Below are positions 1 through 64,000 of a stretch of 64,000 nucleotides of DNA, piece by piece. The notes beneath the pieces were generated by a model that had not been told where the DNA came from, searched no databases, and worked only from the letters and a program-made list of their open reading frames with translations. Origin of the DNA: Marsupella aquatica (Eukaryota > Plantae > Marchantiophyta); NCBI GenBank assembly GCA_973895155.1, contig OZ316892.1:7051251-7115250 (forward strand), read 5' to 3'. Positions within the stretch are counted from its first letter, which is position 1, and each line of letters begins with the position of its first letter. A program made the position numbers and the translations under genes.

Positions 1-189
1 AGGTACATCGCACATTGTTTAATTGGCCTCCCGAAGTGCATTTCGACATTTCTCTGCAGATTCCTTTCGCTCCGAAGGTACACTTCGTCCTTTTCTTATA
101 GTAATCCTTATAGTCCGTTCGTTCACAAGTGTATTTCTGCTGGCCACCTGACCATCTCTCATCACTCGTCTCGTCTAGAGGCTCCAATC

Positions 190-375
190 TCGAGCTGAAT
201 GTGTGTTCCTCTTCAAATGTAGTTGTAAGGAGCTCGAGTTGATGTGTCAAACCTCTTCGAATGTAGTTGTGAGGAGCTCAAGTTGACTGTGTGTTTCTCT
301 TCGAATGTATATTGAGGATAGGACGGAACTCCGATCTTGAGCTGAATGTCTGTTTTTCTTCGAGTGTAGTTCAGG
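190..375. repeat. Degenerate tandem repeat, ~4 units of ~43-55 bp (core GAG(C/T)TGA-TGTGTG-CTCTTCGAATGTAGTTG) upstream of the methyltransferase ATG
   Basis: The motif recurs at ~190, ~234, ~276 and ~337 with substitutions. Confidence 0.6.
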
Positions 376-606
376 AAACGAAGGAGCACCAGCACCACTG
401 CCGTTGCTGCAAGCAAGCAGACAGTCTTGAGCCCAGATGACCCGCAGCACACGATAAACCCACTCGAAGAAACAATGCAGACTTGAATACTCCACCTCCT
501 GCAGTTCTTCTTCCTGGGTGGAATTCTGATCGATCAGCCTTTCTACCAGCTTGAAGTGCGATCGAGCTGGAGTGCAGTGGAGGATAGTTCAAGTCAATCC
601 AAGAGA

Positions 607-3600
607 ATGGGCTCGTCGAAGTCAATAGTGGCAGCGTCCACCGAATATGCGGCACGAATGGGAATGCGAGCTCTGTACACAAATGTACTCCCAGACTGGC
701 TGATTCGGCTCGGCACCCGGCAGCTGCTCGCGTCTCGGCTGAGGGAGCTCACGCAGCCCACTGGAGAGAAGCAGCTCCAAGACCTCTTGCAATTCGCCCA
801 ATGTCTGTGAGCATCCACTAGATTTAGATATGTGTTTGTGCAGATTTCCAAAACGTACCTTCAAGTGAACATATGAAGAATCCGTTTTTTAATGCATTCT
901 GTTATTGGTAGCATCCCTAGATAAGTGATGTGGTCGAAAAATCTTTAAGAATACAGCTCAGGCAAATGTTCGTCGTCGAGATTGATAGTTATGGTGAGCT
1001 CTTTCCTCCACTCTGTTCCCCTGTCCTGCCATGTTCCCTTTAATCTAGTCCTTTTTCTTCCAAAGCCCACAAAAACTGTTCCGTCCAGTGGGCGAGGGTC
1101 GTCTAAGACAGTAAGTAGAATGGGAAGAGCAGAAATGTGCTTTGCAACAGGACAGAGTCTCAGCAGAGAGTTCAAAAGAAAGAGATGCTTCAACCCTTCC
1201 ACGTCCGGATTCACTGAATTGGTGTCACGGGTCGACAACATATCTTAGTGTGTGGCTGAATGAAGCGAGCTGATGTGAAGGGTCTGTCCTGTTATTTCAT
1301 TTCTGGCAGCGTTGAAGGAGATGCCCATCGCGGTGAATACGGAGGACTCCAAAGCTCAACATTACGAAGTCCCAACTGAATTCTATAAGCTCGCACTTGG
1401 AAAACATCTCAAGTACAGGTACATGTCCTGGAACAACGACCAGATAGAGCTGAAGTTTAGTCGAATGCTTTGACGGTTGATGCTGACTCGCAGATATTGG
1501 TGCGTGTTACAGAAGCTGGTAGTTGAATATGTAAATTGATAGATATTGAATTTCAAGCTTGGTGAACAGTAGTCGACACTGTTGAAAGAAGATGGTGTTT
1601 TTTTTCGTACCCGCAAGTCCAATCCCAAGCTGCATTTAATATGTTAAAATTGTCCTGCTTGGGCTTTTATAGTGGATAGGTGTGCCTGTGGACCGGATCC
1701 CTTTCCATGCACTGAAATTGTTGCGTTTTGCGATAATGCATCACAAGCAAGACTTGCGGGTACGAAAACATTGTAAGACGTGCTCACTGTGTTGACCGTT
1801 GTGTATTAAGCTGGCCATGGTTGAATATCTTTTGACTGCAGTTGTGCATATTTTCCAACTCCTTCCACTTCTCTCGACGAGGCAGAGAAGGCAATGCTAG
1901 AAATCTATTGTGAAAAAGCTCAATTGGAAGATGGCCAGTCTGTGCTAGATCTTGGCTGTGGATGGGGTTCACTTTCGCTGTACCTTGCTGCAAAGTATCC
2001 TAAAAGTGATCTCACGGGAATTTCGAACTCTGGAACACAAAAGGCTTTTATAGATGAGGAGTGTCGGTGAGTTGACACAACCCTCTGTTAATTCTGCCAT
2101 ATTGAATCTTCATCCGGCTGCGTCTTATGTGAGAAATAAAGGCCACCTTGACAGTAATGTGTAATCAGGTAGGTATGATTGAGTTCGAGGTCCTGCAGTC
2201 TTTTAGACCTTCACAAGTGATACACCAGTCACCACTATTGTGTGAAGGATGTAATGTCGTTGTTTTGATCAGGCTGGCAAACATCAAAACTTCACAGTTA
2301 TAGAAAACATTGCAGGATTCTGACTTGTGGTTCGAAGATCGACTCTGGTTTTCCTACGGTGCTTTTGATCGAATTTTTCAAGGTTGGATTTGCGGTCTCT
2401 AGATAGTTTAGTTCCTTTCTGTGTTGATGGCAGCTAAAATGTCTGTATCGCAGGAAGCGAGGCATTACAAACTTGAAGATTGTCACTTGTGACATAAACT
2501 CATTTGATGCCGGGAGAACTTTTGATCGAATTTTGAGCATCGAGATGTTTGAGGCAAGAAATGAATTCCTTCAGCAGTTAGAGAAAATTGGTCTGAATAC
2601 ACTGACCGAACTGTCGTGGACAAGTTTCTAACTGGTCGAAGTACATGGCCTCTGCATTTGACCTGGGTTTTACTTTATGATCTTTGACCGAAGACAATGC
2701 TTGGGGGTGCAGCATATGAAGAATTACCAGAAGCTGTTGAAAAATGCCGCCTCCTGGATGAAGACCGACGGGTTATTGTTTGTTCATATTTTTAGACACA
2801 AGACTACCGCTTATCATTTCGAGGTATAGTTCTGTATTCATGTGTCTTTGTTACTTGTACGAGTCCGGGTAGAGTACGCTCTCTCAAAAAAGTTGATGAA
2901 ACGATGAGGGACGATCCATAGTCATAATTCATTTCATCCCACTGCATTCTCATATGGCAGGACGAAGATGAAACCGATTGGATGGCCAGAAACTTTTTCT
3001 CGGGAGGCACAATGGCATCTGATTCTCTTCTACTGTACTTCCAGGTTGAGCTCATACCTTGCAGAACTGAATTCATTCTCTACCATTGTACAAGATTTGA
3101 GAAGGAGGTTTTTCTTTAGATTGAAAGGTTGAGGTAAGAACTGAGATGACATGTACTGTTTCTATTCGGGACAAGCAGAGGCATTTGGGAAGAATTCTCT
3201 TGTAATTAATGGATCTCCAAGTAATTTCTAGGACTCGTCTATGAGGCGTTGAGAAACACTTCAGGTAGGAATGAAGGATTCTTTGTGAACTAAAGTTGCG
3301 GCTGAATGGGCAGGAAGATGTCTCCATCGTGAACCACTGGCAGATAAGCGGTAAACATTATGCACAGACAAGGTAAAACTGAAGCAAAGTGCACATAATG
3401 TCAGAGCTTGGCAGGCAATGTGAGAGTTGTATGGTTTTTCCCGCTTGGAGTGCTTTGTCATAAGTGCTATACCTTAGGGTCCTTATGTAACGCAGCGAAT
3501 GCATGCCTGTCTCACTTTTCGAGGGAGTTTTGGTGCAATCCCCTTACCGAGGAAAAAGGACTGTATTGAAGAAAGCTGACGTCGGGCAGGGCGTTCATTT

Positions 3601-3853
3601 GAAAGTTTAGGACTACTGATGGGTAACAGTAAAGCTGGGTCTTTTTGTGCTTTGCAGCGAGGAGTGGTTGAAGAAAATGGACGCCAATCTTGCACAGATT
3701 AAACCTCTCTTTGCTGCCACGTATGGAGAGAAGGAAGTAACGAAGTGGGTTGTCAACTGGCGCACATTCTTCATAGCTGTAGCTGAATTGTTTGCGTACA
3801 ACAACGGCGAAGAGTGGGGGGTGTCTTTCTACCTGTTCAAGAAGAAGCAATAG
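607..3853 (+). CDS. SAM-dependent methyltransferase, (S)-coclaurine N-methyltransferase-like / cyclopropane-fatty-acyl-phospholipid synthase (CMAS) family, ~359 aa
   Basis: Eight exons: 607-802, 1310-1418, 1842-2066, 2454-2553, 2713-2823, 2961-3044, 3314-3372, 3658-3853 (1080 nt, frame continuous). Motifs: QHYEVPTEFY..LGKHLKYS, VLDLGCGWGS (SAM motif I), DRILSIEMFEHMKNY, DWMARNFFSGGTM, WRTFFIAVAELFAYNNGEEW. Intron 4 uses a GC donor. Confidence 0.9.
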
Positions 3854-6108
3854 AAAATCAATGCTGCCGAGAAATGAACTCCAAGTGCTCAGTCACTCCA
3901 GTCGCCTCATTCCATACTATCACTGGACATGAAATTGCTCGCGTATGCGTGGTCATGGTAGAGACTCCACACCAGAGCCAAGACATATTCGTCCATCGGT
4001 TTTTGACGTGGCAACGGTGGTCATCCCGTCTACATTGATGTGCAGTGCAGATTCTTCCGTCTCCCTTATCATAGCTTACCTGCCTGCTTAGAAAGGCGAG
4101 TGTGTAAAATTCTAGCACCTCACTCACACCCGACAATTAAAGATTTCATGGCTTAAAATCCTTGTTCTCAACAGGCATCAATGTTATGTTTTCTACTGGG
4201 GTTCCTGGAGAATTCTTGTTTCAGCCCCGAGACCTGGACCCTCATTGCAAGGTCTCACAATGATTGTCCAGATTGTAAGGAGTTGGCGTACACTCACACT
4301 CACTCTGTCCAGAGTGGAGAGGATTCCAGGTATTAATGAATTTCCAGGTACCAAATGAATTAAAAGAATGTATGCAATGAAGAAATTACAGAGCCACTAA
4401 ATTGTGAGGGAGCCACAGATAAACGGGGGGCTGATCAACAGTTTCGATATTGACAGGACACCGACTTTTTTGTGATGAGATCGGAAGGACACTGCTACAA
4501 CATGGTTGAGATGAGTACACAACAAAGGCATGAATAACAATTGAGCATTACTATTCTCCACATATCAAGAGCATTGGTCATTTGCTGGAATGCCTGAAAC
4601 GTAGCAGGTTCCCTAAACATCACTAAACTAAGATGATGATGCTTCTCATTAACGTTTCAGTCAGACCGGCTCTTACAACGTTTGATTCACATGTTGTGGA
4701 CAAACGCATCAAGTACATCTGCGTTGGTTCAGATGACTCGTTTGCTGGGCGATCACAAAGCACGTTTCAGTTGAGAACTGCATTGATGAAGACTACAGTG
4801 TTTGCGAAAGTCAGCCATTCATAGAGTAAATAACTCCGTATTGCAGTAATCGAGAGTTTAAGTAGACCCCGTATTTATGTTGATGCAAAACTTACATTAG
4901 ACTTCTCTTGACCAGAATGTCTGCTACATAGTAAATCCGTGAAAACTCATTTGACGAAAACTGCAAGCAATTGAGTTGTGAGCAAGCCTTGCTTTGGCAG
5001 AAAGTGAATGTTTCGACAAACAAAAATTCCTTTAATCTTCGTTAGAAGCCCTTAGTCAATGATAGGAAATATATGCAGAGTACTGCTGAAATTGCATTTC
5101 CAAACTACATACCCCAAGACGAGTATCCCAACACTAGAAGAACTTTCAGATACCGTCTGGAGACTTGAGCAATTGCTGTAGTAAGCCCACTCACTTCTTG
5201 TAAGCACGAACTGTAGATTGGCCAGTAAGCAATTTAAGGCATTGTGAAATTCCAGAAAAAATTATGAAGACTCTTGTAGAATCCCATCTAATCAAAGCCC
5301 ATCGCGTTATACTTCAGTTGTAGCACATCACAGAAAAAGTGTCGCGCCATTAAGATGGTTCTTCACCAAAGTTTGGAATTGGAATGACCTCTTGAAATTA
5401 GGTGAACTACCTAACTTCGTAGAGGAATAGCCTGGCATCAATATCTCCAGGGAGGCTTTCCTCTAGAGTCTGGAGTTGTAGACATCCTTACTAAACTCGG
5501 AGATGACACGGTAGGCCCGGGAGCAAAATCTAGACAACAGATGCCTTAGATTACTGGCAGCATCTTCTTTTAATGTAGTTATCTACTTTAAATTCTGTAG
5601 ATTTAAACAACACAGGGTAAGAAGTTCATATTCTTGTTCACACACCTTTCCAGGATGGGTAACGCTTTTTCCGTAACGACACTAATTGAAACTTCACAAC
5701 TCAATTTGTTTGCTGGTCACTGGGGCATTCAACATATCTTGCAGGTTATAACTTGGAGATGTGAATGCAAAAGAAATTCTCTTATTTTTGACATCCAGAA
5801 AATAATTGTGGCAGTGTTTCCTTCTAGTATACAATCAGCCATTGTTAGAAGGCTTGGAGACTTGGGCAGGAAAACTGAACGGTAAGCTGCTGCGTCATCC
5901 ATGACATCCTACAAGGTGTTACAACCAAACCGACACCCACAGAGCGAATCTTGGAAGAACCTGCCAGCCAGAAACTCTAGAAACCATCTTCAGGGTGGAG
6001 AATGCCCCTTAATTATTGGCACCTAGGCTCAAGACGACAAAGAAAATGTACAAGTTAATGAAATTGGTCGTTGTGGTGCTAATGCTCACCCCGCCTCAGC
6101 TAGCAAAC

Positions 6109-13674
<7,566 letters not shown>

Positions 13675-15140
13675 CGTAGGATCCCCGACACCCCTTAGAA
13701 TTGCAAATGAGCTTCACTATCGTGATTAAGCTTCACATTGTGGCAACCAAAATACAGCACAGTAGACTCAACAAACTCTAGTCGAGAACATCACTGAAGC
13801 ACTTAAAAGAGGTTGAGATTGACAGAGATTCATTTGGCTCCAGAGACAACCACCACGCAATCCCTACATGTCAACAGAGATTCATTCGGCAATCACAGAC
13901 AAAGAAGACAAAAACTAGGCTGCACGGCCGTGAGGATTTGCAACTTGCTGACATCTAAGAACTCCACTCTAAAACACTCACTGTCAGCAGGACAAATGGT
14001 AGACCCAGACGAATGCTCCAGTTCTCAATTCCGATAAATCAGATCTGCGAAAGCATTTGCTCGCACCCCAGCGGACGAGTCTCCACAGAGGCCCTAAGCG
14101 CTGAAGACAATGCAGAAGAAATGATCCAAAAAAAGTCATTGCTTATCCTCATCTGCAACTCGACTTCGAGACTTCCTTACCACTGCTCGAGAAGACAAGC
14201 CCCGACGAATTAGGCTTCGCCTAAACTTCCTCCTGGACAACTACCCCTCGTTCGATCGCATCTAATTAGAGAAACTGAAGCACTCAAGTCAAGCCCACGC
14301 ACAGGCCAGTAAAAGGAGTCTAGCTCCAATACCTAACCTGGTTAAAAAAGTCTAGACATAACTCACCTCGCTGCAAAAACGAGGACAGCTCCACAATCTC
14401 GTCATTAGGGTGAAAAAACCGAACAATTCACTGCTTCCACACCACGGAAAGGTTTGGGACCAAATGCCGACGGAATCAGAAACCCTGCCGAGAAAACTTA
14501 CCGGGAGGCGCATCGACTGCCGCCAGAGCTGCTGCCGAAGCCGCCAACGACAGTGGCTTCGGCGGGTAGAAATTCCTGCTGGTCGTCGCCATCATCGTCG
14601 TCGTCGTCGTCGTCGTCGTCGTTGTGCTCGGCGTGATTCCAGACAAATGCGTCTGCACCAGCTGCTGCTCCCTCTCCCAGCGTTGCTGCCCTCCGTGATC
14701 CTCCCCCCGCTGCTGCTGCTGCTGCTGCTGCTGCGCCATCCCACCGACGACGATCTTCTTCTGCTGCTCGTCTTCGCCCGGAGCATTGCTCCCGCTCCCA
14801 CTCCCATTCCCACCACCGCCATTGCGTCTCCATGTGTTGTTTCCCGTCATCATCTGCACAAGCGGAGCATTGCATTTCCAGAGCAAAAGAGCCACATCTC
14901 GTCACCTTCATTCCTCCTTTTCCTTCGTCAAACACCTACTGTACTCCTCCTCCTTCTTCTCCTGTAGATACTGCTGCCTCTGCTGCTGCTCACACAATCC
15001 TCCTTCCCCTCTTTTACCTACCTCCTCCTCCTCCTCCTCCTCTACTCCTCTGGTCAAGCTCTACTCCTACCACTCTACTCTAGTGTACTTTATTACTTAT
15101 TACTCGACGACCCTCCAGCTTTACTCCCCGCTTCACTTCG

Positions 15141-15328
15141 CTCCACTCCACTCCAACCTCCCGAAAGTAACCTTTGGGTCCTGAGTAAATACTCCACTCC
15201 ACTCCAACCTCCCGAAAGTAACCTTTGGGTCCTGAGTAAATAAGCTTGTCCCGAAAGTACCAGTTTAGACACAATAGAAAAGTACCAGTTAGTTAGCCAC
15301 AATAGGAAAGTACCAGTTTAGCCACAAT
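15141..15328. repeat. Short tandem duplications upstream of the PWR-like gene: 2x ~51 bp and 3x ~24-27 bp (GAAAGTACCAGTTTAG.CACAATA)
   Basis: CTCCACTCCACTCCAACCTCCCGAAAGTAACCTTTGGGTCCTGAGTAAATA occurs at 15141 and 15191; GAAAGTACCAGTT occurs three times between 15253 and 15318. Confidence 0.8.
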
Positions 15329-15679
15329 AGGGGAGTCTCAAAAAAAAAAACCTGTCCCTGAGAGTGCCAGTTTTGGTCAACCGTCATGAGTGCGTGGATG
15401 AGCATTTTAGTGTCTGCCACTTTTTTGTGTGGGAAAACTCCCTTTCCTGTGGCTGGAGGTGAAAGGCCTAGAACCTTCAGGTCTGTGGAAATAACTTACC
15501 CCAAAACTAACAGTTGTGGTCAGCGGTCACGAGTGTGCGGACAAGCATTTTTGTGTCCGTGACTTTTTTTGGGGGAAACATCTCTTGCCTAGGGCTGGAC
15601 GCAAAACAAAGTAGATTGAGATGCCATGTAGAGCCTTTGCTTCCAGTCCACAGTAGTGCCTTCCCTTCCAGACCACAGT

Positions 15680-16145
15680 GCCTTCGGCTCTGTCTAAGCA
15701 CACATTCCATAAGTGCATTACCTGGTCAAAGTGCAGGGTGTCCTGTTCTTCCCTTTTATTTTAAACAAAATAAGAGCATCTTAAATCTAAACTCAAACAG
15801 GCCTGAAATCATTTAGTTAAACTACAACTTTTTCAGCGCTTGTCCTTGATAAGCGCCTATATGCACTTATTGGTAAAAGCACAATCCCATAAAATTGCAT
15901 TTACTGATAAATGCATGCCGCACTTATTGGTACAAGCACAATCCCATAAAATTGCATTTACTGAGCAATTCTTAGTACAGTTGAAAATGCACTTCAGGAG
16001 TTTTAGGCACAGAATTTAGGGAAGGGATACAGGTACAAAGCTGTTCACTTAAGGAGGGGTTAATTACACATTAACAAAGGGTTGTAAATCATGTACACTC
16101 ATTGATAAGTGTACTTTTTAGGGGTTGTGTGCTTATCAAGAAATG
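15680..16145. mobile_element. Degenerate copy of the Tc1/mariner-like MITE found at 38033-38978
   Basis: 15690-15870 aligns by eye with the reverse complement of 38780-38970 (TAAGC.CACATTCCATAAG..., CCTTGATAAG). 16127-16141 resembles the opposite TIR. Ends are approximate. Confidence 0.5.
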
Positions 16146-16187
16146 CAACATCTGGTTTAGTGCATGTTGGATCTGTCATCCTGAGAG

Positions 16188-16569
16188 ATGGCCTTGTATT
16201 TGAATAGTGGGCCATGGGGCGCTCTATTCGCATAGTGCACCCTGGGTGTTGTATTTGAGTTTGGACTATGTGTTTTCATTTTTTGTATTTGAAGGACGTT
16301 GTGTTTGAAAATGGGCGTTGTGCTTGAATATTGACATTGTCACATGATTCTTGAATGTTTTACTATTTGTGCTCAAGGTATAACAGTTTAGGGTCCAATC
16401 TCGAACATAGTGTCCAACTCGAACACAACACCAATATTTGAACACAACATCCGGGTGTTATGTTATGATGATGTTGTGTTTGAAGAAAAAGTACTTTTTT
16501 TTACGGAGACCTAAGAAAATCCATTTTCAAACACATTGTCTGGGCCCTGTGTTCGGGGGAAGACAGTAG
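16188..16569. mobile_element. Left-truncated copy of the TA-target MITE at 21443-21870
   Basis: Near-identical to 21470-21870 (ATGGCCTTGTATTTGAATAGTGGG ... GGGGGAAGACAGTAG); the left TIR is missing. Confidence 0.8.
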
Positions 16570-17455
16570 CAGCTTTGAGTGTTGTTTTACCAAGGCAAAT
16601 TTCTGGGCCATTTGGCTTCCTAAAGATAGTGTACCTGGGCTAGATGAGAGTTTGGAATCATTTTATGGCCCTCAATGTCTTTTTAAAGGAAACTCTAACT
16701 CATGGTGCTAGAATTATTTGCTGGAAGACAAGTTGGGGTACCCACTCCACCTTAAAGTCACATAATTCATCGGCTAGTGCCCTTTTTGTCTAACAAGAGA
16801 AGATATGAGGGGCATGTGGGTCCACTTCTAATATTATACTCAAAATAAGAATAGACCAAGCCACCAAATAAAGAGAACTTCAAGAGAGGTGGCCTAAACT
16901 CTGGGACAAAAAGTGGTCCACATAAGCAAAATCGGACTCCATTCCCTGTAGGATTAGCAAAAATTGAAAGTGCCCCCACGGTTTTGTAAAGTGAATAGCA
17001 TATTTTCTTCCCAATGAATGGCCTAGATTACATCTTGGAGACAAACAAATATAAAAGTGGGAACTGTCAGCGACCTCAATTGTGTGCTGAGCCTCTGCGG
17101 CGGTGCTCATACACACTGTACTGTAGCTTGCGACGATCACTCGCAAACGTATGTGAAACCCAAAACCCTTCGCCGCAACTTCACCTTGCAAGGCAGCCAT
17201 TTCTCGAAAGCTTGAGACGCAGCTCAATGCGGCACGGCAGGGAAGGGCAGAGCTTCTCAATTAAGTTGCAGTAAGTTGTAGGTCGTAATAACAGTCCAGA
17301 CGGTCTGGAATCTCGCATGGAATGGAAGCTTCGGTTCTAAATTAAGTACTTCGTGGAGCTTGAAGTAGACGTGAAGTAGAAGAAAGAGCAGGGCGGAAGG
17401 AGTGGAATTCAGAGGGGAGCTAGGAAGCGGGTACGAGAGAAAGAGCCCAGAAAGG

Positions 17456-18890
17456 ATGGCGTTTCAAGCGCTTCGGCGAGCTGCGGCTGCTCCAGTTATC
17501 CTGCAGCGCGGAAAGGGTGCCTGTCGGTACCTGCAGCAGGGTTTAGCAGGCCCTGCTGTCACTCGCTCTGCTCTTGCTGCGTCTTCCGGCCTTGGGCCAT
17601 CCTCTGCGGAAGCCAGAGCTCCGCTGTGGGCGTTGGCAGCTCGAACGGCGTCCACGGCCCGGGAGGTTGGTCGGGAGGCTGATGCCGGTCTTCTCTCAGT
17701 TCTCAGAGCCGAGCTGGATCATGAGAGAAAGACATACAGTCAGGGAAAGGTATGGACGGAAGCGAATCCAACGATGTCCTCTCTCCCTATGGCCCCCTTG
17801 TATAAGTTAACTTGATTATGATTGAACGCATGTTTAAGCAGCACATGCTCATGATTTGGATCGCTCTTGGCTTTGTATTCCTTAGGGTGTTTGATTCGTT
17901 TCTCTCTGACCTACTCGCCTGTTCTCTGATTTCCGGATCTTGAAATGTAAACTCTGAACCCTGAACTCTTCCTCACTTGAGGAGATGTTTGCTTTCATTC
18001 CATGTCGGCATAATGCGTGTCGGACACCAGAAAGTCGTCCTGTACTCAAAATCCCTCTTCTAGAGAGTGATTAATATGAGAGATCCCCGAGATCTGGGAA
18101 GATTAGTAGAAGAGGAACTGATTCTTCTTTCTCTGTCATACATTTTCTCGACACATTGATTCTCTTATTTGATAACTCCCAAATTCCGGTTTTGTGCTTT
18201 AATGAAGAGGATGTGACTGATCTGTGAACAGGAACTGGCACGAGGGCCTCCCAAGCCTTGGACGGTGACAGATAAACAAGGGTTCGCAGATGTCATATTG
18301 CGTAGATCATATGGGCAAGAAGACATTGCTGTGACATGTCTATATCAGGCAGATACCTATGCTGATGGTCAAAATCCAGAAGAGGATATGAACAGTGAAG
18401 ATGAGGGTATGGATGACAGTGGCATGGGTTCTAGCGTCAACATGACCATCACAATAAATAAAGGCGCTGGCAATCCCACACTAGAAATAAGTGCAGCATC
18501 TTATGGGACTGAGATTACCATTGAGCAGGTTAATTTCTGGGAGGACAACGACAGTAAGGAAACGGGATATGCTGGGCCTAACTTCCTGTAAGTTCGTTGA
18601 CTTGACTTTAGGAGAGTATTTGTCATCTATTTCTTCATTAACCTGAAAACTTGCGCTGGCCTCTCTATTCGTTTCAAATTAACTTGTTCGGAACCTGATA
18701 TGGCCTCTGCTTCATTGTCATTGTAATCAGGCAATTGGATGAAGAGGTTCAAAACCAGTTTGAGAAGTTCATCAAAGCTCGTGGTGTGAATACGGATCTT
18801 ACAGGCTATTTGTTCACTCTCCTGGCGGACAAGGAGCAACGTGAGTATATGCGCTGGCTGCAGAAGGTGGAAGGCTTTCTTAAGCTATGA
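17456..18890 (+). CDS. Mitochondrial glycoprotein, MAM33/p32 (C1QBP) family, ~269 aa
   Basis: Exons 17456-17749, 18232-18587, 18731-18890 (810 nt). Ala/Arg/Ser-rich presequence, LLSVLRAELDHE, an acidic loop, YAGPNF-QLDEEVQ..FEKFIKARGVN..L..LLADKEQREYMRWLQKVEGFL. Confidence 0.9.
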
Positions 18891-21442
18891 TTGACTCGGG
18901 AGCCTGAACTTCAACAGTCCTTGTTTGATTTGTGAGGGAACGTTCTGGATTTTTATCCAGATACTGATTTTCTTCCCCGTACTGTGCAAGTGCAATCGTA
19001 TGGTTTAGTCGTGACTACTTTATCAACACAAGTACTTCATAATTTTTTGACCAACATAGAGTAGCAGAAGATGAGCCTTAGAATGTTTCACTTCTAAGTT
19101 GTAGTTGTAGGTGTCTCTAGAAGCGGATACAATTTGATGAACAAGTCAATTATGGTCATTAAGATATGATCTGAGTATTAATCAATCCACTATAACATTT
19201 CTTCTTTGGAGTTCCTCTCTTTAGGGTTGTGCTCTGCTGTATTTTGGTTTTCTGCCGAGATCTTGTTGGGGAGCACTTCGATTCGCAAGCGTGCATTAAG
19301 CCTCGAAACTTTCACTGTTTCATGAGTCTGTCAGTGTGTTGAGAAGCCTGTAGAGGACGTTTACCCAACTGTTCTAGCATACGTATTTTGCATGGAGAGC
19401 TTTATCGCAGTCATTGTGATAATGAAAAGTGCTTTCACAAGAAGCCCGGTGCAAGCACATTGTGTAGCTCAATCAAACATACTAGACACAATCTTGGTGA
19501 ACCATCTCGAGCATGAAGCTTATTAGGCGGGAAATTCCTACTTGTTTAAACACCATGCATCTTTGCATTGGAAATACTGAGACATACTGGTCTGTATAAG
19601 TGAATCTAAAGTAGCTCAGTCTGAAGAACACAGTACTCTTTTGTAAAGTCACCTGTGAAGCCTTCATACTAGCTTGGGAGCTCATAAAATTCCATGTTCG
19701 AAGAGCCTCGTATTTCAAGTGACATATGACATAACACAGTGCAGGCCAGAAGAGACTTGGGTACGGATTATCAATAGAATGTACACATCAGTGGTTGTAC
19801 AGAAGAGTCGAAGTGGAATGGCCTTTAAAGACTGCAAAGAACAATCGCCCAAGACTGCTAAGGCAAGATTTATCAAAGTTGGGGCCTGGAAGGAGAGCAA
19901 TCAAAGGGTGTTAGTGTGGCCCATGATAGCTTTCTCAAATTTCCTGCATGACTAAGAACCATGAGAGTAGTAATCCTCATACGTTTCTGAAACTTAGGTG
20001 TCAATGATTGACCAAATTTGATCCTTGAGTGGACCACAGTGTTTGATTTATTAACTCTGAGACCAACACTGTTTCTCACTCAAAGTGGAGATGTTCACCT
20101 GAAGAAAAGGTACCATCTGAGGGAAAAGCAGGGTCTCAAAGCAGTCTATGCTAGTTGCAGGAGCCCATCTAAGCATCTTGTCAAACCTTGTGATCTTGAG
20201 GAGCTTCTGTTTCATGATTGACGGGGTTGTTCGAGTATCTTAGTTGACCTAGCCTCACAGTTATTGGCAATAAATACTGAGTCGCAGCATCAAGATTTGA
20301 ACCAAATCATGCAAAAGGTAAAGGGTGGCCTCTTGGTTGTAAGACCCTTTAATATCAATAATTGACCCCTCTAGAAAAAAAACCACCTTAGAAAAATATA
20401 AGTTAAGTTGTCCAACAAAACTTTCAAGATCTACTTTAGCTAGTTAGAAAGGGCATAGAATGAGCTTACTTTACTCGATTTTGATCACAATTAAAAGCTT
20501 ATGAGTGTCCCAAGTAAGGACTCAGTTGGGCAGCAGCCAATCTGACTTAATTTTCTTATTGTGACTCTAAGGCAGGCAGGTCCATCCCCATTCCATGGTT
20601 CTGGGGCAAGGTCCATCAAAGCTTCAACTTCAGAAACTGACCATAAATATAACTTTGGAGACTAAAATATTGTTGACATCAGAAAACTGATTCTGAAATA
20701 CGGTTTTTTTTCTACTTGCCCTTATAGAGAACCCACCTGGCCTGCACAGAATGTTGATTTTGTATTAGAAATTACTTACTTTCTGATTTATTTTGTGATA
20801 GTCTCTTCTTTGTAATATTGGACACTTGGAATTATTGGGAACCACCTTCTAGTTCGTGCATGAAATGTATTTATCATTGTTTACAATCAACCCATTAAAG
20901 TTATGGTGTGTGCAATATGTGAGGAGACCCCTTTTAGTTAGTTTGGTTAAACATGATAAAAGTAAAATGTTCAGAAACTTTCATCAAGGATTGAATTGCA
21001 GACCTGGTTGCCTAACAGCTACTCTATATTAACCAAATATGAGCGCCACTCATTTCCTCAGTGAACAAGTTGCATGATCACCATGATAAATACTGTAATT
21101 TTCTTTTTCTTTTAGTATAGCTCATCAAGGTGGAATAAAATTGGTTTGAATGCAAGACAAAAGACTGAACTAAGTATGAAAATGGCTAATAGTGAAGTGG
21201 AAAGAAGACAAGGAGACTCCACTTGACTTGCAAGCATTAGAGTTTAGGGCTTAGGGTTTACTTAGTAGGATTTACATTCTTTTGCTGCTGTTGGGGTCAA
21301 GCTTATTTGGTTCTTTGGTCTTCTTGGATTTTTCTCTTGTGAGATATGATCCCTAAACCCTAAACACACACACACACACACACACACTAGAAGAAAGACA
21401 CCCATTAGAAAGGACACTACTATGCACAATAGAAGAAAGATA

Positions 21443-21870
21443 CTACTGTCTTCCCCCTAACACAACGCCATGGCCTTGTATTTGAATAGTGGGACATGGG
21501 GTGCTCTATATGAATAGTGCACCATGGGCGTTGTATTTGATTTTGGACTATGTGGTTTCATTTTTTGTATTTGTAGGGCGCTGTGTTTGAAAATGGGTGT
21601 TGCACTTGAATATTGACGTTGTGTTTGAATATTGACATTGTTATATGATTCTTGAATGTTTTACTATTTGTGCTCAATGTAGAATAGTTTAGGGTCCAAT
21701 CTTGAACATAGTGCCCAACTTGAAAACAATGCCAATATTCGAGCACAACCCCTGGGTGCTGTGTTAAAATGATGTTGTGTTTGAAGAAAAAATACTTTTT
21801 CTTATGGAGACCTAAAAAAATCCATTTTCGAACACAACGTCCAGATGCTGTGTTTGGGGGAAGACAGTAG
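21443..21870. mobile_element. Complete MITE, Tc1/mariner (Stowaway-like), 428 bp
   Basis: TIRs CTACTGTCTTCCCCC.AACACA / TGTGTT.GGGGGAAGACAGTAG, flanked by TA at 21441-42 and 21871-72; a second copy lies at 16188-16569. Confidence 0.85.
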
Positions 21871-22062
21871 TACACGCCCCAGAGAAGAAAGATACACACA
21901 CTAAATGAGATACTAACATGCACAATAGAAGAAAGATACACCCACTAAAACTAAGATATCATTAGGCATAATAGAAGAAACATACACCTGCTAAAAGAAA
22001 GATACTAGTACATGCACTAGAGAAAAAAGACTCACACTCGAAGAAGATACACTTACACACAA

Positions 22063-22350
22063 TCTTCCTAATAAGTCATGGGGGAAGCTACTCTTAAAGG
22101 CCTATGGTCTAGAGTGAAGCCTCTAGAACATAACTCCCAATACAAACAAAATTGATAATGAGTACTTAATAAAGAGAAAACTGAAGATGAGGGTGGACAA
22201 AAAACAAGTATGAGGCAGAGATAACAAAAGTGACATTTACTCTAGATAAGACAAAACTGAAGTGAGGGTGGGACAAAAACCAGGGATGAGACAAAGATGA
22301 ACCAAAATAACATACAATTTTTTTGGTGCAAGGATTTCTTTTCTGCATAT
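22063..22350 (+). mobile_element. Short non-autonomous Helitron-like repeat copy, 3' end merged into a tandem array
   Basis: Starts A|TCTT and carries the family core CTACTCTTAA.GGCCT..GGTCTAGAGTGAAGCCTCTAGA..ATAACTCCCAATAC; aligns with 47073-47351. Confidence 0.6.
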
Positions 22351-22613
22351 CGAGGGTGGTAGAAGAAAGATACACACAGAGAGATACTCTATTTACTTTC
22401 AAGGAACGAGGGTGGTAGAAGAAAGGTACACACAAAGAGATACTCTATTTACTTTCAAGGAACGAGGGTGGTAGAAGAAAGGTACACACAAAGAGATACT
22501 CTATTTACTTTCAAGGAACGAGGGTGGTAGAAGAAAGGTACACACAAAGAGATACTCTATTTACTTTCAAGGAACGAGGGTGGTAAACGAAAGATACACA
22601 CAAAGAGATACTG
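22351..22613. repeat. 56-bp tandem repeat, ~4.7 near-identical copies, ending ~240 bp upstream of the Arc1p/AIMP1-like ATG
   Basis: Unit CGAGGGTGGTAGAAGAAAGGTACACACAAAGAGATACTCTATTTACTTTCAAGGAA starts at 22351, 22407, 22463, 22519 and 22575. Confidence 0.95.
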
Positions 22614-22856
22614 CTCTAGTACACCCACCAAAGGAAAGATACAACACACACTAGGAGAAAGATTCTGGAGGTGAGTGAGTAAGAGCAAAAAGTCAATATA
22701 CGAAATACTGTAGTGCATAGACAAGGACTACGAAGTACTGTAGTGCATAGACAAGGACACAAGAGGAAGGCAAACGGGAGAGAGAAAGAGAGAGAGGGCG
22801 AAGGACGAGGATAGTTGATCAATTTGGTCAGAGATCTACAGCGGAAGAGGCAAATC

Positions 22857-25800
22857 ATGGCCGCCGCCTTGGCACCGGAGGTTAGAAACTATGCATTTGT
22901 AGCCGGCTTCATCAATAGCTGGGCCCCTTCCTCGTCCCCCAAGGTGAGTTTCATTTTCTCTTGGGAATCAATTCAGCTGAAGCTGCCTGTATGGAAACTA
23001 GAGATGGTCAAACTTCCTTAGGACGGATGCTGAGCGAGAATGGAGCCTACTTCATGTGCCCAAAGTCCATCTCAAATGACAATTTTAGGGTTTCGCTCTC
23101 ATAGAATATCTGGGATTATTGGACGGGCCAGTTTCCTTTCTCCTCTTTCTGGATTGTGTTTAGAGCAGAGAGGATCAAATAATTCCGGGAGGATTATATT
23201 GCTTGACGGTAAAACGTTTTTTTGATAAGATGAGTTCAATGAAATAACCTAATCAGAATGTTTCCTGCTCGTTTAAAGAACCTGCTTTGCTTTGATAGCG
23301 CTGCACTTTTCTTTGCGGTATAAACTTTCACCGGTGGAGTGGGACTTAGATTTACAAGCATCTGCTAGTTCATGCAGGAGGTGAAATCTTCCGGAAGGGA
23401 GGGAGATTTGGCCACACTATGCAAAAATCTCGTCAAAAGTGCTGGGCCTACTGTTGCTGATCAACTTTATGGGAATGAAATCCGTTCACAGGTTTGTGAG
23501 ATAGACTAGAGCTGCCTCCGCTTTTCCTGCATCTGGAGTTTTTTCTGCTGCACTTATTGACTTTTTAGTTATGAACAGGTGATCCTACATATTCTTTGGG
23601 TTTGGTGTGTCGGAAGAAAAGGTCTCAAGCTCTGTTCTCCTCGATGACCACCAGGTTGATGAATGGCTGACGTTTGCGAGCGCTGCTCAAGCTGATCGTG
23701 ACCCAGTTTCTTTTTCAACACGCTGCCGAACTCTTGATACATTTCTTCTTTCTAGGGCAGTCATGCTGGGCAACGGCACCACTGCTGGTCTTGCCGACAT
23801 TGCGATATATTTATCTGTACATGACGAAGTGGTAAGATTGGGACATATTTCGTAGTTTCTCTGTTGATGGTTAGAGGGTGACCAATTAAATCCCATCCTT
23901 TTGTAGTGGAATTGTACGTTCCTAGGTAAATGATAAGGTGTCAATGCCTGGTTTAATTAAACCAAAATGCATAAGAAGTAAGGAGAGAAATATAATCATC
24001 AAAGATACAAATAATAACAAGCACTTTACGATAGTAGAGACGATTTGACAACTGAAACCCTACCTAAAGTAAACACTCTGGAGCAGATTTGTTTTTGCAT
24101 TTACGTGTGAAGAACTTGATGTTGCAATATGGATTTTGTATCCGAATTACAACCCACCAATCAGACTTCTGGCAGGCAGCGCTATCAACCGAGGAGCGGA
24201 ATTCCTATCCGAATCTTCTCCGTTGGATTGATTACGTACAGGTGCGAAAAATCGATCGGGAAGCTCTAGTTGAATATGTCATTCGTCATCTAATTTCCGG
24301 TGGAGAAGTTGCTCTTTGCTGACGGTATTTTGATTGGTTGCCACAGAATAAGAATGATCAGAGCCACGTTTACTCGTGGATTCCCGTCGTCAAACCTAAA
24401 TTTGATCCTCCCGTAAGTATCTTATTGTTTGATACTCCATTTCTCAAGTCCTTAATTTATACATGATCTCATTACTTGTTCTTACATCTCGTTAGTGTGA
24501 TTACTATAAGACTGAGTGACAATTCAGGAGATGATTGCCTCTAAGACACTTAATTGCAGCTCTAGAACACTTAATTGCAGGAAAGTGAGAGAAGGTTGAA
24601 GGGAAGGAACCATTGTCTGTGGCCGTCAGTTCGTTACTTTAAGCTCATGTTGCTGACTTAAAATTAATCTCTGATTTCTTATCTCCATTCATTATCAGGT
24701 TCCTTCAGCAGAACCAGACTCTAAGAAGGTAATAGCTACTCAGGGTGCGTCAGTGAAGGATAAAACTGCAAACGGGGCTGCTGTGATACCACCTGAGCGC
24801 AAAAGCACAGCTTCAAAGGAACAGGTACAAACTGAAGGCAGTCTCTGAACTGTTCTGTATATCCTGAGGTTTCCCTCGGCTGTTATAGGAGGTCCTTGTA
24901 TCATCCGGCCATAGATCATCAAGAGCTGTTGGACATCATGGTGCCTCACTGCCACTCTTTTCTTCTGTTCGTTGTTGAGCAGGAAGGGAAGGGAAAGCCA
25001 GATCCTTTGGCAGACAAGAAGGGGGCAAATCAAGCTGATGTGAGTAGCAGGAACTTATCCTTGACATGGATGATTAATGAAGACCATAAGAAGACAATTG
25101 CAGACCGCTTCGAAGCATATATTCATATGGTTTTCTTCCATATTGTTTTCATCTTGATCGCAGGGTACAAAGGGTAATCAGAAGGAGAAAAAGGCAAAGC
25201 CTGAGGCCGTGTCAGTTGGACAGGGGGAGACTCAAGATAATGTGAGTAGCATGGATCATGGCGCATATTGGAAGGGTGACGCTGTTTATTTTCTTTAGCA
25301 TCTTATTTGTTTCGTCGACTTCTAATGCAAGCAGCTTGTCATGCGATTTGCTACAGACTAAGGTGGTCCAGCAGAAGGAAAAGAAAGAACCTGCTCCAGC
25401 TCAGAAAGATGCGTTTGGATTAGAAATCCTGGACATTAAAGTTGGCATTATTAAGTCAGTCAAGAAGCATCCTACGGCGGACACGTGAGTATTTTACTGT
25501 TCAAGCTTGATATATCTTGTTTGGGTAGTTGTACAAACTATTCCAGGGTTGAGGAAGAATCAATAGTTAGGAGAGCCAACCTCTTGTTGTGGCATTACCA
25601 TGCCTGAATCTCAGGAAGACTTTCCAGGAGTACGAAGTGATCGTACTTCAGATCAAAATTGATATTAATGAGTCATGGCTGGCCAAACTTTTGCGGGCCC
25701 GTAAAGTAATCCTCATCCGAGAACCTGAAAGGATGACTCTGCCAAAAAACGAGAATTTGTAACTTCGTGAACTCTGCCAAATACTCCCTTCGTATCAGAA

Positions 25801-27722
25801 GGGAGTTTTTGGCCCCCAATCTAAGAACCAAATTTTCTGAACAAAATCCATTTTTGTGCTGCTAGATCGAAACTGACATGTACTTATGCTTCCTGTTCGG
25901 GAATTCCCCAATACCCTTCCTCAACTTAACAAAATCTTATTGGTCACCATAGTGCATGTAACTTCTGGCAGCAGTAGATCTTGATTATAGCCATTCCGTT
26001 TATGCGTCGTCTTGATCGCCGTGATAGATGCAACACTTTCAGAAGGCATGTTTTTATATGCACAAACATTAAGATCGAATTTGTGTTTTAAGTGGAAGGG
26101 TCTGATCTGTTTGCCTGACTTCCTTGAGAGAAATGAAGTTCCATCTACCTTCAGCAAAGATGGACTACCCAGTTCTCATTTTGTATGAATAAGTTTTTTG
26201 GGAAAAAGTACGAGAATATTTGCCCAAAACTGTTCATAGTGGCGACCACGTTTTTGTTTAGTCTTGATTTCTGACCGAAGTACTGCATCATTGCAGATTG
26301 TACGTCGAAGATATTGATATAGGAGAAGGAAGTGCAAGACAGGTTGTGAGTGGCCTCGCCAAATATCTGACAGAAGATCAGATGCTGGTTAGTACTATCT
26401 TGTCAAACTTAAAAGCATCTTTGCTTCGCAACTATCACACGTAAGGATGTTTTACACCCGAACGACAAGAATTAATGGTGATCACTTTCATATACTGGAT
26501 GTAAGAGTTATAAGAAGCGCGATAAAGATTATCAAGGGGCCAAGTTGACACTGTTGCTTTAAGCCAGAAACTAACTTGAGGAGACCTCTCAGCTACTGAT
26601 GATGTACTTGGATAAAGGAGAGCATAGGTATTTGTAGCAAAACTTCTTGATGCAAAGACTGTTAGTATAGACTATCCTTTTGGCCAGCTCTGTTGATGAA
26701 TTATGTTTGATCTGAATTGCAGAACAGGAGAGTAGTCGTCCTTGCAAATGTGAAACCAAGCAAACTGCGAGATGTAATGTCTTCAGGACTGGTAAATGCC
26801 TTGTGGCGTCAGTATAATTTTGGATGTAGGGTGTGGCTGTTGAGAAGTGCAGTCAATGTCTTCATTCAATTGTTGATCTCACAGACGGTTGGAAGGCTCG
26901 CTTACGCTTATTACGAGCCCATATGTATTATGTTTTTCGTGCAGCCTCGAAGATTTGTCTTTCACTGTATTTGGTTACTGGTTGTTTCCAGCCTGTTGGG
27001 CTTAAGATATTCTCCCCACTGAGCTTTATTGCTTGTGAATGCCTTAGGTGTTTCCGTGGTTGAATGCTTTCCGTTTTGGAAAAAACGATTCTATAAGACT
27101 GTCAAAACTGGAAACTTATCTGTGGACATTGGTATCATGTAGGTGCTGTGTACATCGAACGATGACCACAGTCAATGTGAACCTGTGATTCCTCCAATAG
27201 AGGCCAAAATAGGCGAAAGAGTCACAGCTGAGGGGTATGGTCGCAAGAGCTTAGTTTGTTTTTCTTTTGAAGCTTCACACTCACAGCAATGGATGACTAA
27301 TGTAATACACTCCAGCTCTCTTTTGTTTGGTCTTTTGAGGCAATGCAGTACCCAATTTACTCTTGGAAGCCTTACAGGGATTTTGAATGTGCAGATATGA
27401 TGGGAAACCAGAGGCAGTACTTAACCCAAAGAAAAAGCAATGGGACAAAATATATCCTGTAAGTTACGAGAGTCTGCACGTCAGTAATACACTGTATGGC
27501 TACTGGGATTATCAGACTCTTCTAAAGAAATACGATGCTTTTGAAATGGAGGCAGGGTAGTATGGCGATGTGTGGACTTTGTTGTTACTGACGATATGTA
27601 TCTTGGTCCGCATCCAGGATCTCCACACTGATGATGCAGGTGTGGCATGCTACAAAGGGAGACCTCTCACAACCGCTACTGGGCCCTGCACTTCCTCAAT
27701 AAGAAAGGGAACGATCAAATAG
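22857..27722 (+). CDS. Aminoacyl-tRNA synthetase cofactor, Arc1p/AIMP1-like: N-terminal GST-C-like domain plus C-terminal EMAPII-like OB-fold tRNA-binding domain, ~439 aa
   Basis: Fourteen exons: 22857-22943, 23378-23491, 23655-23831, 24176-24241, 24347-24412, 24699-24824, 24983-25039, 25164-25241, 25357-25484, 26297-26387, 26723-26791, 27143-27234, 27395-27458, 27618-27722 (1320 nt). Motifs: VDEWLTF, LADIAIY, YPNLLRWIDYVQ, LDIKVG.I..V.KHP.AD.LYVE.ID.GE...RQVVSGL, VVVLANVKP..LR...S.GLVLC, LNPKKK.W..I.P.L.T. Confidence 0.88.
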
Positions 27723-29754
27723 TATGGCGCACAAGCAAAAATAGTCCTGAATTGATTATCTGTCTGTGTGAATTTGTTATGCATTTACTTTCATGGCTCT
27801 TCTGGCCATTGTGAGGAAAGTGAATATGAAGTAAAGCGAGTGCCGTTTGATTCTTGTGGGAAACTGTTGATCGGGTCTTTTGCGTGGGCAGGCAGAAAGT
27901 TTTGTCAGAGGAGACTGAAACCTTCGAAGATCAATTGAGCGGGAGGCAAAAATAGAGAGATAGAGTTAATTTCTGGAAATTAGATTCTTGAAGGGCAATT
28001 ACCAAAAGAAGAAGTCATAAGCAAGAGTTAACCTGTTCTTAGTGTTCGAGGAGAATTGCAATTGTCGTAGGTGCATAGCAAATTTTGCTTTTTTGGAAGT
28101 GTTTTGGTAAATTTTTCTGTGTCATCATCTCAGTTCTACGTCTGTGACACTGAATATGGCGTGGTGGATGTCGGAAGACTGCATATAGCAGTGTGGTGGA
28201 TGAAACGAAGTATTGAGAACGATAAATGCTGTTTGTCACGCTATATCTGATCTATTGAGGCACTCTGGAGGTCCCTCAGTTCTGGGTGAGGTCAGGCATA
28301 TGAAACTTAGGTCTCATGGATTTTTTTTTTCATTTCATATGGATCGCCCTATAGCCTCTCTTCTATCTTGCAATGGAATTGGGTCGCAAAGGAACGCATT
28401 AAATAAATGTGAATGTGAAAGTGCTACTTCTTTACAAAATAGTTAGGAGTCCGTTTGATTCACAATAGCCTAGCGAATAGCTTTGATCAGACATGTCATC
28501 GTGACATGGCCATGATTTAGACAAAGCCTAATTTTTATGAACGGAAATGACACAAGATGGAGACTTGGGCCGAGTATTTTACGATGGTGAGTTCACATAA
28601 TGCAAAAGATAAAGACCATAGTAGTGAGTTCACAACGAGTTCACAACAGACTGCCGGTAAGTGGAAGTGAACTAGTGGAAAAAGGAGCAACCAAGCAGAA
28701 AATCTGAAGTCATCGAAGTTCCTAAAGAAAAAATGCAGGTTAAAGGAGGGCTAGTCAAAACAAGTCCAGGTGGTTGGTTTACTCATCAGTTTCATTGATC
28801 AACAAAATATCTCCCCCTTGCAGGAGACAGACATGATTGTTGAATTCCATAGATAAGGCGGCGGGGTTGCAAATCAGCAGGGGCTAGCTAGTCATTGAAC
28901 TGGAGGAAAGAAGACCAATGGGAGGTTCTATGGCCAGTGCTAATAACCATAAGCTTGAATTCCCATTCTTTGAATATTAATAGAATTATCATACACGAAC
29001 ATCATTTTGATATGAATAACATCTTATCCCTTCTTTCCATCCACATAAATATTGGTGGGGCCCTAGAGTCATGGTCTAGAGGTTTCACTCTCAAAACCTA
29101 GACCCCAACTCTAGCTTCTCATTGTGATTAGTTATGCGGATTTGCAGTGTAACAATTGTCCAGAGGTTTTTCTTCCTTGGTCACAAGACAACTATTTAAA
29201 TTTGATCCACTTTTTTGTCCTCATTGTTGTCTTTTTGACGGCAGGTGTCTGTTGCACTACAGAGTGTACATGCATTCTTTGTAGGGCCAAAGTGATTGGG
29301 TTTAGGGTCTCTAGAAACATTCCTCTATACTACCCTCTTATGCGCTTTACCCTAGAGTTTAACCAGGCTTGGTTTACTCTAGAGTTTAAACCAGGATTTT
29401 TAGTTTGTTGCTTAGTAGCATTTTTGTTCTCTTTGACATAGGTGACTCTTGGGCTTACTTGGCTCTTTTGTCTTCCTGACATTTTCCCGATGTTTCTCCC
29501 CTCTAATTGGGTCTCTTGCTTTTGGGATCCTGTCTCACAGTTTGACACTTTTAGTTTGGCACTTTTAGTTCAAATAGTTAACTTGGTTATCAAAATTAAA
29601 TCAGGAGAACCAATTCGAATCCTCATTGACAATCATCCTTCAGTAAGCTATTTGCCAACAAAAATTTGCAAGGACTTTGATTCACCTTTATTACTAAGGA
29701 GGAATCGGGAGGAAGGGACGATGCTTGGGAGCGGCAAAGAAACTCAAGCCAAAA

Positions 29755-29900
29755 CTGAGAACCTCAAGTCCTCATATTGGCACTCAGATGTAATAAGCTG
29801 AGAATGAGAAACCTCAAGTCCTCATATTGGCACTGAGATTTAATAGCCAAAAATGAGAAACCTCGAGTCCTCATATTGGCACTGAGATTTAATAGCCCAA
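29755..29900. repeat. ~50-bp tandem repeat, 3 copies
   Basis: ACCTC(A/G)AGTCCTCATATTGGCACT(C/G)AGAT at 29761, 29811 and 29860. Confidence 0.9.
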
Positions 29901-32900
29901 AATCTTCAACTTGATCTTTACCAACAAGTTAGTGTAAGAGGTCCATAAGGGGATGGCAAACTTGCCACACATGCAATGTACCTTCCCCCCTTGCTGTGTG
30001 CCAGTACAGTATTCAAGTTCCAACTGATTTCACAGTTTAGATCACACAAGATATTTGTTTACTTTCTTCCTTAAGTTTTATTATTTTCAGTGGTTTTTTG
30101 TGGGATGCGTGAGATCTCCGTGAGATCTACAATTTGAGCCCTATATTGCCCACATCTGTGGACGGGCAAGATCACTGCTGCATCAATCAAATGAGGATTG
30201 GGGATAGAGAGTCACAATGCAAACGGAAAGAAATGAGCACTTTGGGTAACCCGGAGTTGAAATATGGCAAGGTTTGGTTAAAAGGGAGAACACAAGGGGA
30301 AAACCCCAGCAAGGGCAATGAGCCAAAAAGCCCTAGAGCCACCACAACAGCAAAAGAACTAAAGCCCTATTTGCCTGACCTTGCATCAGTTCAAATTGTC
30401 AGCTGACCATAGGTCCAGCTTCTCATTAAATGCATGGTGTTGCCAACAACTCCAATGTGAAACCCAAGGGAGTCTCCACCATTCTGAGTTTCAATGTGGT
30501 CAAATTGCAGCCTACACGGTCTTACAAGTACATGTGAACTACGAGTGATTGCTGTTGCGGCCATGTGTTTGTGAGTTGCACAAAAGTGATGAGTTGAGGC
30601 AAAGTAGTGCACATGAGGCAATGAAGTGTTGTTGTTCCAGCCGTGCAATCATGTTTTGGTTGTAGAAGTGTCATGAATTTGGTTGGGCGGTTGTTGTTAC
30701 AGAATTGTTGTCATTCCGGTTAATGTTGTTCTGTCAAAAATGATGTTATTGGAGAAGGCAAAGGAAAGTGAGGGCAGGGGGAGCATGAGACTTTTTGGGT
30801 TTGTCAGAAACAGACTATCCTCCAGAATTGGTAATCTCAGTAATTATAGTGGTTGATGATTTTCTAGATGAATTTTCTAGCTGGCTAGACTTTCACCCAT
30901 GAACTTGCTTTGGAATGTTACGCTTGGTCTTCTCTCTTCCACACCCGGGTTTCCACATTGTGGTGTAAGTGTACGCTGCCTGGGATTTCATCGAGAAATA
31001 TAGCTTCGGAGTGGTGCTACTTCAAAGGGAGTGGTGTTCACCACACGTAGCTCCTTGTCACTCTTGCCTTCTTCCCAGCTGAATCTTTACTCCAATATCG
31101 CTATTTCCCTGCCATGACAACGTCATTCGTTTGCCTCTCTCTGACCGCTTTAAGCTATGGAGCACTGACTGCATCGATTTCAGAGCCTGTTTCTTCCCAC
31201 CAAACCGTCTCCCCCTAACCATTCCCGAGCTAATGAGGGCTCCACCAAGACTTCAAATCCTTCCGACCGCAGGAAAGGGAATGTCAGGGACACAGGAAAA
31301 AATACTAGGTCGCAAGGGAAATGCAGGAGTTTGCTTCCTTTCAGTGGTATTCAGTATCAATCTATGAAAGCTTCCGTCATTAAAACCTAGGTTGCATTGA
31401 AGATTGAATTGTCTTTGAGTTGACTGCTCAATTCTCCCATGTGGTTTTGTTATGCTCAAATTGTTTCGTGAATTGACGTTTGACTACAGAGACAATCTTC
31501 TGTTGACCAGTGAAATGTATTGATACATTGATCCTTGGCATCAGTTCAGTCATGGTTGTATCTATTCGAACACTGTGCTTCAATTTCGTGGATAGCAGAT
31601 TAGAACATTGCACATGAAATATAGAAGCAACTTGCATTCTCTGCGAACTTGCATTCTTCTTCACCTGCACCATATCTGCCCTTCTTATTGAAGATTTTGT
31701 GATTGTTTACTCCTACATCAAATTTAACTGAAGCAGGGCCTCTTGTCATCCGGCCCTGCCGCAACTAAGTATGGCTTTGCTAGGTGCCCTTTATTTCCAG
31801 GGTGTGGGCTGGGTCAATCGCCAATTGACTGAAGGTAATGGCTGGCCATTTGCCAAAAGCTGTATCACAAGTTCTGGGCGAGGCTGTACGTATGCCGCCT
31901 ACTCGGGTCACGTGGGTCGCCTGTTCACAGTTCCCTGATGATCCCCCCCCCAGAAACGCTGGTCATGAGATCGGGGGCAAGGAAGTACCAGTGATTCAGT
32001 AGAAGAGAAGAGAAGAGATTGTGGGCACTAGAACTAGAATTGTTTTCTCTGACGTCGACGAAAAGAACTTTGTGACTTTTGACATTTCTGGCAAGATCTG
32101 TAGGCCAATGTGAGATCTTCAAAAAGTGTGGTTGAATTTTACTTAAGGTACTTTCTATGCTCGAGTCAGATTCCAGGTCATTCCGATGTCATATGGAGTA
32201 CTTCGCTTTCCCAACTCTATTTCCGCAGTGCTGACAAGGCAAGTGAAGCTGAGGAATTCTTCCCTCAGCTCACATCAATAATCAATTGTTGCCCTCAGAC
32301 GCACATCTAAGCCGAGGGTGAGGAATCATTTGCTCATACGTGAGTGGCTGGCTAAGGTGGTTTGACGTGGGGCCCCTTGCCAAAATGTGCTTGGACCGCT
32401 GGAAAGGCTAAGAATAGGTGGACAGGGCTAGCTCGGTCAGATTTGCCCAACCCACCCCGATTACTGTAGAACAAGATGATGCTTGGGAATCTTGAATGGC
32501 AAATGCGTGGGAACAGGTACCGTCTCCAACCAGTTTGTCGAAGCAGGCGAACCCAAGAAATTGCACTCTGCTTGCATCTTCAATACTGACGTTTAAATAC
32601 AGCAAGGTTGCATCAAATCGTGACCAATGACCTGCAGAGTACACGACAGTTATAAATTTCTTCTTGCAAAATGCAAATGAGCACACGTCTTGCAGGCGTC
32701 GGATTGCAAAGGATCGACTCAATTAGTAGAGGCTACAATTTTAGTACAATAATGTACTTCTCGCCTAAAAGAGCCTTCGAAATTTTCGATTTTCCAGATC
32801 CCCGTCGGATTAAATTTCAATAATCGTGGCACGAGTGGTGGAAGTTGCTGCTACACATTCCCAGGTGAAATCAAAGGTTGTGCCAGTAATGCAAACTTTT

Positions 32901-33845
32901 GTGACACCGGTGAGAGGTCAGAATTAATGCAACCCGGTGTTCAATTTTCTAACTGAATGCTTGGTCTGTGCGGCTCATCATCATCTGCCAGTTCTAAGTC
33001 AGGAAAGAATAGCATAACGATGATGTCCTCCGGGTCGACCAACGGAGAACTTATAACCAGAAGACTCAGACGAAGATGGGCAGATTTTTGGAAGCACTTA
33101 GAACGCGAAAGAGTAAGGTTTATTTTAAGGAGTGCACACCTGTAAGAAACCAATCACCTCCACGGCGAGGTCAGGAGGATGTAGTGATAGAGAATCAAGG
33201 ATTTGTCTAACACCCCAGCCCCACTCCTCGAGGACAACCCCCTAGGGAATACTGCCCACTTAACCCTTTCACTCCCCCTTTTACCCAGGTGAGAAACGAT
33301 GTTGCTTAACATAATACATGACAGTTGTCGGTTGGCTGAGATGTTACCCTGTGATGTAAAAATAATGGTACCAACGTACCTATCTTCAGGTTCCTACTCT
33401 ACAAAACGTTCAGGTCCAACTTCGATACATCCTAACTTCCCGACTCCCTCTTAACGGCAGCCACACAACAACGCAAGCTGCTTGCTGCAATTCAGATCTT
33501 TCAGTAATGTTTAGAAAGATGTTAGGAGGAATACATAAAGTACATTGTTCAGCTCCAATGTGAACGACCGAGCTCAAGTTCTAATCTCTCGACTGCCACC
33601 TGTGTCAAAGGACGACGAAGAATCTTTTCTCAAGAGCTGATTGAAAGTGCAATACAGCCCCGTTGGAAGTACAGTCACTCCTTCTGGTGGCTCAGCTCAT
33701 CCTTAATACAGCCAGATGGAATACTGTCTTGACATACTTGAAGGGAGTCCCACGCGTACGTGAACTTCATGTAAGACAAGTTGAGAGCTCAAAACCTCCT
33801 CTGGCTTCGACAGAATTGTTTCCACTTCTGGATGTTGGCCCACAT

Positions 33846-36107
33846 TTACTGTTTCGCCTGAAAAATTTCCAGGCCAGAGGACTTGAAAAGTTAACAATGA
33901 TAAAGACGCGAAAAATTTCCCGAGCCAGAGCAACACAATTGTCAGGCATAAAACAAAGATGACGACTAGACCTTCACCGGAATAATGTATGCATTTTCGC
34001 CTTCTCCAAAAATAAACACATGCACGAGAAATTCAAAATGAAATGAATCCGAACCAGCGTACTTCACGAGGCAACAATTGATTACCTGGGAGTACAAAAA
34101 CGTTCCGAATATGGCAATGAATGCACCAACACCGTTAATCGGTCGTACTTGCGTGTGGAAGATGATAATGGACGAAACAATGACACTAACTCTCTTCATT
34201 GTGTTACCAATACTGAATGTCAACGGCGAGATTTCGTTCAATGACATGTAGGACACCTGATTGTACAGGTGATAAAATATACTCTGGGCAGCCACCCACC
34301 TGTAGCGAGATAAACATGATAAGTTAATACACGGCAGCTTACAAAAAGAGCAAAATTGTTCTTGCAGAGGTATCACGTGTAATTGAAAAGTCCGTTGCCT
34401 TAAACCCAACACCGATAAGTGTCCTAGAATTCAAAGATTAAACAGACTTCAGTGTTTGACACGGCACTTACCATGCAAATTGTGGCCCAATAGCATTAAC
34501 AGCGTGCGACCAACCAGCAGTCCAGGCCTTTGGACCCTCGACAACCAACGCAAAAGGAGTAAGGAAAGCTAGAGACAGGAACGAGAGGCAAGCATAGTAG
34601 TTCATGCCTCCAACGGACTTGCCAACCATTCCCTTCTTCGAGAAAATATTTCGGAAGACGAACGCAAAGTTTGAAACCATTGCACCAACAAATCCTGCAA
34701 GCCACAGAATCAGACATATAATACAGCCAAACTAGTTTTTTAGATCGAACTCGACTGAGCATGGTGAATGCAACCCTCTGTGACGTCCAGTCCTTACTGG
34801 AAAACGGCCTAATATTTCCGAGCAATATCAGATCTAAAGTGCACCACCTAAAACAATGCAAGGATTCTACTGGTAAGAGTTCTGAAACCTCCGCCTCTCT
34901 CACATCCCACATCGCACACTTCAGGCTTCTGGAGATTCCGATTCACCAATTTATTATTTTCAAGAGGCAGCATCGTACTTCTAAGTGTCCATATCGACAA
35001 TGCGATGGAAATGCCAAAAAGGTTGCTCACAGGACTTTGGTTCCACATACCGACAGTGTTAAAGTTGAGTTCCGTTGCTGCAGCCAAGGCACAGCCTCCA
35101 ATGATAGGCAAGAGAGAGAAATAAACGGATGCAGAGTAGTGTTGTCCCATAAGAAACCTCTGAACAAGCACACTGAAAGCGGGCTCTGCACTCTTGATGA
35201 TGTGGGTGAATGACACTGCTACCTTGGACATGCTAATAGTGGCCGCGACGTGTCCAATCGTATGAGCAAGAGCAACCTGAAGCCCACCGAACGGATGTTA
35301 TAAAACATCAAGGCCACTTGAAAACTGACTGTACAAATTGCCAAAACAACAGAGAATGACCCTGTCAGCTGAACTACAAAGGAAACATACTGCAGCCATT
35401 TGAATCACAACTCTTGAGGTCTATGCCGTTGCCATTCATCACTAGTTTTGAAGTTATGTAGGAGGTGTTAAATTGCAAGTCTCCAACCAGACGAGAAGAA
35501 AAAAATGGCCAGTTCACTAGAACGGACGTACCGGTGCAAGAGCTTTCCAGAAATCAGCATCAACATCAGGCTTTTCTGCTAAGCCTGTGAGCCACGAGAG
35601 CGACATGATGAGTACCCCAGCCGCCAATGAGAGTGTAGACGTGAGCCACGGGTATGGGAAGACGTTCAACACCTTCTTGTTGTAGATATTGAAGACCACA
35701 TTCAGAGTCCACCAGGTAACGAAGTAGATCCCAATTTTCAACCTGGGAGCCTTTTTTACAGGTTCTACAACATTGCCCACGCCCTCTGCTGGAGGCTCAA
35801 CGTCCCCGGCTCCAGCACCAGCTTCATAGGCTTTCGCTTCCACACTCAATTCCTTCGAGAATGTCTGATGGGTTCGCTTGTGCACGAGACCCAAAGATTG
35901 GCCCGACAAATAGGATGCCTGTGACAGACTGGTGAGTCGCAGTGGCTCCACCAATCTTGATGTCAGCTGCACTGAACCCGATCGTCGAACCCCGGCGGCT
36001 GGCTTGTGAATAGCCAAGGGACTCACCAGACCCTTCAGACTTCGGGTGCGACCAGTATCCAGAGCCGGAATTCCGGCTATCCCACACTGTAACGTCATCA
36101 TTCCCAT
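33846..36107 (-). CDS. GPT: Plastid glucose-6-phosphate/phosphate translocator (TPT/DMT family), ~416 aa with transit peptide
   Basis: Exons 36107-35532, 35276-35051, 34694-34472, 34299-34086, 33857-33846 (1251 nt). Motifs: KIGIYFVTWWTLNVVFNIYNKKVLN.FPYPWLTS, HTIGHVAATISMSKVAVSFTHIIKSAEPAF, GKSVGGMNYYACLS, GNTMKRVSVIVSSIIIF and the GPT-type C-terminus YSQ|AKQ*. Confidence 0.92.
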
Positions 36108-36110
36108 CAC

Positions 36111-37570
36111 CTGTACAGGAACCGATTTACGTCAACATGTTAGAACTTCCCTCCAAATGGAAACCCAAAGAAACAGAATGCAGCAGACTACTCCGACAGA
36201 AAAGAGCAATGGGCAGAACAGGGGTGAGAGGGATCTCCACATCTTTAACGTAGATCAGGAAGGAAAGAATGCTTCGCAAATTCCCCACAAAAGTAAAGAT
36301 CTGTGACTTAATTGAAACTCTCCCAACCCGGATGCCTTGCAACATATCCAGCTGAGAGAGTAGATGAACCACAACCGGTAGCCCCAGAGCACAAGTTGAT
36401 TATTCATACAACAGCCTCAAGTTGAATAACAATGGTCTAAACGCACCGTTTGCCAAAGAGAGTCCAATTTATTAGAAGAGGAAGAGGATCAGATGGACCA
36501 CAACTGCCGATCTGGTGCAATTATGAGCGTGACAAATGAACGAATGTATCTGTCTGCCACAAATCTCCTAAGGAAATGAAGAGAGAAGATGGACAAAGAG
36601 AAATTCCTCGAGTGGAATAGCTTTGGACACGGTCAAGTCGCGTGAGCACATGCGTGGACAATCTCGTTAAAGCGGTTCCATACATAAACAACAGAGCGCA
36701 CCACTTTCGACGAGGAAGGATCTACGCATCGGAAATAGAAGACGAACTATCCACAACTCTTGTCCTACGACAGGAAAAACCAAGAACTGTTCCAACCCTA
36801 TCAGCAGTAACGAGCAAACCACGTGCGTCAGCTACCTCAGTGATGCATGCATACTGATTGCTCCTACACCAAAGAGGTCATCTACTAAGCGCTCGATCGA
36901 AGCCTATGCCACCAATCGCAATAGTGAACAAAAGGACTGAACTCAGCCTACAAATTGAAGGAACCCGCAGCAGATTGTTCAAGTGTACGGAGCTCGGGGA
37001 GCTCCAATTTCTACCAAGCAGGCCTACTAACAGAGGCGAAATGCCGATCTAACATAACAAATGAATCGATCGTCCCTTGTAGAATGCTTGGACAGTAATG
37101 AGAACCGACAAGTGCAAGAAATCCGTCTGGTGCACTACACAAGCGATTGGAAAGAAGCGGATAAGAGCACTGACAGGTCGGCGCAAAATTTTCAAAACGC
37201 TCAAGAGGCTGAATCCGAATGGCGACCTTTTCGTGATATGCGAGATTCAATCCCAAGACCCGATTACAAGCTCGCTCAATAAGCAATCGACAGAACTACC
37301 AATAACTCCAGTCCCTACCCTGCTCTCACCACAAGGTGCCTCAATCGACTTACAACGACGGAGAAAGAGAGAACAGAAGTCCAATTGGCCCGCAACGTGA
37401 ACAACTCGACGCCAAGCCCGCAATCGAGTCAGCTTCCGCGCAACAGATATGAACCTGGCCCGATACAATCAATCGAAAGACAAATGCGACTCTATCCAGA
37501 AGTGCATTTGAGCTTAAAAAAAACACCCCGACGCCCTCCACTCAATGAGAGCGACCGAAAGCAAACTCAC
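36111..37570 (-). other. Probable ~1.46-kb 5'-UTR intron of the GPT gene
   Basis: Acceptor CCTGTACAG lies three bases before the ATG. Donor CG|GTGAGT lies at 37570, below a pyrimidine/microsatellite-rich leader (37570-37900). Confidence 0.6.
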
Positions 37571-38250
37571 CGCTAGCAGAGACGAGACGTGCCTCCTCCA
37601 ACACGACCTCCTCCAACGACTCAACCGACAATCAATCAATCAATCAATCAATCAATCGATGTCAATCGACCGATCGATCGAGCAGCGATGAACGAGAATG
37701 TCGAATGCAAACCTGAAGAGGCCGAGGAGAAGATTGTCGTGAAGACTAGAAGTGGGGTGGTGATGAAACGATCGATGAGAGGCGGAGGGAGCGAGCGAGC
37801 GAGCGAGCGAGCGAGCTGGCCAAAGCAAGCACGCACGCGATGGCCGCGCGTGGCAGAGAGTGCAGATTTTAAAGCTCGAGCTTCGGGCAATCGGGCCAGC
37901 AAGATCACACACACGAGAAGAAGACGAAGAACGAGCGGAACAAAATTAAAGACGCTCCGAAAAGATCGGAGACACAAAAACAAATCATCCGCAACATGAG
38001 AGAGCAGAGAAACTGGGAAAGGAGAAGGTGAACAGTGAACTCTTGATAAGTGCACACTCTTGGGAACTCTCTCGGGAAAACGGATCTGGCGTGCACTAAA
38101 CCAGGTGTTGCATGCTTTAAATAATAAGGGCACATCGCGAAACAAGTGCTCTAATGGATAAGTGTGCTTCATCTAGGATTTCTTTGTTAAAATGTGAATG
38201 CGACCCATCTACCATTGAGTAGTCAGCCTGGTATCTCGGCCTTAAACTAC

Positions 38251-38685
38251 CACTGTCCATATAAAAGGAAGTGTCGAAGACTCCTCATTTTTTCACATTT
38301 CTCTCCTCTAGTGTGAGACTAGGGGGTCTCACTATACAGGGACCTCCCCATCACCTGCAACATTTTTAGGCCTCGGACTCCCTAAAATGTAAAAAAAACA
38401 ATTATTTTTTATCCCCTATAAAGTTAAAATATTTTTGAAATATTCTAAAAATTGTATTAAAAAGACCCTAATGTTTTTATAGGTCTCAAAATTAAATTTG
38501 AAAAACTCTATTGTTTTTCTACAAAAATTCTTAAGTCTTTTCTTAGAACCAATAAAATGACTCTATCTTTCATCACACGTGATATGTCATTTTTGTGGAA
38601 GTGAAACCCCTTAGGTGTGAGACTTTGCTCCACAATTTCAGGAAAAGTATATTAAAAATGGTAAAACCTGGTGTCATGGACAGTG
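38251..38685. mobile_element. Small element with CACTGTCCAT/ATGGACAGTG termini, interrupted by a hAT-like MITE
   Basis: 10-bp perfect inverted ends. An uninterrupted relative of the internal sequence lies at ~43561-43675. No clear TSD. Confidence 0.5.
38319..38614. mobile_element. ~296-bp MITE with an 8-bp TSD (hAT-type)
   Basis: TIR CTAGGGGGTCTCACT / AGTGAAACCCCTTAG; perfect TSD GTGTGAGA at 38311-38318 and 38615-38622; same family as 49788-50077. Confidence 0.9.
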
Positions 38686-39147
38686 TCGCTTTAATTCTGT
38701 GCCCACACTCCTTAAGTGCATTCTATAGTCTACTAAGAATGGCCATGCATTTATCGGTAATGTGAATTTCAGGAGTTTATGTGTGTGCATACAAACACTT
38801 ATCAAGGGTAGGCGCTTACAAAAGTTATCATTTAGCAAAATGATTTTAGCCCTGTGTGAGCTTAGAGAAAATGCTTAAAAAGCTCTTATCCGGTGCTAAA
38901 AAAAATGGAAAGAACAAGATGACATGCACTAATCAAAGGTAAGTGCTTATGGAATGTGCGCTTAGCAAGAGTTCACTGTACTTACAGAACGGTACTATAG
39001 TAGTGCCATCCAGGTTCGAGAAAAAACTAGTAAATTATTACAATTCTAATCATATTCTATTCTATATGAATCTTACTGTAAATTGAAAGCATGTCCCAAC
39101 AATGTTCATGTAAGAATATTAAGTTATAATAAATAATGTACATACTA

Positions 39148-39430
39148 TTAGCTAGATTACCCTTTCCTTGAATATAAATAGATATGAAGAAAAATAATCT
39201 TCTATAATATCATTTATGTGCTATTTCAGTTAATCTTTGCCTCATCTTTGTTTTTTGTCCACTCTCATTTCAGTTTTGTCTTTATTTGAAATCAATATCA
39301 TTTTTGTACATCTTCATTTTTTATTGAGACTCATGATCATTTTTGTCTCTATTAAGGGTAATGATCTAGAGGCTTCACTCTAGCACTAGGCCCTCAAGAG
39401 TAGACTTAGTTCACACTTTTATAATAAAAT
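39148..39430 (-). mobile_element. Degenerate Helitron-like family copy
   Basis: The reverse complement contains AAGTCTACTCTTGAGGGCCTAGTGCTAGAGTGAAGCCTCTAGA and TTTTCTTCATATC...TTCAAGGAAAGGGTAAT, matching 47073-47351. Confidence 0.6.
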
Positions 39431-40732
39431 TGGCCCTGAGATGAACCATTAGTTTGTATTAGGGTTGACCTTGTGTTGCTCTGCATATGCAGGAGAGCAA
39501 ATGGGAGGCGATATAAGCTTGATGGCCACCATTGAATCATTGGTAAATGTTAAGGGTAGTTGGTATCAGCGATGGCCACCACTGAACCATTGGTAAATGT
39601 TAAGCCCGGGATGTTAAGGGTAGTGTTTTCTATGGTGCGGTGAACAGACTATCAATGCTCTGGCACAGACCAGAAACAGGAATACCACCAGGAGAGACAA
39701 ACCATGATTGCACCCCCTTGCACATCTGAGAAATTATGACCGTGTAAATGTCTCAGACCCTATACTCACATTATGAAATATAAATTGAAGATGTGGTAAT
39801 TGTTGATTTGCTCAGATGTTTGTGTAGTCAACTAGTGCCCTTAATGGGTTTGATGAGAAGCCCCCATGGGTTTCTGAAGTTGGGATGAACTTGGTGCATA
39901 ACATCAAAAAATGCTTAGTTAGCAATCTTTACAAGTTTGACTGGCAGCTGATCAGTTGGGTGTAAAGTGAGACAGCATGTTAAGGAGTCCATGGGGGTGG
40001 GTAAGCCAAACTTTGGTCCATAACCAAACTCCTCGATCCATCCGGGCTTAATATTCCGTAATGTAAACATGCGCAAATATTATAAGTCATTTACTCTATT
40101 TTTAATTAAAATTTTAATTAATAATAGTAGATTGTAAGAATATTTCATGTATCTCTATACATATTGACTTTTCAGTGTTACATTTGTTTCAAAACTAAGA
40201 AATCCAGAACTATATTTGCTAGAGCGTCTCAAGCTTGCTCTTTCCTGTTTTCCTTAGTTAGCCTCTGTGAGAACTTTACATCCGCCACCCTGAACAAAAT
40301 TTAACTTTGGGGCAACTTAATCCAAAGGGTTTTTGGTTTGAGATATGTTTCAACACGGTCAAATAGATCGGCTTGAAGTTGACAATTCTTGAAGGGTGCC
40401 AATGCCAACCTGCCAGGACAATTTGTTTGTGTGGACGCAGGTGCCCACCACCCAAGTTATTGAGGGTCCAGCTTTGCACTAACCACACATATTTGGTCGT
40501 GACCAGGCAGGAACATTTTCATCAAAAGAAACCTTTGAAATTATTATTTTTAATTTATAAAAATTAATTAATTTCTTTTTTTGAAAATGAGCTAGAAGTG
40601 ATTTGAGACGCCGTACTAGAATTAATAATAAATAATAACTTAGACTATAGATGACTCGAGAGAGGACCGAGCGAGACAAGGAAACTAACGGGCCGCAGCG
40701 GGGATAACCGGCTACCCCGGGCAAGTTCCTTT

Positions 40733-40846
40733 GCCACGTAGCGGGCTTCTGCACCGGGAAACCCGTCCCTCGACAGGGTCGTCATGACGTGGCGACCTGC
40801 GTTAGGGTCCGGAGTACCGAACCATCGCCACTTTGCACGCGTGTCC
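40733..40846. promoter_or_regulatory. Candidate ABA-response complex: two ABRE G-boxes plus a CE3 element in an isolated GC-rich island
   Basis: GCCACGTA (TACGTGGC on the - strand) at 40733, GACGTGGC at 40786 and ACGCGTGTCC at 40837. Motif match only. Confidence 0.4.
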
Positions 40847-43021
40847 CTAAACTCTTCCCGTGAGTTCCGTCCCTTACAGGCCTTCCCCGTTCGCGCATAC
40901 TGGACCGAACTAGCAAATTATTACTACTGTACTGTAGTAATAATTAAAGCCCCACCACTAGTACCTTCAACAAAAGATTCCGCTAGTCAGACCCGTCAAT
41001 TCTCAGAAAGTACAGACCAGTGATTTTACTCTCTATTAGTCTATTTTGTGAGTAGACGAATGACCTACTGTAATTATAAGCACCTATCAGGGGAATAGGT
41101 GAGATACACTTAATCTTTAATTATAAATATCACTTAAATAAAAGGAAGCCGTTAGATCTTTTCTGGATTTAAGGCAATCCGTCAGATTGTTTTCCCCCGT
41201 GTTTTTCGTTGTATAGTTTGCCAAGCTGGACGAGGTAAGACTTGAAAATTAGTTAACTAAAAAAATCTCTGGTCTAGATTGGAGTAATTGTTTTGGAGGG
41301 CTTTTACATTTCGCCAGGGTCGCGAATGTTACTGTTGTGTAAGGAGAAGATGCGAAGAAGATTCTTTATTTGAATTTTCTAGATTAATTATAAACTATTA
41401 AGTCTCCTAGACTTAAGGAGAGCAGGTCTATTTTGGCTAGTAGACCTCGGGGCTTGGTGGGAAACTGGATAGTGAGACCCCAAAAACTAGCAAAAATTAC
41501 TCAAGTGGCACAAGGGTTTTGAGAAGGCAGATCTTGGAGGAAATCTGCGGCTAAACACTGCTACAAACAGCAACCTAATATTGCTCTATTATTTCACCTT
41601 TTTAAAGTGGACACCATCCTTGAACAGCTGTGCAACTAGAAAAAGAAGCTTGGATGGACCTTCATGCTTAATCACTTTTCACTACAATGCTACAGTTTAA
41701 ACCCATAACAGCATGTCACGCCCCATTTTTGCTTTAGTGCATAAGTACTTCAACATATAGTAAACAATATACCCCATTATGAAGCCGCATCAGCCCTTAA
41801 CTATATACATTTCAGGACAACATCTTCTTCTCATTTAAGTGTGAGCAGAGTTGAACCTTGGTCCAATTGAAAATTAACTTTCAATGGACAAATGTTTAAA
41901 ACCATTTTACCTTTAAATCTTTGTATAAGTGCTCTATTTCAACATTCCAAGATGTGGGCCTGAACCTTGGCAATTTAAATGGACCTTAGTGGGGACAGTC
42001 GCTTTCGTGGCAAGGTAAGCCCCTGAAATCATTTACTCCCTTAACACATCTTTGACAGGAACATTGTTACTAGTAACTAGTAGTTTAGACTAAATACTCA
42101 AAGGCCGTGCTTGAAAATGGGTGGAACCCAACCAACCAGTAGGAAAGTGGAGGTCCAACTATTTACAGGGCCCTGAGATGCCTCTGCCACCGATTAAAAA
42201 CATGGACGGCCTAGATGGGGTTTAAGTGAGATACTAGTCTGGATAGCTAAAAGGGAAATGAGAAGGAAAAGCAGGATTTCTATATCCGCTTCCACAGAAG
42301 AATATCCTTTTGAATTATTCACTACGTTAAATAATATTGTAATGTGCCTCGGGGTTTGCGCCATTCTCTTCCCGTGGGGTCCACTGTTTTTTTCCCCTTG
42401 AAAGTAGTTTTTTGTCTCTTGAAAAGGGAGTACTTTATTTAGGTGACAAGTAAAACTCAATAAAAAACAGGGAGTAAAAGGTTGGACCACAAATCTTAGT
42501 TTGGCCTTGATTGGCAAATCAGGGGTCTGGATCACATCACCCGGTCATCCCAACCGTCCGGTCAGGTCTAAGGCCGGGGCCTGGGTTGGGTTGGAGTCAA
42601 GGTCGGGGGAGTTGGGGTCGGGGCCAGGTGGTAGGGTCAGGCAGGCAGGTGGTGGGGTGGTCGGGCCGGGTGGCGGGGTGGTCAGACCGGACTTCAGGCA
42701 AAGTTTTCTTCTTTATGGGATCCCCATAAGTATTCTTATAATTCTCAGAAGTTGTTCTTGTTGCTTTTCTAGGTTGTTCTTGTGAAACTCAGAGGTTTAG
42801 TGTGAAAGGTGTAGAAGGAAATTTAATGGCTTTTGGAGCCCTCTAATGGTATCTCCACATTGTATATCAGAAGGAAGGGGAGATGAACTTATTGAGAAGG
42901 AGGAACAAAGCACAAGTAGATAGGGAGAAAAAAAGGAGCAGATTTTGGGAAAAAAACTCCAGAGAAGATCATGGAAAGTCATTAGGAAACAGGACTGTTC
43001 AGAAACAGCTGAGTGGAATTT

Positions 43022-43349
43022 TTTTTTGTCTTGAACGGAAATGGGGAGGAAATACAATTAGACTCCCCCCATCCCAATGTGACAGTTTTTCTGTAGGGAA
43101 CCCAGACCAGGGTGAGCCCCAACGGATCCGACAGGGACCCGCACCAGGAAGGAGAGAGGATTAAATCAGGGCCACAAAGTGGACGACCAGGGGCCGAGCA
43201 GATAATCAGAACTCCAATCCACTACCCACAAAACCCATCCCACCCACACACAAATACCCTCCACCCCCCAGTGTGTGTAGGGGGGATTGAACCTGGGACC
43301 TCTCAGTTCCAGGCAAATCCCCTAGCCAATTGACCTAAGCCAATTGGTT
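43022..43349 (-). mobile_element. tRNA-derived SINE, ~330 bp
   Basis: The - strand head has A-box-like TGGCTTAGGTCAATTGG and B-box GGTTCAATCC, followed by an unrelated body and an A-tail. 15-bp TSD AGCTGAGTGGAATTT at 43007-43021 and 43350-43364. Confidence 0.88.
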
Positions 43350-46300
43350 AGCTGAGTGGAATTTGACATCAATTTTAATTGCATTACTCTAACTTGTGTT
43401 TGTAAGCATGGTGGACTAATCCCTACAGAGAAATGATAGACTAACAACCTGAAGTCACCATGCATGACATCCAGCCATCTTTATTTGCCTCAAATGAGTA
43501 CTTTAAGTTAGAGCCAAGTCTTTGGCACAGGTAGGTTTTATGTCTACTTTGCTCTAAAACCACCACTGGCCATAAAAAAGTATCCAAGACTTCTTCCTTT
43601 TTCACATTCCTCTCCTCCTCGAGACTTTGATCCACAATTTCAGGAAAAAGTACTAAAATGGTGAAATCTTGTGTAACTACTGTAGGTAGTTGTCATGGCT
43701 TGTGGCTCTTAAAGGAGAAAATAGCAGATAGGGTAACCCTACCCAGATATTCCCAGTCTAATTCCCAGATTGTCCGCACCTATGATGCAACACTTGATTC
43801 TACGCTTTATTATCCTCCAGGTGTTGTGCTATGAGCTCCATGCCATACATTAATATCCCAGGCATCTTCATTGGGAGGACTCCAAAGCAGTCCCAACTCG
43901 GATAAGAGAACCAAAACCAACCAGTACTCTGTGTTCTGAACTATACAACTTTATAGATGTAATATTGTTTAATCCCACGAGATGTTTTGAGGTGGTCATG
44001 GCATGTGCTGGAAAGACATGGATGACTGGCTCAATAAACTTCCATATTTCTATGGAAGTCAGCTGCTATCTTTTCTTACTTTTGTGTGACAATATTTTTT
44101 TCAATGTTCAAGTCCAATAGGGGCCAAACCCGAAGCCAAGTGCTGAACCGTGAGGCGCAAAATAGAGGAGGCTGCCAAGGGAGTTCCAATATAACTGTAG
44201 TTGCACTAAACTGGACCACACGAATGCCCTTGTTAAAGCTTGTAAGTAGCAATGGGCATGGGGAATTTAGGTACAACGAGTCATTCCTGTGCATAAGCAT
44301 GGGTAGTAGGGCTACTATGTCTCTAACCAAAGACTATAATATAACACCATCCCCTGCCAAACATTCCAGTTACCCATCTATAATCTGAAACAGCAGGAGC
44401 CAATTCTGCCCCTTCATAAATTATTATTTTTGGAACTGTCCCATCCAGACACTCCTCCCATCTCCAATGTCTGCCGGAGCTGCTAGACACCTGCATAAAG
44501 TGAAACTAGAAAATTGTATTTGAAATTTGAATTTAGAGAGAATTGGATATAGTCAAGATATCAATAATTCATTAAGAATTAAAACAAGAATACTCCCTCC
44601 TATGATGTGACCATGACTGGACTCTGTGTTGCAGTGGCTGGTGTCAACCATTGCGCTGTCCTACACTCTACCCTTAGTACACCTTTGTGTGCGAACTCTC
44701 ACATTTGTTGCTCCTGATTCCCCAAGCTCTCTTCTGCTCTACTGTTGTGGTGATTAGGTTTGCGCACATAATAATTGGTTAAAAGCGTTTGGCGCCCAGT
44801 GCAGTAACGTGATGTCCCAAAACAGTTGGGATGGATAAATATGCTGGCTGGTTTGGGTCTGGGTTTAGGTAATGGGCATAAAATTAAACTCCAGCCACTA
44901 CAACTTGAGAAACTTGTATGAGGCTAAATGCTCTGGAAAACATGTTTTGGCTAGCTGTGAGCAAACTACACGCAAATAAGTTTTGGGGCTGGCAGAATTT
45001 AAAAGCTCATTCACAAGTTAAAATAGCTTTTTTGACTCCAGTAGTGAGAAAAATGTGGGACAACCTTCACTCACAAAAAAATGGGCTGGGAAATTAAATT
45101 GACCACTCACAGAAAAGCATTTTTTTTAGATAGGTATGAGCAAAGTATCCCCAAAATTATCAGGAAAAATTCACTCATAAGAGTCTTTGGCAGGGAAAAA
45201 TTAAACTGGCCATTCGCAAGGTCAAGTAACTTTTGCCAATCAAAGATGCTGCAAACCAGATTGTTATGACAGCTGGAAAATTTTTAAGGGTCACTCTCAA
45301 GTTAAATCAACTTTGCAATAAAAGATAGCGATCCACTCTAAGGTCACATGTGCTTGATGTCCACTTACTCTTCTCCAGGTGTGAAATATATGGTTAAGGA
45401 CCTGAGGTAACCCTTAATGGGATATAAGGATTGGGATAAGGTTGACTGTATATGTGGTCGAGCTGCCTAGTGGGGGGATCATATATGTAGGAGGCTTCTT
45501 ATCCCATTAAGGATTACCCCAGATCTTTAGTTGCTAGTTAAGGTTGTCAAAAACTGATATCCCATTCCAAATATACCCAAACCCAGCTACCCCGCGGGAA
45601 AATTTAGTTGGCTATAGACCATGAATGGTTTGTTCTGAATGAGATATAATCTATGGGAAACAAGTTCATGTGTCAACTTGTGAGTGATCTAAAATGTGAA
45701 TAAACCCCAGATGACCCTTACCCAATTTGTTTTTTGCTTACTAGGTACATTAAATACTTGTAACTATGACAAGATCATCTTTTAGTTGAGTGTAAGTACC
45801 CTTCATCGCCAAATCAGAAGCAGCCCCAACCCTGACGGGAAAATCTTCCTAAACAACACGTAGCAACATTTGACATTGGAGATTGGAATCTTGAAAATCC
45901 AGTAAGCTAGGATTAACTCCTTTATAATCTCTTCCCTATACAGATCTAGTAATCTAAAAACCTGTTGCTGAAAACCTAATAGTGTTTCAGTGAGTAGGTT
46001 GGACCTGACCTTTTGCATTTTCTGGGTTTGGTCAACACCCCGTTAAATAACAGACGAAAAACAGAGTCAAATGTCTCCTTATGTATCTTTGATGGAGTCT
46101 CTAACACTGTGCCCGGATCTGACCAGTGTGGTACACATTGTACCGCAAATACTAAAAGATCTTCACCTGACCTGAAAGTACAGAAATATTATCCATATAC
46201 GTTTGTGGGTAGGCGACCTCCCTTACCTCTCCCCTGCATATGCAATTATGCATGCTTGTTCACATATAATCCTATGTTTTAGGGGTAACATTAATTGCAC

Positions 46301-47072
46301 ATGAAAATATGACATAATTATATGGCCAGACATCACTCCATACCATGAGAAATCCCTTTATTTTTTTTAAATCAGTGAATGCACACCTTATATTAACACA
46401 TTTTATGATGTGTGATTATCAACGAAAATAATTGTACATCAAAATGTGACAATATATGGTGTACTATGTCACTCTATATCATAATAAATTTAAATCACTG
46501 AGTAGTATTCGTAATACACCATGTATTGCCACATTCTGACATGTGAGTATAGGGACTCTATATCTTATAAAGGTAAAGCAGGTGATCTTAACCATGTACT
46601 TTTCTATTGCGAAAACACCTAAATTCAGGGACACCATATAGTACAAGGTGCCCTTAAGCCTAAACTTTGAGGGGGATTTACAAGATGGTGGCATCCAGAT
46701 AGTGCCTTTCCATCCAAAGCAAAGAGGAGGGACAGTTGCATACACTAGATTGTATCTCACACATAGAAAAACAAACTGCTGCCCCAAGTTCTTTATAAAA
46801 GCCCCCTTAGTGTTATTCATAGTCACATTTTGATATGCAATCACTGTAGATAGTACACATTTTGCATTCGTAGTACCCTATATTTTCACATTTTGTATAC
46901 CATGTATTGTTTCGTTTTGAGGTGCAATTAAAGGGACTCTATCTTACATCTTACTGTAAAAGCGCTACCTAAGCCTACTCTTAAAGCGCCACTGTCCCCT
47001 AAGCAAAACTCGGTGAATCCAGGTTACTAATCACCTTCCAAAAAACAACAATAAATAAATAAATAAATAAAA

Positions 47073-47351
47073 TCTTACTATAAAAGCGCAAACAAAGTCT
47101 ACTCTTAAGGCCCTAGGGTCTAGAGTGAGCCTCTAGACCATAACCCCAGTACAGACAAAACTGATCATGAATCTCAATAAAACAAAACTTAAAATGAGGA
47201 TGTACAAAAATGATATTAACTTCAAACAAAGACAAAACTGCAATGAGGGTGGACAAATGATGGGACAAAGATTAATGGAATAGCATAGAAATATTATTGT
47301 GCAATTTGTTTTCTTCATATTTAACTTTCAAGGAACAGGTAATTGGGCTAG
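47073..47351 (+). mobile_element. Complete short non-autonomous Helitron-like element (~280 bp)
   Basis: 5' A|TCTTACTATAAAAG, 3' ...TTCAAGGAACAGGTAATTGGGCTAG|T, no TSD, AT target. Relatives lie at ~22063, ~29060, ~39150, ~47430, 59709, 59795 and ~62180. Confidence 0.7.
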
Positions 47352-47429
47352 TATGAGTGAATAATGTTCTCAAAAAAGTAATAAAATGCACTTTTTTGTC
47401 CTCCCCAAACCTGGTGGATAGTGGTGGTA

Positions 47430-47686
47430 TAAGGGCCTAGGTCTAGGGTGAAACCTCTAGACAGTAACTCCCAATATAGACAAACATGATAATGAGTCTC
47501 ACCAAGGACAGAACTTAAAATGTGGATGGACAAAGGTGACATTGACTCTAAATAAAGACAAAACTGAAATGAGGATGAACTAAAAACAAGGATGGGCAAA
47601 TCAACTAAAATAGCATAGATTTGTTTTTGTGCAAGATCTGTTTTCTTCATATCTCTTTATGTTCCAGGAAGGAGTAATGGTGCTAG
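47430..47686 (+). mobile_element. Second, 5'-degenerate Helitron-like copy in tandem
   Basis: Core GGTCTAGGGTGAAACCTCTAGA...; ends TTCCAGGAAGGAGTAATGGTGCTAG|T. Confidence 0.6.
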
Positions 47687-47689
47687 TGT

Positions 47690-48204
47690 AGGTAACGAGG
47701 GGACCTTAACCCAAGACTTCACTCCTCTAGCGAAAACATGTCGTCTATAAAGGTAAACAGGGCTAGTATAGGTAACGAGGTGACCTTAACCCAAGACTTC
47801 ACTCCTCTTGCAAAAATATCTCATCTATAGAGGTAACCACGTGACCTTAATTAACCCACGACCTCACTCCTCTTGCGAAAACATCTCGTCTATAGAGGCA
47901 ACCAGGTGACCTTAACCCAAGACTTCACTCCTTAACTTGAGTGAGGGCGAACACTGTACCTGCCGGAACTGACAGCATCAGAGCAAACCACGACTTCACT
48001 CCTCTTGCGAAAACATCTAGTCTATAGAGGTAACCAGAGGACCTTAACCCAAGACTCCTCTTGCAAAAACATCTCATCTATAGAGGTAACCAGGGGCCTT
48101 AACCCAAGACTTCACTCCTCTTGCAAAAACATCTCATCTATAGAGGTAACCACGTGACCTTAACCCAAGACTTCACTCCTCTTGCGAAAACATCTTGTCT
48201 ATAG
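47690..48204. repeat. 61-bp tandem array, left part (split by the copia insertion)
   Basis: Unit TATAGAGGTAACCAGGTGACCTTAACCCAAGACTTCACTCCTCTTGCAAAAACATCTCATC, about 7 variably degenerate copies. Confidence 0.9.
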
Positions 48205-48501
48205 TGTGGGGAGAAATCAGATCAGGAAAAACACTCCAAACATACACGAGGTTGGCTACGTCCATGGGAAGACCAAGCTTTATTAACGGTTATGTGTCTA
48301 CTTAAGTATCACCATAGCTCTCATCTCTTCAAGCTCTCATCTCTTGCTATATCACTATGTTCTCTCTTGAGAACTCTCTTGTGTGTTCTCACACCACATA
48401 GAAGTTGAAGAGATAAGGATCAATCTCTTCAACTAGGGTTTACTCTAACCCTAGTTAACATACTAACCATAGTTCAACCCAAGACTGAGTTAACCTCTAC
48501 A
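48205..48501 (-). repeat. 3' LTR of the copia element (297 bp)
   Basis: Matches 54096-54419 except for a 27-bp indel and ~18 substitutions (hand count). Confidence 0.95.
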
Positions 48502-48695
48502 AACTCCCCCTTGACTCACGTCTTGGGAGGGTTCATAACATTGTCTTTTCCTTACAAGTTCCTCCGCGGGAAGTTCAAGACAGTAGGGCCAAAAGACCCT
48601 CCCCCTAATGCAAGGGTTAACTAGAACTAAGCCGTAACCGATAAGCCATCGGATGGAGTACTCATATAGAGACATTTTCTTGGTTAACTCTATAT

Positions 48696-51600
48696 TTACA
48701 ATATTTGTAAATGATTACAATGCCTTGAAAAACTATTGGAGTCTAATACTTTGGTAAAAGCATCCGTTGGATTAAGCTTTTCATCAATCTTGACAAGCTC
48801 AAACTCATCATCCGATAATGCCTGTCGGATGAAATGATAGCGGACATCAATGTGCTTTACCCTACCATCCATCACCTGATTCTTGGCAGTGTAAATTGCA
48901 CTTTGACTGTCACAATGAAGATAGACACAATCTTGTGATAAGCCCATCTTCGTGACAAGCTTTTTCAACCAAATGGACTGATTATGCTTCTACTGCCGCT
49001 ACATACTCGGCATCCGTAGTAGACTTTGCAACACACTTTTGGAGAGTAGACTTCCAACTAATGTATCCACCAGCAAGTGTAAATACATATCCAGTTGTCG
49101 ATCTCCTCTTATCCAGATCACCTGCGTAGTCTGCATCCACATAACCTTGAAGCACTTTCATATTGTGTGAACTTGCATCAAACAATAAACCCTTCTTAGT
49201 GGAACCTCTGATGTAGCCCAAAATCCATTTCACTGCTTCCCAATGAACTTTCCTGGATTTGCCATGTATCTGCTTACCTTGCTAACGGCATAAGCTATGT
49301 CTGGTCGGGTGCATACCATGAGATACATTAAACTACCCACAACACTTTCATAAGGAACTTTGGACATCAAACTTTTTTTTGTCGCATCCGATGGACAAAA
49401 TGCTGCAGAAATATTGAAATGCCTTGCCAAAGGAACACTCACAGCCTTAGCATCTGCCATGTTGAATTTTGAGAGTACCTTCTCTACATATCTTTTCTAC
49501 GTTAGCCAAAGTTTGGCTTTGTTAACATCCCTGACAATCTCCATGCCTAGGATCCTCTTCACTGTGCCCAAATCCTTCATCTTAAACTCAGAACTGAGTT
49601 GGGCCTTAAGCTTATCAACTTCGCCCCTATCCTGTGCTGCAATGAGCATGTCATCCACATAAAGTACAAGGATGACAAGCTTAAAACCTATGTTGTTCAC
49701 ACGCCTGATGTAAACACATGGATCGTACACACTTCGCACAAATCCAAGCGATTTCAAAAATTCATCAAAACGCTTGTTCCATTGCCTCTCAGGGGTCTCA
49801 CTACATGGGGACCCATCATCTGTGATGTTTTTAGGCCTTGGACCCCCTAAAATGTAAGAAAAAAATATTTTTAAACCCCTAGAAAGTTGGAATATTCTTG
49901 GAATATTCCAAAAATTGGATTAAAAAGGCCCTAATGTTCTTATAAGTTTCAAAATTGAATTTAAAAGACCCTATTGTTCTTCTACAAAAATTCTTAAGTC
50001 TTCCCTTACAACCAATAAAATGACCCTATCCTTCGTCGCACGTGATATGCCATTTTTGTGGAAGTGAAACCCCTGAGCACTGCCTTGGGCTCTGCTTTAA
50101 TTCATACAAGGATTTTAGCAACTTGCATACCAAATTTTCTTTGCCCTTTTGCACAAAACCCTCTGGTTGCCTCATGTAAATCACCTCATCCAACGATCCA
50201 TATAAGAATGCCGTGACAACATCCATTTGATCTAAAACCAGATCAAATAAAACTACAAGAGCACATAGCAAACGTATTGTTGAATACTTTGCTACGGGTG
50301 AAAAAACCTCATTGTAGTCTATACCTTTTTGTTGAGTAAAATCCTTGGCTACCAACCGAGCCTTAAGTATCTTCTCAGCATCCTCCGTGGGTCCATCTTT
50401 CTTCCTATACACCCACTTGCTTGTCACTAGGTAGACTTGTGAGTTCTCAAGTCTTGTTATCATGAAGTGATTTCATTTCCATGCGCATCGCCGCCTGCCA
50501 CTGTTGCTTCTCCGTAGAAGCTAGGACCTCTCAAAATGAGGATGGATCTCCATCTTCATCCAAATCCACATGATCAGAAGGAAGCCAAGTTCCATACCTT
50601 TCCCGGGCTTGACGTTTACGATTTCCTCTTCGCACTGAAGACTCTGGCTGATCTGATTGTAGTGCGCTTTGCCTTATAGTAGTGTCAACATATTCTTCAT
50701 TTGACACATCCTTTCCCCTTAAATCATCTAGAGGAGGAGATTGCTCTTTGTTAGTAGTCGGAAATTGACCTATCTCCCCCTCCTTCAATGATTTTTCTTC
50801 ATTGAAGGATACATCCCAACTAACAAGTAATTTGCAATCAACTGGATCCCACAACCGATAACCTTTAACTTCACGCTGATAACCAAGAAAAATGCATTTC
50901 TGGGCTCTAGGATCTAGCTTTGTCCTATTGTTGCTAGGAACATGTGCATATGTTTCACAGCCAAAAATCCTAAGCTTTGAATAATCAGTAGGTCGATTGT
51001 GCCATAACTCAAAGGGGGTTTTGTAAGTAATTGCCCGACTAGGAGAGAGATTTACTAGATAAGCAGCTATGTTGACAACTTCTGCCCAAAAGATTTATGG
51101 CAATTTAGAGTGGCTCAACATGCTCCTTGCTCGCTCCAACAATGTGCGGTTGAGTCGCTCAGCAACACCATTTTTCTCAGGAGTGTACACAGTTGTGAGA
51201 TGGTGAGTAATTCCCTTATTTGCACAATACGTGTTGAACTCGCCAGAGGTGTATTCACCACCATTATCTGATCGTAGATATCTCACATTCTTTGTAGTCT
51301 GTGTCTCAACTTGAGCTACCCATTGTTTGAAGATGGAAAGCACTTCAAACTTATGGGCAATGAAATAAATTCAAACAAACGTTGAGTAATCATCGATAAA
51401 CGATACATAGTATTGTTTGCCTGAATGTGAGAAAACCGGAGTAGGACCCCACACATCGGAATGAATATACTCAAGTACAACTTTAGAATGATGAATGGCA
51501 GTTGGAAATGGAGTTCTTGTTTTCTTGCCGACAATGCAATGATCACAACAACTCAACTTGCATGCTTGCAATCCTGGTAGGAGATGTCGCTTGTGTAGGA

Positions 51601-52974
51601 TTTCCAAACTTTTTTCACTCATGTGACCAAGCCGAGCATGCCATAAATTGATTTTCTCCTCATGAGATGTGACCAAATTGACTTCGGCAAGAAGGGTGGT
51701 GCCTTCCAAGACATAGATGTTTCTTTTCCTCTTGCCAATAAGAACTTCAGTTGATCCATGCGTGACTGTTAACACCCCAGCAGTTGCACTCCATTGATAA
51801 CCCTTCGCATCCAAGTAGCCAAGAGAAATCAAATTCTTACACATTTCTAGAATGTGTCTGACATTTGATAGAATACAGTACTTGCCATCGGGTAGTTGAA
51901 TCTTTACGGATCCAATCCCAAAAACTTTGCAAGAATGATTATTTCCCATCAAAACAGATCTGTTGATAGGAGTGTAGGATGAGAAAAGTTCACGCATATA
52001 ACACATGTGATACGAGCAAGCGGAATCCAAGATCCATTAACAATCCTCAACTTGGGAAGTGGTACACAATGCAAATCCTTCACTATCCTCTTCTCGAACA
52101 ACTACTTGGGCTGGAGAACCGACAACTTCCTTGAATGTGTCTTTGACACGACAATCCTTCTTCATGTGGCCCACTTTGTCACACTTCCAACACTTTATCT
52201 CACGAGTAGACCTGGATGGTGATTTGGATCGAGATCTAGATCTGGATCTAAACCTCCTCCTACCAAAAGATCGGTCGTGGAACCTTCCTCGCTCCATGGG
52301 AAGTGGGTTAAACCTTTTGTTTTCATGAGATGGCTCCCTTGATTTGCCTCTTTCTACCAACAGTGCTGTTGATGATGAGGTTGAGGTAGGATGAGCAGCT
52401 TAGACTGCATGTCATTGGTCAACAGGGCACTCACCACATCATTGTAGAATATAGTTGTCTTATCACGGAATAGAAGAACTCGAGACAAAGATTGGTACGA
52501 AGGTGGTAGTGAGCTCAAGAGTTGTAAGGATTTCTTTTCTTCGCTCAAATGCTCCCCCAAATTCTCTAGGTCAACCACAAGATCATTGAACTGATCGATA
52601 TGATCTTGAATCTTGACTCCATCAGCCATTTTGAATTGCATGAGCTTCAGGCTTGCATACATTCGGTTTGACATCTCCTTCTTGTAGTACTTGTTGTGCA
52701 ATGCTTGAAACAAGTCCGTCACCGTTTGTGTTGCTTTTTCCTTGAACTGCTTTTTCACATTGTTTTTCAGGTACATGCCAACAATACTTACCGCTTGATC
52801 CTGGAGATCATGCCAATCATCATCTTCCATCTCCTTGGGTTCAGATCTTAGTACCTTGCCTAGGCCCATCGCTCTAAGTGCATCCCTCACGTTACGTTCC
52901 CACATTGTATAGTCCATCCGACCATCAAAATTTTCCACCTCAAACCTTTGACCTCCAATCCTAGTAGTCGCCAT
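48696..52974 (-). pseudogene. Disrupted copia gag-pol polyprotein
   Basis: Gag (FEVENFDG..Y..W), zinc knuckle CWKCDKVGHMKKDC, protease (W)ILDSACSYHM, integrase (LWHARLGHMS, IHSDVWGP, LRSDNGGEY, NGVAERLNRTL), RT ([23 protein letters not shown]) and RNase H (GYVDADYAGD, CDSQSAI, KHIDVRYHFIR). Broken by several stops and frameshifts and a MITE. Confidence 0.93.
49788..50077. mobile_element. 290-bp hAT-type MITE inserted in the copia RT domain
   Basis: 15-bp TIR CTCAGGGGT(C/T)TCACT; 8-bp TSD CATTGCCT/CACTGCCT (1 mismatch). Removing it restores LKQSPRQWNKRFDEF. Confidence 0.92.
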
Positions 52975-54095
52975 CGCTGGAATGCCAAATGTAGTGTGGA
53001 GTCGTCTTCCAACAAGAATTAAACGTCGAATGCTCAGATGTGGGGTGTGAAAATAAGGCCAAAAATGAAAGTTGGTGAATTTTGAAACTGATCACTCCTA
53101 TGTGTAGCCCACAAGATAACGCTCCAAATTCTGAAAACGGTTTGTCAAATGGACTCTCGAGTGCCAAGACTTTTACTCCGACCGGAGGGGGGTAAAAGAT
53201 GAAATAATTACCCCTCGAGGGAATCTCTTATGCCAAAGATTCCACTAGTATATTTTTTCAGAATTGAACGCACCAATACTTGCCTAGCTTCCCCAAGTAC
53301 GCCTCTCCAAAAATTGAAGTTGATCCGATTTTATTTGCTGCTCGGAATCTTTGACCTTCGGTAAAAATTTAAGCCTCTAGAAAAGAATCTTTTTGGGAAA
53401 TTCTGTCCGCCCTTGTACAGCCCCTGTGGGGGACTTCACAGGGGGCACTTCCCCCTGCTCGAGCCCTGTCGAGCCCTAAAAGGCCTCCTCGAAGTTTTTG
53501 ACCTCCTCGCGCGTCCGTGAAAGTCGCGACTTCTCGTGGCAGAATGTACCCCTCGGCAAATTCACTCAAATTCCCGTCTCAGTTTGGATTTCGTCTCAGA
53601 AACTAGACTTCGAGGGCATCAAGATTGATATAAAGAACTCGCAAAATGGTGGAGTAATGAGGGAGAAACAATTCGGTGAAAGTGACTGATATTAAGTTAT
53701 CCACCATAGTCAAAATTTCGAGCTCAAAAAACGAGAATTGAAATTAAGATTGCTTCTCAACTGTTTGACGGAATTCAACGATGTTGATATCGAAACGTCT
53801 AGAAAGACAAGGCGCTCAAGCGTATCTCAGTTTCAAGTCCCAATAGAACAATCAAAAAGACTGATCTGAGAAATTGACCTTATCTCTTGCCCGATAACGT
53901 AAATTGAAAACCGTCACTTACAATTGTTTCCATTTCTGACCTCAGGCCTTCATTGCTTCACTGAAATGAGCCCCCGGTTGTGTGCTCCACACTTGTGAGA
54001 AGATTGAGTCCGATCTTCTTTCAATAACTCCGCTTCGAAGAGGAAATCATCCGCTGTTCCTAATCGACTGAAAAAATCTGAATTCTGATACCAAT

Positions 54096-54419
54096 TGTGG
54101 GGAGAAATCAGATCAGGAAAAACACTCCAAACATACACGTGCTCAATAGTTACGTGGTTCGCCTCAAGGTTGGCTACGTCCACGAGAAGACCAAACTTTA
54201 TTAACGGTTATGTGTCTACTCAAACATCACCATAGCTCTTATCTCTTCAAGCTCTCATCTCTTGTTATATCATTGTATTTTCTCTTGAGAACTCTCTTTT
54301 GTGTTCTCACACCACATAGAAGTTGAAGAGAGAAGGACCAATCTCTTCAACTAAGATTTACTCTAACCCTAGTTAACATACTAACCATAATTCAACCCAA
54401 GACTGAGTTAACCTCTACA
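54096..54419 (-). repeat. 5' LTR of the copia element (324 bp)
   Basis: TG...CA ends, adjacent to the PBS; contains 27 bp missing from the other LTR. Confidence 0.95.
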
Positions 54420-54681
54420 TATAGAGGCAACCAGGTGACCTTAACCCAAGACTCCTCTTGCAAAAACATCTCATCTATAGAGGTAACCAGGTGACCTTAA
54501 CCCAAGACTTCACTCCTCTTGCAAAAACATGTCATCTATAGAGGTAACCAGGTGACCTTAACCCAAGACTTCACTCCTCTTGCAAAAACATCTCATCTAT
54601 AGAGGTAACCAGGTGAGCTTAACCCGAGACTTCACTCCTTAACTCGAGTGAGGGTGAACGCTCTAGACAGCATCAGAGCAA
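54420..54681. repeat. 61-bp tandem array, right part, directly upstream of the Sec61 gamma leader
   Basis: Units start at 54420 (56-bp variant), 54476, 54537 and 54598, and end in the same terminal cassette seen at 47924-47986. Confidence 0.9.
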
Positions 54682-54993
54682 TTGTCTCCGTTTGTAGCGT
54701 TCTCCGTTTTCAGTTGTGTGGTTTTTGTATCGTTTTCAGTTGTTTGTCACAGAAAAGAAAAACTTGCTCCGCTCGCTGCTCGCTACCTGCCTTGCGCCGG
54801 CGCGAACGAAAGAGAGAAGACAGAAAGCGCGAGCGAGACTGATTTGAGGAGCCGGAAGGACGCACCACCGACTTAAGTTTACCGAGGTTGTGATTGATTT
54901 AGCTGCCGATCCAGATTGCGGAAGCGAGGAAGAAAGAAAGGAAAGGAAAGAAAGGAAAGAAAAAGCAGGAAGGAAGAAAGAAAGGAGGGAAAA

Positions 54994-55203
54994 ATGGAAG
55001 CAGTCGACAGTGTCGTGAGACCGGTGAAGGATTTCGCGAAGGACAGCATCCGCCTGGTGAAGCGGTGCCACAAGCCGGACCGCAGGGAGTTCACGAAGGT
55101 GGCCACGAGAACCGCGATCGGCTTCGTGGTCATGGGATTCATCGGCTTCTTCGTGAAGCTCATCTTCATTCCCATCAACAACATCATCGTGGGCTCCGGA
55201 TAG
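54994..55203 (+). CDS. SEC61G: Protein transport protein Sec61 subunit gamma, 69 aa, intronless CDS
   Basis: [69 protein letters not shown], the canonical plant SecE/Sec61 gamma sequence; AAAATGG start context. Confidence 0.97.
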
Positions 55204-55888
55204 ACAGATAGATGGCTAAATGCATCCTGAATCCGTCTTTAAATTGTGGTCTGTAATGTATTCCACTCGAACTCCTCAGATCTCATTTTCAGGAGCAAAA
55301 TTTCGTCATATTGTCCAAGCAGAGGAAAGTTTCACTTTAGGGTTTCGAGTTGGAGAGATGTATATTTTTACTCCACTTGTAGGCGTTGGAGTTGCATTCT
55401 AGCGGATAAATCTGACCCATCGTGGCATTTATAATTGGGAAAGGTCGGGTCCGCGTGATGAGGATGATTGGGCTCCGGGATTGGCCCCTGCGACGGAATG
55501 TTTTGTTTGTAGAAGCCCTATTGAACACGGCAGTCGGCAGACGGCAGACACTCTACTTCGATGCGCTCTTAGTTATGTGGTGCAATGTGAATATTGTGGG
55601 TCCATTGGCTCTGAACTCGGCCAAGAGTGCAATTGTCGTGTCATTCATGGGACAATGCTGTCCTAGTTTTCAAATAAATCAGAACGAAGTTGCTCACATG
55701 TGGTACTAGCTCGTCCCTAGTACTGATCGTACTCTGTGGATGAATCTGAGTATAGTAATGCCACCGCCGTGTTGAAGTAGGACTTTCGGCTAACCTCTCC
55801 ATTCTTGAGTGGTATTGAAAAGCTGCAACACCGTGCATTAAGTTTTCTAGGGTCTTGAATTGGTGGATTAATGCAGTCTTTTCGGTCA

Positions 55889-56004
55889 AACTTGGAAATT
55901 TGAAAATGTCAAGATCTCACATAGATGATTCTTCGGGTAGTATTGGCAGCGGAACTTGGAAATTTGAAAATGTCAAGATCTCACATAGATGATTCTTCGG
56001 GTAG
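55889..56004. repeat. 52-bp direct duplication (period 64) between the 3' ends of Sec61 gamma and ARV1
   Basis: AACTTGGAAATTTGAAAATGTCAAGATCTCACATAGATGATTCTTCGGGTAG at 55889 and 55953. Confidence 0.9.
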
Positions 56005-57139
56005 CGGTCTCATCCCTTGTTGCAGGTCTGTTTGAGTCCATACTGCCCTGGGGTCCAGAAATGGTCACAGAAGACATGATTCCATAATTTGGCAAAGGTT
56101 CAAATGGATACTAATGCGTGCGAGGGATGTGAGAACGGTTGCATAAAGTGGACTGACTGCGGGGCACGGAACTGATGAGCAATTGTAGGTAAAGACGGTT
56201 GCAATGAAGACACAGGCGTCCCATCCTTCAGTGCGCAAGTTGAAATCCATTGCGTCCAGCTACCAAAATTTGACACCTTCGATTGATGCATTCTGTGGAT
56301 AATTGCGGGTTGACCATGTGTGGGAACTCTTCAACTGTGGGCCAATAAATTGGGAGTCAAAAGCAGAATCTAGGAGGTATTTAATTTCCTTCTGGGAATT
56401 AGGAGAGTCGACCCAATGATCTCAAAGAAGTAATAGGTTCCGACTCTGAGAAAGTTGCCGAAGCTAATCAAACGTGTCTGTGCAGGGTGATAATTATAAT
56501 CACAAATTCAAGTATCTAAAAGTAAACTATATTCAATCTAGTTGCATGAGAAAGCTTTTCAACAAACCATTTGTACACAATGACAACTTCCCGAATTTAA
56601 TTAGAACACTTATGCAGAATTCTTACATGTGCAAAACAACTGGGAACAGCATCCACCACTTCCGCTTCAAATGCAAGAACTTAAGTTTTGAGACTTCGGG
56701 AGCATTCGATAACTTGTTAGCGTATACGGGAGACATCCAGGAATCAGTCCTGAAATTCAGGCAACCATGGACCCAAGAACTGCTTGTATATTTAATATTG
56801 CGTGCCAATGTGGCATTTCAAACGAATCAACAACCGATCGAACTCAAAGTTCAACTGATTTAAACCGCGCAACTAATTATCCCAAATTAGGCAGGATAAA
56901 GTGAACTAATCGAAAGGGGTGAGGCCAGATGAATAGCTCCAACAAATTTTGGCGAGGTGGCATTAGGAGGAACCTGGCATTGGGATTAGAAGCAAGTATA
57001 CCGTCAGGCCAAGTATTGGGGTGAAAAATGGGGCAAGTTTCTGGTGTTGATGTGAAGACATCAAATCCCAGGAACTCCCATAAATGAAGTACCTTGAGGA
57101 GTTGAATCCAGTGCATCGGAACTAACTACACATCCGTCG

Positions 57140-59381
57140 CTAGGTCCACAAATGGCTGTAAAATTTTGCAAGATTGAACAAATCCAATCCAGAGATCCCA
57201 AGTAGTGTTGCCACTATTGTCTTAACCGCAGCACCACTCATAATGGCAACAGCTGCATGGGCGGTCGTTGTTTTCACCATCACTGATAAACAAAACCATC
57301 GCCCAGTTCAGTTCAGTGCATTGCATACGAAACAAAGATACTGCGAGTGTTCAACAGAAGGACTTACAATGCCAAAAAATACGACCACAGAGGTTCTGAT
57401 ACTTCATTTTTTTAAAACAGTCGTATCCCATGAAGCAGTACCTTTAAAGGCAACAATGTTTGACGAGAAAACGAGCATGTCAATCGTGAAGTTCATCAAA
57501 GGAGAGAATTCCCAAACCTGCACAAGAACGTACCAGATAGTGAGTGTTCATTCTGTCAAGCAATCAATGAGTGAGATAATCGACCGGATATTTCACATTC
57601 AAATGCAAGTCACTCAGATTGGACACGTACCAACATTGCAAAGACAACCAACTTGAAGTGGCTGGAAAGAAGAACTGCCACCAGAATATGCCTCGACCTG
57701 CAAGTTCCCAGCATAGTCCATGAGTACAAGAAAAATTCTAGGTTTGGAAGTATCTTGTACAATCGAGATTTCACGGGTTCCGAACCAAGCTTAGATTAAT
57801 CGGCAGCCATTCAATCAACTCTACTGGAAAAAGTCAAGAACTGCGACTGGTTCCTGGTATAATCCTCCGTTTTTAATATCTAGGGAGGGTGTTAAGACAC
57901 TCACTTCAAGTAGGCAGTAGGCTCTCCTTTTCGCCATGCATGAGCGGCGAGGAAAAGCGCCAGTTGGAAAGCACAGTTTAGACATGAAATTTGTACCAGC
58001 ACCTGAAATTTTAGAGATTGTGAGCCTTCCACCTAAAAGCTCTACATTGATTAGGTATAATGCCAAGTTCACATATGCAAATGAAAAAGCATGCATGCAA
58101 AGATATGGTAGTGTACCTTCCCTGCAGTAAAGCCGAAGGAGGTCAAGCTGTCCCATTGAATAACTTCTTTGTTCCCAATACCTTGTTGCAAAGCACATCT
58201 ACCTGGGAGAAGAGATTAAGGTTAACAAAACGCCGGACAAGGAAGTAAAGTCTGTGCCCCATCTGAATACGCTCTCTTGCATCTCACCGGAGATGATCTT
58301 TTCCACATTCAGATTTCCAGGCATTCTTTAAATCCTTCACGCTTGCTAGTTGAGTTTAAAGTTCTCAAGTTCAAGTTTAAAAGCCTGCTAATTAAAGAAG
58401 AACAATTTGCGGAATGAGTGGACACTCACAAATTTCTTAAGTTAAATGATGCGACGGTTTATGAGGGTAGGAAACTGAGTAACGATCCAACTCAAGTTGA
58501 ACGGAGCAGGAGAATACCTGTGTCAAGGAGCAGATCAACCAGGACTGCCTTCCAAATGAGATTCTGCAAAGAAAATTACCATTAAGAAAGACACGTGACT
58601 CCCAATATTTCTCCACTTGACCAGAAATCTATCCAAACAGCGAACGATTGCTCTCAGATGAACAATTGCAAAGTTAACGTAAAAGTCAAGATGTAAACTT
58701 GATAGTTTCACTGGCAAAGGCATCGGAGTAAACTTAGATGAAGAAAGACAAGAACGCAACAAATGGGGCATAATTGTACCAGAAGGTTGAAACGATGAAG
58801 TTCTGGGTAGTTGAAGAAGAGATGTCGGTAAGCCTCAGGCTTGTGCAGAATTGCATCAATGATAACAATCTACCTCAAACCAGAGACATACATCATTGCC
58901 AGGCAGGCTGCAGAGGGAACAGGCCCTTCCAGAAAACAGACTTCAGCTGTAATACGCTCCATCCTAGTTCTCCGACTGTTGCTAAGGAGACCGATCGCCA
59001 AAAATCAAAACCATCAGATACTGTGTTCACAGGATCACAAGCATTGGAATATCAAACAAAGACGAGGATAATCTTATACCAGAGTTTCATATTCGACATA
59101 TTCATCCACTGGAGATTGACACCGTGTCTGCAGCCATACAGGTGCTGCTCAGAAACCATTACTACCACCAGAAATACATATCAAAGAGACATTTGAGTCA
59201 CAAATAAGAGAAAATTGCTACAGAGGATGCAACTAGGTACACGGACGATCCTTACACAAGTAGAGATCCGGATGTTTCCTGGCGAGTACTCCACATACAC
59301 AGATCGGGCTGAAGTACCGCAATGCACACACACTTTCGCGAAACTCTCCATCGGTCTCACGGCACTGTCGCCCGCTTCCAT
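57140..59381 (-). CDS. ARV1: ARV1 (ER sterol/lipid homeostasis, GPI-anchor related), ~259 aa, with an N-terminus derived from Sec61 gamma
   Basis: Nine exons: 59381-59256, 59127-59080, 58869-58780, 58563-58518, 58202-58117, 58002-57905, 57697-57631, 57517-57442, 57282-57140 (780 nt, frame continuous). Arv1 homology domain: CVHCG...YVEYSPGNIRISTC-TRCQSPVDEYVEYE, IDAILHKPEAYRHLFFN, LIWK..LLLD, LSSHFKL..AMLVWEF, LVFSSNIVA. Confidence 0.88.
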
Positions 59382-59794
59382 TCTCCCTCCTTTCTCTTCC
59401 CTTTCTTTCTTCCTCCCTCCCACGAACTGGAAGGGCAGCTTTATCAACCAGAGACTCGGTAAACCTCAGTCAGTGGTGAGTCCATCCTCTCAATCACTCT
59501 CGTTCGCACTTCCTGTCATTCATTTCTTTTCTTTTCTTTTCTTTTCTTTTCTTTCTTGCTTGCTTTCTTTTCTTTTCTTTTCTTTTCTTTTCTTTCTTGC
59601 TTTCTTTCTTTCCTTCGCGCCGGCGCAAGACAAGGAGCGAGCGAGCAAGGTTTACTTTTCTTTCGTTAGCAAGCAACCCTCCCAGCTATCAGCTATGGCA
59701 AGTACAAATCTTACTTATAAATCTTCAACTACAAGGGGATCTAGGTTTCTAGAGTGAAGACTCTAGATTGTAACTCCATGGCTCATCATGTGGA

Positions 59795-60676
59795 CTAGTC
59801 CCGGCTACCCGTTCTTTGAACATGAATAGTGGAAAGGACAATAAAAAAATTATCAAAATATATTCTCTATTGAATAGTGAAGAGGACAATTAAAAAATTG
59901 TCAAAATATATTATCTATTCATATTCTTTGAAGATTTTTTTTAAATTTTTTTTTAATGAAACTTTATTCCAAGGAGTACCTAGAGGAAAAAACAAAACCT
60001 GCCTGGGAGGAGAAGGCAGGAAAGAACAAGAGCAATTAAGGGGGCAATGAAAGAAGCACACCCAGTGAAGGTGAAGGGTGACCTCCACCCTGACCGCCGG
60101 AAGGGAGGAGGCGGAGAGAGGGAGGGAGGACCCCAAGGAGGATAGAATGCTATCCTAAGAGAGTAGCCAAATAAGTAAACATCGGCTAGAAAACCTTCAC
60201 GAGAACTGAAATGGACTTTGCCATCCCCATCCACCACAACCGGCCAGATAGCTTGTACCCGTCGATATTCCGATGTGTACTCCACCACAGCCGGTGGAAC
60301 AGCTTATACCTGTCGATACTCCAATACTCCAATACTCCCTAGGAAGCCAACATGTGTACCCGCCGAGATTAATGACATGATAAAAAAAATTATCATTTTA
60401 ATAATCATATATAATATATCATTCTCCTTTATGTGCACATCAGTCTTTTTGTATCCACATCCATCTTCTATGCACATATGTTGTGGTGGGGTCATAGTGC
60501 TTATTTTTTTGAATGTAAATACTTAGAAATTATAAAAAAAAATGACATGTACATACATCATAGTCATGTCATGAGTGTCTCCCATGCACATGATGGCCAT
60601 AGAGTTATGGTCTAGAGGCTTCACTCTAGACCTAGCCTCTTAAAAGTAGACTTCACTTGGCGCTTTTATAGTAAGA
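59795..60676 (-). mobile_element. Helitron-like element (inner, antisense), itself carrying a retroposed insert
   Basis: The - strand starts TCTTACTATAAAAGCG and ends GTTCAAAGAACGGGTAGCCGGGACTAG. It sits between A (59794) and T (60677) without a TSD. Confidence 0.75.
59937..60365 (-). mobile_element. 5'-truncated retroposed fragment (LINE 3' end or processed transcript) with a poly(A) tail
   Basis: The - strand ends GGAATAAAGTTTCATT followed by an A-rich tail. It is flanked by AATCT on both sides and is absent from the outer Helitron copy. Confidence 0.6.
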
Positions 60677-61118
60677 TGAGAAAACTGATATCTATGATGT
60701 ATGTCATGTTAAATGATAATCATGACTGCATTTTGTTATGATTTCTATTTATATTAAAAACTGATTTCTATGGCCCCACCATATTATATGTGCATAAGTG
60801 GGATGTGAGATAGAAAAACTGAAAGTGGGATGTGCATAGAAAAGAATACTATGGTATGTTATGTATGATCATTAAAATGATGATATGCATGATAATTTTT
60901 TTATCATTTCATTAACCTTCAAAACATGTGAATAAGGAATATAGTTTGGTGACATTTTTATTGTCCTCCCCACTATTCACGTTCAAAGAACGGGTAGTCG
61001 GGGCTAGTTAGAGACAATATACACAATTTTTACAGAAAATGACCAAACAGATCACAAAAGAACAAACAAAAGAGGGTCCAAGTGGAGAAACAAAAGAAGG
61101 TCACCCAGAGGGCTCCAC

Positions 61119-61673
61119 TAGGGCGTCTCAAAGCTAACATTTGATGTACCTTAAGTCCCTAGTTATGATGTACCTTAAGTCCCTAGTTATGGGTAAAGAC
61201 ACAATAGGTGTCTCAAAGCTTGGAGCTTTGAAAATTAGGGATGATGGCATTTGGTCATAAACAAAGGTCATAACGTTTTCATAAAGTTTTATCTTGTTTT
61301 TTCTTTCACCAGCTTCCAGAGTGACTATGGTTATGGCATAAGATCAATCATTATGCAAAAAGTTATGAATTATGAACTCCATAACTTTTTGTGTCCATAA
61401 CCCATAACTAGAGAGTTAAGGTCCATCAAATTGCCAGTTTTGAGACTCCCTAATCCCTAGTTATGGGTTAAAGACACAAATATTTACAGCTTACTAAATT
61501 CACAGTCCCTAGCTTTGTGCCATGCGGATTGGTCTTATGCCATTACCATTAGTCGCTCTAGAGGCTGGCGAAAGAAAAACAAAAATGAACTTTTACATAA
61601 CCTTGTGAAAAAATGATCATTCCTTTATGGCTGAATGCTATCATCCATAATTTCTCAGCTTTGAGATGCCCTA
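61119..61673. mobile_element. MITE with TAGGG..TCTCAAAGCT TIRs, containing an inverted copy of itself at 61205-61452
   Basis: Outer TIRs TAGGGCGTCTCAAAGCT / AGCTTTGAGATGCCCTA; inner ends TAGGTGTCTCAAAGCT / AGTTTTGAGACTCCCTA. 61205-61350 is the reverse complement of ~61520-61673. Confidence 0.7.
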
Positions 61674-62810
61674 GTAGAAAAGACCCTAGGAAAATTGGTC
61701 TTACAACAATGTATACTGCTTCCATTTCCCCTCCTTTTTTTCATCCTTGCTTGCACTAGCTGGGAAGGCACCTTAGGGTGGCTTTACAAGAAACTAATCT
61801 GAATTATCATGCCCATTCTTTAAATGTAAATTTTGATAAGACCAAAAAAAGGCATTGCAAAAGAATCTATGGTGTTCATCTTTGCCCCCATCTGCGTTTT
61901 CGGTATTCACTTTCAGTTTTGTCCTTACAACTTTAATTACTTTGCCACTAAGGATTCTCAATTTGATAATACTGCATGTTTTTTTGTCTTCACACATATG
62001 CCACGATTTTGTATAAGGACAACAAGTTACACAAAGTAACAAGGTGTGAATATACAAAAAATCATGTCAAATTTGTAAATACAATAAAACAATAAAAACA
62101 ATGACAGTATTGTAAATTAGAACATCTTTTGTGGCAATGTAATTAAAACTTGTTTGTCCTTAATACTTTGTCTTTATCTAGAGTTAGGGTCTGGAGACTT
62201 TACGCTAGAAGTCTGGACCCCAACTCTAGCTTCTGTTTGAGATTTATAAGTAAGATTGGGGACACTTTTTTTAGTTTTTGCGTTGAAAGCCAAAACCAGA
62301 CCCATCCAATAGAGGATAGATGTTCTGCTCCGGAGCATGCAATTTCACCAAAGCAAACAAGAAATTGGGGGCACTTGTGAACTTTTTTCACCAATCAAAG
62401 TGGAGGACCCAGTCCAATGTATTCTTTGGCTAAAGTTTTTCTGGCTCTGACAACGGTCGATCTTATAAGGACTTTAATGCAAATGACTCAGAATATGAAT
62501 GGACCGAGGGGCCAAAAGAACACATCTCCAGCAGAGCTGATCTAAAATCTGGGACAAAAATGTGCTTCGCATAAGCAGAAATTGGGCCCCACTCCATTCC
62601 ATGTAGGATCGACAGCCAATTAGGTTTAATGGATGGCCTTCATCACATCTCAGAACCAGTTAGGTTGAAACAAAAAAAAGGTGGAAAGTGCCACCAACAT
62701 CTTATGAAGCAACTACCCAGAAACTCAGCAAACCTCATTTCCTGTGCTTTGTATTGGCAAAATTCACCAAATTGCACATCTCCCGAGGCAAGGAGCAAGT
62801 GAACGCTAAG

Positions 62811-63110
62811 ACTGGAGTTCCAATTGAGCTCAAACAACAGTTAGGGCACTGTCAAGGGCCACAGCAACTGAATGATTCAAATTTCCCTCAAAGTTTTGGC
62901 ACACTTATTTCCTCAAACTCTCCAATTTGGAGCCTACTCATTGCCCAAACCAGGCTAATTTTGGATCCACTGGAATTCCCATTGAGCTCAAACAACAGTG
63001 AGGGTGCTCTTAAGGGCCACAGGAACTGAATGGTTCAAATTTCCCTCAGAGTTTTGACACACCCCTGACTTGGCATTTCCTCAAAAACTCTCCAAGTTTT
63101 AACCTACTCA
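62811..63110. repeat. ~158-bp tandem duplication, 2 diverged copies
   Basis: CTGGA.TTCC.ATTGAGCTCAAACAACAGT...AAGGGCCACAG.AACTGAATG.TTCAAATTTCCCTCA at ~62812 and ~62969. Confidence 0.8.
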
Positions 63111-64000
63111 TGGCCCAAACTGACTTTTTATCTCGAAGAACTTCACTGCTGCTCCTTTCCTCGAGGGTTGTAACAACAGGACCATTGCACAGCAATATCA
63201 TATGGTTGAGTGATTTCATTGCTGTGCCAATTTGTGATTACTAAACCACCTATTCCAGGAAGACTAAGTTGACAGCAGCAGTGCTTCATTAAGGTTACTC
63301 ACCTACAAACAAGCACTCCGAGTACCTGATAGGATGAATAGCAAAGCTGTGGGCTTGCTTTCTCACTGCAAGAAACAATTCTCAAGACAAATGCTATGCA
63401 TACTCTACAGGTCATGGAATCAAGGTACCAGAGTCTCATTTTTACAGACAAATCTTGATAAAAAAAAAGTTGCACATGTTGGGCAACCTAGCATGACATT
63501 CGGTGTACAGCATACCTGAGTTGCCTAAGACTACCATTTCCTTCACAACCCTGCCTTTCCCCTCTATAATCCATCTCCAACTTTTCCCTCTCCATCCAAT
63601 TCTCTACCTCTCATGGAATTCGAAATAAGATAAGTAATTCATGACAGGAGGCCTAAAACTTGTGCAGAGAGTCAATAAACTCCTACCCTACCTTTAGGTG
63701 AGAGCTTGTGAAACCTCCTGCTCATTTTCTGTGGCATTTATTTGTGACCCCTGTCAAAATTCTAATGACAGGGGAGTATCCCAATGCTTTTCTATTGCGT
63801 TCTGCTCAAGTCATTCCTAATAGCCATTGGACAAAGTAAGCAACAAACTGCGATCCCAATTCCAAAATTGTGAGATGCAGTGTGGCTGTCACCCTTCTGA
63901 AAAACGGAAAGCATGCATATCATGAACTGATGCATGCAGCACTGACATGTCCTCTGCCTCTTCCCCCTCAAATGCATAACTCAAGCTACGATAAAGGGAA

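What the first reader, a model, noticed from the sequence alone, without database searches (positions are those of the whole stretch)
54750..59670. Chimeric ARV1: its 5' leader and first 16 codons are an inverted copy of the neighbouring Sec61 gamma gene
Seen in sequence: the - strand ARV1 gene starts MEAGDSAVRPMESFAK-VCVHCG and the + strand Sec61 gamma ~4.3 kb away starts [21 protein letters not shown]. The first 48 coding nt match 40/48 (11/16 aa). Homology continues ~250-290 nt upstream through the leader (CTTGCTC.GCTCGCT, CTTGCGCCGGCGCGAA.GAAAGA, CACCAC.GACT.A.GTTTACCGAG, TTGAT..AGCTGCC..TCCAG.T, the GAAA-rich tract, AAAGGAGGGA.AATGGAAGC): 54750-55041 versus 59334-59670. Homology stops at codon 16, one residue before the ARV1 zinc-binding CxxC. 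The rest of ARV1 is an intact 9-exon ORF. Established: this N-terminus is the conserved plant Sec61 gamma start, while ARV1 normally has only a few residues before CxxC, so Sec61 gamma is the donor. Inference: a local inverted duplication replaced the ARV1 start region and leader. That could tie an ER lipid/GPI factor to the transcriptional and translational control of an ER translocon subunit.
Basis: partly seen in the sequence, partly recalled or inferred. Interest (0 to 1): 0.85.

Follow-up and report, generated by a model that had tools for sequence, protein, structure and literature searches.

The report
ARV1 front copied from Sec61 gamma
In a plant that is likely a leafy liverwort, the otherwise intact ER-membrane gene ARV1 begins with a flipped copy of the leader and first 16 codons of its neighbour Sec61 gamma; the copy likely replaced its old front end and likely supplies its promoter and start codon, a clean but known kind of chimeric gene whose expression is untested.

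Summary
A block of about 290 bases (Sec61 gamma 54751-55041, ARV1 59661-59334) is shared in inverted orientation: 164 of 196 aligned leader bases and 40 of 48 coding bases match. Homology stops at codon 16. ARV1 is an intact nine-exon, 259-residue gene. Contigs from three runs bridge the junction, two of them in a divergent haplotype, so it is not an assembly error.

Sec61 gamma is the donor. Its start is conserved across plants, whereas none of 41 informative ARV1 relatives has it. That includes Calypogeia fissa (85% identical), where the two genes have consecutive accessions and so are probably already neighbours.

The copy swapped about 13 native codons for 16. The captured peptide drifts (pN about equal to pS) and lacks the membrane helix, so it is likely a passenger of promoter, leader and start-codon capture. 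The layout fits a small inversion with a staggered break, or in-place templated repair. A third decayed fragment and a multi-copy relative leave a transposon route open. No RNA evidence was available, so co-regulation is untested; the copy carries three upstream ATGs that Sec61 gamma lacks. This is a new member of a known kind.

The parts
54994..55203 (+). Sec61 gamma CDS, 69 aa, intronless (donor gene)
   Evidence: Pfam SecE E 2e-14; 68/69 identical to Calypogeia fissa P0024
54751..55041 (+). Shared block, Sec61 gamma copy: likely core promoter and leader (no ATG) plus codons 1-16
59334..59661 (-). Shared block, ARV1 copy: leader with an expanded GAAA tract plus 16 Sec61 gamma-derived codons (start ATG at 59381)
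   Evidence: bridged by contigs of X1, X3 and X4
59256..59381 (-). ARV1 exon 1: 16 captured codons, then native Val17 and the first CxxC
   Evidence: Pfam Arv1 matches residues 17-42
57140..59127 (-). ARV1 exons 2-9 (59127-59080, 58869-58780, 58563-58518, 58202-58117, 58002-57905, 57697-57631, 57517-57442, 57282-57140)
   Evidence: 217 of 256 aligned residues identical to C. fissa P0001
59444..59523 (-). Three upstream ATG frames in the copied leader (59523, 59519, 59485; 9, 9 and 13 codons), all ending before the ARV1 start; absent from the Sec61 gamma leader. They act as uORFs only if transcription starts upstream of them
61694..61774 (-). Third, more decayed fragment of the Sec61 gamma start (about 45 nt of leader plus about 11 codons), same orientation as ARV1
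   Evidence: 46/55 identical to Sec61 gamma, score 69 vs shuffle maximum 37; E 2e-9; alignment A1
59707..62257 (.). Stretch of TIR-like repeats starting 45 nt upstream of the ARV1 block; holds two nested foldback elements with TA duplications and the third fragment
   Evidence: high depth; the divergent haplotype departs after 59706
48205..54419 (-). Copia LTR retrotransposon (target duplication TATAG) inside a roughly 61-bp tandem array that ends about 70 nt upstream of the Sec61 gamma block

Best explanation
ARV1 here begins with an inverted copy of the leader and first 16 codons of the neighbouring Sec61 gamma gene; the copy likely replaced about 13 native codons and the old upstream region in one local break-repair event, and it likely now supplies ARV1's core promoter, leader and start codon. 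Shown: the shared block, the in-frame junction just before the zinc-ribbon CxxC, an intact ARV1 body, and the same junction in two haplotypes. Inferred: (1) the two genes were already neighbours; (2) the event postdates the split from Calypogeia fissa and predates the split of the two haplotypes; (3) the most likely route is a small inversion of the 4.3-kb gene pair with a staggered break across the Sec61 gamma front, which leaves that front at both ends in inverted orientation and detaches ARV1's old front in one step (about 0.45 within this reading; in-place templated repair about 0.35); (4) the 16-residue peptide is a tolerated passenger, and only the ATG and frame are needed, so the protein would work as an ordinary ARV1; (5) ARV1 would be transcribed from a housekeeping-type Sec61 gamma front, possibly damped by gained upstream ATGs.
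For: Homology and statistics. Direction: 113 of 120 listed Sec61 gamma hits could be scored and match the ARV1 16-mer with a median of 8/16, up to 11/16. Of 46 ARV1-family proteins fetched, 42 showed the motif and one of those is N-truncated; none of the 41 informative ones exceeds 4/16 ungapped identity to the Sec61 gamma start. Prior adjacency: C. fissa ARV1 CAM6083193.1 and Sec61 gamma CAM6083194.1, and CAM6116435.1 / CAM6116437.1. Not an artefact: an X1 contig spans 55975-59510 with 0 differences; X3 (59247-59510) and X4 (59040-59452) contigs bridge the junction in a divergent haplotype. Of that haplotype's 5 listed differences inside the block, 3 move to or toward the Sec61 gamma base (59334, 59344, 59416), and one removes the internal Met11, leaving the captured ATG as the only in-frame start before CxxC. 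Passenger peptide: 6 nonsynonymous and 2 synonymous changes (pN 0.169, pS 0.211); 2 of 3 haplotype differences in the captured codons change the residue, against 0 of 2 in native exon 1. The membrane helix of Sec61 gamma (peak 19-residue window from residue 41) was not copied. Little else could be the promoter: only about 45 nt lie between the block and a repeat, and the two haplotypes part after 59706. Staggered-break inversions leave inverted duplicates of median 321 bp in Drosophila yakuba (PMC1885836, passages).
Against: There are no transcript data, so the start site, splicing and expression are untested, and part of the block may be promoter rather than leader. Consecutive accessions suggest adjacency but give no orientation or distance. 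No remnant of the old ARV1 front was found beside either block, so the inversion route has no direct support. The codon counts are tiny (Fisher p 0.4), so neutrality of the peptide is not established. Two of the residue changes (V4G, V7A) make the start resemble the C. fissa ARV1 start, which this reading treats as chance. A third fragment and a multi-copy relative of the leader show that this front was copied more than once. The ARV1 comparison set holds named mosses, ferns, a lycophyte, one named liverwort and unnamed records; no named flowering-plant ARV1 was returned.
Confidence: 0.75

Rival explanations
1. In-place templated repair (template switch or ectopic gene conversion): a break in ARV1 exon 1 was repaired by copying the neighbour's front, without inverting the gene pair. 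The functional outcome is the same, but ARV1 keeps its own distal upstream flank.
For: Gives the same layout. At most one or two bases of microhomology are needed at the junction (the divergent haplotype matches Sec61 gamma through codon 16 and one more base). The start of C. fissa ARV1 faintly resembles the chimeric start, which could have seeded pairing.
Against: Needs a separate loss of the old ARV1 front; no remnant is seen upstream of 59661. That flank is overwritten by repeats, however, so the absence says little.
Confidence: 0.3
2. Transposon-carried capture (Pack-type): a DNA transposon picked up the Sec61 gamma front, spread it, and a local hop or rearrangement fused one copy to ARV1.
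For: The third fragment lies inside a stretch bounded by facing TIR-like ends (59707/62257). Runs X3, X4 and X5 hold a contig that matches 33 of 34 bases at 59454-59487 and continues in leader-like sequence, at depth 607, 240 and 15 against about 44-67, 19-46 and 4 for the single-locus contigs. It then leaves into sequence not found in the window. Local hopping and capture by plant TIR elements are reviewed in PMC13317346 (passages).
Against: No element end or target duplication at the ARV1 junction. The repeat upstream of ARV1 is missing or different in the divergent haplotype that already has the chimera. The empty-site continuation is not found at the far TIR end. The recipient is the very next gene. 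X1 shows no extra depth over the leader at 85% likeness (20.2 vs 20.8).
Confidence: 0.13
3. The captured peptide itself matters: as the start of the Sec61 gamma amphipathic helix it would dock ARV1 at the membrane or the translocon.
For: In-frame and free of stops or frameshifts in both haplotypes; some amphipathic character remains (moment 0.57 vs 0.71). ARV1 and the translocon share the ER membrane (established knowledge).
Against: pN is about equal to pS; 5 of 16 residues are changed, 2 more differ between haplotypes. Pfam SecE starts at residue 12 and the membrane helix is absent.
Confidence: 0.06
4. Assembly chimera, or an ARV1 pseudogene with a working copy elsewhere.
For: No transcript evidence is available; an older paralogue under 85% identity would not have been laid.
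Against: The junction is bridged in 3 of 5 runs and in two haplotypes. The two copies differ at 16% of sites. ORF and splice sites are intact, with 85% identity to C. fissa. One unbranched 3.5-kb contig at single-locus depth in X1. In X4: 2 differences, both synonymous, in 126 nt of native exons 1-2 against 9 in the 128-nt intron 1.
Confidence: 0.05

Closest known systems
Chimeric genes from partial duplications that ignore gene boundaries (Drosophila yakuba; PMC5460883, abstract and section 7 read)
   Same: The 5' end of one gene is joined to the body of a neighbour; such chimeras often change expression (24 of 76 upregulated in that study).
   Different: There the chimera is an extra, tandem copy and the parental genes stay unaltered. 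Here the duplicate is inverted, and the resident, apparently single-copy ARV1 itself carries the new front.
Inversions with staggered breaks that leave inverted duplications at the breakpoints (Drosophila; PMC1885836, passages read)
   Same: A unique sequence is duplicated in inverted orientation at both ends of a segment; the size fits (median 321 bp there, about 290 bp here); duplication from only one breakpoint is common there (12 inversions).
   Different: Those are chromosome-scale inversions. Here the segment would be only 4.3 kb, the inversion itself is unproven, and the product is an in-frame chimera.
Promoter rearrangement in plants, e.g. rice Kala4 (bioRxiv 10.1101/2020.12.25.423663, passages citing Oikawa 2015)
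   Same: A local duplication or insertion gives a resident gene a new upstream region from nearby DNA.
   Different: Kala4 gained an 11-kb segment from 83 kb away and has a demonstrated expression change and phenotype; neither is shown here.
ARV1 family (PF04161); human ARV1 as a subunit of GPI-GnT through PIGQ (PMC12182360, passages read)
   Same: Two CxxC motifs at 18-21 and 42-45, the Arv1 domain, and predicted membrane segments are present.
   Different: Residues 1-16 come from Sec61 gamma. The plant protein's function was not tested.

Membership tests
Chimeric gene by partial duplication (5' capture) | Parts of one ORF are homologous to two unrelated genes, with a sharp junction | tested here: met
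   40/48 nt then 5/18 nt; Pfam Arv1 from residue 17
Chimeric gene by partial duplication (5' capture) | The donor segment is ancestral in the donor and derived in the recipient | tested here: met
Chimeric gene by partial duplication (5' capture) | The junction exists in real DNA | tested here: met
   Contigs of X1, X3 and X4 bridge 59334
Chimeric gene by partial duplication (5' capture) | Transcribed as one spliced mRNA from the captured front | not testable with these tools
   No RNA run was available to lay
Promoter capture | Expression pattern follows the donor | not testable with these tools
   No expression data; only the short unique flank argues that the promoter lies in the block
Staggered-break inversion | Inverted duplicates of unique sequence at both ends of a segment | tested here: met
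   54751-55041 and 59334-59661 flank the two gene bodies
Staggered-break inversion | The segment is inverted relative to an outgroup | not testable with these tools
   No eukaryotic genome is held; only accession order was seen
Staggered-break inversion | The detached old ARV1 front lies at the other breakpoint | tested here: inconclusive
   No tblastn hit and no ATG in 54640-54993; that flank is about 70 nt of unique DNA and then repeats
Pack-type TIR element | The fragment lies between TIRs with a target-site duplication | tested here: not met
   ARV1 block: no TIR or TSD at its ends. Third fragment: facing TIR-like ends but no TSD and no empty-site match
Pack-type TIR element | The captured fragment is multi-copy | tested here: inconclusive
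   High-depth leader relative in X3-X5, not in X1; its flanks are known only as short loose ends
ARV1 family | N-terminal zinc ribbon (two CxxC) with Arv1 domain, followed by membrane segments | tested here: met

The most novel reading that the evidence does not exclude
A 4.3-kb micro-inversion with a staggered break swapped the upstream sides of two resident ER genes in one step: ARV1 took over the original Sec61 gamma promoter side, Sec61 gamma moved with a 290-base copy, and gained upstream ATGs retuned ARV1 output. A single-copy conserved gene would thus be stably rewired under a translocon promoter, in a haploid-dominant plant, with the Sec61 gamma front acting as a repeatedly copied portable expression module.
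Probability: 0.2. Interest if true: 0.65.

Novelty: new member of a known kind. Interest (0 to 1): 0.42.

Why it matters
It is an unusually well-resolved natural case in which a conserved, apparently single-copy gene lost its own front end and survived on its neighbour's, with a base-level junction, an outgroup state and two haplotypes in hand. It makes two general questions testable in a liverwort. One is whether small staggered-break inversions make in-frame chimeras in plants. The other is how interchangeable housekeeping promoters and leaders are. If expression merely stays broad, it is a tidy but ordinary example.

Tried and rejected
No whole genome is held for this window, so a second ARV1 and further leader copies could not be searched for directly.

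No RNA holder was listed among the 5 runs found; this says nothing about expression.

One scan of metagenome contigs with P0001 gave 1 locus from 187 candidate stretches (L001), a moss-like ARV1 with an unrelated front.

The 50%-representative search with exon 1 gave 8 hits: 3 are ARV1 (P0155, P0157, P0159). P0153 was read and is a repetitive unrelated protein; the other 4 were not read.

A search for a remnant of the old ARV1 front found only one weak hit (E 0.02, 11945-11974), on the strand opposite a long ORF; rejected as chance.

Conserved RNA structure in the leader: none of 4 segments folded better than shuffles (z -0.06 to 1.94). No TATA or CCAAT-like motif by a simple pattern scan. The leader does not differ significantly less than intron 1 between haplotypes (p 0.28 and 0.33).

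The two 19-base loose-end motifs were not found in the window with up to 3 mismatches.

Literature: no held paper has ARV1 + Sec61 + chimeric, and none of the 4 papers with three of ARV1/liverwort/Marchantia/Sec61 mentions ARV1. Searches were seen as listings except the papers cited as read. Subscription journals are not covered.

The scan's earlier notes had nothing near this place or like this sequence, and nothing relevant among the 8 same-genome notes shown.

No structure or complex prediction was run, since neither would decide the question.
Full report
1. Observation. The Sec61 gamma CDS lies at 54994-55203 (+), 69 residues, without an intron. ARV1 runs 59381..57140 (-) in nine exons with eight GT-AG introns and an open frame of 259 residues. 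The first 48 coding bases match at 40 positions (11 of 16 residues); the next 18 match at 5. Upstream, 54751-54993 aligns with 59661-59382 at 164 of 196 columns; the large gaps are expansions of GAAA-rich tracts, one in each copy. The alignment scores 189 against a maximum of 48 in 200 shuffles, and whole-window BLASTN returns three collinear inverted hits.

2. Not an assembly error. Five public runs hold the region. In X1, which may be the source sample, one contig covers 55975-59510 with no difference, at the same depth as Sec61 gamma (about 21). In X3 and X4, contigs of a divergent haplotype bridge the junction with 7 and 17 differences. Of the 5 differences listed inside the shared block, 3 go to or toward the Sec61 gamma base, and one turns Met11 into Ile, so in that haplotype the captured ATG is the only in-frame start before the zinc ribbon. 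The copies differ from each other at about 16% of sites, the haplotypes at 4-7% in intron 1, so the event is inferred to be older than the haplotype split.

3. Organism and direction. The closest named relatives are from the leafy liverwort Calypogeia fissa: ARV1 at 217 of 256 residues and Sec61 gamma at 68 of 69. The Sec61 gamma start is conserved from algae to flowering plants. Of 46 ARV1-family proteins fetched, 42 showed the N-terminal motif, one of them truncated; none of the remaining 41 exceeds 4 of 16 ungapped identities to the Sec61 gamma start, against 11 of 16 here. C. fissa ARV1 has 14 unrelated residues before CxxC, and two unnamed liverwort-like records have 14 and 19, ending in Val as here. 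In C. fissa the two proteins carry consecutive accessions, and near-consecutive ones in a second record set. I infer that the genes were neighbours before the event; orientation and distance there are unknown. Locus tags place ARV1 and Sec61 gamma on different chromosomes in Ceratodon.

4. What the copy does. The captured codons show 6 nonsynonymous and 2 synonymous changes over 35.5 and 9.5 sites (pN 0.169, pS 0.211). Between haplotypes, 2 of 3 differences there change the residue, against 0 of 2 in native exon 1 (Fisher p 0.4, so only suggestive). The membrane helix of Sec61 gamma was not copied and Pfam SecE begins at residue 12. The peptide is likely a passenger. The ARV1 body keeps both CxxC motifs and predicted membrane segments. 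Human ARV1 works in GPI-GnT through its ARV1 homology domain (PMC12182360, passages), a region the swap leaves whole. Only about 45 bases separate the ARV1 block from a high-copy repeat, and the two haplotypes part after 59706. Sec61 gamma has about 70 unique bases before a tandem array holding a Copia element. The core promoter of both genes is therefore likely in or next to the shared block (inference). The ARV1 copy has three upstream ATGs and the Sec61 gamma leader has none; the one at 59485 lies in a stretch where X3 shows no difference. Shared translational control is thus doubtful. No RNA structure stands out. Expression was not testable.

5. How it arose. The layout is block, Sec61 gamma body, ARV1 body, inverted block. 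An inversion of the two gene bodies with a staggered break across the Sec61 gamma front gives exactly this in one step and also detaches the old ARV1 front. In Drosophila such breaks explain 17 of 29 inversions and leave duplicates of median 321 bp in D. yakuba (PMC1885836, passages). In-place templated repair gives the same picture, and no remnant of the old front was found on either side, so the two routes are not separated; flanking-gene order in C. fissa would separate them. Two observations keep a transposon route alive. First, a third fragment at 61694-61774 (46 of 55 bases identical to Sec61 gamma) lies among TIR-like repeats. Over codons 1-11 it has 7 private changes against 3 for the ARV1 copy, and shares 1 with it. 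Second, X3, X4 and X5 hold a high-depth contig with a piece of the leader that leaves into other sequence; it is not in the window and adds no depth in X1. No target duplication or element end marks the ARV1 junction.

6. Known kinds and novelty. Joining one gene's 5' end to a neighbour's body by partial duplication is well described and often changes expression (24 of 76 chimeras in D. yakuba; PMC5460883, section 7). Promoter rearrangement of a resident plant gene is known from rice Kala4 (passages). Unchecked notes of this scan report several look-alike cases in animals and bacteria, which lowers surprise but is not support. I found no held paper on this gene pair. What is a little unusual is that the resident, apparently single-copy gene carries the new front and that it is shared by two haplotypes. 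Verdict: real, a new member of a known kind, regulatory consequence untested; interest 0.42.

Noticed in passing
window 61694-61774 (-): Third, more decayed copy of the Sec61 gamma start (about 11 codons plus about 45 nt of leader), 2.3 kb upstream of ARV1 and in its orientation, among TIR-like repeats; on a single-locus-depth contig in X1.
   Followed up: partly
window 59454-59487, runs X3, X4, X5: A contig at several times single-locus depth matches 33 of 34 bases of the ARV1 leader and continues in sequence that, read by eye, is intermediate between the ARV1 and Sec61 gamma leaders: an apparently multi-copy relative elsewhere in those genomes.
   Followed up: partly
window 54994-55203: Sec61 gamma is intronless with GC3 0.87 against 0.48 for the ARV1 body. 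An algal orthologue's header gives a 310-nt locus for 69 aa (P0072), which implies an intron there. Intron loss or an old retrocopy is possible.
   Followed up: no
window 59361-59381 (-): Two of the changes in the captured peptide (V4G, V7A) make it resemble the start of C. fissa ARV1; chance, or a trace of the old start.
   Followed up: partly
window 47682-54681: Copia element (LTRs 48205-48501 and 54096-54419, 235/253 identical in the core, TATAG target duplication, broken pol) inserted into a roughly 61-bp tandem array just upstream of Sec61 gamma.
   Followed up: partly
window 59707-62257: Nested foldback elements (about 59790-61005 and 61122-61670) with TA duplications at CTAG sites; related ends recur at about 22084, 29059, 39355, 46947, 47072 and 47430.
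   Followed up: partly
runs X3 and X4: Both appear to carry two haplotypes of the locus, one matching the window and one a few percent diverged (clearest in X4): a polyploid or mixed sample.
   Followed up: no
window 55889-56004: Exact 52-nt direct repeat with 64-nt spacing between the 3' ends of the two genes.
   Followed up: no
window 6109-13713 (-): Single stop-free frame of 2534 codons with three Myb/SANT-like domains. Also a MAM33 exon at about 18217-18591 (+) and a TPT-family gene at about 33966-36131 (-).
   Followed up: no
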